Source: a virus
IMG/VR virus record: IMGVR_UViG_3300009149_000014
Coordinates: 1-64,000 of that record
Length of the DNA: 64,000 nt
Direction: 5' to 3' (one strand)
Shown: positions 1-64,000 of the stretch, piece by piece
Position numbering within the stretch: position 1 is the stretch's first letter
Layout: each line of letters opens with the position of its first letter
Position numbers and translations under genes: made by a program
The notes under the pieces: model-generated
Database searches by the model: none
What the model saw: the letters and a program-made list of their open reading frames with translations, nothing else
What the model was told of the DNA's origin: nothing

Positions 1-777
1 AAATCCCCAATCCGTGCACTCATCGTCGGTGAACGACATCCAGATCCAAAATCTGTCATCGATGATCCCGTTCAGATGTCACGTTGGTTTAGCCAACAAC
101 TTAATAATGCAACTCGTCAACAGTTGCGGGAAAATCCTATCATGACCACCACGAGGACTAACATAGTGACTGATTACGCCGATACACAGATTCTCCGATC
201 TGTTCAAAGCCTCTTGAACTCAGCCAAAGTCAGCAACCAGCTGGTCAAGACTGACCAAGGATCAAGTACAAATTACACCATCTTCTTCGATACACTTGCT
301 GTACCGGCGAAGGTCATTGGCCAATTGTCAATTCTTCGACAAGAAGCATTGGAACATGGAGTCATTTTACACTTGGACACCACCGGTATCAAAATCCAGC
401 GGGGTCTAAACTGTGTGAACGTGACCAAAATGGTTACAGAAAAGGTGAACGTCATCGTCCTGACCCCCAGCCAAGTCAAGACAGATGTACCAAGCCCAAT
501 CGAAGTACCTGATAAGAGCGAACAGGATCACGTCAATTCGATAATCTCAAACGATTTTATGAATCAAGTTGCCGAACGACTGCCGTCCGAGCATTGCCGG
601 GCTGCACGAGATATCCTCACTCAAGATGGTGAGTGGTATCACAAGTACGTTGATAGATTTGGCGATACCAAATGGACTTGGAAGAATATCGAGTTGCTGC
701 TCGGTCTCTCCAAGAAAGAAATGCTCGTTGTGCGAGAGCAGATTAAAGCAATTGCTTTGGATTTGCTGTCAGTCTAG
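1..777 (+). CDS. 5'-truncated protein, possibly a divergent phage sigma-factor-like/HTH protein
   Basis: Frame is open from base 1 (KSPIRAL...), so the true start is outside the window. WFSQQLNNATRQQLREN resembles sigma region 2, and C-terminal WKNIELLLGLSKKEM resembles an HTH. Confidence 0.35.
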   Translation, partial: KSPIRALIVGERHPDPKSVIDDPVQMSRWFSQQLNNATRQQLRENPIMTTTRTNIVTDYADTQILRSVQSLLNSAKVSNQLVKTDQGSSTNYTIFFDTLAVPAKVIGQLSILRQEALEHGVILHLDTTGIKIQRGLNCVNVTKMVTEKVNVIVLTPSQVKTDVPSPIEVPDKSEQDHVNSIISNDFMNQVAERLPSEHCRAARDILTQDGEWYHKYVDRFGDTKWTWKNIELLLGLSKKEMLVVREQIKAIALDLLSV

Positions 778-1301
778 CGATAAATATCGCTCGGCATTCC
801 GCCACCATGATGGTAGCCTGTCGAGAGCATTCCAAAATTCAGAACTTGATCGATACTACGCTCTGGGGAAACCCAGGGCACGTATCCTTCTTCATGCTTA
901 CCTAGAACACGGACGATAAAAGCAATAATTTGTTTCGGTTTCACACCGTATTCTATTCCATGTACACGATTAACAGCTTCACCTTGTCTGACTGAGTGAA
1001 GCGTGTTCATGATATCTTGGTGAGCAGTGCGGCCCAGGAACATTCTCTTAGTCCCAAGAACGAACAGATTCCATTCTAGGGTCAAAAAGTCATCTTGCAG
1101 TTTCATGTCCTTGGCATTAGGAACAATTTCCACCTTTGTGTGCAATGGCGGAATCTGGATCGTCAAATCCAATAATATACTAGGATCGACGACTTTATCC
1201 ATGTTATGCTTGCCAACTTTGTGTACAAAGTAATGCACAAGAAACTTCTGCACCTTGTGGCAATTCGCTGCTCTTCTGAGAGTGTCTTGATTAACTGGCA
1301 T
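774..1301 (-). CDS. hypothetical protein
   Basis: 175 aa ORF directly downstream of the Rad50-like gene; its stop overlaps the previous stop in CTAG. Confidence 0.6.
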   Translation of the reverse strand: MPVNQDTLRRAANCHKVQKFLVHYFVHKVGKHNMDKVVDPSILLDLTIQIPPLHTKVEIVPNAKDMKLQDDFLTLEWNLFVLGTKRMFLGRTAHQDIMNTLHSVRQGEAVNRVHGIEYGVKPKQIIAFIVRVLGKHEEGYVPWVSPERSIDQVLNFGMLSTGYHHGGGMPSDIYR

Positions 1302-1304
1302 GGA

Positions 1305-3116
1305 TTATTGCTCTAAATACGATAGCTTCCCGCGTTTTCGCACTCTAATTTCGCTTCCAAATACACTCTGCATTGTATCCATGTGGGAAATTATGAATAT
1401 CGAACCCGCACGGTTGGATAAGTCATTCTTAATAATATGTATCAAGGAATCAATACCCTGACGATCCATCTGACCATCTACCTCGTCAAGGGCTAAAACA
1501 TTACATTGTCGCCCATAAAGTTGTTCGTGTAAATCGAAAGTGGAAAACATCATCGCCACATCTGTACGGCGTTTCTCACCATAACTTTGGAATTCATAAC
1601 CCCAATAATTACTTTCGATACCAAGACTATCTGTCAATTGGATTTTCACATCCAGATCAAGAATGTCTAGATAATAACGAAGTCTCTCATTGATAAAAGG
1701 AATATGCTCAACTACAATATCCCTTTTCACCTTGCTTCGATCACTGTAAGCCTTCCGAATATACTCCAGATGGATGATTCGTTCTTCGAGTTCTTCGGCT
1801 TTAGCCTTATGAATCTCGATTTCGCCTTTGATCCGCATCAATGAAGTCCGAAGATCGCTCATAGCTTGAATATTTGGCGGAGTTTCAGCCTTGATTGCCT
1901 CAATCTCAGCATCAATCATACTCATCTGATTTATCAAATTCTGCCGATAATCCATTTGGGATTTGGCGAAGTTATACTCATACTCAGGTTTATTCTTTTC
2001 CATAGCCTCATTAGCCGTCTGGATCATCTGATCCATTCTATCAATTTGTTGCTTCTGAGTCGGAAGTTGTTGCTCAAGGCCCCGTTTTTCTTCGGTTTTC
2101 GGATTCGTCTGGTCATGAATATGTCCATCTGCTACCGGTTGGCCACAAGACCGACACACAGTCCCCAGCTTGCTTTCCCAAGCATCGATCTCCCTTTGAA
2201 GATCCAAGGCTCGTCTGGAAGAATAATTATAGCAATTGGCGACTTCATTTCTTTTCACTTGAAGAGTATTGATCTTTTCGACCATTTTGTTCTTCATTGT
2301 ATTGTATTGAACCCAGTCACTCTCGATTCGTTCCAAATCATAACAAGCACAGCCCATTAGAGTCTGGTTAACTTGCTCTTTGTGAGCGATTTTGGTATTA
2401 ATCCGAGCTTGGCGATTAGCTTCGAATTGCTCGGCTGCAGCTTTTTGTGATTCTGTTTGAGTTTTTAAATCAGTCAAAAACTGGATTCTACTCTGAACGG
2501 CTTCTTTTTGGGCTTGCATTTCAGCACTATCAGTACCAGCCCGTCCTGCAGCACTTTTCGCATAATAAGCAAGTCTGTCTAATTTGAGCAATCGTTCAAG
2601 GACCTCTTTCCTTTTTTGGTCACTCATTTGCATCCATGGTTTATCAAAGCAAGAAAAGAAAACGCTTTTCGAAAAAATGTCCCAATCGAGATTAAATGCT
2701 TGGGACAATTTGGCTTGTTGGGCTTTTAGAGTACCAAGGGTATCAGCCATCATACATTGTTCTTCACCAGCATGATAGAAGACGACTTCTGTTGTGCCAT
2801 CTGCTTTTCTGGTTCGTAAAATGCTGTCACCATTTTCAAGTACGATTTTGCCCCAGGTGTCGCCTTTTGTAAAATGGTTGCGGATTTTATTGCCTGGATT
2901 GGACGCATGGGCTGTTCGTCCAAATAAAGTCCATTGTAGAGCTGCAATCACGTTGCTTTTACCTGCTCCGTTTGATCGCCCTTCAAGAACGTTGCCGTTT
3001 TCGTCTTCGATTGCTCCGGTGATTAAACATTCACGAAATGTGCTTAAGTCGATTGTCGAGACATAATCACCAAAGCTCAGAAAGTTACTCCACGAGAATT
3101 TTGATATTTCAAGCAT
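1305..3116 (-). CDS. Rad50/SbcC/gp46-like SMC ATPase
   Basis: Walker A NGAGKS, coiled coil with CRSC zinc hook, signature SYGEKRR, Walker B/D-loop LDEVDGQMD, H-loop IISH. Confidence 0.93.
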   Translation of the reverse strand: MLEISKFSWSNFLSFGDYVSTIDLSTFRECLITGAIEDENGNVLEGRSNGAGKSNVIAALQWTLFGRTAHASNPGNKIRNHFTKGDTWGKIVLENGDSILRTRKADGTTEVVFYHAGEEQCMMADTLGTLKAQQAKLSQAFNLDWDIFSKSVFFSCFDKPWMQMSDQKRKEVLERLLKLDRLAYYAKSAAGRAGTDSAEMQAQKEAVQSRIQFLTDLKTQTESQKAAAEQFEANRQARINTKIAHKEQVNQTLMGCACYDLERIESDWVQYNTMKNKMVEKINTLQVKRNEVANCYNYSSRRALDLQREIDAWESKLGTVCRSCGQPVADGHIHDQTNPKTEEKRGLEQQLPTQKQQIDRMDQMIQTANEAMEKNKPEYEYNFAKSQMDYRQNLINQMSMIDAEIEAIKAETPPNIQAMSDLRTSLMRIKGEIEIHKAKAEELEERIIHLEYIRKAYSDRSKVKRDIVVEHIPFINERLRYYLDILDLDVKIQLTDSLGIESNYWGYEFQSYGEKRRTDVAMMFSTFDLHEQLYGRQCNVLALDEVDGQMDRQGIDSLIHIIKNDLSNRAGSIFIISHMDTMQSVFGSEIRVRKRGKLSYLEQ

Positions 3117-4833
3117 TGCTTACCAGTCTTGGTTGTGGAATGGACTTTGTGACGGCTTCCTTAAACCATTTTGGGAAGCTATTTTGGTTTTTGTAGTAGA
3201 CTCGTTCGAACGATTGATCGATAATAAACGTGTCGGCCCAGTCTGTTGCGCTTCTAACACTGCGACCAACTGATTGAACCATTTTCAGAATGGTAATATA
3301 ATCGTAATACTCAGCATCAAGCTCCATCCGAGCTTCAAGCTGCTTATTCTCGTAGAAATTAGCGAACGGCACTTTACAGAGGATTTGAAATCGGCTCAGA
3401 TCGTCTTTAAGGTCGACGCCTTCGTGCATTGCTGGGGCAATGATAATTGAGCCGGATTTGGCCGCATGGGCTTCAATCATCGCGGTTTTGGTCTGATAAT
3501 CAAATTGCTGGATGAATCGGTTAGTGATTCGTTTGGGCAATGTTTCAATCAGTTTCTTTTGGATGTTGAATGAATGAGTGTGAATAATTCCGCGATATTC
3601 TTTGTATCGGTCGGCGATCTCTGCGACTTTGGAAGCCATGTCCTTGATCCAAACGTCCATTTTGTCTTTGCCACCTGTAAATCGGCCAGCGAAATCGGTA
3701 ACAATTGGTCGATTGGCTATTGGGAACTGCGATGGGATTTGCAATGCTGCGTATTCACCTTCTTGAATACCGAGATTCTTGGCGAAAGTTTTAGCATTAA
3801 GAATGGTTGCACTCAAGAAAATCACAATGTCAGCTGCTTTGAATAAGTAATTCTTGGCTGCTTTATGGGCGAAGATCGGTTTGAGTGTTGCTTTGGTTGT
3901 GTCTGTCCTGGTATCTTCTTCCCATTCACAAACCCAACCTTTAGGGTCGTCACGAACTTCGAGAATCATTGTGACATATTTCTTGATCAATCCTTCATAG
4001 GTATTCATCATTTTAATATTCAAGGATTCTTGTGCTTCGAGAAGCTTCTCCTTAAGCACTCCGATAGCATCCATTTGGGTTAGCCATTTGACGTAATCTT
4101 CGGCACTATCGAGTTCTGGGACTCTACCGTCGATGTGGTGGCTATTGATAGTACATTCGAGAAATCCAAGCAATTTCTCTTCGGTATTGTGAGCTTCGTC
4201 AATGATGAGGATCTTGCGAGGTGTGAATTTAGTACCAAAATTCACGTGTAAGATAAAATTGTTGAAATTCATCGAGGCTGTTTGAGCGTTCATAGCTCCA
4301 TAGAGCTTTTCGAAATATGGGCAGAAGCTGAATTGCATTCCTTCCGGGAATTGGACTTTTCCAGACTCTTTTTCTTCAAGGGATGGCAAACAAAGTCTGC
4401 AGCTGCCTCGGCCTGTTTCGCTTTTGCAGTAGCCTTCATCACACCCAGGTTTGGCGGCTTTCAATTCATTGAATTTGTGGGGCAGATATGTTCGAAGTCG
4501 GGTTTCGAAATTGTCGTATGCTGTGCATGGGTAAGCGTTTCGCCCTTTGAGCGTTACGACGTCTGGGAAATCGAGTTCGATTTGGTCCTGTAGGTGTTTG
4601 GTGGTTGTGATGTAATAGGCTCTACCTTCACCGGCAAGCTTGGCTAACGTTACGGCAATGGGGCTTTTCCCAGCACCAGTCGGACATTCTGCTATGATGT
4701 ACTTATATCCAGCTTTTGCTTGCCGAACTATTGTTTGTATTACTTCTTTTTGAAGCGGGCGATATGATTCCATCGGGAAACATTCGTCGATCCGAGATTC
4801 ATCAATCATTTGAGCTGGAACGGTTTGAGACAT
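3109..4833 (-). CDS. DinG/XPD-family helicase (probable Fe-S)
   Basis: CPTGAGKS, KGRNAYPC plus further Cys (CPYF), DEAH, LSAT, EGVDL, QSVGRSVR. ATG at 4833 preferred over TTG at 4839. Confidence 0.9.
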   Translation of the reverse strand: MSQTVPAQMIDESRIDECFPMESYRPLQKEVIQTIVRQAKAGYKYIIAECPTGAGKSPIAVTLAKLAGEGRAYYITTTKHLQDQIELDFPDVVTLKGRNAYPCTAYDNFETRLRTYLPHKFNELKAAKPGCDEGYCKSETGRGSCRLCLPSLEEKESGKVQFPEGMQFSFCPYFEKLYGAMNAQTASMNFNNFILHVNFGTKFTPRKILIIDEAHNTEEKLLGFLECTINSHHIDGRVPELDSAEDYVKWLTQMDAIGVLKEKLLEAQESLNIKMMNTYEGLIKKYVTMILEVRDDPKGWVCEWEEDTRTDTTKATLKPIFAHKAAKNYLFKAADIVIFLSATILNAKTFAKNLGIQEGEYAALQIPSQFPIANRPIVTDFAGRFTGGKDKMDVWIKDMASKVAEIADRYKEYRGIIHTHSFNIQKKLIETLPKRITNRFIQQFDYQTKTAMIEAHAAKSGSIIIAPAMHEGVDLKDDLSRFQILCKVPFANFYENKQLEARMELDAEYYDYITILKMVQSVGRSVRSATDWADTFIIDQSFERVYYKNQNSFPKWFKEAVTKSIPQPRLVSNA

Positions 4834-5935
4834 GAGCAAAGTCCTTTTAACGGCTGATTTTCACTTTGGGCTTCACGGCAAGACCCAAGACATTCTGATG
4901 GCTGCAAAATCAATTAGAAAATACGCACAAGAGAAGGGCATCAAACACGTTTTTCTTCTTGGCGACCTATTTCATGATCGTGAATCGACAAATGTTGAAG
5001 TCGGACATGTCGTGTACGAATTTCTTGCTGCCACAAAAAGAGAATACGGTCAAGAATGGTATGTCTTTCCAGGAAATCATGACATGTACTACAAGTACAG
5101 CTGGAAAATCACATCGCTTCGGTCTTATTCAGAAGTGTGTCATGTCCTTGAAGACATCCACAGGGTTGATGTCTTTGATCGTCGCTTCTGGATGATCCCA
5201 TTTATCGCTGTGGACAAAGCTTACATGGATGTTGTTGATGAAATCGACAAAGATTGCAAACAAAGCGATGTACTACTTACCCACATCGGATGTATCGGAG
5301 CCTCGTATAATCTATGCTTTTTGTTTCAAGAGCAAAAAGCGATTAATTTCGATCACCGAGCTGCTGGTCAAGTTTTCACAGGTCACTTTCACTGTTATCA
5401 TAGAGCTGGTGTCAAGACTCATTACACAGGTAGTCCTATCCCTTTCTCGTTCGACGAGGGTGTTGTTCCTCATGGGTTTATCGAATATGATTGTGACACT
5501 GGTAAGCATGAGTTCGTTGATCTGAGACCAATTATGCGACGTCATAATCCTGGTCGTCTATTGCCACCTGATATGATTACCATGAGTATCGACGATATCC
5601 CAAAGCTAGAAAGCGTCGATATAATGGGTAATTGTTTCAGAATCATTAGTGATCAGTATTTGCCAGAAGAATTGACGACCCAATATCGGAAAGAATTGCT
5701 TCAACAAGGAGCGAAAGTTGTCCGGTTTCTTCGGTTGAAAGATTCCCTTGAACCTGAAATTAATAGGGGATCGACCGGTGCTTCTCGAATGCAGGTCCAA
5801 GATTTGTTCACTCGTTTCTTTGAGCGGGATAAGCACGCAGATAAATATAATAAGGTCCTGATGAATCAGCTCAATAATGAAATCGTCTATGAAGGCGATT
5901 CTTTGTACACTGTCGATAACGTAGGCATTGATTAA
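4832..5935 (+). CDS. Mre11/SbcD/gp47-like nuclease
   Basis: Phosphoesterase motifs ADFHFG, GDLFH, PGNHD, TH, GHFH. Confidence 0.9.
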   Translation: MSKVLLTADFHFGLHGKTQDILMAAKSIRKYAQEKGIKHVFLLGDLFHDRESTNVEVGHVVYEFLAATKREYGQEWYVFPGNHDMYYKYSWKITSLRSYSEVCHVLEDIHRVDVFDRRFWMIPFIAVDKAYMDVVDEIDKDCKQSDVLLTHIGCIGASYNLCFLFQEQKAINFDHRAAGQVFTGHFHCYHRAGVKTHYTGSPIPFSFDEGVVPHGFIEYDCDTGKHEFVDLRPIMRRHNPGRLLPPDMITMSIDDIPKLESVDIMGNCFRIISDQYLPEELTTQYRKELLQQGAKVVRFLRLKDSLEPEINRGSTGASRMQVQDLFTRFFERDKHADKYNKVLMNQLNNEIVYEGDSLYTVDNVGID

Positions 5936-7443
5936 TGGTCGCTGTCACCAAATTCCCCAAGAATCCAACGCAAGATCAGTTGTATGTTGACCTGAATGGG
6001 GTAGAGTGGCGGTTTGATATTATTCGATCTAGATGGGTGCAGCAAAGCCTGTTTGAGAACATTCCTGTCGTTTCGGCTAGTCAAGACGGTTTAATCACAC
6101 CCGAAATTTATGATAGGCTCGAACAGCTTAAAATCTCGGCTGAACAATTAGATCTTTCGACGTTTAAAATCTTTCCCGGTATTGATGCGTATTATTACTA
6201 TTTTTACAGTCCAGATGGGCTAATTGATATTCGCCATCGTGGTGATGGAATTATTTCGATTGATGTCAATGAACAAAAATTAGTCGCCTATCTCTACCGC
6301 TACCTCTGCATCGGCGATCGAGGTATTCAAGGGGATAAGGGGATAGTTGGTAATCCTGGCTTACCAGCACCGAATGAACCGACGTTCTATCCGGATCGTG
6401 CCGAAAATGTGATTAGTGGTGAAGTTTATGTTCCAATCCCGATTGGGACTTATTATGATCATCCGACGATCACACCGATTAGCCTTCGGTTTTATGGTTT
6501 ATATACTGTTCCGACTTCTTTCACGCTCGGAGACCAGTTGGCATATTGGATTAATGTGATTGGTAATCCATTGTCTCAGCCTGAAGAAAAGGCGGTCTTT
6601 TCGCGTTTTCGACAGCGTATTATCGATCAATCCCTTGGTTTGTCGACTGGTCCTGTTGTTGATTTGTCGAATACTGTCAACAATGTGTTGCAATTAAATC
6701 CTGGGGCCATTCTTGAGCTTGATATTAATCCAGTCGATGGTTCTTTTACAATTGTCAACAATGGTATTAATGCTAATGCTGCGAATATTCAGGTCGAATT
6801 TGATCGTAATCTCGGGTATTTAAAATTCTCTATCGCCGCAGCTTGGCCTGATGATGTAGTGTTCAAATGTCGTCAGCGTGGTCCAAAAGGTGATCGTGGT
6901 GATATTCCAAACAGTTTCATTTCGCAATTTGATTGTGCATTCCCCGATAATTCTAATGTCCGCCCAGATACAGCTTTGATCCATTTTCGTCTTGACTGTG
7001 AAAATGATACTTTTTATGTCGCTTTTGATCGGTTGAACAGTCAAGATGCTTACCAATTGGTTTCTACTGATGTCCAAGCAGCCACCACCGCGACTAGGCC
7101 CATAATTGAGGGGCGTTATGCCGCTGTTGAAAGGGTCGCCGGTCCGGTTAAAATGACGGCTTTGTTGATTAATCAATTCGGAGATATTGATATTGATGAA
7201 CCTGATTTGCAAGATTGGGAACCGCAACCGGGCTGTCATACTAAGCGTTCTTTTGCCAATCATGAATTCGATTGGATAAGTGGTACCGATATTGGCGAAT
7301 GTGCTGATGAGCTTAAATGGTACGGTCCAGAGGGCGTTCGGCCTGGTAAATATCCGTATGAATTGGTCCGTCCTTCCGAACCACCTGGGGACCAATGTTG
7401 TCAAGATGACTATTTCATATTCCCCGAAACCGGGGATTGCTAA
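5935..7443 (+). CDS. putative virion structural/fibre protein with short collagen-like segments
   Basis: N-terminal FPKNP...W..D...W motif typical of phage fibre proteins; G-X-Y runs GDRGIQGDKGIVGNPG and GPKGDRGD; Cys-rich C-terminus. Confidence 0.55.
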   Translation: MVAVTKFPKNPTQDQLYVDLNGVEWRFDIIRSRWVQQSLFENIPVVSASQDGLITPEIYDRLEQLKISAEQLDLSTFKIFPGIDAYYYYFYSPDGLIDIRHRGDGIISIDVNEQKLVAYLYRYLCIGDRGIQGDKGIVGNPGLPAPNEPTFYPDRAENVISGEVYVPIPIGTYYDHPTITPISLRFYGLYTVPTSFTLGDQLAYWINVIGNPLSQPEEKAVFSRFRQRIIDQSLGLSTGPVVDLSNTVNNVLQLNPGAILELDINPVDGSFTIVNNGINANAANIQVEFDRNLGYLKFSIAAAWPDDVVFKCRQRGPKGDRGDIPNSFISQFDCAFPDNSNVRPDTALIHFRLDCENDTFYVAFDRLNSQDAYQLVSTDVQAATTATRPIIEGRYAAVERVAGPVKMTALLINQFGDIDIDEPDLQDWEPQPGCHTKRSFANHEFDWISGTDIGECADELKWYGPEGVRPGKYPYELVRPSEPPGDQCCQDDYFIFPETGDC

Positions 7444-7478
7444 CGTTTTAATTCATTAGTCTCATATGCGGGTATCAA

Positions 7479-8603
7479 ATGAAGTATCAAGATCTGTATA
7501 GATTGAAGTTCTCGCCTACTTTCGATTTGTTGGAATTAGTCGATAAAATCCGAAAATCGCCTTCAGATTGGGTGATGCTTGCCGATATTACTTATAAGTG
7601 TATCGACAAGCCAGATTTGGATGATTCTATCAATTTCAAACAGGTATTTGTTCCCCAAATCTTGCCTTATAGTCACAAGATTAATAATCCATTCGGTCGT
7701 AAAATCCAACATGTTTCGTTACAAGCCAATTTGAAAATCCAAGCTGTAATGACAGGAATTGAAGTCCGACCCGACTTTATCCCTTTCGCTATGATTGCTC
7801 ATAAAGCTTTGTTATTACGTGTTCTCAGTCGGTGCAGCAGTTGTTCGGAAGTGTTTTTGGAATTGAGCTTATTGTTGGCTGATCCAACTTATCAAATTAG
7901 TGTTCATCCTGATTGGTTGGCCACTGTGCGTTTAAGAGATGCAGATCAAAAGCCTCGGGCTCGTTTGATAGCTAAATATTTTCCCAGTGGAAGTGATTAT
8001 CTTGCAAACACCGAACAAACTGTTGTTGAGCCCGCAAGACGTGCTTTGGTGCACAGTAATAATCTTTGTCGCGATGGCTTTGTCAGACTTTATAACATTC
8101 TTAATCAAAGAGATGTTCTTTTAACTCAAAGTTCGACGGCAGAATACGAACACTGTAGGTTCAACTACACGACCATTGCTATTGATTCCGATATCGATGC
8201 CGATTATTACTTTGCTCTTCCCGGAGCTTTGTTTTCTTCTTTTGATATGCGACGAACTTTTGCACAAGTCGTTTTACCTGATCATAACAGCCCGGCTCCT
8301 ATTTATACGCCCTATGCCGAGCCATTGGGGGTTTTTGCTGTTAAACAATTTTCTTCTTCTGTCAATTTTGCCCCGCCTTTTTCGACTAGTTCTAATAATT
8401 TGTTGACTGCTTTAGAAATAATAGTATCGTGTGCCCCGAAGTCCGTTTTGATTAATTCTGATTCTATATTAGGTGCTTTAGTCGCGTCTGGGGATACTGC
8501 TGAATCTATTAAACGGCAAACGTTCTTAACCAGGATTATTGAATATTCTGTGGAACGTGGCATTCAAATAAAGGTGTTGGGTGATTTGTGTCAGTTGAAT
8601 TAA
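7479..8603 (+). CDS. hypothetical protein
   Basis: 374 aa ORF with no recognised motif. Confidence 0.6.
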   Translation: MKYQDLYRLKFSPTFDLLELVDKIRKSPSDWVMLADITYKCIDKPDLDDSINFKQVFVPQILPYSHKINNPFGRKIQHVSLQANLKIQAVMTGIEVRPDFIPFAMIAHKALLLRVLSRCSSCSEVFLELSLLLADPTYQISVHPDWLATVRLRDADQKPRARLIAKYFPSGSDYLANTEQTVVEPARRALVHSNNLCRDGFVRLYNILNQRDVLLTQSSTAEYEHCRFNYTTIAIDSDIDADYYFALPGALFSSFDMRRTFAQVVLPDHNSPAPIYTPYAEPLGVFAVKQFSSSVNFAPPFSTSSNNLLTALEIIVSCAPKSVLINSDSILGALVASGDTAESIKRQTFLTRIIEYSVERGIQIKVLGDLCQLN

Positions 8604-8881
8604 CTCTTGTGATTGTTGGTTTGTTGATTATTATCTCTAATCAAGTCGTGATGGCTGTTTTGTTGTATAAAATCATCAAACAATCAGATCAGCATCGTCC
8701 AACTGGATATGTTTCTAAGCCAGTTGAATCTGGTGCAACTGAACAGATCGCTCCTCCTAAAGCTGTGTTCAAACCTTCACCTAAATCAGTTCCTTTGCCA
8801 GACCCGGCGTCGTTATTAAAAAATACTCCGTCTGCGTCGGGCTTCGGTTCAAGGACTAATTCTAGTGGCAAAGAATCCTAA
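8588..8881 (+). CDS. small single-pass membrane protein with Pro/Lys/Ser-rich tail
   Basis: Hydrophobic N-terminus LTLVIVGLLIIISNQVVMAVLLY followed by KIIK and a low-complexity tail. Confidence 0.6.
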   Translation: MSVELTLVIVGLLIIISNQVVMAVLLYKIIKQSDQHRPTGYVSKPVESGATEQIAPPKAVFKPSPKSVPLPDPASLLKNTPSASGFGSRTNSSGKES

Positions 8882-9086
8882 CGAGATTTTATCGGACACA
8901 GCTAAACGTCCGTTGCCGCTTATCCATCAAACTAGGACGGGTCTTCCACCGAAGCCGGTGTCCGTTCCTCGTGTGAAAAAATTCGTTAAGCGTAAGCCGT
9001 CTGGTATTGTTAAAGTAGTACATAACTCGGTTAAACCTCCAAGAGTTTACCGATTAGGCCAAATTTGTCGTTGTGAGAGAATTATT

Positions 9087-10157
9087 ATGAAAAATCTCGG
9101 ACTAGATCTGGGTACCCGCAATATAGTTCTTGCTTTTCAGGAAGAAGATGGTTCGACTGGATACTTGAGTGAAGTGAACGGCTATTGGCCTTTTGAACGA
9201 GTTACACCGTTCCTTAGAAATATGCTTGATGATCCAAACAAGATCAGATCTGACGGAACCAAACGTCCGGCTCGCTGGATTGAACTCGATGGTCAAGCTA
9301 TCATTCTTGGTAAAGATGCTGAAGAATTTGCATATGCCAAAAATGATTACCTTCGTCGTCCTATGGCTGAGGGTGGCGTTGCGGCTGATGAAGAAGCTAT
9401 GACTATTCTGTCAACCATCGTAACTGGTTTGTTAAAAACCGCTGAAGATGAAGTCGGCGTATTTGCCAAAGATCTCAAACTATGTTATTGCACCACGGCT
9501 CCTGCAATCAACAAAGACATCAATCTTGATTATCACACTAGAGTGGTAGAAATTATTCTGAATAATTATCCCACCAAGGCTAAGATCCAAAAAGATACAA
9601 TCAAAGAATCTCATGCTATCGTGCTTGACTCATCAGAGGATGGAACAGGAATCGGTATTAGTTGGGGTGCTGGCACTGTTACTGTCAGTTATGTCAAGTA
9701 TGGTCTTGAAATATTCAGTTTTTGCTGGGTCGGTTCTGGTGACTGGATCGATAATGAAACAGCCGTTCGTCATGGATTTAATCCTGATAATCGTAAAAAA
9801 TCGAAAGAAACTCCAACGACAGTTTCAAAACGCAAAATGTCCGTCGACCTGACCCCAGGTAAAGAACCCACAGATAGGTTGGGTATGGATATTGTGCTTC
9901 ATTATGAGATCCTGATTAACAATGTTATGGAAGGCATTGTTAATGGATTTGTAGAAAATGAAAATGAAGCCCGGATCGAAGAAGGCGTGAACATCTACAT
10001 GGCTGGTGGTACAGCGAGCCCAGCTGGATTTACTGATCGTGTTATTAAGTTAATGTCTGAACTCGAAGTTCCATTCGAGGTCAATAAAGTCATTCTGACT
10101 AAAGATCCTCTCTTAACAGTGGCCCGAGGCTGTTTAAAAGCTTCGACAATGTTTTAA
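9087..10157 (+). CDS. actin-superfamily ATPase (volactin/MreB-like)
   Basis: Phosphate-1 GLDLGT, RRPM..G, phosphate-2 GIGISWGAGT, GDWID, adenosine MAGGT, terminal VARGCL. ATG 9087 follows GAGAG; an in-frame GTG at 8865 would add 74 Pro/Lys-rich aa. Confidence 0.85.
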   Translation: MKNLGLDLGTRNIVLAFQEEDGSTGYLSEVNGYWPFERVTPFLRNMLDDPNKIRSDGTKRPARWIELDGQAIILGKDAEEFAYAKNDYLRRPMAEGGVAADEEAMTILSTIVTGLLKTAEDEVGVFAKDLKLCYCTTAPAINKDINLDYHTRVVEIILNNYPTKAKIQKDTIKESHAIVLDSSEDGTGIGISWGAGTVTVSYVKYGLEIFSFCWVGSGDWIDNETAVRHGFNPDNRKKSKETPTTVSKRKMSVDLTPGKEPTDRLGMDIVLHYEILINNVMEGIVNGFVENENEARIEEGVNIYMAGGTASPAGFTDRVIKLMSELEVPFEVNKVILTKDPLLTVARGCLKASTMF

Positions 10158-10804
10158 TGGCAAAATTCGAACTGTTGTGTTCAAAAGATCAAGTAGCCGT
10201 TATCAAGATCGGCAACTCTATTTATTATGTCGATCTTGATAACCATTTTGATGTTCTGGTCTATGATTCTGAGTTTAACAAACAAAATATTATAGTTCCA
10301 GAATACTGGCTTCCCGAGGTCACTCGTGGTGAAGCTACTCTCGCCGTGCTTAAAGCCAGCATGACTGCGTATGAGAATGGGTTTAATGCTGGATACTCTA
10401 TTAAATCAAAGCGTCATTTCAAGCACTTTGCTGAGAAATTGGCTCAATCGATGATGAATCCTGAACTTGCCAAACGCATTGTTCAGCTTTTTTGGGTCGA
10501 GCTTCGCCCATTTGATGTTATCAAGGACATGGTGGCTAAAATTGTTTCGAACGAACAAATTCGTTCGAAAACGGCTCGTGCTTCGCGTATGACCCTTGAT
10601 CGATATATTCCTCGTGCTGCATTTGAAGGTGACAAAGAATATCGTGACAAAATATTCACAATTATACAAGACATGGAACCTGTAACATTTGATCCTACTG
10701 ATGAACTCCTCAACGTTTTAGATCTTGAGGACACAGATGTGCCACATCTGATACAAAATATCGACAAAATAGTGGGATTACGAACCAATGCCAGAACCGA
10801 GTGA
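10157..10804 (+). CDS. hypothetical protein
   Basis: 215 aa ORF coupled by TAATG to the actin-like gene. Confidence 0.6.
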   Translation: MAKFELLCSKDQVAVIKIGNSIYYVDLDNHFDVLVYDSEFNKQNIIVPEYWLPEVTRGEATLAVLKASMTAYENGFNAGYSIKSKRHFKHFAEKLAQSMMNPELAKRIVQLFWVELRPFDVIKDMVAKIVSNEQIRSKTARASRMTLDRYIPRAAFEGDKEYRDKIFTIIQDMEPVTFDPTDELLNVLDLEDTDVPHLIQNIDKIVGLRTNARTE

Positions 10805-13388
10805 GTATATAGGACCCTCTGGTTTTGCTCATCTTCACAGTCATTCGATTTATAGTGCTCTTGACGGTGTAGCAACTATTGATGAGTATGCTGAGAAATG
10901 CGTAGAACGTGGCTGGTCTGGTATGGCTCTCACCGAACATGGTCATATGGGTTCGTTGCCCGATTTCTACTTCAAATTCAAGGAACATGGGCTCAAGGCG
11001 ATACCAGGGTGTTTCTTGCCTCTACAGCCTGTTTTGACAGATTCTGGCGTAGTGGATATCGAGGATCTTGTTGATGGCCATCGCTTATTGACTCACAAGA
11101 ATGGTTTCCAACCAGTATTGAATTTGCAATCTAGAGCCTTTAAAGGCGACATGGTTGTATTAAAATCTTGGGGTGTTGAGGACATAACTTGCACATCTGA
11201 ACATCCTTTTTTAGTTAGAGAAGTCAAGCGTAGAAAGATCAAAAAAGGTGTTTGGGAGGATGATATAACGGTAGGATGGTATAAGGCTGGTGAGCTATTT
11301 AGGGAGAAATACCACCGGACGTATGATACCAAAAAGAGTAAAAATAGAGACAACAAAAGGCGATATCGTTTTTATTTGTGTGTCCCTAGGCCAAATGGCT
11401 CTGGAATTGATAATGTTCCTGTCGATTCTAATTGTTTCCTCGAAAATCATGATTTGACTTTCGAGGGCGATATTATTAGATCTGTGAAGTATCACGGGAA
11501 ATATCGTAATGAATATTCTGTCAATTTGCCTCGGAAACTTGAGCTTGATGAGGAACTTCTATGGATAATGGGTCTATGGTTAGCAGAAGGAACTGAGAAA
11601 AATGGTTTACATTTTCATCTCAGTTCTGACGAGTTCCATTTTTGCGAGAGAATAACAGAATATTTTGCACAATTTGGTATTAAAACATCTCACGCATTTA
11701 GAAATGGCGATGGCGAAAAAACACCCAGAGAAGCTTTAGATGTTTCTGTTTACTCAGTCTATTTTGGTCGCTTATTTGTCAATTTGTTCGGAGAATATTT
11801 CGATCGAAAATCTATACCATCAGATTGGTTGCTTGGATTGTCAAGAGATCAATCAAAATGGTTATTAGATGGCCTCTTCGATGGGGATGCTAAAGTTTGT
11901 AAAGATCAGAGTTATTTGAAACTATGTAATAGAACTTTAGTTTGGCAGGCCAGAGTCTTATTGTCTGCGATTGGTCAATATTCCGCTGTTTCAGAAATCC
12001 CAAACAATAATTCTGATAATATTGGTTATTGTATTCGTCGAAGAGAATCCGGGCATTTTTATTATGATCTAGATGACGATTTTATCTATTTGCCTGTCTA
12101 TGATATCGACAAGTTGGAATACGACGGCCTTGTTTATAATGCTCAAGTAAAAGATGACAATTCCTATAATGTTGGAGTTGCTTGTCATAATTGTGAGATT
12201 TATTTCAACGACTTCGAGCCTCAGCGACAGAAGTTGGTCGAGCAGGGCATTAAAATGAAGAGTCAGGCATGGCGTGTCGAGAATTTTGAACTTGCGACTC
12301 GTATCAATCGTAATCGTCACCTTACTGTATTGTGTAAGAATGAGATCGGATTACATAATCTTCTTAAGTTGACCACTGAAGCATATGATGATGGTTTGTT
12401 CGGTGCTGGAAGCCGCAAAATGAACCGCATCTGGTTCGATAAATTGTGTAAATATCGCGAAGGTCTTATTATCTTAAGTGGATGCTTAAATGGTCCAGTC
12501 GCCCATGAATTGAGATATAAGCAGCTCGTAGACAAAGAAGGCAATATTATCGTTGAGACTACTCGAAAAGAACGATTTATTGCAGCGGCTAATTATGTAA
12601 AGAAATTCAAGGATGTCTTCGGCGAGGATTATTATATTGAGCTTCAAATGCCTGGGATCGAAGACGATCATGAGGTGTTTTGGGATTTAGTGGGTTTAGC
12701 TGATTTCTTTAAATTGAAGCTGGTGCTTGCGAACGACTCGCACTATATTCAACGTAAAGACTTTCAAATTCAAAAGATCATGATGGCAACGGCTCAGGGG
12801 ACTACTGTTGATTCCCCTGATTTGTTTCATGTGAATAGCGATGAACAGTTTTTTAAGACCAGGGCTGAACTTTGGGCTTATTTTAACAATAATCGTTATT
12901 GCGAAAAGGTTAGTGGTAGCCAATTCGAAGCAATGTGTGATACCACTCTTGAGATTGTTGATAAATGTGAGAAAGTTGAGCTTGATGGTAATCCTAAATT
13001 CCCTAGGATTACTGATGATGCGACTAAATTGACTGAGATCGTCTTTAAGGCTTTGCGAACCAAAGGCTTGGACAAAATTGATCGTAAATTCATTATTGAC
13101 GGTCGTGAGGTAACGTATACCACACAAGCAACTATCGAATTAACACGGTTTATCTCAAAAGGGTTCGCAAGTTATTTCTTGATCACTCAAGATTTAATTA
13201 TGTACGGGAAATCCAGGGGCTGGATTTTCGGCCCCCGAGGTAGTGCTGGTGGCAGCTTAGTTTGTTATTTGCTTGGATTGTCATCCATCGACCCATTGAA
13301 ATGGGATTTGTCTTTCGACCGATTCTTGTCTGAGGCTCGTGGTGGATATCGTCTCAATGCTTCTATGCCTAAACCGGTTTCAACATGA
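10788..13388 (+). CDS. dnaE: DNA polymerase III alpha, N-terminal part (PHP domain plus first palm segment), intein-containing
   Basis: HLHSHSIYSALDG, LTEHG, PG/CEIY, ILSGCLNG, NDSHY, GPRGSAGGSLVCYLLG, FDRFLSEAR. Ends just before the catalytic PDxDxD. Confidence 0.93.
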   Translation: MPEPSEYIGPSGFAHLHSHSIYSALDGVATIDEYAEKCVERGWSGMALTEHGHMGSLPDFYFKFKEHGLKAIPGCFLPLQPVLTDSGVVDIEDLVDGHRLLTHKNGFQPVLNLQSRAFKGDMVVLKSWGVEDITCTSEHPFLVREVKRRKIKKGVWEDDITVGWYKAGELFREKYHRTYDTKKSKNRDNKRRYRFYLCVPRPNGSGIDNVPVDSNCFLENHDLTFEGDIIRSVKYHGKYRNEYSVNLPRKLELDEELLWIMGLWLAEGTEKNGLHFHLSSDEFHFCERITEYFAQFGIKTSHAFRNGDGEKTPREALDVSVYSVYFGRLFVNLFGEYFDRKSIPSDWLLGLSRDQSKWLLDGLFDGDAKVCKDQSYLKLCNRTLVWQARVLLSAIGQYSAVSEIPNNNSDNIGYCIRRRESGHFYYDLDDDFIYLPVYDIDKLEYDGLVYNAQVKDDNSYNVGVACHNCEIYFNDFEPQRQKLVEQGIKMKSQAWRVENFELATRINRNRHLTVLCKNEIGLHNLLKLTTEAYDDGLFGAGSRKMNRIWFDKLCKYREGLIILSGCLNGPVAHELRYKQLVDKEGNIIVETTRKERFIAAANYVKKFKDVFGEDYYIELQMPGIEDDHEVFWDLVGLADFFKLKLVLANDSHYIQRKDFQIQKIMMATAQGTTVDSPDLFHVNSDEQFFKTRAELWAYFNNNRYCEKVSGSQFEAMCDTTLEIVDKCEKVELDGNPKFPRITDDATKLTEIVFKALRTKGLDKIDRKFIIDGREVTYTTQATIELTRFISKGFASYFLITQDLIMYGKSRGWIFGPRGSAGGSLVCYLLGLSSIDPLKWDLSFDRFLSEARGGYRLNASMPKPVST
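11010..12191 (+). mobile_element. intein (394 aa) with LAGLIDADG endonuclease in the DnaE PHP domain
   Basis: Begins CFLPLQPV after IPG; block B TSEHPF; motifs GLWLAEG and DGLFDGDA; ends VACHN before +1 Cys (CEIYF). Confidence 0.92.
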
Positions 13389-14371
13389 TTAGAATACAAT
13401 ACAAAGACGCAATTATCAATGGCCAATTATACTGTACTCTCCAAGTGCAGCGAGAAATGAATGAAGGCGAATACGCCATGTTATTCATGTCCCGATGGTT
13501 TGGCTCCGCCGAAGTTCTCCCACCAGGTGGCCGTGGCGAACTGCTCGCTCTAGCCGCTACCACCGGTTCTTATCGCCATGAGCTTTTATTGATTAGTCCA
13601 CCATTGGATCGCAATGCTGATAAAGTCCTTACAGATTGGCGAGCTAGATTTCAGCGTATTGAATATTGCGTCTGTGACGTTTCAGTCGAACAGATTTTGG
13701 CGGCTGAATGTCAAATACTTGCTGACTCTGACGAACGAGCTATTGTGGATGAAATCATGATCAAAAACTTGCCTCCCTCCGTCTTCTATGAATCTCATGA
13801 TGGCAAGCATAAAGCTAATCTCAGCGGTTCCCTAAACGATATTGAACCCAATGATTTTGTTTATGTTTTGGTTGAACCACCTGCCAAAATCATCGGATTC
13901 CGCCGTGCTTTTTCTAAAAAGCACCTTAGAGAGCTTGTGTCTCAAGCTAATGATCATGGACTCCTTATTTATTATAGTTCGTTCAAAATCGAAGGTCGTC
14001 ATACTGTCGCCGAAGGGCCTTGGGTATTATTACCAGCTTCCTTGCGAAATCTTGGTAAATCATCCGGTCCATCTGTCGATGTTGGTGATGTTGTGAGTAC
14101 ATCGGTCGATGTAGTAAATGATGACGAGACCAGCGACGATGGCGAGGTTAGCGATGAAAACAATGATCTCGAAACAACCAGCTCTGATGCCCCTGTTGTC
14201 TCGGTCGAGAATGTTATAACGTCTGATGATTCGGACAGTATTGTTCAAAATAAGGACGGTAAATTAATCTGTCCTTATTGTCAGAAAGAATTCAAAAAGG
14301 CGTTTGGTTTGTCAAACCACGTCAACTCAATTCACCCGGATCGCGTTGATGACTACAAGTCTCGCAAATAA
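13385..14371 (+). CDS. hypothetical protein with acidic linker and C-terminal C2H2 zinc finger
   Basis: CPYCQKEFKKAFGLSNHVNSIH fits C-x2-C-x3-F-x5-L-x2-H-x4-H. Confidence 0.7.
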   Translation: MIRIQYKDAIINGQLYCTLQVQREMNEGEYAMLFMSRWFGSAEVLPPGGRGELLALAATTGSYRHELLLISPPLDRNADKVLTDWRARFQRIEYCVCDVSVEQILAAECQILADSDERAIVDEIMIKNLPPSVFYESHDGKHKANLSGSLNDIEPNDFVYVLVEPPAKIIGFRRAFSKKHLRELVSQANDHGLLIYYSSFKIEGRHTVAEGPWVLLPASLRNLGKSSGPSVDVGDVVSTSVDVVNDDETSDDGEVSDENNDLETTSSDAPVVSVENVITSDDSDSIVQNKDGKLICPYCQKEFKKAFGLSNHVNSIHPDRVDDYKSRK

Positions 14372-17300
14372 GATAGAAACATGGGCAGAATTCGAAGAAT
14401 TGGTCAGGACCTCTTCGTCTCATTTGCCTCAAGACTATCAAAAACGCATTGAATTCGAATTATACGAGCTTAACAAACAGGGTCTTAATGGTTTGTGGCT
14501 CGAATATATTGCTACTGATGCAAAATTCGATTCGAATCCCAACAATTTGCTGATCCCGTGGGTTCTACAAATGTTGACTGATATGACAGATCCGATGACC
14601 CTTCGGACGTCACCATGTCTGGTCAGTACAAGCTATGATGAAGTTGCCGCTTATGTTGAAGAACATGGCGAACCTCCCCATGATTTCCTTAAAGATTCCG
14701 ATGTTCCGGATATCGACATTGATTGTCTCCCAGCAGCTCGTGATCCAATCAAGGATTATGCTATTCGTCGCTATGGTGATGGCGATTCATTAAGTGATTT
14801 GCAAGTTTGTAGTGTAGGCACATGGCAGACATACAAATTCAAAATGGCTATTCAAGACGCGGCCACCGCTTTAGGGTACATGCATCGGAAAGAGGCTGAA
14901 AAGCTTACGTCCAATCTACCTGAAGATCTCGATAACCTAAAACCGGGTGGTTTCGCTACATGCAAAGGCATTATTACCAATGATGCTGGTGAACACAAAG
15001 AATGCGGACATAAGCATTACAAATATCAATGTCCCAAATGTGGTAGTGAAATCACTGATGCTCCTACTCTTGAGCGATTACTCAAAGAAAATGAAGAACT
15101 GAACAAGTTCGCGATTCAATATCCATCTGTGATTGCATATGCCGCCAAAATGGTCGGTCGAATCCGCAACATGGGTATGCACGCTGGTGCTCTGATTATT
15201 GCCAATTCTAAATTGCTCGGTAATATCCCATTAGGCAAGAACAAAGCAGACGGCCCATGGGTGTCCATGTGGTCCGAAGGCAGTAATCAACAATTGTCGA
15301 AATGCGGATATATCAAGTGGGACATTCTTGGACTCAAGACTCTTGAGTATATTTACGATTGTTGCCGCATGATTAGGGTTAATCGCGGTATTTCTTTTGG
15401 TATTCCACAAGAAATCGAAGGTTATGGTGGTTGTTATGAATTGTCAGGTCTAGATGAAGTAGATCCCGAAGCTGATTATTGTGGCAAGTTTTATGGTCCG
15501 GATGGTGTTGAACATGAGATCAGATATAATGATTCTCATACTTACAAGCTTATTAATACCCAACGTACTGACACGATCTTTCAATTCGATACGTCTCTGG
15601 CTAAATCGATTTTGGCCGATGCATCCGAAGGTGACGGTGTTAGTGATCCACACCAATTGACATTGCTCAATGCTCTTGGCCATCCTGGTCCAATGCAATC
15701 TATTCCAAAAATTTTGGCGAATCGCGATGATCCATCTCAGTCATGGAAAGAAGAATTAAAATCTCGTTCTCCGATTATGTACGATATTCTTAAGACGACT
15801 TACGGACACGTATGTTTCCACGAGACAACTAAGATTACCAAAAGCAATGGTCAAGAATGCTACATTACTGATATTAAAGCGGGAGACACAGTATTTTCTG
15901 TAGACGAAGACAGAAATATTAATATTAATGAGGTTGAATGTTGTGGTCCGACATATTTCGGCGATGGTCTTTGTATCACTTTAAGCAACGGTTATAAATT
16001 CATTGTTACCGACAATCATGATGTTCCCACATATGATGGTGTATTGGACGCTTGTGATTTGCGAGTTGGGGACTTGCTCGGCGTACCAAAATCACTATCG
16101 GTTGATGTTGATAAAAAATTTGAAAATTGCGTTGATTGGCTTGGTGACCCAGAGGATGCTGCTTATTTAATAGGATTCTTGGTTGGTGATGGTTCATTGT
16201 CTGGGTCTGGTGTTTCAATATGCTGTGGCAACGACCCAAATATCACTAATATCTTAGAAGATTTTATTTCAAAGTCGTTTAAGCCTATTAATATTCATAA
16301 ATATTGGCATTGTAGATCATGGTATCTACAGTTGTCTACAGGTGTCAAGAAAGAGAAAAATTTTGACATCAGAACCTTTGTTGATAACATGGATTGGTGG
16401 CAAGAAGCTTATTCATCTTACTCTGGTCAAGATATTTCTGAATTTATCGGGAAAAGTGCGTGGTGGACCTATAAGAGGATTAGAGAGTTAGGTATTGATG
16501 TTACCGGTTCTTCAAAAAATCCTTGGAAGTCAAAATTCATTGACACCATTGACTATCTTGGTCTACGATGTTCGGTTTATCACAAGAGAATTCCACATCA
16601 AATACTATCCGCTTCAAGACAGATTAGACAATATTTTTTAGCTGGTTTAATAGAATCGGATGGCCATCTTTCTGAGAACGATGAATCTTGCTATGTATCG
16701 TCTATTAATGATGATTTGTTGGATGATATTAGATGTCTTTGTACCTCTTTGGGTATTGGAACACATTTTTCCGAACATCATAGAATCTATATATGGGACA
16801 CCAAAGAATTAGAATCTGCGATTAATGATAAATTATTATTTAAATCATTTAATAAATCTTTAACCAGCGGCTCACACTCATATTACGTTTCTAAATATGA
16901 ATTCCATCGATTGTTTAAAGATTCTGGTTTGTCGCAACGAAAGTTTGCTTGTGTTTATGGTATTGCTAGAAGCCATTTCAGAAACAATTCTTCGTTAATT
17001 TCGAAGAATGTCGCTGATAAAATTGGAGTATCAACAGGAGATTTGAATTATGTTAAAGTGACTCGTATTGATAGAGTCACTGGTCAGTATTTTTGGAATT
17101 TATCTGTAAAGAATGATCATAGTGTAATCGCAAATGGTGTATATCTTAAACAGTGTTATCAAGAGCAATTAACTGCTCTATGGCAACGGCTGGCTGGCTT
17201 TTCGGCCACAGAAGCTCAAGCGGCTCGTAAGGATATTGCTAAAAAGAAGATTCACAAACTTCCAGCAATTAAGGAAAAATGGGTGCGTGGTGCCACAAAA

Positions 17301-18461
17301 ACTCTTGGTGCAGATTTTGCAAATGATTATTGGTCAGTTTTAGAGACGTTTGGACGTTACGCTTTCAATCGTAGTCACGGTGTTGCATACGCCGCTATTA
17401 TTGCATATCGTTGCACATGGTTCAAGGCCCACTTTTTCCCCGAGTGGATCGCATCTGTTCTTAGTACCTGTGATCCGAAGAAAGCTCCACGTTATATTTC
17501 GATGGCTCGGGCTGAAGGATGGAGACCTACTGATATTACAAATATTGGTCGACCACCAGCGGAAGGTTATGAAAAATTCGATATTATCCCAGTAGATATC
17601 AACAACCTGAGCCCGAACTTTAGTGTGATTGGGAATGTTGTTTCTGTTGGTATGCTGTCGATTAAGGGTATCGGAGAATCAGATCGTGCCGTTGCAGAAA
17701 TGGACGCACATTTCGAATCGCTCGATGATTTTGTTGCGAAAACTAATGCTGGTAAGACTTTGGTCGAACGATTGATTCGGCTTGGTGCGTTTGAGAAAAT
17801 ACCAGGACATTCTAATAGTCGTGCATTGTGGTATTACTATTCATACACGCATAAGAAATTGAGCACGGCTGAACGTCGTGAATTATACCCAAAGCTATTG
17901 CAAGCTAGTGGTTGGACACCTGAAAAGATCGAGGACGAACGTGATCGGCAAGTTGATGCTTATCGCGAATTATATCCTAAGAAAAAAGAGCAGAATTATC
18001 CTAAAAAGGTGACTGAATGGATGCCTGCGGATAAGCATGATTTGTCCACATTCTGCGAAATGTTCGAAGATTATAAAATCGCCGAGATTATTACATTCGA
18101 AGACGAGTATCTTGGTTATCATTTGTCCAATCCATTGTTGATGTACGATACGAGAGCAAATAGAGATATTGACGGTTGTATTGAAGATTGTATGGTCAAT
18201 AAACCAGCATTTCTCGAATGTATTATCGTCGAGGTCAATCGTGGTGCGACACAAAAAGGTGACCCATATTGTCGTTTAAATGTTGCTGATGGAAGACAAA
18301 CCACAACAGTCTTCATTTGGAGCAACAATCTTGATCGCATTAATCCTGCTCTATTAAGAAAGGGTGTCGCGGTTATGATTCCAGTCGGTTATCAACCTAA
18401 ACGTAAATCTTTCACTATGCTCAAAGACAACGTAATCATCCCGTTGAATCGAAAAGACTAA
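14349..18461 (+). CDS. dnaE: DNA polymerase III alpha, C-terminal part (catalytic palm, thumb, fingers, HhH, OB), intein-containing
   Basis: PDIDID, GMHAGA, KWDILGLKTL, IFQF, YQEQ, YAFNRSH, SIKGIG, OB-like end. ATG 14349 preferred over TTG 14304. Confidence 0.92.
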   Translation: MTTSLANKIETWAEFEELVRTSSSHLPQDYQKRIEFELYELNKQGLNGLWLEYIATDAKFDSNPNNLLIPWVLQMLTDMTDPMTLRTSPCLVSTSYDEVAAYVEEHGEPPHDFLKDSDVPDIDIDCLPAARDPIKDYAIRRYGDGDSLSDLQVCSVGTWQTYKFKMAIQDAATALGYMHRKEAEKLTSNLPEDLDNLKPGGFATCKGIITNDAGEHKECGHKHYKYQCPKCGSEITDAPTLERLLKENEELNKFAIQYPSVIAYAAKMVGRIRNMGMHAGALIIANSKLLGNIPLGKNKADGPWVSMWSEGSNQQLSKCGYIKWDILGLKTLEYIYDCCRMIRVNRGISFGIPQEIEGYGGCYELSGLDEVDPEADYCGKFYGPDGVEHEIRYNDSHTYKLINTQRTDTIFQFDTSLAKSILADASEGDGVSDPHQLTLLNALGHPGPMQSIPKILANRDDPSQSWKEELKSRSPIMYDILKTTYGHVCFHETTKITKSNGQECYITDIKAGDTVFSVDEDRNININEVECCGPTYFGDGLCITLSNGYKFIVTDNHDVPTYDGVLDACDLRVGDLLGVPKSLSVDVDKKFENCVDWLGDPEDAAYLIGFLVGDGSLSGSGVSICCGNDPNITNILEDFISKSFKPINIHKYWHCRSWYLQLSTGVKKEKNFDIRTFVDNMDWWQEAYSSYSGQDISEFIGKSAWWTYKRIRELGIDVTGSSKNPWKSKFIDTIDYLGLRCSVYHKRIPHQILSASRQIRQYFLAGLIESDGHLSENDESCYVSSINDDLLDDIRCLCTSLGIGTHFSEHHRIYIWDTKELESAINDKLLFKSFNKSLTSGSHSYYVSKYEFHRLFKDSGLSQRKFACVYGIARSHFRNNSSLISKNVADKIGVSTGDLNYVKVTRIDRVTGQYFWNLSVKNDHSVIANGVYLKQCYQEQLTALWQRLAGFSATEAQAARKDIAKKKIHKLPAIKEKWVRGATKTLGADFANDYWSVLETFGRYAFNRSHGVAYAAIIAYRCTWFKAHFFPEWIASVLSTCDPKKAPRYISMARAEGWRPTDITNIGRPPAEGYEKFDIIPVDINNLSPNFSVIGNVVSVGMLSIKGIGESDRAVAEMDAHFESLDDFVAKTNAGKTLVERLIRLGAFEKIPGHSNSRALWYYYSYTHKKLSTAERRELYPKLLQASGWTPEKIEDERDRQVDAYRELYPKKKEQNYPKKVTEWMPADKHDLSTFCEMFEDYKIAEIITFEDEYLGYHLSNPLLMYDTRANRDIDGCIEDCMVNKPAFLECIIVEVNRGATQKGDPYCRLNVADGRQTTTVFIWSNNLDRINPALLRKGVAVMIPVGYQPKRKSFTMLKDNVIIPLNRKD
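15813..17153 (+). mobile_element. intein (447 aa) with LAGLIDADG endonuclease and atypical Lys-Gln C-terminus
   Basis: Begins CFHETTKI after TYGHV; block B TDNH; GFLVGDG and AGLIESDG; ends IANGVYLKQ before CYQEQ. Confidence 0.9.
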
Positions 18462-18919
18462 TGGCTCAACTTGAATCAAGAGACGGTGTTCGTTGTGATC
18501 TTTGTCACATGGTTCTTAAAACCAAATTCCAATATTACAGTTGTGATCTTAATCCTGTTCAAGTATTTCGCGGGATGGCTCCATCTACTTTGAAAGCGAA
18601 CCGGTCGAATCGGTTGCTATCTTTGGACTTATGTGGCAATTGCTATAACAAGTTCGCCAGTCGTATTATTGATGCTAATGCGAAATTACAATCTCACAAA
18701 CGACGCGGCAAAGCCGATTGCGAACTAACTGGTCAGCCAATTCCAGATGGCCCAGCTATTTTAGTATTTATCACCTTGATTGATGTTAATCTTGAGACGA
18801 AAAATGTAACGACCGATGCCAACCATCTGTCTTTTTTGATCTGCACTGATTTAAAATCTGAATTCGAGCCCAAGCCTTTACCGCCTTCTGCGGGCTCGTG
18901 GGAGACAAGCACAAAATGA
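18461..18919 (+). CDS. hypothetical Cys-rich protein
   Basis: CDLC, DLCGNC and CELTG motifs; coupled by TAATG. Confidence 0.6.
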   Translation: MAQLESRDGVRCDLCHMVLKTKFQYYSCDLNPVQVFRGMAPSTLKANRSNRLLSLDLCGNCYNKFASRIIDANAKLQSHKRRGKADCELTGQPIPDGPAILVFITLIDVNLETKNVTTDANHLSFLICTDLKSEFEPKPLPPSAGSWETSTK

Positions 18920-19503
18920 GCAATCCATTCGCAATGGTTTCTGGGGTTATCAAGGGAAACTTTGTGACTCTACGCCCTGTTCAATTTAATGATGACGATT
19001 ATGATAAAGAATATCGTCGTTCTAATGGCGAATTTATCCGTCCCACGATGGGAATGACTACATGTCCCATGTGTAGTGGATTAATCGAACAACACATACC
19101 TAGCGATGCTGACCTTACTAAACCAATTTCGGTATACTGCGACTCTTGTGAACCCTATATTCTAATTGCCCCGCCTCCGACATATCCTTTCCGTGATCCG
19201 ATCTCTTCCGAGACGTTGACTTTATTTCAAGTCAATCCTACAGCATTAAGCAATCTTGATGCCATGTTTTCTGATGATGGGGTCAAATCAGATGAACCAA
19301 TCGAAAACAGTATGGTCGAACGGAGAAGTGGGGGCCTTGGCCAATTTATTCGAAAACGACATCAATGGAAGAAGTTGACGCAGAAGATCGACACTGAATT
19401 GGGTCGAATGCTAGATACATCTGGTTCTGGCGGTGACGTATTCGATATAATGGGCGAATTGATGGACAATACGCCTACCCAATCAGAAGATTTTGATCAA
19501 TGA
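18916..19503 (+). CDS. hypothetical zinc-ribbon protein
   Basis: CPMC...CDSC; ATGA overlap with the upstream gene. Confidence 0.6.
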   Translation: MSNPFAMVSGVIKGNFVTLRPVQFNDDDYDKEYRRSNGEFIRPTMGMTTCPMCSGLIEQHIPSDADLTKPISVYCDSCEPYILIAPPPTYPFRDPISSETLTLFQVNPTALSNLDAMFSDDGVKSDEPIENSMVERRSGGLGQFIRKRHQWKKLTQKIDTELGRMLDTSGSGGDVFDIMGELMDNTPTQSEDFDQ

Positions 19504-20429
19504 ACATAATTCTTGGTTCTGGCTTAAATGCCTTTCTTGCCCGACACATTTTAGGTTCTGATTATAAAATTATCAGTGCCGGACCTAGCAGATTTTATGG
19601 AGTTAATCCGGCTTCAGCCGATAACTTCATCTTAGCAAGCCCGCTTCTGCGACCTCTAGAGAATCAACTAAAAGCTTTGAATATTGATACGACCAAGTAT
19701 AATTATAAATGTTGTTGGTCGGTGCAAGGTGAATTGGTCGATGGTTTTGACAAAGAACATTGTTCGTTCTGGCTTGCTAAAATCTTTGGATTTAAGACGC
19801 CTGCTCATTTAGAACTTGTTTATCGTCATCGTATGCAATTCGATGTTTATGGGACGAGAGTCAATCAACTTTATACTGCTCTTTATGATCGGTATTATCC
19901 GGAACTTCTCGCATCTCGTAACATTTCTAATATTGAATCGATCCGCCCTCACGAAATCCGCTTCAAAAATGGTGAGATTTTAGAATATGATCGATGTATT
20001 TCAACGATTCCATTGGATGATCTTTGTGGATTGTTGAATTATCAATTACCGCTTGATTCTGTCGATGTGAGTGTGGTGCTTGTAGAGACCACTCATTTGG
20101 ATTTCGAAGGTCGAAACCAGATGTTTATTGTAGATCCGCAAATCCAATTTTTCAAATCTGTTCAAGTCAAAGAAAATCAATATGTCTTTTTCTTTCTTGA
20201 TCGCATCGATAGTCCTGGTCTCTATTTGTCTCCCTATATTGCTGATTTTGATCTCATTTCTGGTTTCTATTACCCGAAATGTTTACCAGCTGGTGCAATT
20301 TGTGAAACCAATTGGTTACATCCTTATGGTATCATCCCATTAGGAATGGCAGCTCAATGGGACGCTGCTATGGATGTGTCCAGCTCTTTACACAGACTTT
20401 TGAAAATTGCGGAAGGTGAAATTGTATGA
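19500..20429 (+). CDS. FAD-dependent oxidoreductase-like protein (UDP-galactopyranose mutase/HemY-like fold, degenerate)
   Basis: N-terminal IILGSGLNA Rossmann motif, YDRCISTIPL, C-terminal GIIPLGMAAQW...MD. Confidence 0.55.
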   Translation: MNIILGSGLNAFLARHILGSDYKIISAGPSRFYGVNPASADNFILASPLLRPLENQLKALNIDTTKYNYKCCWSVQGELVDGFDKEHCSFWLAKIFGFKTPAHLELVYRHRMQFDVYGTRVNQLYTALYDRYYPELLASRNISNIESIRPHEIRFKNGEILEYDRCISTIPLDDLCGLLNYQLPLDSVDVSVVLVETTHLDFEGRNQMFIVDPQIQFFKSVQVKENQYVFFFLDRIDSPGLYLSPYIADFDLISGFYYPKCLPAGAICETNWLHPYGIIPLGMAAQWDAAMDVSSSLHRLLKIAEGEIV

Positions 20430-21142
20430 TTGCTTACATACCAGCTAGATTGGGATCAGTCCGTTTCCCACGTAAGGTACTCACCACAATCAACAATGAG
20501 TCTTTGATCAATATTGTTGTAAGGAATGCGGCTCGTTGTGATTATGTTAGCGAAGTCATTATTTTGACTGATAATCAAGAGATCGCGGATGAAGTCGCTA
20601 AAGTCGATTATACTAAAGTATCATGTGTGACTAATACTAGCGGTAAATGTGGTACTGATCGAGTCTTTAATTACCGCGAACGCTATAGCGAGTCTTCACC
20701 TTTTGTGGTGATTCAAGCTGATTGTCCAGATCTAACTTCGCTTCATCTAAATCATTTCTTGGCATCTATAATATGTGATCCGGCTGAAATGATTCACACA
20801 TTAGTTTGTCCTATGGGTAGTCTTCAAGCCCAGTGTGCTCAAAACGTCAAAGCTGTTTTCGATCATACTAAAAGAGTATTGTATTTTAGTCGTTTACCGA
20901 TTCCTTTTACCGGGCCTTATCATAAGCATATTGGGGTTTATGTTTTTACTAAGCCTGTGATTGATCGGTATATGCATTTGATTACCAAGAGCGTTGATCA
21001 CATGGCTAAGGCTGAAGATCTTGAGCAGCTTAATTGGATGATGCAGGGTGTCGACATGAAGGTGACTGTCCTTGATTCATATCTTCGAAGTATCGACACC
21101 CCTGCAGATTACATGCAATTTTCGTCAGCTACTAAGTTGTAA
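20426..21142 (+). CDS. kdsB: CMP-Kdo synthetase-like cytidylyltransferase
   Basis: IPARLGSVRFPRK, GTDR, QAD.P, LYFSRLPIP, HIGVY, EDLEQL, IDTPAD. Confidence 0.85.
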   Translation: MIAYIPARLGSVRFPRKVLTTINNESLINIVVRNAARCDYVSEVIILTDNQEIADEVAKVDYTKVSCVTNTSGKCGTDRVFNYRERYSESSPFVVIQADCPDLTSLHLNHFLASIICDPAEMIHTLVCPMGSLQAQCAQNVKAVFDHTKRVLYFSRLPIPFTGPYHKHIGVYVFTKPVIDRYMHLITKSVDHMAKAEDLEQLNWMMQGVDMKVTVLDSYLRSIDTPADYMQFSSATKL

Positions 21143-21527
21143 TTTCGGCTTTGACGATCATGTATTTGTCTTTGGTCGTTTTGAGTTCATACCCGACCAA
21201 GTTGCTTGCCACCATAGCCTTGAGCTTTAAGGTTACCCCGGATGAGCTTTTTGCTGCTCCGATCTTGATCATTGTGGCTAATACTTCTTCTTTTGTGAGA
21301 CCGACCTCACCTTGTGCATGTAGGTGAGTAAATAGATTGTCGATTTCCTGAGTCTTTTGACGTGTTTTTTCCTGCAGTGAGTTTTTGGCCTTATCGACCA
21401 ATTTTTTCTCATGAATTACTTGTTCGATTCGCTGTTTGGTTTCTGCAGACTGTTTACCAAGATGTCTCTTGATGTATTCTTCAGGAGGCGTGGCCAAATC
21501 GATTTTTACAATTATCGCGTCTGACAT
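21132..21527 (-). CDS. hypothetical protein
   Basis: 131 aa ORF filling the gap between two + strand genes. Confidence 0.6.
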   Translation of the reverse strand: MSDAIIVKIDLATPPEEYIKRHLGKQSAETKQRIEQVIHEKKLVDKAKNSLQEKTRQKTQEIDNLFTHLHAQGEVGLTKEEVLATMIKIGAAKSSSGVTLKLKAMVASNLVGYELKTTKDKYMIVKAEITT

Positions 21528-21538
21528 GGTGTACCATT

Positions 21539-22288
21539 ATGGCTAAAAAGTGTTTGTTCAGTAAAACAACCGAAAATGTGAATACTTCGGTTATTGTTAA
21601 TTGTGGTCTTGGTCCGGTGACTGTCCATGTCAGCGATAATGAGTTGACTAGAACATTGGTGGAAGTGACGCAGGCTGTTGAAACTTTGGTCGAACAAGCT
21701 CAAAGCTTGGCTGAGACATTTGGTTTTGACTTAGAAGAAGCGATTACTAAGGGTGGGATGATGTCGTTGGGGGCTCCGACCCCTGTTGCGTCTACACCTG
21801 TTCCTGTGGTTTCCCGTCCTTCCGGTGGTGTTCCGCAAATGACGATGCAGCCAATACCCAGCAAAACCCCAGAATTTCAGGAAAGCGAAGAGGAAGCCTC
21901 GGGAGTGGCTTCCATCGCCACACCCTCTGCTTCGAATGCCCGTCCTATTCAAGAATCTGTGGCAGTGGCTCCGGGGGAGAAGCTTGAAAAGAAATCATTG
22001 ATTCAAACTCCGCATGGTCGCCAATTGGTTCTTCCGGAAAGAATTATCGATGAGACGGGTGAAACTACCGTTGTTATCGATACCGAAAGTGAGAAGAATT
22101 TCAATCAGCAGTGGGAAAGACAGAAGGCCGATAAGTCTGGTGGACCTTCTTACAAGGATTCTTATGGAGTTGAATTTCGTCCGTGTAAGCTTTGTGTTGA
22201 TCCGAAGACTAAGACACCTACTGGGCGGGTTAATGGTCAACCCTGCCCGAAGTGTAAAGGTGCCGCTGAAGTGATGGTTAGACGTTAA
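21539..22288 (+). CDS. hypothetical protein with DnaJ-like Cys finger
   Basis: C-terminal CKLC...G...CPKCKG; Pro-rich linker. Confidence 0.6.
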   Translation: MAKKCLFSKTTENVNTSVIVNCGLGPVTVHVSDNELTRTLVEVTQAVETLVEQAQSLAETFGFDLEEAITKGGMMSLGAPTPVASTPVPVVSRPSGGVPQMTMQPIPSKTPEFQESEEEASGVASIATPSASNARPIQESVAVAPGEKLEKKSLIQTPHGRQLVLPERIIDETGETTVVIDTESEKNFNQQWERQKADKSGGPSYKDSYGVEFRPCKLCVDPKTKTPTGRVNGQPCPKCKGAAEVMVRR

Positions 22289-23178
22289 TAGTCTTCACGC
22301 ATCGATCGGCGTTTATGATCGTAGTAGTCTTGTTCGTCTGATTGATGTTTTTCGTAGAGATATTCACCAATTTCTTCGTCAAAGTGGCCACTTTCGATTT
22401 TGTCTGCTAGATCTCTTCTGACGAATTCCTGAATTTCCGGAGTAATTGTTACTCCGTCTGATTCGATGTTCGTTATCTTGAAATCTTGCATTTCTATTTC
22501 ACCACCTTCTTCTGGTGAGTCATAAGTAGCTCTGACGAGTTCGTAAGCTACAAATGTTAGCCGTGCTTCGACATAGATATCACCTTGTGGTAATTCTATA
22601 TCGTATCTTACATCGTAGGTGCCTTTGTGTCCACGACCCTCTTGGACCACCGATTCCATTACTGGCGGTTGTCTTTTTGGTGTGCCACCGCGATTAATTG
22701 GTAAATCGCTTTCTAGGTTGGCTTTTGGTTGTTTTAATTCGTTTTTGGTGATTAATTCGCCGTTGTCAGGCTGTTCTGGTTTGCTGACTTCTTCGATTTC
22801 ATCCCATTTTGGGTGAATTCCGCCATCTTTTTCTTGCTTTGAACCGAATTCTTTGAACACTTTGTCTAAGACAGAATCTACTGCATCGAGGGCGTCTTCG
22901 ATTTCTGGTTTGGCCATTCCACGTGCAGTCATCTCTTTCTTAAAAGTAGTAGAGAAGGCCGGGTCATCAAGGTACATGTTGTGATGGGTTTTAGTGAAAG
23001 CTGTTACGATTGCGTCGTGGTGAGGGAATTTTGCGGCTTTCAGACGGTACGCATCTTCTATATAACTACGAATGTGCTCAGACCCAAGGGCTAGGCGTTG
23101 CTCATCCTTCCTATCATGTGTATCGAGCCCTAGATAAGAACGAATTTCTTCAACAATTGATCGGTCTTGGCTGTTCAT
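22285..23178 (-). CDS. hypothetical acidic protein
   Basis: 297 aa ORF; its stop overlaps the neighbouring stop in TTAA. Confidence 0.6.
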   Translation of the reverse strand: MNSQDRSIVEEIRSYLGLDTHDRKDEQRLALGSEHIRSYIEDAYRLKAAKFPHHDAIVTAFTKTHHNMYLDDPAFSTTFKKEMTARGMAKPEIEDALDAVDSVLDKVFKEFGSKQEKDGGIHPKWDEIEEVSKPEQPDNGELITKNELKQPKANLESDLPINRGGTPKRQPPVMESVVQEGRGHKGTYDVRYDIELPQGDIYVEARLTFVAYELVRATYDSPEEGGEIEMQDFKITNIESDGVTITPEIQEFVRRDLADKIESGHFDEEIGEYLYEKHQSDEQDYYDHKRRSMREDY

Positions 23179-23219
23179 GTTATGGTTTCCAATACTTTTG
23201 GTGCAAGATTATTTTTGAA

Positions 23220-23471
23220 ATGAAGAATATCCGTGCTTTCGACATTGTAATAATAACCAATCCCGCTGGTGTTCTTGGCCAAAAGGGAGGTTTCGACTCT
23301 AGTGGTAGATGGTCTGTAGTATCTAGCCACGACGAGTTTATTGTTTTATCACGTGGAGCACGTATCCTACGTGTTAAACCTGATGCTGTTGAAGTTTTTG
23401 GCCATTTCACTATGGATGTGAAAATGGATACCGGTATTGACTCTGATATAGGGGATGAAGTTGGTGGCTAA
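23220..23471 (+). CDS. hypothetical small protein
   Basis: ATG 23220 (MKNIRAF) avoids overlap with the - strand gene and abuts recA. Confidence 0.5.
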   Translation: MKNIRAFDIVIITNPAGVLGQKGGFDSSGRWSVVSSHDEFIVLSRGARILRVKPDAVEVFGHFTMDVKMDTGIDSDIGDEVGG

Positions 23472-25677
23472 AACTAAATCGAGTAATTTAGCAATTGAAG
23501 ATTTGTCTGATCTCAAAAACCATTTTGAGAAGAAGTATGGCGAAGGAACTGTCCGATTTGCGGGCGATAAGGCGATCGTCGAAGTCGATGTTGTTCCAAC
23601 CGGTGTGATTAGCATCGATGAAGCAATTGGGTGTAAAGGAATTCCCCGTGGTCGAATCATTGAAATTTATGGCCCTGAATCAAGTGGTAAGACGACCACA
23701 TGTCTCAAAATCGGAGCCGCATTCCAAAACACAATGTTCGATATTAAGGACGATAAAGGGGTTGTGATCGGTCAACGTAAAGGCCGAGTAGCTTTTGTTG
23801 ATGTTGAACATGCTTTTGATCCTAAATGGGCACAAGCTATCGGACTTGATGTCAATGAATTGATCTTCGCTCAACCCGACTATGGCGAACAAGCTTATGA
23901 TATTGTCGAAATGATCGCGAAATCTGGGAAAGTAGAATTGATCATTCTCGACTCTGTTGCTGCAATGGCTCCGAAAGCTGAAATCGAAGGAACGCTAGAA
24001 GATAGTAATGCCATTGGAGCCCAAGCTCGAATGAATAGTCAGGCATTCCGAAAGTTGAAGGGGATTGTATCTGACAATAATTGTACATTGATGTGCGTGA
24101 ATCAAATTCGTGAGAAAATTGGAGTTATGTTCGGGTGCTTGCATGCGGATACACTTATTCCGTTCGTTGATGGTCGGATCTTGCCTATCAGACAAGTTTG
24201 TGATGAAAAAGTCGAAGGCGAAGTTTGGTCTTTTAACGAAAAGACAAAAGAGTTCGAACCAAAGAAAATCACTGATTGGCATTACAATGGTGATGTTGAA
24301 TCTCCAGACGATTACTTGCATGTTTCATTACGTGGGCCAGGCACTAAAAATGGTTCCATGCAGATTACCGTGACGCCCAATCATGAAGTGTTGCATCGTG
24401 GCGAATTTGTGCGAATGGATACGTTGGATGTTGGCGATAAACTAACAACGAAACAAGAATGTTTTGTGGTTAATGATTCCACTGGGAAATTAAATGGTTC
24501 TCTTGGTCAATTTTTGTCTGGTGTTTTGTCTGGTGATTCCCATATCTCCAAAAACCCAAAAAGATTAGGAGCTTCTTTAAAAATCAGGGATAATATCGAT
24601 ACTGACTACATGAAATGGAAATCGGAAAAAATCAATGAGTTTTTGCAAATGACTCAATACAAATGTTCATCTGGTAGTTTTTTCTCTTCTGATGTATTTC
24701 AAGAATTCGCAAAGTTGAAAGATTTATATCCAAATCGTGACCCGATGCTTTTATTAAATGATTTTTCGTGGCTTGGATTTGCAATTTGGATTATGGATGA
24801 TGCCGTCTATGAAAGAGGGCGTTATCAATTATCCATAAAGAGATTCCGTGGAAATTTTGATAAACTCGACGAAATTAGTAATGCGTTGGATGAATTTGGA
24901 TTATATCACCATATGTCGAAAGGTGGTAAGGTCACATTTGATGCGTCTGTCTCAGAACATATCGCAGGGAATATTTGTGTTTTTGTTCCAGTTTGTATGG
25001 ATAGGAAGCTACCAGTTCACAAACGCGGACAGTATTCTGAATTTGAATTACTTCGAGACACAGAATTCACAACCGCTGATGTTGAAATAACCGGAATCAG
25101 ATATGCTAGTATGAGACAGATGAAACAAAAAGGCAAATATGACATTTCTGTGGAAGACAATTATAATTACATGGCTGGCGGGAATCCTCTAGGTGTCATT
25201 GTTCATAACTCGCCTGAAACAACTCCAGGTGGTCGTGCTCTGAAATTCTATGCTTCTGTTCGCATGGACATTCGTCGCACAGGTTCATTCAAGGTCGGTG
25301 ATACCATTGTTGGTAATGAAACCAAAGTGACATTCAAGAAGAATAAAGTCGCTCCGCCTTTTACTGTGGCTCATTACAACATCACTTTTGGCCTTCCAGA
25401 ATATCCAATTTCTGGTGTTGATCCTTATTCCAGTCTCATCGAATCTGCTAAAGCCAAGAAGATTGTTACGACGGCTGGTAGTCACTTGAAATATGGTGAC
25501 ATATCATTGGGCAATGGGCTGGCTGCTTCGGCTGCTACATTGTCCGTAGACCCAAATTTATTCCAGCAACTTTATCGTCATGTGGTTACTGGATCAGCAC
25601 AATGCCATACACAGCTCCCCTCTACGAACGAGGTAACACCGTCTACCTCCGAGAATCTGCCGCAGTCGGATTCCTAG
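23455..25677 (+). CDS. recA: RecA recombinase, intein-containing
   Basis: GPESSGKTT, DVEHAFD, ILDSVAA, NQIREKIGVMFG/SPETTPGGRALKFYAS, KNKVAPPF. Confidence 0.96.
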   Translation: MKLVAKTKSSNLAIEDLSDLKNHFEKKYGEGTVRFAGDKAIVEVDVVPTGVISIDEAIGCKGIPRGRIIEIYGPESSGKTTTCLKIGAAFQNTMFDIKDDKGVVIGQRKGRVAFVDVEHAFDPKWAQAIGLDVNELIFAQPDYGEQAYDIVEMIAKSGKVELIILDSVAAMAPKAEIEGTLEDSNAIGAQARMNSQAFRKLKGIVSDNNCTLMCVNQIREKIGVMFGCLHADTLIPFVDGRILPIRQVCDEKVEGEVWSFNEKTKEFEPKKITDWHYNGDVESPDDYLHVSLRGPGTKNGSMQITVTPNHEVLHRGEFVRMDTLDVGDKLTTKQECFVVNDSTGKLNGSLGQFLSGVLSGDSHISKNPKRLGASLKIRDNIDTDYMKWKSEKINEFLQMTQYKCSSGSFFSSDVFQEFAKLKDLYPNRDPMLLLNDFSWLGFAIWIMDDAVYERGRYQLSIKRFRGNFDKLDEISNALDEFGLYHHMSKGGKVTFDASVSEHIAGNICVFVPVCMDRKLPVHKRGQYSEFELLRDTEFTTADVEITGIRYASMRQMKQKGKYDISVEDNYNYMAGGNPLGVIVHNSPETTPGGRALKFYASVRMDIRRTGSFKVGDTIVGNETKVTFKKNKVAPPFTVAHYNITFGLPEYPISGVDPYSSLIESAKAKKIVTTAGSHLKYGDISLGNGLAASAATLSVDPNLFQQLYRHVVTGSAQCHTQLPSTNEVTPSTSENLPQSDS
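24136..25209 (+). mobile_element. intein (358 aa) with degenerate LAGLIDADG endonuclease in RecA loop L2
   Basis: Begins CLHADT after GVMFG; TPNH; GVLSGDS and WIMDDA; ends VIVHN before +1 Ser. Same GVMFG/SPETT context as the M. leprae-type RecA intein. Confidence 0.93.
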
Positions 25678-26012
25678 AGGCCCACACCATTCATGGTGTG
25701 AGCCGAGGAAGAGATGGTTGGGTCTATACAATTCTGACTAGGCCCAACCTCCCTGTCCATGCTCCCCATTACGGCGAGTGTCGCAGCTTAGTGAATGGGG
25801 CTATAATTACTTTCGAAGAATGCGAATTCATCGATTTATGCCAAGCCTTGACTTTAGCCGAGGCTTATCATTTAAACCAGCTTAATGTTATACAGACCCG
25901 ATTGGCGTCGTATTGTGGAACCGTTGGTACAACGGGTACCATTCCGCCTGGTACATCAGGAACATCAGGAACATCAGGAACATCAGGAACATCAGGAACA
26001 TCAGGACCATAA
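25602..26012 (+). CDS. hypothetical protein with (GTS)n tail
   Basis: 136 aa ORF overlapping the recA end; terminal GTSGTSGTS. Confidence 0.6.
   Translation: MPYTAPLYERGNTVYLRESAAVGFLEAHTIHGVSRGRDGWVYTILTRPNLPVHAPHYGECRSLVNGAIITFEECEFIDLCQALTLAEAYHLNQLNVIQTRLASYCGTVGTTGTIPPGTSGTSGTSGTSGTSGTSGP
25953..26006 (+). repeat. perfect tandem repeat ACATCAGGA x6
   Basis: Read directly; encodes (TSG)6. Confidence 0.95.
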
Positions 26013-26015
26013 ACA

Positions 26016-27356
26016 ATGTACGAAGATACTTCTAAATTCCTTACGGAGTCTCAACCAACCGAAAGCGAATTTGGGAAGTACGTTGAAAAGTCTCTGATCC
26101 CACTCGCTTTAGACCATCCTGATTTATTCTTATCAATCGGTCGATTTTTAACACCAGACTTGTTCGAAGCTCCCGAAGCCAAGTATATTATTGCTATTAT
26201 CCTGAATCATTTGGAGAAGCACCAGGTTGTACCAACTCGTGGTTTGCTCCGCGATTTTGTACTTCAACACCTCACACAAGACGATCCATACGAACCTGTT
26301 CTTGAACTGGTCGACGCGAAATCCAATCCTCGTGATGTTCCGATTCTTCGGGATAAAATGGTCGAATGGGCTAGGAAACGTGCATTTGGTTTGATCTATT
26401 CCGATGAGGCGATGCTCGCTTATCAGAATAATGATTTTGATGCAATTGAGAAGATTATCCAGGAAGCTCATAGGATCACTGATTTGCAGGTTCAGGGCCT
26501 GTGGCTTCTTGATAATTACGAAATTCTTTTTAATCCGTCCGTGCTTGAACATCGTACCACTGGATTTCCGCGTCTTGACGGATTTCTCAATGAAGGCGGT
26601 CCGGGGCCGAAAGAGGTGTTATGTTGGCTCGCTCCAACTAATGTTGGTAAGTCTATTGTTCTTTGCAACAATGCGATCACTTCTTGGCAAGGTCCTGGAT
26701 CTGGTGGTCGAATCGGCCAGGATGTGTTACTTGTCACATTCGAGCTTGATTATATTAAGACAGCTATGCGTTGTATGGGTGTGATGGGCGAGAATATCCC
26801 GATGGATAAGCTTATTAGTCGCCAAGATGAAGTGTCTTCAAAGATTGATTTTATGAAGACCACGTATGATGGTCGTATCTTCATTTCGGAATTGCCTCCT
26901 GAAGAATGTAGTGTCGACCATTTATATCATTTATTAGACAATCTTCGTCGTTCTCACGGTTGGCATCCTGATGTTGTTATTTTGGACTACCTCGATCTTA
27001 TGGTTAGTCGTAACAAATATGCCAATCGGGATGATTATAGTCGTCAAAAGGCTGTGGCGAATGAAGTACGTGGTTTTGCTAAAAATGAGAACGTCTTGGT
27101 GTTCACTGCGACTCAAACGAATCGCTCAGCTGGTAATGATGGTCATGAGATTGGCTTAAAGGATACTGCGGAATCTTATGCCAAACAATTCTCGATGGAT
27201 TATATCATTTCTATCAATCAAACTGCTGAAGAACGCGAAGCTAGTCCACCTCGTTTCCGATTCGTTATCGCAAAGAATCGAAACGGCCCTAAAGGCAAAA
27301 CAATAACTTGCGAAGTCAATTACAATACTATGAAGGTGCGAGAGGTTAACACGTAA
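26016..27356 (+). CDS. replicative helicase, DnaB/gp41-like
   Basis: APTNVGKS, TFEL, ILDYLD, ATQTNR, AKNRNG. Confidence 0.9.
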   Translation: MYEDTSKFLTESQPTESEFGKYVEKSLIPLALDHPDLFLSIGRFLTPDLFEAPEAKYIIAIILNHLEKHQVVPTRGLLRDFVLQHLTQDDPYEPVLELVDAKSNPRDVPILRDKMVEWARKRAFGLIYSDEAMLAYQNNDFDAIEKIIQEAHRITDLQVQGLWLLDNYEILFNPSVLEHRTTGFPRLDGFLNEGGPGPKEVLCWLAPTNVGKSIVLCNNAITSWQGPGSGGRIGQDVLLVTFELDYIKTAMRCMGVMGENIPMDKLISRQDEVSSKIDFMKTTYDGRIFISELPPEECSVDHLYHLLDNLRRSHGWHPDVVILDYLDLMVSRNKYANRDDYSRQKAVANEVRGFAKNENVLVFTATQTNRSAGNDGHEIGLKDTAESYAKQFSMDYIISINQTAEEREASPPRFRFVIAKNRNGPKGKTITCEVNYNTMKVREVNT

Positions 27357-27357
27357 C

Positions 27358-27543
27358 ATGAAACTGAAAATCGAAATTGAGATCGAAGCGTCTGAGACGA
27401 TCATCGAAACAATCAAAAGAGGTCCTTTCGTTGTAGATAATGACGGATCAGGGCACAAGATCAAAGTCGGAGACAATATTGTAGTTCCGAATCGCAAGTG
27501 CAAGATTAAATACTATAGTCCATCACCCGTCAAAAAGGAATAA
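27358..27543 (+). CDS. hypothetical small protein
   Basis: 61 aa ORF filling a gap. Confidence 0.5.
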   Translation: MKLKIEIEIEASETIIETIKRGPFVVDNDGSGHKIKVGDNIVVPNRKCKIKYYSPSPVKKE

Positions 27544-27548
27544 TCTTA

Positions 27549-27974
27549 ATGGCAATGCCCAAGTCTCAAGCTCTTGAAGATCATGAGAGCAAGAACGCTG
27601 GAAATCCTAGTTCTGATGCTCGTGCTTCTCTTGAGAAGTCAAATCTTGTGTCGGAACCAGTTGCTGATTGTACAGTTCTACCAGAAGTCAGCGTCTTCAA
27701 TGATTATGTTGCTGTCTTGTTGACACCACGTGTTTCATCAATTGCTCTTCCGGGCAACAGCGAATGGTCCAATGTTGGAGTGATCGTTGGTGTTGGACCG
27801 AAATGCGAGAACAATTTTGTTCTTGGTCAGAACGTTGTTATCAACCCGAAGGGTGGTGCAATTGTGATGGTCGAAGAACAAGGTTCAGCATACGAGGGTA
27901 AAGTTGTCAATCTTTACCAAGAACGTAATGTTTTTTATGTCGCCAAAACTGGACCTTCAGTTAAAGTCCAGTAA
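27549..27974 (+). CDS. GroES-like co-chaperonin
   Basis: VFNDYVAV, mobile-loop-like SIALPG, GVIVGVGP, GQNVV, YQERNVF. Confidence 0.65.
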   Translation: MAMPKSQALEDHESKNAGNPSSDARASLEKSNLVSEPVADCTVLPEVSVFNDYVAVLLTPRVSSIALPGNSEWSNVGVIVGVGPKCENNFVLGQNVVINPKGGAIVMVEEQGSAYEGKVVNLYQERNVFYVAKTGPSVKVQ

Positions 27975-27995
27975 ATCTTTTGGATCGAAATCGCT

Positions 27996-28412
27996 ATGCC
28001 AGTTTACATCTACCAGTGCAATGATTGTGCCTCGAAATACACTGAGGAACAATTGCATGAAATGAATGAAGATGAAGTCGCTGAGTCGATTTTATTTGAG
28101 ACTTATCATGGTATGGAGCCATCGGTAGATGAACTGGCAAAAGCTGTTATTTGTCCACGTTGTCAAGGGACGGAATGTACTAAATCATTCTTAGGTGTGA
28201 ATATTCGTGGTTATCTTCGTGGTTACGGTTGGAAAGATAAAGCTGGTGCTAAACGAGACATGCACGTTTATCATTTAGATAATCAAGATCCGTATTCTAA
28301 ACACAGAGTGCCCGGTGAAACAGACCACATTCGTCGTCAATTGAAAGACGGCGGAAAGCACCAAGCTAATTCCAAGATCTTTATAGCACCAAAATCGCCG
28401 GATGACAAATGA
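27996..28412 (+). CDS. FmdB-like zinc-ribbon protein
   Basis: MPVYIYQCNDC...CPRC. Confidence 0.7.
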   Translation: MPVYIYQCNDCASKYTEEQLHEMNEDEVAESILFETYHGMEPSVDELAKAVICPRCQGTECTKSFLGVNIRGYLRGYGWKDKAGAKRDMHVYHLDNQDPYSKHRVPGETDHIRRQLKDGGKHQANSKIFIAPKSPDDK

Positions 28413-29593
28413 AATGTTATGCTGTAGCGACGATAGATAGTAAAGGTCGCCCAGCATTCTTTCATTACGAAAATCCAAACAAAACGATATCTTTCGAAAT
28501 CTTCCGCTCTGGAAGTGGTCGCACTCTTAATGAGACATTCAAGCGTTTCGACGGTGCAGCTGAGTTATTAAGCTGGGCCGCACAGGGTGATCTCAGGTCC
28601 CCAAATATTGGCGACTTGATACGGGTTTTTGAACTGGAAGAATTGCATGGTGAGACCCAAGCCCGTGATTATGCATTCAGTTCTATAAAGACTATTGGCG
28701 ATAGTACCAAAGACGCTATTCTGTGTCGAAAACTCATTGAACTGGTCAAAACCACTCCTGACCGCCCATATCAAACCATTCTTGCTAAAGCTCAGAGTGT
28801 TTATGCTGGTCTGGAACGAACTGGTTTAATGTTGAATTATACCAAAATGAATCCGAAGTGGTCTTGGGATACATATTCAGGTCGGTCTAAATGTTTCGAC
28901 TTTAATGTCCAAGGTTGGTCTGAACCCGACGCTATTTATCAACCTACTATACCATATGAATGTTTGCAAATTCATTTCGACTGGATTTGTGCTGACTTTC
29001 GTGTCGCGTCTATTTTATCTGGCGATCCAGCACTCATACATTCATTCGAGGATAGTGATCCTTATACTTTCTTATCCAAGCGTTTGTCTGGCAGTGCCCA
29101 TGAAATGCGTGATGATGCCAAGCTTTTACTTCTTAAGACGATCAATAGCCTTGATTATAATGATCAGATTATTAAAGGTGAATTTCCGAAATTGTGTGCG
29201 TGGTTAGAAAAGACTTTGGTCGGGTTGCGTGAATCAAAGAGTTCTTATAATATTGTTGGACGTGAATTCGTTATTAAGACTGATAGATCTGAGCGATCAG
29301 TCTTCAATGCTGTGTTGCAGGGATCTGTTGCTGCTGCAATGCAGAATTCATTGTGGCGAGTTAGGAGAATGTTCCCTAATTACTTAGTGACCGATATCCA
29401 CGATGGTTTGGTTTTGTCTGTGCCGAACGACAAGCAAGTCGCCATGCATGTTATTGATTCTGTTGGTAAGATGTTTTTACGTCCATTTCAGGGTGTATTT
29501 AATACAGATCTTGTTTTCCCATACAGAGTGTCAATCGGGAAACGTTGGAAAGAGTGGAAAGAAGCTCGTGTTGTGCGTTCTGATCAAAAATAA
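28409..29593 (+). CDS. minimal, divergent family A DNA polymerase
   Basis: SGR...NVQ, motif A FDWICADFR, motif B RDDAK, NAVLQGS, motif C IHDG. No exonuclease motifs recognised. Confidence 0.75.
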   Translation: MKCYAVATIDSKGRPAFFHYENPNKTISFEIFRSGSGRTLNETFKRFDGAAELLSWAAQGDLRSPNIGDLIRVFELEELHGETQARDYAFSSIKTIGDSTKDAILCRKLIELVKTTPDRPYQTILAKAQSVYAGLERTGLMLNYTKMNPKWSWDTYSGRSKCFDFNVQGWSEPDAIYQPTIPYECLQIHFDWICADFRVASILSGDPALIHSFEDSDPYTFLSKRLSGSAHEMRDDAKLLLLKTINSLDYNDQIIKGEFPKLCAWLEKTLVGLRESKSSYNIVGREFVIKTDRSERSVFNAVLQGSVAAAMQNSLWRVRRMFPNYLVTDIHDGLVLSVPNDKQVAMHVIDSVGKMFLRPFQGVFNTDLVFPYRVSIGKRWKEWKEARVVRSDQK

Positions 29594-29632
29594 ATGTACT
29601 GAGTAATGAGTTATGAGCGTGTTGATTGAGCC

Positions 29633-30208
29633 ATGAGCAAAAAGTTTTTTGATACATTGCCGCAAGAGATTTTGGACTCCAGACTTTTCAAGTTTGAGGT
29701 TGTCCTCCCTTCTGTGTATGAACACTTTTGCCCTGCATGCCATATTGTCTTTGACACTTCTACTATTCAGTGTCCGCAGTGCAACACCAATCAATTGGTA
29801 TCTCGAAACCGCACCATTTTAGTCGATATCGCAGCCAATGTCGGCTTAGATTATGACAATGTTGAGCGTTCTCTCGACGATATACCATCTCAGTTCGCAT
29901 TTTGGACCGCTGTTTATGCGGAAGCCAAATATCGAACCAATATCCTCGAACGTGTAGTCAAAACGGCTAGAGCTACTGCACATGATGAGGTTATCCAAGC
30001 AGCCATGAAGGAAGGTACACGTCTTGCCCAAGACTCTATTAAGATTCTTGTTGAAAAGGATGAGCGTGTTAATCGTGCAGAAGGTATGCTAGCTCAGGCT
30101 AATATGATCGCAGCCAAGCTATACTACATGCACGAAGCCGTCAAGATGAAGGCAGATCTTGGTCGTACTTTAACAAGTCTGAAACGTTCTGAATCGAATG
30201 GGAGTTAG
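29633..30208 (+). CDS. UvsY-like recombination mediator with zinc ribbon
   Basis: Helical protein with CPAC/CPQC insert, immediately upstream of the gp32-like SSB. Confidence 0.45.
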   Translation: MSKKFFDTLPQEILDSRLFKFEVVLPSVYEHFCPACHIVFDTSTIQCPQCNTNQLVSRNRTILVDIAANVGLDYDNVERSLDDIPSQFAFWTAVYAEAKYRTNILERVVKTARATAHDEVIQAAMKEGTRLAQDSIKILVEKDERVNRAEGMLAQANMIAAKLYYMHEAVKMKADLGRTLTSLKRSESNGS

Positions 30209-30210
30209 CA

Positions 30211-31407
30211 ATGAGTTATGACATTGATGCAATGAGGAAAAAAGTCCGTACCCAGATGTCTGGTAAGCGGAACGATCCTGACGAATTTAAGCCCGCCAAG
30301 GCTGAAACCGGAAAAGAATTGAAATATCGATTCTTCATCCTTCCGCCCTATGGTGAAAATGATCCTCTTCGAACTGGGCCAGCTTCCCACTCGATGGACA
30401 CATTTTTCATTCCATACGGTATTCACTTTGGTGTTTGTCGGCCTCCACAGCCTTGCCCTCGCGTTTGCAATGGTGAGCCTTGTGAGATCTGTCAACATGG
30501 TTTCGATCTGATGAAGGAAGCGGGAGAAGACCGTGATGCTAAGCGTGTCATTTCCAGCGATTGGATGGCAGCGACTTATCACGTCGTTAATGTCTATTTC
30601 CCGGTTGGTAACGGTAACCCAAGCGATCTTGAAGGTCGTGTGATGTATTACAAAGCACCCAAAACGTGCTTTGACATTTGGGTCGCGGCCCTTGAACGCA
30701 CCGGCCCCGGCGATAAGCTTGATCCTCAGGCTTATGGGGCGTTTTTTGACGAGAATGCTGCGTTCTTGTTCCAATTGTCGTGCAAGTATAAGGGTCAAAA
30801 CAATACGTATGAATCTTCTGGCTTCCTGTCAAACGGCGGTGCCCCAATGGCTATCTCCGATCAAGCCGGTATCCAGCAGATCATGGCTGCTCGATTCGAT
30901 TTGAGCACCAAACTGGAGCAACCAAATCTGACGACTCTCCATAGTGTTGCTCAGAATTTGATCCATGGTGTTGCTCAAGATGACGGCTTCTCCACTCCTG
31001 TGACCGCTGCTGCTCCTGTGGCTGCTACTGCTCCGGTTCAACCAGTAGCTCCTGTGGCTCCTGCTCCGGTTCAACCTGTAGCTCCTGTAGCTCCTGTAGT
31101 TCCTGTTCAACCAGTAATGGCCGCTCCGGTGGCTCCTACTCCAGATCCTGTGGCTGCTGCTCAGGCCGCTCTTGCTGCTGCTCAAGCTCAAGTCGCCGCT
31201 GCTGCCCAAGCTGCTGCTCAGGCTCAAGTCGCTGCCACCCCAGTTCAACAGGTTGCTCCTGCTCCGGTTGCTCCTGCTCCGGTTGCTCCTGCTCCGGTTG
31301 CTCCTGCTGCGGCTGTCGTCGAAACGGTTCAGCCACCGGCTGGAGGTGGTGGTGGCGATGATGTGATGAACGAAATTGAAAGCATGTTAGAAGGATTTAA
31401 GAATTAG
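30211..31407 (+). CDS. gp32-like single-stranded DNA-binding protein
   Basis: YRFFILPP, H...C..C...CEIC zinc site, FFD, YESSGF, long Pro/Ala/Val linker, acidic C-terminus. Confidence 0.75.
   Translation: MSYDIDAMRKKVRTQMSGKRNDPDEFKPAKAETGKELKYRFFILPPYGENDPLRTGPASHSMDTFFIPYGIHFGVCRPPQPCPRVCNGEPCEICQHGFDLMKEAGEDRDAKRVISSDWMAATYHVVNVYFPVGNGNPSDLEGRVMYYKAPKTCFDIWVAALERTGPGDKLDPQAYGAFFDENAAFLFQLSCKYKGQNNTYESSGFLSNGGAPMAISDQAGIQQIMAARFDLSTKLEQPNLTTLHSVAQNLIHGVAQDDGFSTPVTAAAPVAATAPVQPVAPVAPAPVQPVAPVAPVVPVQPVMAAPVAPTPDPVAAAQAALAAAQAQVAAAAQAAAQAQVAATPVQQVAPAPVAPAPVAPAPVAPAAAVVETVQPPAGGGGGDDVMNEIESMLEGFKN
31251..31308 (+). repeat. 15-nt tandem repeat GGTTGCTCCTGCTCC, about 4 copies (VAPAP)
   Basis: Read directly; part of a longer low-complexity tract at about 31000-31310. 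Confidence 0.85.
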
Positions 31408-31408
31408 T

Positions 31409-32212
31409 ATGCTTCCAGGAACCCATCTATTAATTGATGGCAAGAATATCCTCTACCGGGCGATCTTCGTTAAATCGAAGGATAGCCCGGTAGAGGTTTT
31501 CTTTAGAATAATCCAAAAGTCGATAAGAACAGCCAATGCTACTTCTTTCCACGTCTTTTGGGACTGCCCAAGGAATGAAACTTGGCGTAGAAAACTATAC
31601 CCACCGTATAAGGCAAATCGCAAAGAAAGCGACCCCGAAATCGGTGAGGCCATCGGTATCAATTTGCAAGTCTTGAAAAAAGTGATACCAGTATTGGGAT
31701 TCCGCCAATATTACTGCGACAAACTTGAAGCAGATGATTTGGTTTATGCTTTCACCTCGTTATTCCATCCAACTGATATTGTAGTATTATCATCTGATCA
31801 TGATTTATTACAGATCCCATTTCGGTTTCTCAATGCTCGCCAACTTAAACCAGCTGGTGAATTTTACGAAAAACCAACAGTCAATCCTGTTTTGCAAAAA
31901 TGCTTAATGGGTGACAAATCAGATAATATCGCTGGATATAATGGAATTGGTCCAGTCAAAGCAACAAAATTGTTGCAATCTCCGACCAAATTGCATGAAT
32001 TTGTGTCGGCTAGCCCGCGAACTTTTCTATTTAATATGAACATTGTCGATTTGTCATTGTGTCCTTACCAAATGAGGGCACAATACACCATCCTGAATGG
32101 TATCCAAGAGGAAACTAAATTCGATCTTAACTCTGCGAGAGGCATTTTAAGCCAATATAATATGTATCCGGCTTTGCACGAGTTAGATTGGTCAGCTTCT
32201 CACGAGGAATAA
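31409..32212 (+). CDS. 5'-3' exonuclease / T4 RNase H-like
   Basis: LLIDG, YKANR, EADD, SSDHD, GDKSDNIAG.GIGP. Confidence 0.9.
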   Translation: MLPGTHLLIDGKNILYRAIFVKSKDSPVEVFFRIIQKSIRTANATSFHVFWDCPRNETWRRKLYPPYKANRKESDPEIGEAIGINLQVLKKVIPVLGFRQYYCDKLEADDLVYAFTSLFHPTDIVVLSSDHDLLQIPFRFLNARQLKPAGEFYEKPTVNPVLQKCLMGDKSDNIAGYNGIGPVKATKLLQSPTKLHEFVSASPRTFLFNMNIVDLSLCPYQMRAQYTILNGIQEETKFDLNSARGILSQYNMYPALHELDWSASHEE

Positions 32213-32213
32213 T

Positions 32214-32465
32214 ATGGCAGTCCACACTGTTTATGTCAAACCAACTCTTATCGACTCGAATGGTAACATTGTCGATAAAGATGGCCCACAAACTACCATC
32301 CAACAAGTAGCTCAAGCGATGGCTACTGAGATCAGAGTCATTCCTGATTCAAGTATCCCAAGTTCTTTGAATTGGCCAACCATCGAACAATATCTTCAAT
32401 TAGAAGATGCTGCTGGATTCTCGCCAAGAACAGTCACCGCTACTTTAATCGTTACCGAGAACTAA
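32214..32465 (+). CDS. hypothetical protein
   Basis: 83 aa gap-filling ORF. Confidence 0.55.
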   Translation: MAVHTVYVKPTLIDSNGNIVDKDGPQTTIQQVAQAMATEIRVIPDSSIPSSLNWPTIEQYLQLEDAAGFSPRTVTATLIVTEN

Positions 32466-32470
32466 CGTCG

Positions 32471-32914
32471 ATGGTAAAGCACGAAGACTATATTCCACAG
32501 TCAAAGCTGGCGGAGTATCGTAGAGCAAATACTCCTGTATACTGTCCATTATTGGGTCATGAAGAAATTCTACCAGTCGTAGATCACGACCACAAATCAG
32601 GCAGAATTCGCGGAGTTGTGTCTTCGGAAGGTAATGCTTTAGTTGGTAAAATCGAGAATTTCCACAAATCTCGCTGTATTCACGGCAAGTGGGATCTCCC
32701 AACTGTTCTTCGTGCTATCGCCGACTATCTCGAACAAGAACAAGGACCACTTCATCCTGTCGGTACTCGTCAATTAACTAAACGATTTGGACGTGCTAAA
32801 AAAGACGAACAGATCGAACTGCTTTCTTCTGTCGGAGCCACAACAGAAGAAATCGACGGATGCACGAATAGCAAAGATCGAACAAATCTTTATCGTTCCA
32901 AAATCGTTAAATGA
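32471..32914 (+). CDS. endonuclease VII (gp49)-like Holliday junction resolvase
   Basis: VVDHDHKSGRIRGV...NALVGKIEN; zinc Cys largely lost. Confidence 0.8.
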   Translation: MVKHEDYIPQSKLAEYRRANTPVYCPLLGHEEILPVVDHDHKSGRIRGVVSSEGNALVGKIENFHKSRCIHGKWDLPTVLRAIADYLEQEQGPLHPVGTRQLTKRFGRAKKDEQIELLSSVGATTEEIDGCTNSKDRTNLYRSKIVK

Positions 32915-32961
32915 TTTTCTCCCAAAAGATAAAGATGTCGTTCTACTAATTAGGTGATGTT

Positions 32962-33246
32962 ATGGCTTGTTGCGGTGGAAGTAAAAAAGCTTTAAGAGTG
33001 CAAATCGCACCCCAATCTAATCAAGGCCAAACTCTCCAGGCCCAAAAAGTAACACTTACGCCACCCTCTACTATGCGTGTCTTTGTAAATAATCAAAGAA
33101 CGGGTGAAAGAACTGTTGTTCAGGCTGTTAGAAAACCGGACAATGAACCATGTCCGCTATGCCATCACCCAATTATGATGACACGTGTTGGTGGAAGGCC
33201 CCGCAAGCAATGCACGAATTTTTCCTGTCGGCATATTATACAATAA
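32962..33246 (+). CDS. small Cys-rich protein
   Basis: MACCGG start, CPLC...CTNFSC; SD-like AGGTG upstream. Confidence 0.6.
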   Translation: MACCGGSKKALRVQIAPQSNQGQTLQAQKVTLTPPSTMRVFVNNQRTGERTVVQAVRKPDNEPCPLCHHPIMMTRVGGRPRKQCTNFSCRHIIQ

Positions 33247-34079
33247 TCTTCTTCTGTATTGCATTAGCCACAGAAGCTTTCATCGAAATCATCAAAGAAT
33301 CAGATATTAGTTTAGCTCTGATTCATGCTAAGATTATCCCAAGATACAATCAAAATCCAACCACTTTTAATTGGGTTTTGTTCAAATGGATCACATGCGG
33401 GCAATGCATGAGTGTGATCTATAGTATCCCAGGTGCTGTTTTCATGAGCACTTTGGTTCCATGGTATTATCTTCCATTTTCTTTCTTTGCATTCTTATTT
33501 GCATTACAACGTACGGCCAATTGGCTAAATACTTCATACAAATTGCTGGCCCGTGGTCGTGTCACAGCAATCGAACTAGTGTCACCATTAGTAACAATCG
33601 GATCAGAAATGGCAGAATATAATCCAGAAGCCTTATTAAGTCAAGCCAAAGAACGAGAATTTCGTCGTGGTACTGAACAAAGAGTGATTATCAATTCAGT
33701 CCAAGACATCATTCGAATGATCAAATTGCTCAAAGACAAAAAACCCGGTTCTGGGCGTGTTGTTAGTGTAAACATCGGTAAAAGTGAATTCCATGTGAAT
33801 ACTTCCACCGATCATCCACCATACATGCAGATTATTCAAGACGCATTTGTTGGGGTCAATCAAGACGAGTCGCCTGCTCCCGTTATCGAAATCAATGAAG
33901 GCGAACGGTTGGTACCATTGAACATCGGCTCCAATCATGCTATTGACGGTTTTATCACCAAGTGCACCGGTGGTGTTCGTGATGGTAATAGAATTAAATG
34001 GTCACTCTCCGAGGGTGATTATTTTTATGACCCAGTTACCGATAAACTCACAATGACTGATCGGGTTGATCATACTTGA
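33210..34079 (+). CDS. membrane protein with CxxC (DUF1360-like N-terminus)
   Basis: Hydrophobic helices around ITCGQCMSV. Start uncertain (33150 or 33210). Confidence 0.5.
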   Translation: MHEFFLSAYYTIIFFCIALATEAFIEIIKESDISLALIHAKIIPRYNQNPTTFNWVLFKWITCGQCMSVIYSIPGAVFMSTLVPWYYLPFSFFAFLFALQRTANWLNTSYKLLARGRVTAIELVSPLVTIGSEMAEYNPEALLSQAKEREFRRGTEQRVIINSVQDIIRMIKLLKDKKPGSGRVVSVNIGKSEFHVNTSTDHPPYMQIIQDAFVGVNQDESPAPVIEINEGERLVPLNIGSNHAIDGFITKCTGGVRDGNRIKWSLSEGDYFYDPVTDKLTMTDRVDHT

Positions 34080-34098
34080 GTGAAACTCGTATTGCGTA

Positions 34099-34398
34099 AT
34101 GAATGATTTCAAACCAGCATGTCATACTTCTACGATTCTCACGTATCAACCGCTTTACGGCGATCACCTAATTTGGTCTCGTTGGTTTAGTACGTGGCAC
34201 GGATTCCTCATAGATTTCAAAAATCCAGATGATTGTACATTCGTTGTTGCGGGTTTGCCTTTATTTCTCGTGAATCAAGACGGACTGGGAAAATCGATCA
34301 AAAGAATTAGCCTCAATCAAATTCGTAATTCTAAAGGCGGCAAATTCGCCATCATAAGGCATTTAAATGAGCATAGTCTCCCAATCTGGTACGTATAA
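34099..34398 (+). CDS. hypothetical protein
   Basis: 99 aa ORF. Confidence 0.55.
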   Translation: MNDFKPACHTSTILTYQPLYGDHLIWSRWFSTWHGFLIDFKNPDDCTFVVAGLPLFLVNQDGLGKSIKRISLNQIRNSKGGKFAIIRHLNEHSLPIWYV

Positions 34399-34915
34399 AG
34401 CACCAGTAATCCAAGATCTTGAACCAAATTGCCCCTTGTATGGCAAAAACATCTATTTCATTAAACCATATCAGCCTGGGTTTTCCATCTTCGCTTTGCT
34501 TGGCAATGATGTCGATGTGACGTTACAATTGCTTACTTGGGACGGAGTAATCATCACCGAATTAGATGAATTACATATGAAAGCATTATCGCTGAACGAA
34601 GCATTCATTCCGGTTGCTTCAGCTTCAGGGATTAATAGGTATCAAATATTCTTTAGCTCTGATCTAATTGTCACAGATTTTGTCGAACCTCAAGGTCAAT
34701 TTGTGAGTCCGGGGATGTTGGCTCAACTCTTCGAACAATCCTTTAGCGTTCAACAAATCGTTGCTAAAGGTGTATTGGATGCCAATTCGGTAAATAATAT
34801 GCTTAATGAGCATCAGGAACTAATCCTCAAGCCCTCTGTGAAAACAGTAGTAGGCAATAATAAAACAAGGCCGTTGTATGCCAGAATATATCAATCCATG
34901 GCCACACACAGTTGA
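34367..34915 (+). CDS. hypothetical protein
   Basis: 182 aa ORF. Confidence 0.55.
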   Translation: MSIVSQSGTYKAPVIQDLEPNCPLYGKNIYFIKPYQPGFSIFALLGNDVDVTLQLLTWDGVIITELDELHMKALSLNEAFIPVASASGINRYQIFFSSDLIVTDFVEPQGQFVSPGMLAQLFEQSFSVQQIVAKGVLDANSVNNMLNEHQELILKPSVKTVVGNNKTRPLYARIYQSMATHS

Positions 34916-36935
34916 ATTAATCGGCCCAGCCGGTGAGAGAATTCGACTAAAAAGCAAATCGCGAAAACAGCTTGATGCCTATTACGATCGTTATGCTGAT
35001 CGTGGATATATCGAACGAGTGGGTGATGCTGCACCCGCTAGTCCAGAAATAGTCACTCAGAAAACAAATCACTCAATCAATATACCAGTAAACCATCTTA
35101 GACTTGGCGTTAAACCTCGTATTCAACAAACGACAACTTCCAGAACAGCACGTGCCCAACGCACCACTCCAATTAACGCTCCCCAATCAGCTCAACCACA
35201 AGCACAACAAATCCTTCCACTAGCACCCGTTACTAAATCAAGACAATACGAAAAACCAGTTACAGAAGTCCTTCCGACCGCCAAGGGGATCAGAAGACAG
35301 GCTGTGGTTCCAGACGATAGACCGCAATTACGACCAAGCATCGCTGGAGTCACCACAAAACGAGACAAAACCAAACAAATTGTTGGTCGCGTTATTTCAG
35401 GCGATGCATTACAAATTCACCAAGATAATAGTGCAAAAGCTCCATACCGGATCAGCAATGGAGTCGGAATTGGAGTATTATCCTACAATAGAGGTGCATC
35501 ACTCAATCGATTTGTCGAATCTGTCAAACGCACCTCAGATCTAAACAGATCGACTCTCTTTATTTCCGACGATGCAAGTACGGATCAATATACCCTCAAT
35601 GTCCTAGCCCAATTGGAAAAAGATCCGCGTATCGTTGTCATTAGAAATACTCAAAATATCGGTATTTCTGGTAATTCAAATCGGCTATTACGTTGTTTGT
35701 CCAGATTCGAACACATGTTCATTTGCAATGATGATGTAGAATTCACTCAACCAGGATGGGCAGAATTCTACATTAGAGGTGCTCTGGCTTCAGGATTCCA
35801 TCATTTTTGTTATCGCCAGCCCAAGATTTACAACGCTAAAATCGGTGAAGAAAAAACGTTTAAAAACATCCGCATGAACTATGTGAATGATAAACCACAT
35901 GGTGCCATGTTGTATATGTCTAATCAATGTTTCAAAACAATCGGATATTTCGACCCACAATATAAATTCTACGGAATGGAACACGTAGATTGGTCCATGA
36001 GACCAGCGGAATTCAATCTTCAACCACCTGGGTTTTATGATCTTGTCGGTTCAACAGATTATGTCAAGATTTATCCAGAGGCTACTTCTGTTGAAAACAA
36101 AACACAATTTTATAATCAAAATCGTGCCAAGTTCGAGAAACGTGAAGCCAAGAAATATGTTCATCCGTGCCCAGAATCGGAAGTACCAAAAATTTCCTAC
36201 GTCATTCCGTGTCGAGACATAGATCGATCATCAAGTATCAAATCGGTAGTGATGGGTGTTATCGGCCAATCGTTCCCAGAAATCGAAATTTGGCTGGTTG
36301 AACAAGATCTGAGTCAAAAGATCGACCGTGCTACAATGCCATCGATTAATCATCTGTTCGCAGATGGTAAAGGACGAGCTTTATTCAATAAATCATTGGC
36401 GTTTAATGCGGCTGTCCATAAATGCACAACCGATTCAGTGATTCTTCATGATGCAGATATGCTCTCTCGTGTCGATTATACAAAACGCTCTTATGATTTA
36501 CTTCAAACCCACGAATCAATCCATATTTGTGGTCGCGTGATATATCTCAACATGGAATCAACCAATCGCGTAAATCAGTGCGGGTATGTTCCCGGAGATG
36601 TTCAATTTGAAAGAATAGTCGGCTATTTTGAAGGTGGATCACTAGCAGCTAGAATATCAACATACTGGCATTTAGGCGGCTTTAATGAAGACTATTGGGG
36701 TTATGGTTGTGAAGACTGCGACTTCTACACCAGAATATCAAGTGCTTCATCTTGGCTTTGTGATACTGAATTCGATCTGATACACCTCTGGCACGGGCGT
36801 GCAGAAGGGTGGAATGATCACCATAAACAAAACAAGCAAATAGAAGAGCAATTAGGTCGTATGTCAGCATATCAACGTGTCAGACTACAACATGAACAAT
36901 TGTTCGCCTTGGGCTATGGGTCACATCTAGCATGA
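34878..36935 (+). CDS. two-domain glycosyltransferase (GT2 plus GT2/GT7-like)
   Basis: GVLSYNR, SDDAS, CNDD, FYGMEHVD; second domain VIPCR, FNKSLAFN, HDAD, GGFNEDYWGYGCED. Confidence 0.85.
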   Translation: MPEYINPWPHTVELIGPAGERIRLKSKSRKQLDAYYDRYADRGYIERVGDAAPASPEIVTQKTNHSINIPVNHLRLGVKPRIQQTTTSRTARAQRTTPINAPQSAQPQAQQILPLAPVTKSRQYEKPVTEVLPTAKGIRRQAVVPDDRPQLRPSIAGVTTKRDKTKQIVGRVISGDALQIHQDNSAKAPYRISNGVGIGVLSYNRGASLNRFVESVKRTSDLNRSTLFISDDASTDQYTLNVLAQLEKDPRIVVIRNTQNIGISGNSNRLLRCLSRFEHMFICNDDVEFTQPGWAEFYIRGALASGFHHFCYRQPKIYNAKIGEEKTFKNIRMNYVNDKPHGAMLYMSNQCFKTIGYFDPQYKFYGMEHVDWSMRPAEFNLQPPGFYDLVGSTDYVKIYPEATSVENKTQFYNQNRAKFEKREAKKYVHPCPESEVPKISYVIPCRDIDRSSSIKSVVMGVIGQSFPEIEIWLVEQDLSQKIDRATMPSINHLFADGKGRALFNKSLAFNAAVHKCTTDSVILHDADMLSRVDYTKRSYDLLQTHESIHICGRVIYLNMESTNRVNQCGYVPGDVQFERIVGYFEGGSLAARISTYWHLGGFNEDYWGYGCEDCDFYTRISSASSWLCDTEFDLIHLWHGRAEGWNDHHKQNKQIEEQLGRMSAYQRVRLQHEQLFALGYGSHLA

Positions 36936-37180
36936 TTGTTGTTGAAGCCAAACTAATTCCATTCGGTGATTTTACAGCACCAAGCACAACATTGTGCCGT
37001 CTTGAAATTATTAATGATGGCACTGGTACTTCAACTCATGGCAATTATCGTTTGCGGCTCTATTCAAAAGGTGTATCACCCCGATTGCTCAAAAAAGGCC
37101 GTATTGACAATTGGCCTAGAAAAAGTAAGGCTGCTTGGCGATTAATCGCCGAAGCATTTAAAATTATGGAATTATCATGA
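36932..37180 (+). CDS. hypothetical protein
   Basis: 82 aa ORF with ATGA coupling to the next gene. Confidence 0.6.
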   Translation: MIVVEAKLIPFGDFTAPSTTLCRLEIINDGTGTSTHGNYRLRLYSKGVSPRLLKKGRIDNWPRKSKAAWRLIAEAFKIMELS

Positions 37181-38136
37181 AAAAGATACTTGTTGTTCAT
37201 CGTCCAGGCGGTGCTTTTGGTTATATTACTGACGGTTGGATCAACGCTCTGCGTGATCGTGGTCATACTGTTCAACGATGGGATGGCACACTTGACTCGT
37301 GGCGTGCTTTCCGACCTGATCTGTATATTGGATCATCAGGACATCGCCAACCTTTGCCGAAAGACCCAAATTGTGCTTTCGCCATGCACGTCAATCCATA
37401 TGGCCCAATTGATTGTGGTGGTATTAATGAACCGATCCAATCAATTGATTATATCATAGATCTTCGTCCTAATGTCGTCTTTGGTTACGGATTTGATGAA
37501 GATCGCATCTACTGGCAATATTGGCAAGAAGAAATGGGTATTCCATGGGTACCAATGCCAACTGGTGCTGATGCAACAGTATTCAAAAGTCGAGTTCCAT
37601 TGGACCAACGTTCATTAGATGCGGTTTATATTGGTGGACGTTGGGCTTATAAGGCCCAAAGCATTGATTCATACTTGATCCCAATGGTTCGTCATATTCA
37701 AGGTAACGGTCGATCGATGGAGATTTATGGTTGGGGAGATTGGCCACCTAATCAAAGCCGTGGTATAATTCCAGATGATCAAGTTACATCGACTTTCAAT
37801 AAAGCGAAAATCGGCCCTTGCATCTCTGAGCCTCATACACATCAATGGGGTTTCGATCTTCCAGAACGAGTCTGGAAAGTCGCAGCTTGTGGCTGTTTGC
37901 CAATCCACGATCCAGTGCCTACACTTCGTCAAGTGTTACCATCTTTACCAATGGCCAAAGATGCAAATGAGTATGCTCATCTTCATTTGCACTATATGAT
38001 TCATGATGATGAACGCAGACGACTCGCAACCGAATTGCATACTACCGTTATGACTGGACATACTTACCACCATCGATTGGCTCGCATGTTCACAGCCTTA
38101 AATTGGTCCGAAGATGCTCAACACATGGTCGCATAA
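37177..38136 (+). CDS. GT-B glycosyltransferase (CgeB-like)
   Basis: PTGADATVF, YIGG, IYGWG.W, ERVWKVAACG, HTYHHRL. Confidence 0.75.
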   Translation: MKKILVVHRPGGAFGYITDGWINALRDRGHTVQRWDGTLDSWRAFRPDLYIGSSGHRQPLPKDPNCAFAMHVNPYGPIDCGGINEPIQSIDYIIDLRPNVVFGYGFDEDRIYWQYWQEEMGIPWVPMPTGADATVFKSRVPLDQRSLDAVYIGGRWAYKAQSIDSYLIPMVRHIQGNGRSMEIYGWGDWPPNQSRGIIPDDQVTSTFNKAKIGPCISEPHTHQWGFDLPERVWKVAACGCLPIHDPVPTLRQVLPSLPMAKDANEYAHLHLHYMIHDDERRRLATELHTTVMTGHTYHHRLARMFTALNWSEDAQHMVA

Positions 38137-38771
38137 TGGCCTTAGTAACTGACAAATTCATCTATGCCCACCTCCCAAAAACAGGTGGGCAATTTGTTAG
38201 ACATGTGATTGACGAGTGTGGTATCGAATATAGAGAAGAAGAATCATATCACGCTGCTCCGTCTGCTCTAGTACGGAATGGCTTCGATCTTCCGATTCTC
38301 ATCACAATCCGTCACCCTGTAACATGGTATCAATCTAGATGGCATCACCGCCTCCGTCATGGTTGGTCTGCACATCATCCTGTAGATTGGGCATGTGCTT
38401 CAAACGATTTTAATCAATTCGTTCTTAATGTGATCGACTATGATCCTAATGGTCGATTTACTTCTCTCGTTCAATTATTCCACCGTCGCAAAAAACCGGG
38501 TTCGACTGTTGATTTTGTTCTCAAGAATGAGACTTTGACCGATGAATTATACCATTGTTTAGTAGGTCTTGGATATACGATTGATCGGGATTTTTATAAT
38601 AATCTCCGCAAGATCAATGTCTCTGGCAAAAAAGGTGTTTCTTCAGCAGATGTAGCCGTTTATCGGCCTGAAGTATTAGAAAAATTGCTGGAACATGAAA
38701 AATGGGTCATTGACACATTTTATGATGGGATCACCGATCCCAATGCCCTGACAAATCAACTTGTTGTGTAG
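38136..38771 (+). CDS. sulfotransferase-family protein
   Basis: PAPS 5'-PSB-like HLPKTGG, 3'-PB-like IRHP..WYQS, late K.E.L..EL. Confidence 0.7.
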   Translation: MALVTDKFIYAHLPKTGGQFVRHVIDECGIEYREEESYHAAPSALVRNGFDLPILITIRHPVTWYQSRWHHRLRHGWSAHHPVDWACASNDFNQFVLNVIDYDPNGRFTSLVQLFHRRKKPGSTVDFVLKNETLTDELYHCLVGLGYTIDRDFYNNLRKINVSGKKGVSSADVAVYRPEVLEKLLEHEKWVIDTFYDGITDPNALTNQLVV

Positions 38772-39498
38772 CATTGCGATCTTTCCAAGATCGATACTCC
38801 GGGCTTTCTTCTGATAAGTCATGTTCGCAGATTACTCTGCTATTCAAAACATTCATTAAACCTGACTTTATTGATTGATTACACAACCATCCATCATCGT
38901 CATTGTAAAGTCTGGTTCCTGGAAATCCACCAATCTCGTTGAAAAAGAGATTGTTGACGAGCATTAGGCATCCGGCTAGTGTTGAATTACAAAATATTCC
39001 ATTTTCTATTTTCCTCATCTCGGTCCAATTGTGCATTACGAGATTTCTCGTCTGCATTTGATGTTCCCAAGTTCGATTGTGTTGAGTTAAAGCTGGGGTC
39101 ATTACCCCAACTTGATAACCATTTTCACACAATTTATTGGCACTATTGATGAGATTCTGAATACCGTTGGGCGGAATGATGACATCAGGGTCCATGGTGA
39201 TAAACCATTGGCCTTGTGGTATCATTCCCCAATGTTCTCTAATTGAAGATGGTTTCCCGATGTTTTTGGGATTTTGGATTACTAGAACATTGGAATGCGT
39301 AGAAGCTTTCGCCAATTCTTTGTCGAGCCCGCCCTCGGAATTGTCGATGATGTAAATAGGGTGCCTAGTTGCTTTCACCAAGCTTTCTAAGCACCGTTGG
39401 AATGTTTTTGGACGGTGATAACTGGTGAGGATGATCGGGACTGGTCTATGCGTAAGTGATTTGTCCCAAGTTTCGCAAATTGTCAAGTTGACCCACAC
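38731..39498 (-). CDS. GT2 glycosyltransferase
   Basis: ILTSYHR, IIDNS, N.G, MDPD, GGF...YNDDD. No nearby ATG, so the start is uncertain. Confidence 0.75.
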   Translation of the reverse strand: MWVNLTICETWDKSLTHRPVPIILTSYHRPKTFQRCLESLVKATRHPIYIIDNSEGGLDKELAKASTHSNVLVIQNPKNIGKPSSIREHWGMIPQGQWFITMDPDVIIPPNGIQNLINSANKLCENGYQVGVMTPALTQHNRTWEHQMQTRNLVMHNWTEMRKIENGIFCNSTLAGCLMLVNNLFFNEIGGFPGTRLYNDDDGWLCNQSIKSGLMNVLNSRVICEHDLSEESPEYRSWKDRNATQQVDLSGHWDR

Positions 39499-39673
39499 TG
39501 ATTCGCTGTAGCTCCACAGTTAGTGAACTGCCGCCGACCATTTGATAAACACCGTCTTCACTTGGACGAATGCTACTTTTTGGATTAGCTTTTGCAGCTT
39601 CGATTGAATTAACCATGATCGTAACGACTTGGTTAGTTATATTTGTGATTCGGACGACAGTTGTATTTGCCAT
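39446..39673 (-). CDS. small protein, paralogue of 51390-51638
   Basis: VRITNITNQVVTI...GQLDNLRNLGQI aligns by eye with VRIINVSRQMIPI...GQTENLAQRGLL. Confidence 0.6.
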   Translation of the reverse strand: MANTTVVRITNITNQVVTIMVNSIEAAKANPKSSIRPSEDGVYQMVGGSSLTVELQRISVGQLDNLRNLGQITYA

Positions 39674-40499
39674 GATTAAACCTCGATTGACTATTGCGAG
39701 TTGTGTCTCTAACCTCGAAGCCTTTGAGGCTTGTCTGCTTGAGTCTATTTCATCTTTGCGTTCAGACCTCGAAATAAATATTCTCCCGATATACAACCCA
39801 AATAATATCTATTCCGCTTCAGTAGCCGCCAACTTGGCTATGGAAGTGTGCCGGGACAGATTTCTTCTTTATGTCCATCAAGACGTCAAGTTTCTCCCTG
39901 ATGCCGCTGAAATGATCGCCACAATCTTAAAACACTGGCCCAAAAACACAGCCGTCGTTGGAGCCGCTGGAGTCAAGGACTACGTAACAATTGATATCGC
40001 CGGTCCATGGGGACTCGGCCTTCGCAAAGACAATTTAATTGGTTCAGTTTATGATAATAATGAATTAATATGGGATGGTGATATCGGCTTTCATCCCACT
40101 CAATCAGTCGATGAAGTCTTCATGCTCCTTGACACTCATTCGGGAATCCGATTTGACCCGTCATGGCCCGGTTATCATCTCTACGGCCTGGACTTCTGTC
40201 TTCAAGCTCGTTCGGCTGCTTTCGGCGTCATGTGTGCCAACATCCCAATAGAGCATGTCGGTAGATATTCAGCTAGTTTATATCGAGACAACAATTTCAT
40301 GGGACGATTGATCGCATTGTATAAAAAATGGGGCTCACGATTTTCCCATCTTTTTGCACCTTATTGTCATTGGGATAATAATCGAATTGCTAGTTATATC
40401 CCGTTTGCTCTTAAAGATCAATTCAACCAACGTATCGACATTCCTAGACTATCGGTGACAGTATCAAATGAATTGTGTATTTCTCCACCACCAAAATAG
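39672..40499 (+). CDS. GT2-like glycosyltransferase
   Basis: YVHQDV, VGAAG, VDE, FD...GYHLYGLDFCLQA; ATG 39672. Confidence 0.75.
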   Translation: MIKPRLTIASCVSNLEAFEACLLESISSLRSDLEINILPIYNPNNIYSASVAANLAMEVCRDRFLLYVHQDVKFLPDAAEMIATILKHWPKNTAVVGAAGVKDYVTIDIAGPWGLGLRKDNLIGSVYDNNELIWDGDIGFHPTQSVDEVFMLLDTHSGIRFDPSWPGYHLYGLDFCLQARSAAFGVMCANIPIEHVGRYSASLYRDNNFMGRLIALYKKWGSRFSHLFAPYCHWDNNRIASYIPFALKDQFNQRIDIPRLSVTVSNELCISPPPK

Positions 40500-41271
40500 T
40501 GTCAAAACATTTCGTCTTAAAGACTTCCGGAGTCGTCGTATCGATGTGACACATATCAATTGTGGTCTGACTAACAGTTATAAGCCCGGCCACCGTGAAT
40601 CCGATTTCTTTCCAGGTTATGCTAGCTATAATTCAATTTTATTCGAAAGCAGTTGTATCTTAACAATATGGGAGCACATGAATGAGCTTTTTGATGATTC
40701 CCCCATTATGATCTTGCATACCGACATCACACCATTGTTTCGCGTAGCCGATACTCTCGACTATTTGGAACAATTCGATTCATTTGCTTGTGGACTCACC
40801 GTGCCGAGTTATCATGCTAATGATTACGATCAATTGGTAATTGAAGACACTGATAAATATCGATGCAGTGTCGATCCTTGGCAAGTCATGAAATTCGACG
40901 GTGTTGTGGATATCTGGGATCTAATTCGTGTGATCGATCCTGAAGCTTGGGAATTCGGCATGGACACCGATCCGATTATGATCTATTCTCACCAATTCGT
41001 TGCATCCAAGGACATTTTCAACAAGCTTGGTTACAAATTGTGCCAATTGGTCACACAATTGAAACTGGGACAATGTGGTCTTTGGACACCACATGTTTTC
41101 GAACGCATCATTGCCCTCCGTCTCGCCATGGAAACTGAACCGAGGCTCCTCGCAGCCTTTAGTCATCAGAGTTCGTCCGGACCTAAAGGAGACGGTGCTT
41201 TGACTTTATACGGCCCAAGGCCGCACAAATACTTGCGTCTCAAGTCAAGAGTATTAGATCCAATCGATTAA
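40468..41271 (+). CDS. putative glycosyltransferase-like protein
   Basis: ILHTD and HVFER motifs within the GT cluster. Confidence 0.4.
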   Translation: MNCVFLHHQNSVKTFRLKDFRSRRIDVTHINCGLTNSYKPGHRESDFFPGYASYNSILFESSCILTIWEHMNELFDDSPIMILHTDITPLFRVADTLDYLEQFDSFACGLTVPSYHANDYDQLVIEDTDKYRCSVDPWQVMKFDGVVDIWDLIRVIDPEAWEFGMDTDPIMIYSHQFVASKDIFNKLGYKLCQLVTQLKLGQCGLWTPHVFERIIALRLAMETEPRLLAAFSHQSSSGPKGDGALTLYGPRPHKYLRLKSRVLDPID

Positions 41272-41471
41272 GAATTGTGCAACATCGTTACGATTGCACA
41301 TAATGCCGGATCGGCTTCTTCGAAATTATCGCTTGCCACAAGCCCGGTTTCGACGTCAAGAGAATGCTCAATTATTGCTTGGTCGAAGATAGTGATACAT
41401 TCTACTTTAACAACATTCTTTAATGAGCTGCTGCTTGACAATAGATCACTCGATGCTCTTAGTTCTTCCAT
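41268..41471 (-). CDS. hypothetical small acidic protein
   Basis: Gap-filling ORF with a TTAA stop overlap. Confidence 0.35.
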   Translation of the reverse strand: MEELRASSDLLSSSSSLKNVVKVECITIFDQAIIEHSLDVETGLVASDNFEEADPALCAIVTMLHNS

Positions 41472-41519
41472 CAGTTCCTCCAATTTATGTAGCTAATTCA
41501 CGTCGTATTGTAAGGGCAT

Positions 41520-41636
41520 AGTGAGGAAGTTCAGGGTCGCACGCAGGGGCACCCTGACCGGCATAGTTTAATTCAGAATCTACTCTTGAAATACAGAGTA
41601 AGGTCCAGGTGACTTAATCCTGGTGTCGGCCTCACT
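41520..41636 (+). ncRNA. tRNA-like structured RNA closed by a three-way junction
   Basis: Six helices found by hand, including a cloverleaf body with a GAA anticodon-like loop; TATTGT at 41506 upstream and a T-run downstream. Confidence 0.7.
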
Positions 41637-41726
41637 TTTTACACGTGACAATCGGTAATTAACAAAAATCCGCCTGATGCAACACTCAGTAGACGGACAC
41701 AATAACCGAATTTGGGAAAGCTACCA

Positions 41727-43763
41727 ATGACTGCAATTGATGATCTAAGACAAAAAATCGACGAAGCCGCTTCTGCCTATTACAATCGCGGTGTTTCAAT
41801 CGTCAGCGATGATGAATTCGACACAATGCTCGACATGCTGCGACGTCTTGACCATAAAGACGAACGTCTCACCCGAATTGGTTTTGAGCCAACTCTCGAA
41901 AAGGTGGAACATGCTCATCCAATGGGTTCGCTCGATAACATCGATGCCAATAAACCAAATGAGCTTCAGACCTACATTAAGCGTAACAAAGATTACACTC
42001 TTGCTGATTCGCTTTATCACGTTACTCCCAAGATCGACGGATCATCGATCGCGTTGACCTACAAGGGTGGAGTGTTGACCCAAGTGCTAACCCGTGGCAA
42101 TGGCGAAGTGGGTCAAGATATCACAGCTAAAGCATCATTTTTCAAAGGTGTGCCGACCAAGCTACCAGAACCAGTGGATATTACCGTCCGTGGTGAAGCA
42201 GTTATGCACCGGGACGTTTTCATCAAGTATATTGAGTCCGCTCAACTCGAAGGTGTGCGAAATCCGCGAAACGTCGGCAATGGAATTATCGTCCGAAAAG
42301 ACGCCTGCGGAGCCGGGTTGATCAATTTCTATTCTTTCAATGTCGAATCGGACACGCCAATTAAGATCTTGGATTCGGTTCATCGGTGCTACCAGTTCTT
42401 GCAAGAAATGGGTTTCACTACGCCGGATTATCAAATTGTTGCAGCTGATGGGATCACCACACTGGTCGATACGATGATCCAACGTGATTATCCTTTCGAT
42501 ATCGATGGCCTCGTGATCCGTGTTGACGATATGCGACAACGCGAAATCATCAACGAAGGTGGCGACGATCTTCGTCCCCGCAGTGACCAAGCGATCAAGT
42601 TCAACAGCAAGAAAGCTGAGACTACCATTACTGGTGTCACTGTGACTGTCGGTTCAACTGGCAAGATCACACCGACATTGACTGTTGAACCGGTCGAAAT
42701 TGGTGGGATTGTCAATAGCAATGTTTTGATCTACAATTATGATGAACCAGAACGATTGAAGATTGGTATTGGCGATAAGATTCGTGTAGTCCTTGCTGGG
42801 GATATTATCCCCAAGGTCTTGTGCGTGGTCGATAAGGCTAGTCCGCCGACTGTAATCACTGCTCCCAAGACTTGCCCATCGTGTGACCATCCGATTTCTC
42901 GCAAGCAATTGTTGAAGGGCGAATCGGTCGATTTGTATTGCACGAACCAAAAATGCCCCGGTATTCAATTTGAGAAGATCCAAGGGTTTATTGGTTCATC
43001 CAAAAGAGGAATGGGGATTCTTGGGATCGGTGAGCATTTGATCAACCATTTGATCACTTCTGGCCATGTCAAGAGTATTCCAGATCTCTATGATCTAACC
43101 GAAGATCAACTTCGAATCATGTCGCTTGGTAATGGTGTTGTTGGTGCCAAACGTGCCAAGACGATCGTTAACAACATTCAAGAATCCAAGGGGTTCACTG
43201 TTCAAAAAGTGGTGGGATCTCTTGGGATTGATGGTCTTGGCGAGCATCGTGCCGAGATCATGATGGAAGTCGCCGATGGCGGTTTGGCTACTCTTGATGA
43301 TTGGATTGCTTGTGCTAATGGTTCAGAATTGATTCTGAATTTGAAGCATCCCCATTTGCCCGCTAATGTCATGGCATCTGTTCAAAGCCAATTGGTCGCT
43401 ATGAAGGATGATTTGCTACGCTTGCGTGAGCTTGGCGTTGGTGTTCATGTGGCTCCGGTTGTAACTGAGGATGGTGGTCCGAAGCCTTTTGCTGGTAAGA
43501 CGTTTTGTTTTACTGGTACACGAATCCATTTGGATATCGTCGAGAAGCTTGGGGGTGAGGTTAAAAGTGGTGTGAGTAAGACTCTTGATTTTCTGGTCCA
43601 GCGTGATAAGTCAGAGCGTACGTCGAAGGCGAAAAAGGCTGAGGCTTATGGGACTACTGTGATTGGTGTTCCTGAGCTTGAGACGATGATTAAGGAGGCT
43701 GATCCTACGATTCTTGGGACGGCTTCGTCTGGTTTGGCTGCTGTTTTTGAAATGCTTGATTAA
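41727..43763 (+). CDS. ligA: NAD-dependent DNA ligase
   Basis: YY...SDDEFD, MGSL, KIDG, TRG.G..G.D, RGE, IDGLV, AIKF, AGDIIP, CPSC zinc finger, BRCT (FTG, SVS-like). Confidence 0.95.
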   Translation: MTAIDDLRQKIDEAASAYYNRGVSIVSDDEFDTMLDMLRRLDHKDERLTRIGFEPTLEKVEHAHPMGSLDNIDANKPNELQTYIKRNKDYTLADSLYHVTPKIDGSSIALTYKGGVLTQVLTRGNGEVGQDITAKASFFKGVPTKLPEPVDITVRGEAVMHRDVFIKYIESAQLEGVRNPRNVGNGIIVRKDACGAGLINFYSFNVESDTPIKILDSVHRCYQFLQEMGFTTPDYQIVAADGITTLVDTMIQRDYPFDIDGLVIRVDDMRQREIINEGGDDLRPRSDQAIKFNSKKAETTITGVTVTVGSTGKITPTLTVEPVEIGGIVNSNVLIYNYDEPERLKIGIGDKIRVVLAGDIIPKVLCVVDKASPPTVITAPKTCPSCDHPISRKQLLKGESVDLYCTNQKCPGIQFEKIQGFIGSSKRGMGILGIGEHLINHLITSGHVKSIPDLYDLTEDQLRIMSLGNGVVGAKRAKTIVNNIQESKGFTVQKVVGSLGIDGLGEHRAEIMMEVADGGLATLDDWIACANGSELILNLKHPHLPANVMASVQSQLVAMKDDLLRLRELGVGVHVAPVVTEDGGPKPFAGKTFCFTGTRIHLDIVEKLGGEVKSGVSKTLDFLVQRDKSERTSKAKKAEAYGTTVIGVPELETMIKEADPTILGTASSGLAAVFEMLD

Positions 43764-43823
43764 TCAAATGATACCAATGAGTAAATAAAGGAACGATTCT
43801 TCCTTTTCCCATTGGTGTTGTTT

Positions 43824-44801
43824 ATGTCAAATCAGCCTAAAGCTTTGATTACTGGTATTACTGGTCAGACGGGAAGTTATCTGGCTGAATTGTTGCTGTC
43901 GAAGGGTTATGAGGTTCATGGGATCACGAGGCGGACGAGCACTCCAAATACTGGTCGTATTGATCATATTCTTAATCTCATTACTATGCATCCTGCTGAT
44001 TTGCATGATGAGTCTTCTCTTATCCGCGTTATTGATGCCGTAAGGCCCCAAGAGGTCTATAATCTTGCTGCTCAATCGTTTGTGAAGGTGAGTTGGGATG
44101 CTCCCGTTCATACTGGTGAGGTGACGGGGTTGGGTGTTGCTCGTCTTTTAGAGGCTATTCGGACTGTTGATAAGAGTATTCGGTTTTATCAGGCATCTAG
44201 TTCAGAGCTTTTTGGGCAGGTGGTTGAGGTTCCTCAGAGGGAGACTACTCCTTTTTATCCTCGTAGTCCGTATGGTGTTGCGAAATTGTATGGTCATTGG
44301 ATGACCATTAATTATCGTGAGTCTTATGACATGTTCGCTTGTTGTGGGATCATTTTTAATCATGAGTCTCCGAGGCGTGGTCTTGAGTTTGTGACTCGGA
44401 AGATTACGCATACTGCTGCGATGATTAATTATGGGAAGGCTACTGAGTTGCGGCTTGGTAATCTTGATTCACAGCGGGATTGGTCGCATGCGTCTGATAT
44501 GGCTGAGGCGATGTGGTTGATGCTTCAGCAGGATAAGCCGAAGGATTATGTCTTTTCTTCGGGGGAGACTCATACTGTTCGTGAGTTTGTTGAGTTGACT
44601 TTCTCGCGATTGGGTATGGATTATCAAAAATATGTTAAGGTCGATCCCCAGTTCTTCCGCCCTGCTGAGGTGGATATTCTTCTCGGCGATTCATCGCTTG
44701 CACGTGAAGAATTGGGGTGGAAACCAAAAATAAGTTTCGAACAGTTGGTTCATGATATGGTTGATGCGGATATGAGGCTTGTCGAGAAGACATTTGTTTA
44801 A
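43824..44801 (+). CDS. gmd: GDP-mannose 4,6-dehydratase
   Basis: [59 protein letters not shown]. Confidence 0.95.
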
Positions 44802-44816
44802 ATCTCATAGTCCACT

Positions 44817-44824
44817 CAAAATTA
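44817..44824 (+). promoter_or_regulatory. candidate late-promoter motif CAAAATTA
   Basis: Variants recur upstream of structural genes at 47520, 48473, 51671, 55215 and 58310. Confidence 0.4.
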
Positions 44825-44873
44825 TGATAACCACTTTCACAGTCGTTTAACAAACTTTTTCGGAGGGTTCCAA

Positions 44874-45278
44874 ATGGCATCACAGCCTGCGAACACACAG
44901 ATCAGAGTTTTCCGGACGCTCCGGTCCTATCGCAGGGCTGATCGTCAGGAGTCCATTGCAGCTCTTACCAAGAGACTTCGCCCACAGGTCATGAGCATTC
45001 CAGGTCGTGAAGACTTGGTTGAAGTCAAGACCCGTGACACGAGCGTTTCCGACTTTAGCTCCTACATGGGAGAAGCTCGGGTTACTGCTACTCGCGGTTA
45101 TCCAATCGTTGTCGGTCTTCGCGATCAGGTCAGCTTGGCGAATGCTCAGGGCAACATGCCTGGTATCGGCTTTGCGTTCAAGATCGGTCAAGACAGTTTC
45201 ATCACCAACACTGATGCTGGCTTGGTCCGTGACTTGCACCAAGATGGTCGCAAACTTGCTCCAGACGTCCAAGTCTAA
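44874..45278 (+). CDS. putative abundant (virion) protein
   Basis: Strong SD CGGAGGG, its own terminator and the candidate late motif. Confidence 0.55.
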   Translation: MASQPANTQIRVFRTLRSYRRADRQESIAALTKRLRPQVMSIPGREDLVEVKTRDTSVSDFSSYMGEARVTATRGYPIVVGLRDQVSLANAQGNMPGIGFAFKIGQDSFITNTDAGLVRDLHQDGRKLAPDVQV

Positions 45279-45304
45279 GCTTGGTCCTGGTAAGTCGAGA
45301 TCCA

Positions 45305-45340
45305 AAAGAAGCCGGGTTGCTAAAGCTGTCCGGCTTCTTT
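45305..45340. terminator. intrinsic terminator, possibly bidirectional
   Basis: AAAGAAGCCGG ... CCGGCTTCTTT inverted repeat. Confidence 0.75.
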
Positions 45341-45457
45341 CGTATACAAATTAATTACTTGTTATGACCCTTGTTCACTTTCTCCAGGTGTTCAAGGGTC
45401 TTTGCGTATCCGGGCAAAATTTATAATGCTGAACATTTGTGCCTGGAGAAGAGATAA

Positions 45458-45547
45458 ATGGCTGCTACAGTTTTAATTCAGCGATATAATGGTGCCTGTG
45501 CAACTGGTACTACCATCACCGGTGTGGGAATAAAAGATGGCCGTTAG
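45458..45547 (+). CDS. 29 aa small ORF (MAATVLIQRYNGACATGTTITGVGIKDGR)
   Basis: SD GGAGAAGAG upstream; overlaps the next start; below the ORF-track cutoff. Confidence 0.4.
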   Translation: MAATVLIQRYNGACATGTTITGVGIKDGR

Positions 45548-46100
45548 CCCCAAAACATTTGCAGTAAACCCAAAAGAATGGCGAGTCTTTAAACTCTGGG
45601 TCACTTTGACACCATTGTCTACGACTCTTGAAGCGGAGCCTCCTCGGCTTACTGTATATCGTGAGATGGGGCGATTAGCCGCTGCTGCTTATAATCAGCT
45701 CAAGAATCACCCGTTGATTAAATTACCAGAACCTCCAACTTCTGCTGTTACATCTGGTTCTATAATCAGTGGTATTGTTGGATCTTTCAATTATACTCCA
45801 CAGATTGGCAATAATGAGCCTTACATTTTTGTAATGGGCCATTTTCATTCGACTCGGGACATCAAGAATCCCTATTCGATGAGGCCAGTATATAGCGGTG
45901 GAGTTTTGTACGACATACCTAACGGTTATCCTTCTTTGCGGGCTCCTAACCCAAACGTGTTAGAGGACGTCAAAGATTTAAAGGGGATCATCGGCACTGA
46001 AATGTCTGCTTCCCTACCGGTTAGCGTCGATTATAACATCGATAAGATCGATTATCTGGGTCTAATCTTTGGCACGGGTGGGCTTCATTTCCCACGTTAA
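45537..46100 (+). CDS. hypothetical protein
   Basis: 187 aa ORF. Confidence 0.6.
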   Translation: MAVSPKTFAVNPKEWRVFKLWVTLTPLSTTLEAEPPRLTVYREMGRLAAAAYNQLKNHPLIKLPEPPTSAVTSGSIISGIVGSFNYTPQIGNNEPYIFVMGHFHSTRDIKNPYSMRPVYSGGVLYDIPNGYPSLRAPNPNVLEDVKDLKGIIGTEMSASLPVSVDYNIDKIDYLGLIFGTGGLHFPR

Positions 46101-46168
46101 TCTTCGCTACCATCAGGACCAACCCTTCGACGGATTGTCTCTTAGATGGTTTTATAGCGAGTTAACAC

Positions 46169-47518
46169 ATGCCAAAGAAGTCTCGTCTTGATAAACGACT
46201 AGTATACAGCACTATCAAGAAACATAAAGGCAACATGTCCAGAGCAGCGGAAGAATTGGGTATTGCCCGTTCTACTTTGTTGCACAGATATCGCAGCCTT
46301 GAATCTGGAACAGCTCTTGATTCCAATGAACACTCCGACGAAGTGTTAACGACTCTGAAAGAATCTGATTCCGAACAGATCTCTTATTCATCTAAGAACG
46401 AAAACGAACTCGATTTTGTTTGTTTGATGCGTAAGAAAGTCTCAGCCGATGAGATCGCCAAGCAAGCCGGGTACGACTTGCGACAATGGCGAGTTACTGA
46501 AGTAAAAATCAACCAATGGCAAGTTGCCGGTAAGAAAAAGAACGGCCAAGAAGAAGGAACAAAACGATGGCTTGCGGAAGACCTATGGAAAGAACAACTC
46601 TACCAAATCAAATTCAAGCTCGAACGCAGAGCACCCAAGTTTGTCCAAGACGGCGTAACCGCATTAATGGAAAACTGGACTGGAGCCCAGAAGGTTCCAA
46701 AGATCGAGCGTCGAGCAACGATGGCAAAGCCGCATTTGCTCGAAATCAGCCTGTTCGACGCCCACTTTGGCAAATTGGCTTGGGCCGAAGAGACTGGTGA
46801 AGATTATAATCTGAAGATAGCTGAAAACATCTATTTGAATGCAGTAGATGATCTCATCGATCGTACATCCGTTTTTGATGTTGAACGAATTGTTTATCCA
46901 ATCGGCCAAGATTTCTTTAATGTCGATAATTGGAAGGGTGAAACTTCCAATGGCACATTGGTCGAATCAACAGATGATCGATTTACTAAAATCTTCACAG
47001 TTGGTGTCGAATCTATTAAATGGTCGATGATGAGGTGCCGAGAAATCGCACCAGTTCATATCATTTGGTCTCCCGGCAACCACGATCGATCGACCTCTTG
47101 GTACCTTTGCAAAGCGATCCAACAATATTGTGAAGGTGCCGGAATCACCGATGTCACTTTCGACCTTGGGCCGAACCAACGTAAGTACGAGCTTTTCGGT
47201 AACACTCTTCTTGGTTTCACCCATGCCTGTGATGAAAGGATGGCCGATCTTCCACTCATCATGGCTAAAGAAGAGAAGCATCTTTGGGCTCAAGCTGACT
47301 ATCACCAGTGGCACGTTGGTCACTTCCATCGTAAGAAAGAAATGCGATTCATTGCCGGTGACACCTTTAATGGTGTATCGGTAACGATCCTCCCGAGTCT
47401 TACTGCGACCGATTCTTACCATTATCGAAATGGTTGGGTCTGCCCTAGTAGAGCAGCTGAGGCTTACCTTTGGTCCAAGGATAAAGGATTGTCCAACTTC
47501 ATGGTCCACAGCCTCTAA
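46169..47518 (+). CDS. Fis-like HTH fused to calcineurin-like metallophosphoesterase
   Basis: GNMSRAAEELGIARSTL; DAHFG, GQDFF, PGNHD, TH, GHFH. Confidence 0.8.
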   Translation: MPKKSRLDKRLVYSTIKKHKGNMSRAAEELGIARSTLLHRYRSLESGTALDSNEHSDEVLTTLKESDSEQISYSSKNENELDFVCLMRKKVSADEIAKQAGYDLRQWRVTEVKINQWQVAGKKKNGQEEGTKRWLAEDLWKEQLYQIKFKLERRAPKFVQDGVTALMENWTGAQKVPKIERRATMAKPHLLEISLFDAHFGKLAWAEETGEDYNLKIAENIYLNAVDDLIDRTSVFDVERIVYPIGQDFFNVDNWKGETSNGTLVESTDDRFTKIFTVGVESIKWSMMRCREIAPVHIIWSPGNHDRSTSWYLCKAIQQYCEGAGITDVTFDLGPNQRKYELFGNTLLGFTHACDERMADLPLIMAKEEKHLWAQADYHQWHVGHFHRKKEMRFIAGDTFNGVSVTILPSLTATDSYHYRNGWVCPSRAAEAYLWSKDKGLSNFMVHSL

Positions 47519-47553
47519 TTAAACCTACAAGGGATTTTACTCGGAGAATTAAA

Positions 47554-48351
47554 ATGAGCTGTGCAGGATCAATAGTAGGCCCAAGTGGAATTGGACCAAG
47601 CGTTCTCAAAGTCAATACTGAGCCTTTGAAACGTTACGTTCTGCATAAGCTCGGTTATCCGAATATTAATGTTGAATTAACCGAGGCACAGCTTGAGGAT
47701 ATTATTCGAGTGGCTGGTGATTTCATCGCCATGTACTTTCCACGGGAGCAGAAAATTGCCACTTTTTACACTGTACCTCTGCAACCGACTTATCCGATGC
47801 CGGATGATGCGTGGTGGATCGAAGAAGTAAGCTGGGACCCCTACACAGCTAAAGTCGATGATATCTTCGGAGCCGATTACTACTTATTGAACTACGGTAA
47901 TTTCGTCGGCCCGAACTCTATGGTCTTAGACTATCACATGCTCCAGGCTTACCGAAAACATAGTGCTAAGATTCTTGGCGTCGAAGGACGTTGGGAAGTC
48001 ATGGGCGAAGTCGAAGGCCCTGTCACTGATGATCAATTGGATGCCAAATTCCAACGCATTCGATTAATCCCCACTCCGAAAGCATCTTTCCCGGTCGTTG
48101 TAGTATATCTTCCTTGCATCAACCACTTCAGAAGCCCTCAGGCCCGCAAACTGGCTTACGATTACGTGGAAGCTGAAGCGAGAATTGCTCTCGGCATGGC
48201 GAGACGTAAGATCCAGGGTGTGCCTACTCCAGATGGTGGCACATTGACTTACGATGGTGAGGCTTTGGTCAAAGAAGGCGAAGAGTTGAAAGATAAAATC
48301 TTAGAGCAAGCAATGCTCCAAGGTGAGCCTCTTGGGATTATAGCAATCTAA
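47554..48351 (+). CDS. neck protein, gp13-like
   Basis: YVLHKLGYPNINVELTEAQLED; RRKIQGVPTPDGG..YDG. Confidence 0.8.
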   Translation: MSCAGSIVGPSGIGPSVLKVNTEPLKRYVLHKLGYPNINVELTEAQLEDIIRVAGDFIAMYFPREQKIATFYTVPLQPTYPMPDDAWWIEEVSWDPYTAKVDDIFGADYYLLNYGNFVGPNSMVLDYHMLQAYRKHSAKILGVEGRWEVMGEVEGPVTDDQLDAKFQRIRLIPTPKASFPVVVVYLPCINHFRSPQARKLAYDYVEAEARIALGMARRKIQGVPTPDGGTLTYDGEALVKEGEELKDKILEQAMLQGEPLGIIAI

Positions 48352-48460
48352 GAAGGTGAAATATCACGCTTCCGACGAAAACACCAATTCCCAGCATTAC
48401 AATCGCTTGCATCTCATCGATGGATTCATAAACTCCGCAATAAGTATGGTTTCTTGCCAT
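48338..48460 (-). CDS. 40 aa putative membrane peptide
   Basis: MARNHTY...IVMLGIGVFVGSVIFHLL fills an otherwise empty gap. Confidence 0.35.
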   Translation of the reverse strand: MARNHTYCGVYESIDEMQAIVMLGIGVFVGSVIFHLLRLL

Positions 48461-48496
48461 TGTATATTTATTCAAACCTATTATAGAGGTGAAAAC

Positions 48497-48973
48497 ATGG
48501 AACCCATTGAAATCGGTAATTTGTTGCAAGTGTTGCCCGGTGGGTTGATTCGGGTCCCTACTTGTGAACCGCCGAGTGCTGTGAGCACTTTGCGGTTTTC
48601 TGCATATTATGCAGAGAGCAATTGTGATGGGGCTCTTGTTAGTCTTGCTGACGCTTTGGCGGCATTACCGGGGTCTGAGGTTATTTATGGGTTCAATTTT
48701 GGTCCACCTAATTTCCGACAACGATGGCTTAGATTACCGCCGACTCAGCTTGTTTGTCCTTGCCCTGGTAATACAGATTGGTATGGTATTTTAAGGGATC
48801 TTCCTAAGATTCAGACTGAAGAAGAGCCTGGTCCTTGTGGTCTTGAGACTGCTGAGTGGTGCCAAGAGCAGGATTATAATATTCCGCCTGCACCTGACAC
48901 TTATTTTGAAGCTGGTGAGTATCCGGCTGGGGTTGGGTTTTTGCCTCCTATTACACCCAACCAAAGGGATTAA
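48497..48973 (+). CDS. Cys/Pro-rich hypothetical (probably virion) protein
   Basis: SD GAGGTG before ATG 48497; lies within the neck cluster. Confidence 0.55.
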   Translation: MEPIEIGNLLQVLPGGLIRVPTCEPPSAVSTLRFSAYYAESNCDGALVSLADALAALPGSEVIYGFNFGPPNFRQRWLRLPPTQLVCPCPGNTDWYGILRDLPKIQTEEEPGPCGLETAEWCQEQDYNIPPAPDTYFEAGEYPAGVGFLPPITPNQRD

Positions 48974-48974
48974 G

Positions 48975-49604
48975 ATGCCTCTTTACGATTTCGGTAATCG
49001 TGATGAGCTTCCGGGACCTTCACAATTTTTGCAACAGTCTCAGGATAATCGGACTGAGCAAGAAAAAGTGAATGGTGCATTGTCGGTGTATAATCCTGAA
49101 TCGCCTGAAGTGCTTTTGGCTCGTACAAATGCCGATGAGATGATTAACACTTCGGGTGCTGAAGTGAAGATTTATCCTCGTACTGATAATGCGGATTTTG
49201 ATCTTGTTTGGGAAGAAGATCCGGACCCGACGTACTTAAATCATTACAAGATTAAGGCTTTTTTCAAGCCTGCGAATTTGAAAATTGAATTGAAGAAGTG
49301 GGGTATTGATACTGCTGCTCCGACTGAGGTTATTTTCAGTCATCGTCAGTTGTTTGAAGTGCTCGGTGAACGAATGCTTCGGGCAGGCGATGTTATCTAT
49401 TTGCCGTATAATGCAGCTGCGATCAATCCGACTCATTATAAAGTAACTAATGGTGCTCCGTCTGGAAATTATCGTTACATGTGGCTTTACTTCACTTGTC
49501 AAGCGGTGATTCTAAAGGCTGATACTACTGTTCGAGTTCAGGATGATTTGCAGGAACGTTTTCAGGCTGATCCTGGTGGTGCTGGTTTCAGGGAGTCTTA
49601 TTAA
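48975..49604 (+). CDS. neck/head-closure protein, gp14-like
   Basis: EMINTSG...VWEED, KKWGID, GDVIYLP. Confidence 0.7.
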   Translation: MPLYDFGNRDELPGPSQFLQQSQDNRTEQEKVNGALSVYNPESPEVLLARTNADEMINTSGAEVKIYPRTDNADFDLVWEEDPDPTYLNHYKIKAFFKPANLKIELKKWGIDTAAPTEVIFSHRQLFEVLGERMLRAGDVIYLPYNAAAINPTHYKVTNGAPSGNYRYMWLYFTCQAVILKADTTVRVQDDLQERFQADPGGAGFRESY

Positions 49605-49858
49605 TGGCTGAAGGCTTTAAAAATCTGCGTCGTGGCTTAGAAATTAAGATGCACGAAATTGTGAATGATGCCGCCCGTGATATTACCGATCGTGTGAATC
49701 GCTTTGAACCTGCATTTAAGGCTAAACCTTCTCAGACTGGTTCTGGGCCTGAGATGGCTGAGGTTACTGTGACTGGGGCTGCTGAGTTGTCGAAGGAGAA
49801 GCAGGCTTTGGTTAGGAAATCGATTGATGAAGCGATCGAAAAGACTTTGGGAAGATAA
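49604..49858 (+). CDS. hypothetical protein
   Basis: 84 aa, TAATG coupling. Confidence 0.55.
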   Translation: MAEGFKNLRRGLEIKMHEIVNDAARDITDRVNRFEPAFKAKPSQTGSGPEMAEVTVTGAAELSKEKQALVRKSIDEAIEKTLGR

Positions 49859-49860
49859 TA

Positions 49861-50562
49861 ATGAATAAAAAGTGTGCTGGTTGTTATCAGCTTAAACCGC
49901 TGAACGAATTTTCTCCGGACCGAAGAACCAAGAACCGTATGAAAGATTGTTGTGATAAGTGTATTCGAGAAAAATCGAAGATGAGATCGAAAAAACATTA
50001 TCACAACAATCGAAGAGAAATAATCAAAAAGAACGGTGAATACCAGAAAACAAATCGATCAATTAGTAACGCGGCTTGCAGAAAACATTATATTAGTCTT
50101 AAAAACGAGTGTTTTTCTGTTTTAGGTGATAGATGTTCTATTTGTGGTTGTAACCAAACAGAATGTTTGCAATTTGATCACAAACGAGATAATGGAACTC
50201 AAGAGAGAAGAATTCTAAAACCAGCACAGGTTTTTCGTCGAATTATAGAGAACCCTGATGAGTATCAAGTATTGTGTGCTAATTGTAATTGGCTGAAAAG
50301 AGAATCTTGGAAAACTAGAACGGAACTTGTGACAGAACTTAGAAATCAAGCAATTGCCAAATTTGGATCAGTTTGTTCACAATGCTCTGAAACGAATCGA
50401 GAAGTTTTACAATTTGATCATATCAACAATGATGGAGTGAATGGTGTTAATTATGGGGTCGCCAGTGCTAGGTATAAGAAATATATCAAGGAAGATGTTG
50501 ATTTGCAGCTTTTATGTTGCAATTGCCATCAGATTAAGTCCATCAATCAGTTGAGAATCTAA
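49861..50562 (+). mobile_element. free-standing HNH endonuclease with duplicated HNH unit
   Basis: Two copies of CxxC...LQFDH...(V/L)LCxNC; N-terminal CAGC/CDKC; A-rich codon use unlike its neighbours. Confidence 0.75.
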
Positions 50563-50563
50563 A

Positions 50564-51388
50564 GTGAGTATTTACGATTTTAATGCTGATCTTCGTCAGT
50601 CTCCTAGTCCTGAGATGTTGGGTCCGCATGTTCGTAAGATTCCTGGTATTGAGCAGCTCGATGATATTAAAGGTCAACGAGTTGAGAATTTAGGCGAGTT
50701 TAATTCTCAATATTCTGCTTATGTCCGTGAGGATGTGCCGGTTGCTTTTTATGGTCTTGAGCGGTCGTTGAAGCATTATTTTAGTGATATTCCGGTTCCT
50801 GCTAAGGATCACGTTCGGTTTATGCGGGTGCGGATTGCTGGTGCTGAGCTTGCGACTTTGTTTCATACTCAGAGTCAACAGGAGGGTAAGACGATTCTTC
50901 CGATTGCTGCTCTTGAGGGCGGGAAGGATTATGAATTTAATCCACTTAAATATAGTCTACCTTATTATCCGATGACTGTTCGTTATTTGAATAATTGTCG
51001 TAATAAGGTGGCGAAGGTTTTTCGACCTGTTCCTGTGCTTGTGAATTATACTCTCACTGTGATTACGCAGTCTAAGCGTGACATGGGTATTGTTCAGACG
51101 CATTTGTTGCGTCGTTTCAATCCTTATGCTGAATTGATGGTTGATGATGGTAGAATTAGCGGTGCAGTTCAATTGTACTATAAAGGTGCAAATACAACTA
51201 CACAGCTTGAAGTGCCTTTTGACCAGGATCAGATCCAAACGTGGGAATTGTCATTTCAGGCTGATACTTGGATTCCTTTGCCTGAGTTGATTACTCCTAC
51301 TGTTCGTGGTACTGTTGCGGTTTGGCGGGAAAGTTGCGGCAGTAGTATTAACCTTAAGATCCCTTCATTTTTAGACGCTGGAGTGTAG
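50564..51388 (+). CDS. tail terminator / sheath stabiliser, gp15-like
   Basis: ILPIAAL, PVPVLVNYTL; lies just upstream of the sheath. Confidence 0.65.
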   Translation: MSIYDFNADLRQSPSPEMLGPHVRKIPGIEQLDDIKGQRVENLGEFNSQYSAYVREDVPVAFYGLERSLKHYFSDIPVPAKDHVRFMRVRIAGAELATLFHTQSQQEGKTILPIAALEGGKDYEFNPLKYSLPYYPMTVRYLNNCRNKVAKVFRPVPVLVNYTLTVITQSKRDMGIVQTHLLRRFNPYAELMVDDGRISGAVQLYYKGANTTTQLEVPFDQDQIQTWELSFQADTWIPLPELITPTVRGTVAVWRESCGSSINLKIPSFLDAGV

Positions 51389-51389
51389 T

Positions 51390-51638
51390 ATGGTTAAGGC
51401 CGTTAAGACCGCTCGAACCAAAGAGCGAAATCCTGTTCGTATCATTAATGTTTCGCGACAAATGATTCCAATTCAGTTAACTGCTGAAGGCGAAGATTTT
51501 TTCAGAGGCCAACAGCAAATTCAGCTTCATGCTGGTCAAGATGTTTTGGTGGATGAGAAGTATCTCATTAAGGGACAGACTGAGAACCTTGCACAACGTG
51601 GTTTGTTAAAACTTATTAGGCAAACCAAGAGTGAGTGA
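51390..51638 (+). CDS. small pre-sheath protein
   Basis: SD GGAG; paralogue of 39446-39673. Confidence 0.6.
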   Translation: MVKAVKTARTKERNPVRIINVSRQMIPIQLTAEGEDFFRGQQQIQLHAGQDVLVDEKYLIKGQTENLAQRGLLKLIRQTKSE

Positions 51639-51715
51639 TATTCGCCTTCAATAGAATACGCTCCGTCCGGCAAAATTACCTTTGAACAATCTAATAATTG
51701 CGGAGCTTTGATACA

Positions 51716-54571
51716 ATGCCAACTTACTTGAGCCCCGGCGTTTACTCAAGAGTGGTCGAAATTGCCACGTTGCCAAATGCGACTGGTCCACTTCGTCCTG
51801 GCTTTATTGGTACTGCCAATAAAGGTCCTGTGAATACGCCTGTATTGATCACCAATGCTCAGCAATTCATCGACGTTTTCGGCGAGCCCTTCCCAGATAG
51901 CTATCTCGGATACGCTGTTTTGGCTTTCCTTGAAGAAGGGAATCAAGCATACGTCCTTCGAGTTGCTGTTGAATGCGAAGAGGGACAACCACAAGAATTG
52001 CGTGACGTCTGTATCGACACCAGTGGTTCCAGAATCGAAGGTTGGGGTCGTGTCCCAGTCTTTTCTGGAATCGATGTCGGTCGTATTCCATTCCGAGCAA
52101 TCGGTGACGGAAACAATGCCAATCCAGGGCCTGTTTCATTTCACCCAGCCAGCATTTTCAATAGCAACTATGTTGATGCTAGCCTGAGTAGCACTAATGG
52201 TGCTACCGCTGCCACTCTTGGTTTTCTGGGCAATTACACAGGCGATATCGACGATTCATTCACTTTGGTAATTCGAAGTGAGCCAGATCTTTCTTCCGGA
52301 GCCGGAATCGGCGGTGCAGAATTTCAAATCATTCGTAATAGCGATGGTGAAGTTCTGGTCGATGATGTGCTCGTTGATCAAAGTGCTAATAACATCAGTG
52401 ATTGGATTCCAGTACCGGATGCTGGTTTCAGTGTTCGGGTCGAACTGACTTCGGGCGAGCTTGATATCGGTGACACTTTCACTTGGAATGTTGAGCCTGA
52501 CAACCGATCTTTTGCGATCGCAGTTGAAGGTGATGCGACTCCAAACGTGTATCAAATGCCAACCGCAACTTTCACAAGTGTCAATGATTTTGTGGTCGCT
52601 GCTAATGCTTTGTTGGTTGGTGAAGACTACATTTTCGCCCCTAACATCGTTGATGGTGTTACAATCGCGGAAGTACAATCGATCACTGAAGGTGACAGAA
52701 TTCAGTTGATGGCTACCAATGCGTTTGCTCTTGAATTGAATACCCGGCAATATGCTTGGGATATTCCACGAGCTTACTTGCTTGGTCTCGATCCAGGTCC
52801 TTACACTTTCAGTTCACAAAACAATCGTGTGATCTTGAACGTGATCGGCGAGAACGACACACAACAAATCTCTGTGTCAGTCGCTACCGGAACGAATATC
52901 ACCACTACTTCTATCGTTGGTACAATCGACGGTGCTGGTTCAATCAATGGTGAAAATTTCTACGAAGCGATCGAGTTGACCGTACCAGGTGGCACGACTC
53001 ACTTGGCAATCATTACTCATCCAGATCATCAAAACGATACACTTGAATTGTTGGCTAACTTCAGCAATATCAAAGTTCTTCGATTCGCTGACGAAGTGGA
53101 TATCATCAATCCTTACCGCCGAAGCTACCGAGGTTTCTTCGATAGCCGAACTTCTCTTCCAGAGCCTGGACAAAACGATCCGTCCGTACCACTTTCTTGT
53201 GAAATGAATCCACTCAGTGCTGCATGCATCGCTGATTCGAATTACTTCCAGAATATTGTTGGTTGGTTCGTTGCTCCAAGTGCTGGAACTTGGGCTGATA
53301 ACATCACGATTCAACTCTCGCTCTTCACTGAAGGTGTGGGTGATATCGCTGGTCGCTTCAAACTGATCGTCCTTGGTTCACAAGGTGAAATCCTGGAACG
53401 AGTTGAAGACTTTACCTTCGATAGACGAGACACCAACTACATCGCCAATTTGATCAATCCTGGCACAAGTGGTGGCGGTCTTCGTGGCAATCTTTTCGTC
53501 CATTGGGAAGATCGTCCAGGTTTCTTGGGCAATGATCCAAACTTGAGCACCTACGAACTACGTCAACCTTCACAATTTGCTGCTCGTCAGTACACTGGTG
53601 GTGCCAATGGTATCCCAACTGACCCAAGCTTTTCGAACTTGCTTGATGCTGCTGTTATCGGTAGCCCACAGCTTGCGACTGGTTTGTATGCTTTCGAAAA
53701 TCCAGAAGGACTTGAAATCGATGTGCTCGCTACTCCTGGTTTCAGCTCTGGAGCTGTTATTGGTACTGCGATTCAGATCGTTTCCAGCCGTGGTGATGCA
53801 GTTTACCTTGTTGATCCTCCGTTCGGTCTCCGACCACAACAAACGGTTGATTGGCACAATGGTATGCTTTTGAGCGATTTGCAACAAGCGATCAATACGA
53901 GTTATGCCGGTCTTTACACTGGTTGGCTGTTGGTCTTCGATCAGTTCAGTGGTCAGAACGTTTGGATTCCACCATCCGGTCACATTTCCGCAGTGTTCAG
54001 CCGATCCGCTCGTGATGCTGAACCTTGGTCAGCTCCTGCTGGTTTGCGTCGTGGTCGTTTGTTGAGCCCAATTGCGGTTGAATACTCGCCGACTCAAGGT
54101 GAACGCGATCTGCTTTACGGTTCTGGCAACAGTGTCAACCCGATCGTGAATTTCACTCAAGAAGGCTTGACAGTTTGGGGTAATCGCACCCTGCAACGTG
54201 GTGAAGCTCCTTTGAGCCGAATGGACGTTCGATTGCTTGTTAACCGAATTCGTCGTGGTCTTGCTCAGTTGCTTCGCAACTTTGTCTTCGAGCCAAATGA
54301 TCGGATTTTGTGGTCACAAGTTCGAGCTTCGATCAATCCGTTCTTGGCTGATATTCAGTCACGTCGTGGTTTGGTTGAGTACGTTCTGATTGTCGATGAG
54401 AATAACAACACGGCTGAACGAATCGACCGTGGTGAGCTTTGGGTATCTGTGATCTTGGTTCCGCAACGTGCTGCTGAGATCGTTGTACTCAACATTGGTG
54501 TTACTCGCCAAAGTGTGAGTTTGACTTCGGAAGAGGTCTTGTCAGCTGTTGGCGTTGTGAATGGTGGTTAA
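51716..54571 (+). CDS. contractile tail sheath protein (gp18-like)
   Basis: MPTYLSPGVY, GTANKGPVNTP, PPSG, WSAPAG.RRG, VNPI, WGNRTL, VRLL, FEPND. Confidence 0.95.
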   Translation: MPTYLSPGVYSRVVEIATLPNATGPLRPGFIGTANKGPVNTPVLITNAQQFIDVFGEPFPDSYLGYAVLAFLEEGNQAYVLRVAVECEEGQPQELRDVCIDTSGSRIEGWGRVPVFSGIDVGRIPFRAIGDGNNANPGPVSFHPASIFNSNYVDASLSSTNGATAATLGFLGNYTGDIDDSFTLVIRSEPDLSSGAGIGGAEFQIIRNSDGEVLVDDVLVDQSANNISDWIPVPDAGFSVRVELTSGELDIGDTFTWNVEPDNRSFAIAVEGDATPNVYQMPTATFTSVNDFVVAANALLVGEDYIFAPNIVDGVTIAEVQSITEGDRIQLMATNAFALELNTRQYAWDIPRAYLLGLDPGPYTFSSQNNRVILNVIGENDTQQISVSVATGTNITTTSIVGTIDGAGSINGENFYEAIELTVPGGTTHLAIITHPDHQNDTLELLANFSNIKVLRFADEVDIINPYRRSYRGFFDSRTSLPEPGQNDPSVPLSCEMNPLSAACIADSNYFQNIVGWFVAPSAGTWADNITIQLSLFTEGVGDIAGRFKLIVLGSQGEILERVEDFTFDRRDTNYIANLINPGTSGGGLRGNLFVHWEDRPGFLGNDPNLSTYELRQPSQFAARQYTGGANGIPTDPSFSNLLDAAVIGSPQLATGLYAFENPEGLEIDVLATPGFSSGAVIGTAIQIVSSRGDAVYLVDPPFGLRPQQTVDWHNGMLLSDLQQAINTSYAGLYTGWLLVFDQFSGQNVWIPPSGHISAVFSRSARDAEPWSAPAGLRRGRLLSPIAVEYSPTQGERDLLYGSGNSVNPIVNFTQEGLTVWGNRTLQRGEAPLSRMDVRLLVNRIRRGLAQLLRNFVFEPNDRILWSQVRASINPFLADIQSRRGLVEYVLIVDENNNTAERIDRGELWVSVILVPQRAAEIVVLNIGVTRQSVSLTSEEVLSAVGVVNGG

Positions 54572-54573
54572 GT

Positions 54574-54606
54574 AATGGGGAGCCCTTGAACCGGGTTCCC
54601 CATTTT
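54574..54606 (+). terminator. intrinsic terminator after the sheath gene
   Basis: AATGGGGAGCCC/GGGTTCCCCATT followed by TT. Confidence 0.7.
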
Positions 54607-54634
54607 CAAACAATCGGGGCAACCCGTTCACATA

Positions 54635-54670
54635 GGGGCGTGATTCTCGGTGGAATCACGCCCCATTTTT
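54635..54670 (+). terminator. second hairpin/terminator
   Basis: Perfect 12-bp GGGGCGTGATTC/GAATCACGCCCC followed by ATTTTT. Confidence 0.7.
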
Positions 54671-54718
54671 ATAGCCCCGTCCCCAAAGATACTTTGTCTT
54701 ATCTCGGGGGATAATACC

Positions 54719-55213
54719 ATGAGTGATCTTTTTATGACTGTGGAGTCTTTGGACTCCAAACATCGGGAAAAGTTCGTTCCGATTCTTCGATCTTGCATTG
54801 ATGAGACCAAGGTTGACCTTGAGGAAAGCATTCCTCATTATTTGTATAATCTTGGTCAGAACGCTGGGATAATGGGATTTAACATTTACGGCGATCCTAT
54901 TGCATATGTCTTGTATAATAAGACGCAAAATCATCCTATTCTTTTGATGCATTTTTGGGTTCATCCGAGATACAGACGGCAGAAAGTGGGGGCAAGAATG
55001 CTTGCTCATATTAGTCGTACTGAAAAACCCAGTTTGATTATGACGATTTTGAATGAAACATTGGTGACGGCTCAATTGTTTTTGAGATCTTTGGGATTCT
55101 TTTGCACGCAAATTATACGTAGTAGCGAATTTACTAATGATCAATATCGTTTCGTTGCGAATGTTTACAATCCCATGAACAGATTAGCGGTTTATAATCC
55201 GCAGATGTTCTAA
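54719..55213 (+). CDS. RimI-like GNAT acetyltransferase
   Basis: VHPRYRRQKVGARML; AQLFLRSLGF. Confidence 0.75.
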   Translation: MSDLFMTVESLDSKHREKFVPILRSCIDETKVDLEESIPHYLYNLGQNAGIMGFNIYGDPIAYVLYNKTQNHPILLMHFWVHPRYRRQKVGARMLAHISRTEKPSLIMTILNETLVTAQLFLRSLGFFCTQIIRSSEFTNDQYRFVANVYNPMNRLAVYNPQMF

Positions 55214-55257
55214 GAAAAACTAGAATAGTCGGATTCATCGAATTAGAGGACTAACTA

Positions 55258-55854
55258 ATGCCTGGCTTCAATGTTGCACCTTTTGGTGGTTCACTTCCTG
55301 GTGGCCCCTCGAATAATATCGAAACACGTCGCCAAAACCGTTGGGTTTTCGAATCCTTGGGTAGAGGTGCAAGTGCCTGGACTAACACTGAGTTGTTGCT
55401 CCTCGAATCGGCTTCTCGACCGAAATTCGAGTTCGAAGAAGTCGAGATGCACCACAACCAAGAAACTGCATACTTCGCTGGTAAGCACAAGTTCCAGCCA
55501 GTGAAAATGCGATGGTATGATGCCGAGCAAGATCCTGACATTTCGAAGGGTGTCTACCACTGGATTGAAACCGTGCTAGATATTGGTGACCAGCTGGTCG
55601 CCCACCCACGTTTTTACAAGCGTGAAGCTTCTTTGCGGATGTTGGATGGTACTGGTCAACCAAACGAAGTCTGGTCAATGATGGGCTGCTGGCCTAAAGA
55701 TTGTGACTGGGGCGATTTGGATTACACCTCTTCCAAGATCTGTATGATCGAATGCACAATGCGTTATGACCGTGCGGTTCGACAATTCTTGGACGGAAGC
55801 TGCCCAACTCCAATTGCACCACAACCAATCACGCCAAGCTGCCCAGTCGTTTAA
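55258..55854 (+). CDS. tail tube protein (gp19-like), probable major tube
   Basis: RQNRW, SASRPK, YFAGK, W.MMGCWP...WGDLDY, MRYDRA; SD GAGGA. Confidence 0.85.
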   Translation: MPGFNVAPFGGSLPGGPSNNIETRRQNRWVFESLGRGASAWTNTELLLLESASRPKFEFEEVEMHHNQETAYFAGKHKFQPVKMRWYDAEQDPDISKGVYHWIETVLDIGDQLVAHPRFYKREASLRMLDGTGQPNEVWSMMGCWPKDCDWGDLDYTSSKICMIECTMRYDRAVRQFLDGSCPTPIAPQPITPSCPVV

Positions 55855-55869
55855 TAACACTGGTGGTTT

Positions 55870-56481
55870 ATGCCTGGATTTAATGTTGGTCACTTTTTTG
55901 GTGAATGCGAAGATGGTGCACCGGGACTTAACGGTGCACCATCAATTGTTCCCAATGTTACTGAAACAGCTCGTAGACATCGTTACGAGCTGATTTTAAG
56001 CTCATTGCCCGGTAATCGTGCTGCAGATAGTATTTTCTTTCCCCTGATAGTTCCCTTGGCTTGTGAATCTCTCGACAGGCCAACGATGCGTATTCAAAAA
56101 GAAAGAGTGTGGAATGGAGCAGACTATGCTAACGTTCCACTTCGAGGCGAATACGATCCTATTAATGTGACTCTTTATGAAGTTCTCCGTGATGATGACA
56201 GTGCTCCAATTGCGAATTGGACATTAGAATCAGTTCTTTCATGGTGGACAAACAGCTCATTTAGTGTTATCCATTCCCGCCCTGGGTTTGCTACTTCTCG
56301 TCGAGTTACCGCTACTATCAAAATGTTGAATGGTCTTGGTAATCCGATCTGGGCATATAGATTGCATCGTTGCTGGCCGGAAGTTATCAGTCCGGATTCT
56401 CTGACATACAAAAATTCAGAAATAGCAACAGTCGCACTCACTTTGAATTTCGACAAAGTGGAAGAAGCAATCGATTTATAG
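55870..56481 (+). CDS. tail tube paralogue 2
   Basis: MPGF start, RRHRY, DRPT, CWP....LTY, LNFD. Confidence 0.7.
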   Translation: MPGFNVGHFFGECEDGAPGLNGAPSIVPNVTETARRHRYELILSSLPGNRAADSIFFPLIVPLACESLDRPTMRIQKERVWNGADYANVPLRGEYDPINVTLYEVLRDDDSAPIANWTLESVLSWWTNSSFSVIHSRPGFATSRRVTATIKMLNGLGNPIWAYRLHRCWPEVISPDSLTYKNSEIATVALTLNFDKVEEAIDL

Positions 56482-56489
56482 GTAACATA

Positions 56490-57068
56490 ATGCCCGGATT
56501 TATTATTAATCAATTGGGTGGTAACAATGGCGGGTTCTCTCCAGAACAACGTTACTATGCCTCATTTTCATGGGAGATTGTTGATATTAGTAACAAGCTT
56601 CCCACTTTTGCTCGATTTCTGAATAATACCCTACTTCTTCGCACTGCTACTCTCCCTCACGTTACCTTTCAAAAAATCGAAACAGAAGGAGGGACAATTA
56701 AATACAAGTTCGCTGGTAAACCCGCTTACGAAGATGTTCGAATTTCATGGTACGACACTGAAAATTTAGCAACCGTCTATAAAGAATGGTATAATATCAT
56801 TTATACCAATGATCTCGGCATTCAAGCTCCAAATGCATATAAAGGTGACGCTGTTCTGCGTAAATACTTATCGGACAGACCTGATAGTCAAGCCAGTCCG
56901 GTTACAGAACCAGCCTCCCAACCTAGTGGTACAGTAAGATATCAATTGTTTGGGTCGTGGCCTACGTCATTTAAGGAAAGTGAACTCACCTACCTTGAAG
57001 CGTCCATAAAAAGTGTCGAAGTTACCCTAACATACGATTATTTCGAATCGGAAATAACAGATGCCTAA
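56490..57068 (+). CDS. tail tube paralogue 3
   Basis: MPGF start, ATLP, KFAGK, GSWP....LTY, LTYD. Confidence 0.7.
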   Translation: MPGFIINQLGGNNGGFSPEQRYYASFSWEIVDISNKLPTFARFLNNTLLLRTATLPHVTFQKIETEGGTIKYKFAGKPAYEDVRISWYDTENLATVYKEWYNIIYTNDLGIQAPNAYKGDAVLRKYLSDRPDSQASPVTEPASQPSGTVRYQLFGSWPTSFKESELTYLEASIKSVEVTLTYDYFESEITDA

Positions 57069-58107
57069 CGAAGAACGCGAAATCGATTTGGAAGGAAATA
57101 ACACTCCAGCCAAATCTTCCCCTAACCCAGCCAACGAGAAAACTGTTCACGTTGACGAAAAAGAACAACTGAATCCGCAAATTGCCGCACTTGGCAAAGA
57201 CATGACGGACGACGAGTTCTTGTATGCGATTGCCAATGCTCCGGATGAAATGCTCATCCCTTGGGAAGAAGTTCCAATCCCAAGTGGCGGTCTTTATTAC
57301 GAAGGTTGGACAAATGGCACAGTTCGCGTTCGTGCTATGACACAAAGTGTCGAAAAAGCCTTTGCCAACCGACGATTAGTCCAAAGTGGTGGAGCAATCG
57401 ATAAAATGTTCAACACCTGTGCAGAACTCCCAGGTGCAATGGACCCCCAACAATTGTTGATTGGTGATCGAACATTTTTGTTGTACTATATTCGCGGTTT
57501 GACCTACGGTAATTTGTACAAGTTCGTTGTGACTTGTCCTCATTGCAAAGCTGAATCAAGCCACGTTTACGACATGAATGAGCTTTACTCAACTGTCATT
57601 CCGGCAAATCAACAGATTGGCAACGAACCGTTCAAAGTCATTTTACCTCATTTGTCAGCCATTAGTGGTCGTGAAATCTGGGTTGGTGTACGATTCTTAC
57701 GCCAAGCAGATATCACAAACATCATGGCTTCACGTCGATTCAATAAGCGACTCGAAGGAAATAGTGTTCGAGCCGGTAATGTTCGAAATCGTGGACGTCG
57801 AGGCCAAGCACCTCAATCTGGCGTTGATGAACAGCAATCACAAGCAGACATGCTACTAGACGGTTCGGTCGAAAAGACCATTGTTTCCGTCAATGGTAAT
57901 CGCGAACCAGCTTTAATCCAGCAAATCGTTTCACGGCTGCATTCTCGTGATAATGCGGCCATCCGGGACTTCCTGATGGAGAATACCCCCGGAATCGATA
58001 CTACCGTCAATGTAACATGTCCGGAGTGCAGTAATGAGGCAATGATGGAATTGCCCATTACTGACGGGTTTTTTCGTTCGGCTGAGCGATCAGGAACTAG
58101 AAAATAG
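57061..58107 (+). CDS. baseplate hub / tail assembly chaperone (gp26-like)
   Basis: IPSGG.YY, VRAMT, GDRTFLL..IRG..YG, CPHC, PGID...CPEC...PIT..FF. Confidence 0.75.
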   Translation: MPNEEREIDLEGNNTPAKSSPNPANEKTVHVDEKEQLNPQIAALGKDMTDDEFLYAIANAPDEMLIPWEEVPIPSGGLYYEGWTNGTVRVRAMTQSVEKAFANRRLVQSGGAIDKMFNTCAELPGAMDPQQLLIGDRTFLLYYIRGLTYGNLYKFVVTCPHCKAESSHVYDMNELYSTVIPANQQIGNEPFKVILPHLSAISGREIWVGVRFLRQADITNIMASRRFNKRLEGNSVRAGNVRNRGRRGQAPQSGVDEQQSQADMLLDGSVEKTIVSVNGNREPALIQQIVSRLHSRDNAAIRDFLMENTPGIDTTVNVTCPECSNEAMMELPITDGFFRSAERSGTRK

Positions 58108-58297
58108 ATACGAATCGCTCTTAGAAGAACAGTATCTATTGAAAAAACACGCTAATCTTTCATTGTTCGAACAAGAACAGATCCCAGCTGAAGATCGCCG
58201 ATGGTGGCTCGAAAGGATCAAAAAAGACAACGAAGAAGCAGAAAACCAATCTCGACGAGCCCAAGGCCCATCGAGAGCACCCGGTAGCCGTTCCTAA
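58073..58297 (+). CDS. start-less +1-frame ORF (gp51/chaperone extension), probably reached by frameshift
   Basis: LEEQYLLKKHANLSLFEQEQIPAEDRRWWLERI; begins at GGG TTT TTT CGT; not in the ORF track. Confidence 0.65.
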   Translation, partial: FVRLSDQELENRYESLLEEQYLLKKHANLSLFEQEQIPAEDRRWWLERIKKDNEEAENQSRRAQGPSRAPGSRS

Positions 58298-58342
58298 ATG
58301 CTAAATTATCAAAACTAATTTAGCAACAAAAGGAACAATCTT

Positions 58343-59257
58343 ATGGCTGCATGTGACTGTCTAATTGAAAACGCCTATCCACGAATCAGCGGTCGAACAG
58401 GCAATCTGATCGATCTCAACGTGGATTTCTACAACAATGGTAAACTCGATGATCCATTTTGGATTCAAAGAGTCGAGATTTACCGTTGTTCTGTTTCACC
58501 AGCAAATCTCGAAGCAGTTATCTCCTTCGCAGATCCCACAGATCTCATCTACCCTGCACCAGCTTGCCAAGAGACCATCCCAGTAGATGTGGGCCAATGT
58601 GGAACAGCACCCCCTGCTAACCCAACCCCCATCCCAGGCAAATACCACCTACCATTCTTGATTCCATCAGACTTCAAAGCACCTGATGTATACATCGACG
58701 TTTGGTACTTCTACCCAAAGAACCCATGCCTGGGCGATCAATATCCAGACGTTTGCGACCCATCAGACATCACATCAGGATTCCAAGTCGATCCTCTATG
58801 TGACCCAACCGATCCAATCTTCTACGATCAACTCGTCACCTGCTGCCACCGATTCTGGGTATACCCAGACTCTTGGATGTGTGACGATAAACTCCAAACT
58901 GTCAATTTCGGTTTCGAACCACTCAACACCAGATTTAACAGCCCAGAAACCAAACCACTCGAAGTGGGCTTGATTCCACTGCCAGTATACAGCTACAACA
59001 AGTCACTCGTCGACTCATTGATCCCATTCATCAAAGGATCAATCACAGTTGGTACTCAATACTGTGACGTTTTGGTTCAAGATGCTCCAATGGATTTGGG
59101 ATTCCGTCAAGGAAATTACCGATCCAATCCATGGGTCGTTAAATGGAACCTCGACACCACGACCTTCATCCGAGGATCTTACTGGTACCAAGTCAAATTG
59201 ACTCTTCCAGATGGATCGACACGTGTTAGCCAGAAATTCTGGTTCGAGATTCGGTAA
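58343..59257 (+). CDS. Cys/Pro-rich virion protein with Ig-like segments
   Basis: MAACDC; GSYWYQVKLTLPDG; SD AGGA. Confidence 0.55.
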   Translation: MAACDCLIENAYPRISGRTGNLIDLNVDFYNNGKLDDPFWIQRVEIYRCSVSPANLEAVISFADPTDLIYPAPACQETIPVDVGQCGTAPPANPTPIPGKYHLPFLIPSDFKAPDVYIDVWYFYPKNPCLGDQYPDVCDPSDITSGFQVDPLCDPTDPIFYDQLVTCCHRFWVYPDSWMCDDKLQTVNFGFEPLNTRFNSPETKPLEVGLIPLPVYSYNKSLVDSLIPFIKGSITVGTQYCDVLVQDAPMDLGFRQGNYRSNPWVVKWNLDTTTFIRGSYWYQVKLTLPDGSTRVSQKFWFEIR

Positions 59258-59289
59258 TATCCGAACAGTCGAAATCGTGTTATACTTGT

Positions 59290-60417
59290 ATGAAGTATAA
59301 AATCCCGCCCGATAAAATTCGCAAATGGATCGAGGCGAACTTTGATTATAAAGTTCGCAAAAGCGGACGTGAATATCTAATTTGCAATCCCCTGTATGAC
59401 ACTGATAAAAAACGATTCAATATCAACATTGAAACGGGGGGTTGCCACGATTGGAACGGCGACGAATGGGCCGGTGATCCTAATCCCAAAACCGGCAAAC
59501 GCCCTTGCCATATTGTTCGTTTTGTTCAACTTTATCGCGGTGTAAGCTTCCGCGATGCTCTCCGTGAACTCATCGGCGACGGAGCCCTGATACACGCTTA
59601 TCAGCGTTCAGAGCCCGCCGAAGTCAAAGAAGACACCACGGAGACCATGGCGATTCAGATTCCGAAGGGCTTTAAGCCCCTCGATAATCCGGATTCCCTC
59701 ATGAAACGGCCTCTATGGAATTATCTTCTGTACAGAGGATACACACCAGAAGAAATAATTGAACAAAATATCCACTATCGTGGTTCTGATATTCTATGGC
59801 TTTATACCGAGTTCGGCGAATTGGTTTATATGCAAAGTCGGAACATCTATACCAAAAGGTTCTGGTTCCCTTCGACTGATGTTCTGGATGATCAAAATGA
59901 GAAGATCGGAGAATTAGAAGTCACTCGGGACCACGTGTTGTACGGCTTTGATGAAATCCCCAGAGCCGAATATATTATCCTCACGGAATCGATTTTCGAC
60001 AAAAACACTCTCGGTATACACACTCTTGGTACTGGTGGAGTTATTCTGTCTGAAGGACAATTGAAGAGAATTAAGCTTATTGGCCCCAAACAGGGGATAG
60101 TATTAGCTCCCGATAATGACAAACCAGCCATCGAAAGTATTCTTACTAATGCTCCTCGATTGGCAAATATGGGGTATAAAGTCTTTTTCTCTATTCCTCC
60201 TAGTCTTCCCTACACCAACGCTAAAGGTGAAGAGGAATTTACGAAGGATTGGAATGAGATGTTGACGGGATTAAAATTAACGAGACCCCAGATCGTTGAA
60301 ACAATGAATCAGAGATTGGTTCCTTTCAACGAAATAACCAGGCTCCGATTGAGACAATTATTGGTATCGGATAAAAAGGCACTTAACAATGGCAAATCAA
60401 GATCATTCCTCGCCTAA
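59290..60417 (+). CDS. DNA primase (TOPRIM)
   Basis: Degenerate zinc region, YLLYRG, QSR, LTESIFD, APDND, KDWNE. Confidence 0.8.
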   Translation: MKYKIPPDKIRKWIEANFDYKVRKSGREYLICNPLYDTDKKRFNINIETGGCHDWNGDEWAGDPNPKTGKRPCHIVRFVQLYRGVSFRDALRELIGDGALIHAYQRSEPAEVKEDTTETMAIQIPKGFKPLDNPDSLMKRPLWNYLLYRGYTPEEIIEQNIHYRGSDILWLYTEFGELVYMQSRNIYTKRFWFPSTDVLDDQNEKIGELEVTRDHVLYGFDEIPRAEYIILTESIFDKNTLGIHTLGTGGVILSEGQLKRIKLIGPKQGIVLAPDNDKPAIESILTNAPRLANMGYKVFFSIPPSLPYTNAKGEEEFTKDWNEMLTGLKLTRPQIVETMNQRLVPFNEITRLRLRQLLVSDKKALNNGKSRSFLA

Positions 60418-60976
60418 GCCTCGCGTCTGGACCCGTGATGAAATTTCCGATTGGTTAGAATCACAACCTCCGGAATTTCAGGAAGTTCTGAAAGGAATGG
60501 GCCGTCTGATGTTGAAGTCTCATGCCGTTCGCGATCTTGCTGATGGATATAGTACGGTTCGCCGTTATCTTGAAAATGGATGGGTTATTCCGAGTGATTT
60601 GACAGCTGACACCTCTTTGATTAATCTCGGTATGATTGCACTTAAAAGAATGAGTAACCGTGGTATTCGACCTTTAGTTGCTCAACAAGCTCCGGCTATG
60701 CAGGTTTCTAGTCCAGGTGGATGGTTTGGAATGTTCAAGGACATGATGTTGGGTGCTCAAGAAGCCAGGATTTATGGAAATCTTGCTAATTTGGGTAATA
60801 ATCATCGTGAACAGATGAATTTTAACCATGAGGCTGAACGACGCCGACAAGAAGCTGATTATGCGGCGGACCGATATCGCAATGAGATGCTTCAAATAGA
60901 GCGTAGCCGAGCACAAGCTGAAGAACGCGAACGTCGATGTACTATTGATGGTCAAGGTAATAAATTATATTACTAA
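60389..60976 (+). CDS. hypothetical protein with charged coiled coil
   Basis: 195 aa ORF. Confidence 0.55.
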   Translation: MANQDHSSPKPRVWTRDEISDWLESQPPEFQEVLKGMGRLMLKSHAVRDLADGYSTVRRYLENGWVIPSDLTADTSLINLGMIALKRMSNRGIRPLVAQQAPAMQVSSPGGWFGMFKDMMLGAQEARIYGNLANLGNNHREQMNFNHEAERRRQEADYAADRYRNEMLQIERSRAQAEERERRCTIDGQGNKLYY

Positions 60977-61058
60977 TCCGACGTTTGTTTCAGTACCATT
61001 ATCAGTAAATATAGATGGAGTCTTTTTCCATTGATTGTTAGCTTACTGGTACTTCTCT

Positions 61059-64000
61059 ATGGCGTTCGATCCGAATCTCTACGCTATTCAAATTGCATTG
61101 AGCATTGACGCTGGTGAAGCGTTTAAGACTGTCAGTGATTTGGAAGGAAGAGTAAACAGTATCGAGGATGCCTTCTCAAAGGCAATGACTCAGACTTTGG
61201 GTCATGTGGCTACTGTTACTAGTGAGATTAATTCTCAGCTAGAAGGTATGACCGGACTTGTTACCGATATTAATGCTCAATATGCTGTTCAATTCGATCA
61301 GATAAGTGATACCTTAAATCGCGAATTGGAGCAAGTTAACAATATCGAACGAATCCAAGAAATCGAAGAAGAGCTATATGATCTTCGTCAAGAAATGTTC
61401 GAGAGTCTACAAGAATTCCGACTTATCAATGAACAATTGGTCGTTCTTTTTGAGAATCAACGAGTAACAACAACTGGTCTGAGCGATGTTTATGATGAAA
61501 TGCTTGATCAGTTAGAAGAAATGGGTGTTGATACTGATAACATCCGTAAATCTCTTGCAGGTTCAATTAATCAAGCGAGAGCATTTCGCACAGAATTCCA
61601 AGATATTCTACGAACGATTCAGCAATCCGCCACTGCGATGTATGCGAATGCAACAGCTATGGCTGAGATTACTAAGATGACCGAAAGATTCGTTACGGCG
61701 AATTATCGGGCATATGGCACACAACATCAACTTATGGAAGCTGTGACTGATACAGCTTCTGAATTTGGTGTTTTGCATGACGCAACAGCTGAAGCATATG
61801 AACAATTAATGGGTATTAGAGTTCCAATCGAATTGTTGGAACAATATGCCGGAATGGTCACTCAAACGTCTCGAATTTCAGGTGCTGGAACCCGCCAACT
61901 AGCAGACTATACTCGGACAATGGCAGGTAGCGGTCTAGAAGCTGGTGATACAGCTTACGTTTTATCCACATTGACGGCGGCTCAAGAACAATTCGGATTG
62001 ACCACCGATGAAGTAAACAAGATCCTTGCTGAGAATCTTGAAAAACTGGGTATGATGACTACTATTTATGGTAGTGATATTCCTAGAGATATGGCAATCG
62101 CACAAGCGGCTTTTGCTGGACTTATCAAACAAACTGGAGCAAGTGCACAAGCTGGCAATAAGCTTAACGAAATGTTGTACGCTACGGGTCAAGAAGCCAT
62201 TATTTTAAGGGCCAAACTTGGTGCTGCATTTAATGATGATACTGCCAGTCGATTTGATGTCATCAATGATAAATTTGGCGATATGGGCAAACAACTTTAT
62301 GAAGCTCAAGTAAGATCGAAACAAACTGGTGAATCAATCGATGGTCTTGTAATTGCTCTCGGTGCTCAAGCTAAAGCAATGGGTGGTAGTTATGAAATGG
62401 TCGATATGTATGCTAGAGCCATTAGAGATGCTGGTGGTGACTTAAACGCTGCTGTCAAACCATTTGCTGAATATGAACGCCAAATTGGTGCAGCTCAAGA
62501 CCGGCAACGCCAATTCACACAAAGCATTAACACTCTCTATTTCTCTGTTCAAAGTCTAACGGCTTCATTGTTTGCTTTGGTGCAACCAGTTATCCAATTT
62601 ATCGCCAGAGGGATGATTCCTCTGATTCAGATCGCCACATTTGTTGTCGACTCTTTCGTCAGCATCATTGACGTCTTCACAGGAACTTGGACAGCCTTAG
62701 AAGGTCTCATTCCACCATTGGCTTGGGTCCGCCAAGGTTTAGAAATGTTGGTCGCGGCTGGAATTCTTCTTGGTCCAGTAATCGGCGGTCTGATCGGATT
62801 GTTCTCCGCTGCTGCTGGTATGGTAGGTTTATTCGCTGGATCATTAGCTGCTATTGGCACGATATTTAGCCAATTTACTGGACTAGTCCAAGCCGGGCTT
62901 GCGAATCTTGGGCAATTGTTTATTTCATTTATGACCACCATCGGTACTGGTCTTGCAAGACTTGGTAGTGCAGTTGCTCCAGTAATGTTACCATTATTGG
63001 CCTTGGGTGGTGCTCTCTTAATGGTCGGTGCTTCGGCTTACTTGTTCGCTCAAGCTACTGTAATGATCGCTCAAGAAGGTTGGGCGGCTGTTGGTGTGAT
63101 GTTCGGACTTGTGGCTGCTATCGGTTTATTAGGACTTGCACTAGTTGGCCTCGGTATGCTTGCTCAAGGGCCTGTTGCATTGGGTTTGCTTGCTGTTGGT
63201 GCTGCTTTACTAATGGTTGGTGGTGCGGTCTATTTGGTTGGTGCTGGAATCGGTTTAGCGGCTAACGGTATGGCAGCACTTGTTGCAGCTGTGCCACCTG
63301 ATATTGGTGTTCGATTCGTGAGTTTGGCTGCTGGGCTGACCGCTTTGAGTCTAAGTGCTTGGATTATCACTCCCGGATTGCTTGTACTTGGTGTTGGGCT
63401 AGCTGCCATTGCTATTCCAGCGTATGTGGCTGGAATCGGTTTGACATCATTAGCATCGGCAATGGAATCATTGCAAGATATTACATTCCCAGATATTGGT
63501 GGGAAAATGCTCCTGTTCGCTCTCGATCTAGCTGCTGGAGCCTTGATCCTTGGTGCAGCTCTTATCCCATTAACTATTGCTGGTGCTGGGCTTTACATGT
63601 TCGCTCAAGGACTTCAAGCTCTACAGGGGTTTGAGGTTCCAGATCTTGGCGGCAAATTGATTATAATGGCTGGGAGCCTCGTTATCGGTGCTTATTTATT
63701 AGGAGCTGCTATTGCTCCATTAATAATTGCTGGTGCGGGTCTTTGGGCTTTTGCTCAAGGATTGAAACAGATGCAGGGGCTTGAGGTTCCTGATATTGGT
63801 CCTAAATTGATTGTGATGGCTGGAAGCCTTGCTCTTGGTGCTTATCTTCTTGGTGCTGCTGTTTGGCCTTTAATTATCGCTGGTGCTGGGCTTTACGCTT
63901 TTGCTACTGGTTTGCAACAATTGCAGGGGCTTGAGGTTCCAGATCTTGGTGGTAAGTTAATTGTGATGGCCGGGAGCCTTGCTCTTGGTGCTTATCTTCT
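61059..64000 (+). CDS. tape measure protein (3'-truncated)
   Basis: ATG 61059 (MAFDPNLY); frame checked in stretches and appears open to the window end; helical Ala/Gly/Leu-rich with hydrophobic stretches. Missing from the ORF track, presumably because it has no stop. Confidence 0.85.
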   Translation, partial: MAFDPNLYAIQIALSIDAGEAFKTVSDLEGRVNSIEDAFSKAMTQTLGHVATVTSEINSQLEGMTGLVTDINAQYAVQFDQISDTLNRELEQVNNIERIQEIEEELYDLRQEMFESLQEFRLINEQLVVLFENQRVTTTGLSDVYDEMLDQLEEMGVDTDNIRKSLAGSINQARAFRTEFQDILRTIQQSATAMYANATAMAEITKMTERFVTANYRAYGTQHQLMEAVTDTASEFGVLHDATAEAYEQLMGIRVPIELLEQYAGMVTQTSRISGAGTRQLADYTRTMAGSGLEAGDTAYVLSTLTAAQEQFGLTTDEVNKILAENLEKLGMMTTIYGSDIPRDMAIAQAAFAGLIKQTGASAQAGNKLNEMLYATGQEAIILRAKLGAAFNDDTASRFDVINDKFGDMGKQLYEAQVRSKQTGESIDGLVIALGAQAKAMGGSYEMVDMYARAIRDAGGDLNAAVKPFAEYERQIGAAQDRQRQFTQSINTLYFSVQSLTASLFALVQPVIQFIARGMIPLIQIATFVVDSFVSIIDVFTGTWTALEGLIPPLAWVRQGLEMLVAAGILLGPVIGGLIGLFSAAAGMVGLFAGSLAAIGTIFSQFTGLVQAGLANLGQLFISFMTTIGTGLARLGSAVAPVMLPLLALGGALLMVGASAYLFAQATVMIAQEGWAAVGVMFGLVAAIGLLGLALVGLGMLAQGPVALGLLAVGAALLMVGGAVYLVGAGIGLAANGMAALVAAVPPDIGVRFVSLAAGLTALSLSAWIITPGLLVLGVGLAAIAIPAYVAGIGLTSLASAMESLQDITFPDIGGKMLLFALDLAAGALILGAALIPLTIAGAGLYMFAQGLQALQGFEVPDLGGKLIIMAGSLVIGAYLLGAAIAPLIIAGAGLWAFAQGLKQMQGLEVPDIGPKLIVMAGSLALGAYLLGAAVWPLIIAGAGLYAFATGLQQLQGLEVPDLGGKLIVMAGSLALGAYL
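63471..64000 (+). repeat. 150-nt (50 aa) tandem repeat in the tape measure gene, at least 3.5 copies
   Basis: TTGAGGTTCC recurs at 63631, 63781 and 63931; unit resembles LQGLEVPDLGGKLIVMAGSLALGAYLLGAA..PLIIAGAGL.AFA.GL. Confidence 0.9.

Follow-up and report, generated by a model that had tools for sequence, protein, structure and literature searches.

The window analysed here, 64,000 nt of a 116-kb IMG/VR record (CheckV completeness 32%), comes from an uncultured phage with a genome of roughly 360 kb. Genes for a tail sheath, a tape measure, SbcCD, UvsX, DnaB, an NAD-dependent ligase and a primase mark the stretch as phage DNA, and the source is a jumbo, myovirus-like phage with a bacterial-type replisome (DnaE, DnaB and NAD-dependent ligase). 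At the locus of interest, the gene order is p374, a 97-aa membrane protein (here called the adaptor), a 430-aa actin, p215 and dnaE, with overlaps at each junction. The reading frames, whose coordinates agree exactly with those of the original prediction, and the features within them are as follows.

7479..8603, plus strand: p374, an open reading frame of 374 aa whose stop overlaps the adaptor start by 16 nt
8588..8881, plus strand: membrane adaptor gene, an open reading frame of 97 aa with a TM helix and a Pro/Lys/Ser-rich tail
8600..8668, plus strand: predicted TM helix of the adaptor (residues about 5-27), a hydrophobic stretch followed by Lys-rich residues
8789..8854, plus strand: C-terminal tail motif of the adaptor (residues 68-89), VPLPDPASLLKNTPSASGFGSR, from alignment A2
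8865..10157, plus strand: volactin-family actin gene, 430 aa, with a GTG start and a 17-nt overlap with the last codons of the adaptor
8865..9041, plus strand: N-terminal extension of the actin, residues 1-59, predicted to be disordered (residues 1-55 have a pLDDT below 50)
9042..9086, plus strand: conserved pre-core motif RVYRLGQICRCERII, with the family pattern V-Y/F-x-L-G-D-x-x-x-G/I-R-R-x-x
9075..9089, plus strand: Shine-Dalgarno-like purine run, GAGAGA in the window and AGGAGA in most relatives
9099..9122, plus strand: phosphate-1 motif G-L-D-L-G-T-R-N (residues 79-86), with G79, D81, G83 and T84 invariant in 54 sequences
9354..9377, plus strand: R-R-P-M-A-E-G-G segment (residues 164-171), with R165, M167, E169 and G170 invariant in 54 homologues
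9648..9677, plus strand: phosphate-2 motif G-I-G-I-S-W-G-A-G-T (residues 262-271), with G262, G264, S266, W267, G268, A269, G270 and T271 invariant
9738..9821, plus strand: G-D-W-I-D (residues 292-296) and a clade-specific insertion with invariant E-T-P-T-T (residues 315-319), both from invariant columns in 54 homologues
10002..10031, plus strand: adenosine-binding motif A-G-G-T-A-S-P-A-G-F (residues 380-389), with A380, G381, G382, P386, G388 and F389 invariant
10157..10804, plus strand: p215, 215 aa, with a TAATG junction with the actin and a 17-nt overlap with dnaE
10788..13388, plus strand: first part of dnaE, the intein-bearing replicase alpha subunit (PHP, DNA_pol3_alpha, Hint_2 and LAGLIDADG_3 matches)

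At the downstream end of the actin gene, the stop codon and the ATG of p215 share one base (ttTAATGg at 10155-10159). Promoter-like sites in the sequence occur at chance level (41 found, 40.7 expected), and terminator-like sites are slightly more frequent than chance (19 found, 11.2 expected); since the latter are mostly weak, short stems within coding sequence, they do not delimit an operon. The actin, the adaptor, p215, p374 and p502 all lack a PHROGs family.

Judged by its sequence, the 430-aa protein is a volactin-family actin and not an MreB, ParM or MamK, which bears out the original preference for volactin over MreB and ParM. The Pfam Volactin model (PF25216) matches at 133.9 bits (cut-off 35, E 1.2e-38), with residues 78-426 spanning profile positions 3-320 of 321, and no Pfam model for MreB, ParM, StbA, actin, PilM, FtsA or Hsp70 is found at E≤0.1. 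For MreB in particular, the MreB/Mbl model PF06723 gives no match at that threshold and BLASTP against E. coli MreB returns a 35-aa local match (E 0.002); for MamK, the NCBIfam model NF040964 reaches 19.7 bits against a cut-off of 400, in a partial match over residues 312-426. BLASTP aligns the whole length of the actin (30% identity, E 5e-37) with P0146, an acidic member of the volactin family that itself scores 232 bits on PF25216. The search for homologues found 669 proteins, and PF25216 is carried by all of those listed; a profile search with the actin family gave 696 clusters at 50% identity, and the ESM Atlas clusters nearest to the actin are 78-97% viral. Scans of genome contigs, with alignment A1 and with P0146 as queries, found no cellular relative. 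In a tree that was built without a named volactin, and in which E. coli MreB, as outgroup, has a very long branch, the phage actin clade is monophyletic (SH-aLRT 100), with internal branches of 0.02-0.3 against a median end branch of 0.71 for the family.

Within this clade, conservation is strong: in an alignment of 54 homologues, the mean identity per column is 56% and over 100 residues are invariant. All three actin ATPase motifs that had been read from the window are present and invariant across these homologues. At phosphate-2 the phage actin has an invariant Ser where other actin-fold ATPases have an Asp, and P0146 and the huge-phage homologues share the S-x-G-A/S-G pattern. The RRPMAEGG segment also aligns in P0146. 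The insertion that bears ETPTT, on the other hand, is shorter or different in P0146 and in LR756511.

The AF2 model of the actin (pLDDT 82.2, pTM 0.80) has the four-subdomain actin/ASKHA fold, with 291-316 residues aligning to MreB, BeeR and crenactin. Its best structural match is BeeR (8r2n; Z 26.5, 308 residues aligned, rmsd 3.3 Å, 17% identity), and further matches to filament formers include MreB (4cze, Z 24.4), crenactin (4bql, Z 23.2) and MamK (5ljv, Foldseek E 5e-13). Further down, the fold list contains PilM, FtsA and Hsp70 (Z 19-22) and ParM-type structures (Z 18-20). The clustering with non-polymerising ASKHA enzymes that would speak against the original prediction was thus not seen in the fold searches, in which the top matches are filament formers. 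At the sequence level, phmmer against the PDB gave no BeeR match at E≤1, and its sole match was a chance one to a pectinesterase (E 0.1).

The single-pass membrane protein with a Pro/Lys tail that had been noted upstream of the actin proved to be real and conserved with it. A small TM protein lies directly before the actin gene, its stop overlapping the actin start, in all 16 of the related phage loci whose sequence extends upstream of it; these belong to a comparison set of 18 loci that are akin to one another, so that the counts are not independent. Hydropathy maxima among the adaptor homologues are 1.6-3.3 over 19 residues, and because Lys-rich residues follow the helix, the tail is predicted by the positive-inside rule to be cytoplasmic. 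Overall identity among the adaptors is just 17-24%, and dN/dS values of 0.16-0.5 in the closer pairs indicate that the protein is under purifying selection. What stands out from this divergence is the end of the tail, with the family consensus ...P-P-E-x-x-A-P-S/N-L-x-K/R-P-P-x-P-x-G-G-F-G-S/T-R-V, in which A74, P81, F86 and G87 are invariant in alignment A2 and G85 is conserved in at least 90%. We regard this motif as a candidate actin-docking peptide. No Pfam family is found in any of 15 adaptors, and the adaptor alignment, used as a profile query, retrieved 32 proteins, most of them members of a single subgroup, by a method that is insensitive for so short and divergent a protein and that gives no measure of co-occurrence. 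WH2 motifs contain LKK(T/V), and a WH2-like reading of the LKK element in the adaptor tail was considered and dropped, three residues amid prolines being too little. A frameshift fusion of the adaptor to the actin was likewise rejected: every locus offers the actin frame its own start codon, GTG or ATG, which coincides with the adaptor stop or shortly precedes it, and hence ordinary translational coupling fits.

The region between the adaptor stop and the actin core deserves separate comment. In every locus the frame is open throughout, and relatives differ in the length of the N-terminal extension, which ranges from about 30 to 190 aa. Between the window and its relative L002, dN/dS over the extension is 0.21 in frame, compared with 0.96 and 0.73 in the shifted frames, a pattern which indicates that the extension is translated. 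The pre-core motif that follows is modelled by AF2, with moderate confidence, as a short strand (60-63) leading into the actin fold. The Shine-Dalgarno-like run lies 6 nt upstream of the core Met75 (ATG at 9087) in the window and up to 8 nt upstream of it elsewhere. Met75 is conserved in at least 90% of sequences, and many database gene calls begin there, giving proteins of 356-366 aa. Of the 35 Arg codons at the six positions that precede the core Met, 34 are AGA or AGG, versus 20% (58/286) in the actin cores. The conserved AGGAGA before the core Met suggests an internal start, a candidate source of a second isoform of 356 aa.

Across the loci, actin identity is 52-79%, as high as that of DnaE, while the flanking genes are at 22-30%. 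The original prediction placed the actin directly before dnaE, and for the phage lineage of the window this holds well: dnaE follows the actin at a distance of at most 5 kb in 14 of the 18 loci, 8 of which have it within 350 nt. It does not hold for two distant huge phages with a volactin gene, in which neither a TM protein upstream of the actin nor a neighbouring dnaE is present, and this makes the replication link lineage-specific. Similarly, the gene joined to the actin by TAATG, p215, is coupled as described in the window and is not part of the conserved unit. Its 10 homologues (56-66% identity) are on contigs that carry the closest actins, all in the subclade of the window. Gene-neighbourhood conservation thus extends to the adaptor in every related locus with upstream sequence, to dnaE within the lineage and to p215 within the subclade. 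The AF2 model of p215 is of moderate quality (pLDDT 73.7, pTM 0.46), and a fold search with it gave no match reaching Z 8 and no recognisable DNA-binding fold. On the other side, p374 has no Pfam, PHROG or NCBIfam match and is conserved only in the closest relatives, L002 and L017 (56% identity); its position in other loci is taken by a GT2-like gene of about 470-500 aa. Complete relatives (364-408 kb) have one volactin gene each. The tubulin model PF00091 has no match in the record of the window or in three relatives that are 74-100% complete.

From these observations, we propose that the phage probably forms actin filaments inside its host and tethers them to the membrane. Specifically, the adaptor and the actin would form a two-gene cytoskeletal cassette, in which volactin-family filaments are tied to the host inner membrane by a bitopic adaptor, a reading to which we give a probability of roughly 0.68. 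The adaptor would have its N-terminus outside, one TM helix and a flexible cytoplasmic linker ending in the conserved tail peptide; the actin, translationally coupled to it, would polymerise on ATP into filaments, and the tail would dock on these filaments and hold them at the membrane. The tail would most likely dock at a filament end or in the groove that other actin adaptors occupy. As for the disordered N-terminal extension of the actin, it may set the spacing between filaments or recruit a partner, and the conserved internal ribosome-binding site probably gives a second isoform that lacks it. Because in this lineage the cassette is found within the replication module, immediately ahead of dnaE, its likeliest use would be to organise or position, at the membrane, the sites of phage DNA replication and assembly. 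Points against the proposal are the PilM, FtsA and Hsp70 structures among the fold matches, the Ser at phosphate-2, which makes the ATPase chemistry uncertain, and the two distant huge phages whose volactin genes stand apart from dnaE and from any upstream TM gene. The fullest version of this picture, a jumbo-phage lineage with its own membrane-tethered actin cytoskeleton, two isoforms, a one-helix adaptor that captures filaments through its peptide and replication held at the membrane, all as the actin counterpart of the PhuZ spindle, is possible but doubtful as a whole.

Other uses of an actin fold beside a membrane protein have to be weighed against this proposal. The protein might not polymerise, and might instead be a membrane scaffold of the PilM/PilN or FtsA kind that clamps a partner peptide, as an ATP-regulated assembly platform or chaperone with tasks in DNA entry, the replisome or virion assembly. 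An actin-fold protein joined to a single-pass membrane protein via a short conserved peptide is indeed the logic of PilM/PilN, and the fold list includes PilM-PilN (2ych, Z 19.6), PilM with the PilN peptide (5eou, Z 17.6), FtsA (7q6d, Z 21.8) and Hsp70 (5e84, Z 22.6). However, BeeR, MreB and crenactin score higher and head the Foldseek list, the Pfam models for PilM, FtsA and Hsp70 are silent at E 0.1, and the replicase-level conservation of the actin fits a polymer with many interfaces. Given, too, that the characterised member of the family polymerises in vivo (PMC10869688), we consider a scaffold of this kind unlikely.

Another alternative is a host-takeover device. If the phage actin were to co-assemble with MreB or displace it, with the TM protein in the place of RodZ, the outcome would be remodelling of host shape or wall synthesis, such as cell enlargement or a division block for a larger burst. 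The MreB-like fold (Z 24.4) is consistent with this, as are the fact that MreB works with the bitopic RodZ, the presence of 2wus in the Foldseek list and the role of volactin as a cell-shape factor (PMC10869688). But MreB similarity is confined to a 35-residue local match, so that co-polymerisation is unlikely; the partner has no RodZ-like domain or Pfam family, and the actin gene lies among replication genes rather than lysis or host-interaction genes. Such a takeover of the host cytoskeleton is, in our judgment, quite improbable. Even less probable is a DNA mover of the ParM/AlpC type, whose filaments would use a DNA-binding adaptor to push or pull phage genomes, either in the partition of a plasmid-like prophage or in moving replicating DNA. 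The proximity of dnaE, the ParM-type structures in the fold list and the need for AlpC and AlpA in efficient phage DNA replication (PMC4446434) all speak for it, yet the conserved partner here is a membrane protein and not a DNA-binding one, p215 (the only other coupled gene) is limited to one subclade and has no DNA-binding fold in its moderate model, and there is no ParM/StbA Pfam match.

Phage cell biology is currently built around tubulins (PhuZ and TubZ) and the phage nucleus. Our literature search found no publication on a phage volactin-family actin with a membrane partner, and the only studied phage actin it found was AlpC, which is prophage-borne and works with a DNA-binding adaptor. 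An actin family known only from one archaeal study proves to be widespread in large tailed phages. If the phage protein polymerises, the cassette would allow the membrane tethering of actin filaments to be studied with just two proteins, would represent another, independent way for large phages to organise the cells they infect, and might give a handle on the role of archaeal volactin and its CdpA-like neighbour. The possible dual start of the actin gene is a directly testable detail.

Among known systems, the sole characterised member of the family is the volactin of H. volcanii (VolA, HVO_2015), a cell-shape factor that forms dynamic filaments in vivo with tips that contact the membrane (PMC10869688); its gene adjoins HVO_2016, which encodes a CdpA-like protein with four TM segments (PMC12126565). 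The phage actin shares with it the Pfam family, the motif set (including the S-x-G-A-G phosphate-2 motif and GDWID) and a membrane protein encoded next door. The differences are substantial: one gene is from a haloarchaeon and the other from a tailed jumbo phage with a bacterial-type replisome; the phage actins are a divergent, slowly evolving subclade (134 bits on the family model versus 230-270 for other members) with a disordered N-terminal extension of 30-190 aa and the ETPTT insertion; and the phage adaptor has one TM helix where HVO_2016 has four. BeeR of Opitutus terrae (Verrucomicrobiota) forms three-stranded tubes, and its disordered N-terminal extension keeps the filaments from bundling (PMC11929497). 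Both BeeR, the best structural match, and the phage actin carry such an extension before the actin fold, but BeeR is a cellular protein without a reported membrane partner, and aligned identity is 17%. The PilM-PilN and MreB-RodZ pairs resemble the cassette in that an actin-fold protein is paired with a single-pass membrane protein, the cytoplasmic segment of which it binds; they differ in having no sequence-family match to the phage proteins, the candidate docking peptide of the phage adaptor is C-terminal and, for PilM, the best structural matches of the phage actin are filament formers instead. For a phage actin next to genes of replication, the nearest precedent in function, by description and not by sequence, is the AlpC/AlpA pair of the Corynebacterium glutamicum prophage CGP3, which is co-transcribed, with AlpC made early and needed for efficient phage DNA replication and AlpA serving as a DNA-binding adaptor that links phage DNA to AlpC filaments (PMC4446434). 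Like AlpC, the phage actin of the window comes with an adaptor gene, but this conserved partner encodes a membrane anchor, and no DNA-binding counterpart of AlpA was found. Finally, the PhuZ/TubZ tubulin spindles are found in nucleus-forming jumbo phages, which exceed 200 kb, and PhuZ positions replicating phage DNA (PMC8314001). The likeness is that of phage-encoded cytoskeletal polymers in large phages, the actin of the window being a predicted polymer; the difference is that the spindles belong to the tubulin superfamily, whereas the protein described here has an actin fold.

The window makes up the initial 64 kb of an IMG/VR virus record that is 116 kb long and comes from a subsurface metagenome; with a CheckV completeness of 32%, it implies a full genome of about 360 kb. 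Judged from its sequence, the window is that of a tailed phage, with PHROGs matches to a tail sheath, a tape-measure protein, SbcC, SbcD, two helicases, a UvsX-like recombinase, DnaB, an NAD-dependent ligase and a primase. All of the open reading frames named in the original prediction (adaptor, actin, p215 and dnaE) were recovered, and the features needed here are the following.

5935-7443, protein of 502 aa without a family match; contains short Gly-X-Y runs like those of collagen (GDRGIQGDKGIVGNPGLP, GPKGDRGD)
7479-8603, p374, directly upstream of the adaptor gene
8588-8881 (+), adaptor gene, 97 aa, one hydrophobic helix followed by a Pro/Lys/Ser-rich tail
8865-10157 (+), actin gene, 430 aa
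9075-9089, Shine-Dalgarno-like AGGAGA (GAGAGA in the window), 6-8 nt before an ATG, at the same place in related loci L003-L018
10157-10804, p215, 215 aa
from 10788, dnaE
51698-54571, tail sheath (PHROGs match)

Since every junction in the series p374, adaptor, actin, p215 and dnaE overlaps, by 16, 17, 1 (TAATG) and 17 nt, the stretch from p374 to dnaE reads as a single tightly coupled operon.

The sole Pfam match of the 430-aa protein is Volactin (PF25216), at 133.9 bits against a cut-off of 35 (E 1.2e-38), and it spans positions 3-320 of the 321 in the profile. The Pfam models for ParM, MreB, actin, FtsA, PilM and Hsp70 all fail E 0.1 with this protein, and its NCBIfam match to MamK is partial, at 19.7 bits versus a cut-off of 400. 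In BLASTP, a volactin-family representative (P0146; acidic, 342 aa, 232 bits on PF25216) aligns with it over its full length at 30% identity (E 5e-37). The motifs of the original prediction proved to be real, with G79/D81/G83/T84, RRPMAEGG, GxGxSWGAGT, GDWID and AGG...PxGF invariant across 54 homologues. An AlphaFold model built from the alignment of these homologues has a pLDDT of 82.2 and a pTM of 0.80, the core being mostly above 85, and MamK, MreB, BeeR, actin and crenactin take the top ranks in Foldseek.

A word-indexed search gave 669 homologues, the best 120 of which are 56-100% identical and all have PF25216; their contigs are as long as 439 kb. When 1.84 billion cluster representatives were searched with a profile, 696 clusters scored E<=1e-3, of which 394 reached E<=1e-10. 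In the ESM Atlas, the nearest clusters bear the label "Volactin domain-containing protein", and 78-97% of their members are viral. A quick maximum-likelihood tree of family homologues and E. coli MreB, with no named volactin among its tips, recovers the clade of the window as monophyletic (SH-aLRT 100). Branches inside this clade are very short, at 0.02-0.3, the median end branch of the family being 0.71. The clade is nested in a supported group with a homologue from the 595-kb phage LR756511, and MreB is a distant outgroup. Three complete relatives of 364-408 kb each have one volactin gene and gave no tubulin match. Elsewhere in the family, three relatives of about 700 aa (P0128, P0131 and P0141) have the volactin gene interrupted, between profile positions ~150-200 and 250, by an intein that contains a LAGLIDADG homing endonuclease, unlike the window's actin, which has none. 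Two representatives are fusions: P0265 (1160 aa) joins the volactin domain to Wzz, GNVR and a ParA/MinD-like P-loop domain, an architecture resembling a polysaccharide co-polymerase with a tyrosine kinase, and P0183 (699 aa) is an acidic volactin fusion with a weak ParB-HTH match in its N-terminal region.

The adaptor was followed through 17 related viral loci, whose actins are 52-79% identical to that of the window. One locus begins within the actin gene. Each of the other 16 has, immediately before actin, a short ORF (88-163 aa) whose product carries a hydrophobic helix at its N-terminus and whose stop overlaps an actin-frame GTG or ATG. These homologues share only 17-24% identity with the adaptor of the window, yet they align on a C-terminal motif (consensus ...P-P-E-x-x-A-P-S/N-L-x-K/R-P-P-x-P-x-G-G-F-G-S/T-R-V; window version VPLPDPASLLKNTPSASGFGSR), and Pfam holds no family for any adaptor examined. 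Pairwise dN/dS of 0.16-0.5 in the closer pairs argues for a real gene under purifying selection, and the basic residues after the helix would, by the positive-inside rule, put the tail in the cytoplasm, on the same side as the actin. Two distant huge phages with a volactin gene, LR756511 and LR745208, have neither an upstream TM protein nor a nearby dnaE. In LR756511, a 76-aa ORF without a TM helix (4768-4998 of locus L019) precedes the volactin gene and ends ...KFGKKA (...IPEFKSGEKVKFGKKA), in faint likeness to the adaptor tail; it could be a soluble form of the adaptor.

The 74 residues ahead of the actin fold are, on codon-level evidence, translated. In all loci, the 30-190 codons that separate the adaptor stop from the actin core are free of stops in the actin frame, and between the window and L002 (a related locus) the extension has a dN/dS of 0.21 in frame versus 0.96 and 0.73 when the frame is shifted. 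The extension is predicted by the AlphaFold model to be disordered and ends in a conserved V-Y/F-x-L-G-D...R-R motif. The almost invariant core Met is immediately preceded by two arginines, encoded as AGG-AGA. In the six codons before this Met, 34 of 35 Arg codons are AGR (18 sequences), versus 20% in the actin cores. The AGGAGA would appear to be a conserved internal ribosome-binding site, and hence a second, 356-aa actin isoform is probable.

Downstream of actin, dnaE is found in most loci: within 350 nt in eight, at 0.6-2.1 kb in the window, L002 and L017, and at 4-5 kb in three more; in four, it was not found within 6 kb. The conserved unit does not include p215, which has only ten homologues, all within the window's subclade; its structure model, of moderate quality, matched no known fold. 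Most related loci also have the 502-aa collagen-repeat protein, 2-5 kb before the actin gene and with 22-66% identity. In L003-L016, the gene directly upstream of the adaptor encodes a GT2-like protein of ~470-500 aa with a glycosyltransferase-resembling N-terminus, and in the window and its closest relatives the unrelated p374 occupies that position; the pre-cassette gene has thus been swapped between subclades. The window's dnaE (10788-18461) is itself two ORFs, split by a 328-aa gene (13385-14371) whose product ends in a C2H2 zinc-finger-like region. Large insertions of Hint/LAGLIDADG type interrupt both ORFs, and the dnaE of several relatives lacks them: in L010, L011 and L015, nothing corresponds to query residues ~75-469 and 507-951.

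The best-supported reading, with a probability of about 0.68, is that the phage actin would polymerise and that the one-helix adaptor would tether it to the host membrane via its C-terminal peptide. A non-polymerising, PilM/PilN-like scaffold is unlikely; with an aligner independent of Foldseek, the actin model scores Z 26.5 with BeeR, 24.4 with MreB and 23.2 with crenactin, and Hsp70, FtsA, PilM, ParM and sugar kinases rank below these. The grouping with non-polymerising ASKHA enzymes, which the original prediction had named as the outcome that would count against it, did not occur in these fold searches. We give rather less weight to interference with host MreB and cell shape; E. coli MreB gives only a 35-residue C-terminal match to the window actin by BLASTP (E 0.002). 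A ParM-like DNA mover is the least probable of the three. For a polymerising, membrane-tethered actin, the likeliest use in this lineage, put forward tentatively from the conserved position before dnaE and the AlpC/AlpA precedent (PMC4446434), might be to organise phage DNA replication.

Phage-encoded cytoskeletal polymers and actin-adaptor pairs are already known. In the literature searched, neither a volactin-type actin of phages nor its membrane adaptor is the subject of any paper, and the volactin family in phages with such an adaptor is undescribed in the papers found; the Pfam Volactin label has already been attached to such phage proteins by automatic annotation. The phage adaptor-actin pair has a parallel in Haloferax volcanii, where the volactin gene (HVO_2015) likewise adjoins a membrane-protein gene, that of the CdpA-like four-TM protein HVO_2016, and volactin is present in CdpA pull-downs (PMC12126565). 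The tips of volactin filaments contact the membrane (PMC10869688). BeeR, the best structural match of the phage actin, has a disordered N-terminal domain, as is predicted for the phage protein, and in BeeR this domain prevents filament bundling (PMC11929497).

Follow-up and report, generated by a model that had tools for sequence, protein, structure and literature searches.

RNAs that derive from tRNAs and do not code have been described in phages and bacteria. Phage T4 makes two stable RNAs, species 1 and species 2 (rnaC and rnaD), which range from tRNA size to 140 bases, resemble tRNA precursors and have no known function; both sit in the T4 tRNA gene cluster and are processed along with the tRNAs. 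Among the Y RNAs, YrlA, which is encoded next to Ro60, combines near-canonical D and T arms carrying tRNA modifications with a GNCGAA-type motif, and Yrn1 of D. radiodurans has a closed stem-loop between its D and T arms (Chen et al. 2014, PMC4201824). The mascRNA of MALAT1 is a tRNA-like module within a longer transcript in which the acceptor-flanking sequences pair (PMC8457004). A catalogue built from IMG/VR contains ~8,500 candidate structured RNAs, some of them tRNA-like and some directly upstream of genes; its main text mentions no ligase-associated motif (PMC10690425).

The element described here lies at positions 41520-41636 of a 64,000-base stretch (hereafter the window) taken from an IMG/VR virus record of 116 kb, which is ~32% complete and has a G+C content of 43%. 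The record carries a tail sheath, a DnaE-type polymerase with inteins, a RecA with an intein and a DnaB, which mark the source as a jumbo myophage. A protein identical to the ligase of the window, P0001, is encoded on a contig of 167,022 bases, indicating that a more complete assembly exists. Whereas the T4 RNAs keep company with tRNA genes, the element stands alone before a DNA ligase gene, in a 116-kb record in which ARAGORN finds no tRNA gene.

The element is like mascRNA in being a tRNA-like module with paired acceptor-flanking sequences; mascRNA differs in being eukaryotic, in serving as a processing signal for RNase P and RNase Z and in having an accessible acceptor end, whereas the stem of the element abuts helices on both sides (PMC8457004). 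RNase P cleavage requires a 7-pair stem by the criterion quoted in PMC4201824 and is thus unlikely for the element, whose acceptor-like stem has 6 pairs. With the IMG/VR catalogue the element shares its source and its kind, conserved intergenic structures of uncultured phages, and it may be one of the catalogue's candidates (PMC10690425). The element is absent from Rfam and constitutes a new RNA family of a known sort, namely the tRNA-derived non-coding RNAs of phages and bacteria.

Fold of the element and its conservation

An initial annotation, made from the letters of the window, had proposed an RNA whose helices we located by re-reading the sequence, each of them where it had been placed. 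The parts of the element are:

41520-41526 with 41630-41636, + strand: closing stem P1, seen in the fold and in both alignments
41527-41530, + strand: AAGU junction strand, invariant across lineages in both alignments
41531-41557, + strand: P2 hairpin (stem 41531-41537 with 41551-41557), seen in the fold and in the alignments
41558-41563 with 41624-41629, + strand: acceptor-like stem P3, 6 pairs, one of them G.U
41564-41580, + strand: U8/A9-like linker, D-like arm (stem 41566-41569 with 41576-41579) and one-base linker
41581-41600, + strand: anticodon-like arm (stem 41581-41585(6) with 41596(5)-41600), stem covarying
41588-41591, + strand: invariant GAAA within the anticodon-like arm
41601-41604, + strand: variable-region equivalent, 4 bases (4-5 in relatives), its last base U in all
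41605-41623, + strand: T-like arm (stem 41605-41609 with 41619-41623), 5 pairs, 2 of them compensatory
41624-41636, + strand: 3' strands of P3 and P1, joined by a linker of zero bases, with neither a discriminator nor a conserved CCA

The minimum-energy fold of the window element contains P1, P2, P3 and both the anticodon-like and the T-like hairpin, with z = -2.7 against shuffled sequences, and relatives folded singly adopt the same architecture (z = -2.5 and -3.35). The linkers that join the hairpin, the acceptor-like stem and P1 are all of zero bases, and the D-like arm has 4 pairs and a 6-base loop that starts with AA, ends with A and contains no GG. For the anticodon-like arm, the position first given for the stem stands; its 10-nt loop does not, being better read as 6 pairs and an 8-base loop.

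The same fold is present in three other phage lineages, which we found through a ligase-based search of IMG/VR and metagenomes and whose adjoining ligases are 54-69% identical to that of the window:

L002:2864-2979: element of the L002 group, ligase 69% identical
L013:2370-2478: element of L013, ligase 54% identical
L016:525-636: element of L016, ligase 62% identical

Each record carries one copy, and the RNAs are 58-82% identical among the four lineages, with adjoining ligase DNA at 58-68%. A covariance model of the related phages, built with L016 left out, recovers that independent lineage at 94 bits (E 4e-18). When the four elements are aligned with the model, standard pairs fill 98.4% of pair cells; both partners have changed in 16 of the 37 pairs, and each of the six helices includes one compensatory pair or more. 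Shuffled controls matched these pairing and compensatory values in 0 of 500 cases, and sliding the partners by 1-3 columns lowered pairing to 36-46%. An alignment made independently of the model (MAFFT followed by RNAalifold) gave the same structure, with 16 of 36 pairs compensatory.

The changes are spread over the helices. P1 shows compensatory changes in 4 of its 6 shared pairs, its two inner G-C pairs being invariant. P2 consists of a covarying 7-pair stem (4 pairs compensatory), an invariant and irregular distal part (bulged C, G-C, Y-G, A.G, C-G) and a variable end loop of 3-4 bases; in L013 nearly all of the stem has been exchanged and the distal sequence retained. The outer stem and the extra hairpin, on whose conservation the initial annotation had staked its proposal in advance, are thus both conserved with covariation across the four lineages. 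P3 has one compensatory pair. The D stem is 100% paired, with 2 compensatory pairs as well as G.U/G-C and U.G/U-A switches, and the T-like stem ends in an invariant G-C (the 53-61 equivalent). The T-like loop, of 6-9 bases, keeps its first U and an A-N-U on its 3' side, its middle being remodelled. Comparison of the sequences confirms the element as a real, conserved folded RNA of ~110-117 bases in a group of uncultured giant phages.

The family is rare and confined to a small clade of jumbo myophages, none of them cultured: besides the record of the window, it occurs in one group from IMG/VR and in two lineages from metagenomes. Pattern scans of IMG/VR returned the L002 group only, as did a ligase-based scan of the same database, and the metagenome scan returned L013, L014, L016 and L019. 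At 75 ligase loci of more distant relatives no score of the covariance model exceeded 13 bits, and when 185,579 prokaryote genomes were scanned for the pattern there were 10 matches, about the number expected by chance, all scoring below 20 bits with the covariance model. Ligase relatives from Logan/ENA (P0002-P0018) are 50-70% identical to the window ligase; among cultured phages no ligase exceeds 31% identity to it, and GenBank phages yielded no DNA match.

Relation to tRNA and to other RNA families

Several features of the element are those of a class I tRNA. The linkers of its four-way junction measure 2, 1(-2), 4-5 and 0 bases, and its D and T stems have 4 and 5 pairs; all of these are class I values. 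With positions assigned by us on the standard tRNA numbering, every one of the four lineages retains the equivalents of U8, A14, A15, A21, U48, G53-C61, U54 and A58; the A15 and U48 equivalents thus form a Levitt-type pair, and the A-N-U on the 3' side of the T-like loop corresponds to positions 58-60. ARAGORN, run at noise-level thresholds, draws a cloverleaf in exactly the frame of the element in L002 and L016. Across the four lineages position 9 varies with 23, and 46 with 22, as tRNA base triples allow; the sample is too small for these co-changes to be counted as evidence, and since four lineages are known our arguments from tertiary positions rest on invariance rather than covariation. 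Since all four lineages have retained the junction geometry together with eight core positions, the element probably descends from a tRNA gene, with convergence as the alternative.

The differences from a class I tRNA lie in the parts through which a tRNA functions. The acceptor-like stem has 6 pairs and runs into another helix; the bases flanking it form A/C or U/C mismatches and give no seventh pair. Since the bases 3' of P3 covary with the 5' strand of P1, there is neither a discriminator nor a conserved CCA, and the CCA that can be read in two lineages is part of a helix. G18 and G19 of the tRNA elbow have no counterpart, there being no GG in the 6-base D loop of any lineage, and 2-5 other bases stand where a tRNA has T-loop positions 55-57. 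The lack of GG in the D loop and the remodelling of the T loop, first noted in the window, hold across the lineages. In place of an anticodon loop the element has a GAAA-containing loop of 4-9 bases, and it has an extra hairpin on its 5' side. That loop is 8-9 bases long in the window and in L002, while L013 and L016 carry a GAAA tetraloop of 4 bases with a closing G-C pair. None of the four lineages has the 7-base loop of a tRNA with its U33 and a conserved anticodon. The GAA that had been called Phe-like in the window belongs to this invariant GAAA, which is a plain tetraloop in two lineages; it is consequently not an anticodon, and no anticodon loop is conserved.

Programs that recognize tRNAs likewise pass over the element. 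With ARAGORN, neither the window nor the 116-kb record nor the relatives yield a tRNA or a tmRNA, whether by default or with introns allowed. Rfam gives nothing at the gathering score and nothing over the element at E values up to 10, including searches with 91 and 131 bases, and the Rfam tRNA model RF00005 gives no match even in the 91-base search. The initial annotation had anticipated weak hits or none from these two tools, and neither gave any. As for tmRNA, we set that candidate aside on the negative ARAGORN tmRNA search and the lack of an Rfam match.

The cloverleaf geometry and the conserved core positions could be taken to mean that the element is a working, if unusual, tRNA or a tRNA pseudogene in decay. 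We give almost no credence to either. No ARAGORN find and no match to the Rfam tRNA model support them, a working tRNA would have to do without the 7-base anticodon loop, the discriminator, the CCA and the seventh acceptor pair, and decay is excluded by compensatory changes in every helix among lineages that are down to 58% identical. The same compensatory changes bear out the earlier argument that the intact stems speak against simple decay. The fold and its covariation support, for an RNA now seen to be conserved, what had been proposed at the outset: that it is shaped like a tRNA, is not chargeable and has its ends sealed in a three-way junction.

A further proposal was that such an RNA acts in trans as a tRNA decoy that ties up an anticodon nuclease of the host or some other defence protein that senses tRNA. 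Defence systems are countered by RNA decoys in other cases, and a phage-encoded RNA with a tRNA-shaped core that cannot be charged would suit the part. Yet the sites that such proteins use are the ones that have gone: the anticodon-like loop varies in length from 8-9 bases to a 4-base GAAA tetraloop, the 3' end is buried in a helix and the elbow bases are missing, which leaves none of the usual sites for anticodon nucleases, CCA-end toxins or elbow binders. A decoy is in our judgement improbable, and the suggestion of an anticodon-nuclease decoy in particular is not supported, given the loss of a conserved anticodon loop, CCA end and elbow.

The element also has invariant parts that are foreign to any tRNA, namely the AAGU joint, the distal half of P2 and the GAAA tip. 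Judged by helix lengths, the P2 tip may extend as far as the former elbow, or distal P2 may receive the GAAA tip. Inspection by eye for loop-loop complementarity of either the P2 end loop or the D-like loop with the T-like loop gave nothing consistent across the lineages. Because the CCA end, elbow and anticodon loop are absent or remodelled, a tRNA-derived scaffold with a new function is likelier than a general tRNA decoy.

The Y RNAs resemble the element in form. Bacterial and phage Y RNAs of the YrlA or Yrn1 type are ~100 bases long, are not chargeable and tether a tRNA-like module to a Ro60-binding stem of paired 5' and 3' ends; in D. radiodurans Yrn1, moreover, a closed stem-loop lies between the D and T arms at the position of the anticodon arm, as in the element. 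The topology of the element is thus closer to that of Yrn1 and opposite to that of YrlA, in which the acceptor side is a closed stem-loop and the ends lie at the anticodon side. Membership of this family is nevertheless very improbable. The element has remodelled D and T loops rather than canonical arms, no CGAA or GNCGAA-type motif and no Rfam match, and the 116 kb of the record, ~32% of the genome, contain no TROVE/Ro60 gene by a search whose controls respond.

Genomic setting ahead of the ligase gene

The features that flank the element in the window are:

41268-41471, - strand: divergent ORF for an acidic protein of 67 aa, with a strong ribosome-binding site, syntenic in 3 of 4 lineages
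41506-41511, + strand: -10-like hexamer TATTGT, 8 bases before P1
41637-41641, + strand: run of five T directly after P1
41727-43763, + strand: gene for an NAD+-dependent DNA ligase (LigA), identified by Pfam and homologues

In all four lineages the gene downstream of the RNA is on the same strand, and it is the ligase gene in the window, L002 and L013. The gap from the RNA to the next start codon is 90 bases in the window, 21 in L002, 31 in L013 and 21 in L016. Since the RNA lies 21-90 bases upstream of a same-strand gene in every lineage, it is at least physically part of the leader of the ligase gene or of an operon that ends in it; three lineages leave no room for a separate promoter, and therefore the downstream message there contains the element or starts inside it. 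In L016 two genes stand between the RNA and the ligase gene (L016:657-1202), first one for a DUF5662 protein and then an ORF of 212 aa that belongs to no known family. This insertion of two genes argues that the RNA tracks the start of the transcription unit rather than the ligase itself.

The ligase gene is interrupted in the closest relatives. At L010:9739-12787 (contigs as L002-L005, L014 and L019) it is split between its OB-fold and zinc-finger parts into two ORFs of 398 and 324 aa, and between the halves, at 10919-11719 on the opposite strand, lies a gene of 266 aa for a LAGLIDADG homing endonuclease with an HTH. In the window, the DnaE-type polymerase (two ORFs) and RecA, with intein/LAGLIDADG domains, occupy 10788-18461 and 23455-25677. 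With its inteins and split ligase the clade looks rich in homing elements within replication genes.

Both sequence signals that the initial annotation had placed around the element, the -10-like TATTGT before it and the T run after it, were located. A -10-like hexamer lies 8-9 bases 5' of P1 in all four lineages; the hexamers are weak, their flanks are AT-rich and a promoter scan found no -35 element. The 25 bases that precede P1 in the window (41495-41519) are 100% identical to L002:2839-2863, against 82% for the RNA and 68% for the ligase DNA. They occur nowhere else in the 116-kb record, a single occurrence that rules them out as a recurrent promoter motif of the phage, and they are not shared by L013 or L016. 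These bases may be a strongly constrained promoter or operator, or else an unpaired 5' part of the RNA.

P1 is followed by a run of 4-5 T in the window, L002 and L016, and by no such run in L013. A terminator scan flags no intrinsic terminator of the classical kind, a candidate that we set aside; the scan passes over P1 and the U run because the 'loop' they enclose is ~100 bases long.

A leader next to a same-strand gene in all lineages, with a U run behind its closing stem in three of the four, invites the view that the element regulates in cis, as a riboswitch-like or protein-controlled attenuator in which a stabilised closed fold lets P1 and the U run terminate transcription before the ligase gene. 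Conserved junction and loop bases beside covarying stems, together with a GNRA-type tip, are typical of aptamers, and the first ligand to consider would be NAD+ or a nucleotide related to it, since the ligase consumes NAD+. This view fares less well when a switching mechanism is looked for. The predicted folds of L002, L013 and L016 contain no pairing that hides the ribosome-binding site or competes with P1, so that P1 with the U run is the sole candidate platform, and the U run is missing in L013. The next gene in L016, moreover, encodes a DUF5662 protein and not the ligase, and no Rfam riboswitch, the NAD+ classes included, matches at E values up to 10. We regard such a regulator as unlikely.

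On the other side of the element, 48 bases separate P1 from the start codon of the 67-aa ORF. The small acidic protein, of 65-67 aa, is encoded at 41268-41471 (-) in the window, at L016:272-475 (-) and at L010:9356-9553 (-). It belongs to no Pfam or PHROG family and has 3 homologues only in 5.8 billion proteins, and for these reasons gives no functional lead. With just 48 bases available, the promoter of this ORF should lie inside the RNA gene or beyond it, and an antisense interplay between its transcription and the RNA is possible.

This arrangement raises the question of whether the element acts as DNA, as a divergent promoter region, an origin or a set of protein-binding palindromes, or as the antisense leader of the minus-strand ORF. 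In 3 of 4 lineages it does lie between divergent genes, with the promoter of the small ORF placed inside it or beyond. However, in L013 the element starts at the stop codon of a same-strand upstream gene; the small ORF is absent there and the element stands between two + strand genes. The pairing also has a strand: there are 9 G.U cells on the + strand versus 3 A.C cells, 2 of the 3 A.C cells vanish with a better register of the anticodon-like stem in L013 and L016, and the + strand is further supported by the G.U of P3, which becomes G-C in L013. Conservation of a promoter, finally, does not yield a nested structure of six helices with compensatory changes. A role at the DNA level or as an antisense leader is accordingly extremely unlikely.

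Proposed role of the RNA

On balance we favour, by a modest preference, the reading that the element is a conserved, structured scaffold RNA, derived from a tRNA and given a new function, that forms an end-sealed 5' module of the ligase-operon transcript. Transcription would begin at the closing stem from a promoter just upstream, and with the promoter placed there the 5' end of the RNA would fall in that stem. The RNA would fold as the end-sealed first module of a transcript that continues into the ligase operon. At the closing stem and its U run some transcripts would end, each as a stable small RNA, and others would read through as mRNA. The RNA would then serve as a compact scaffold, binding a candidate partner via the new invariant elements, and would be neither a decoding tRNA nor an anticodon decoy. 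Counting against this proposal are the closing stem of 6-7 pairs around ~100 bases, the lack of a U run in L013 and the weakness of the -10-like hexamers.

What the module would deliver divides our expectations: a free RNA that binds a partner and control of the operon are each possible, to an equal degree and each somewhat short of an even chance, with other roles taking the remainder. Of the candidate partners, Ro60, RtcB, a CCA-adding enzyme and an RNA ligase, none is encoded in the 116 kb (~32% of the genome). Bacterial tRNAs, too, can be co-transcribed with mRNAs, as in the tufB operon, and since they share transcripts in this way co-transcription is no argument against a product that acts in trans.

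A more specific scheme is quite unlikely in our estimation, and would go further: a tRNA gene may have been turned into an aptamer-like RNA, its fold locked by the GAAA and the hairpin, that senses a metabolite or a protein, with NAD+ status as the foremost candidate, and gates transcription into the operon of the NAD+-dependent ligase. If true, it would be a new class of regulatory RNA with a visible evolutionary origin in tRNA.

With its size of ~115 bases, the RNA lends itself readily to structure probing and biochemistry even though the phage is uncultured. The element has the look of a tRNA gene that has been rebuilt: the junction core has remained under selection, every functional tRNA handle has been swapped and new invariant elements have been added, which would make it a clean natural case of how structured RNAs acquire new functions. 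It adds a well-supported family to the tRNA-like RNAs of giant phages. Should it prove to control the ligase operon or to bind a host factor, it would count as a new RNA with a regulatory or anti-host role.
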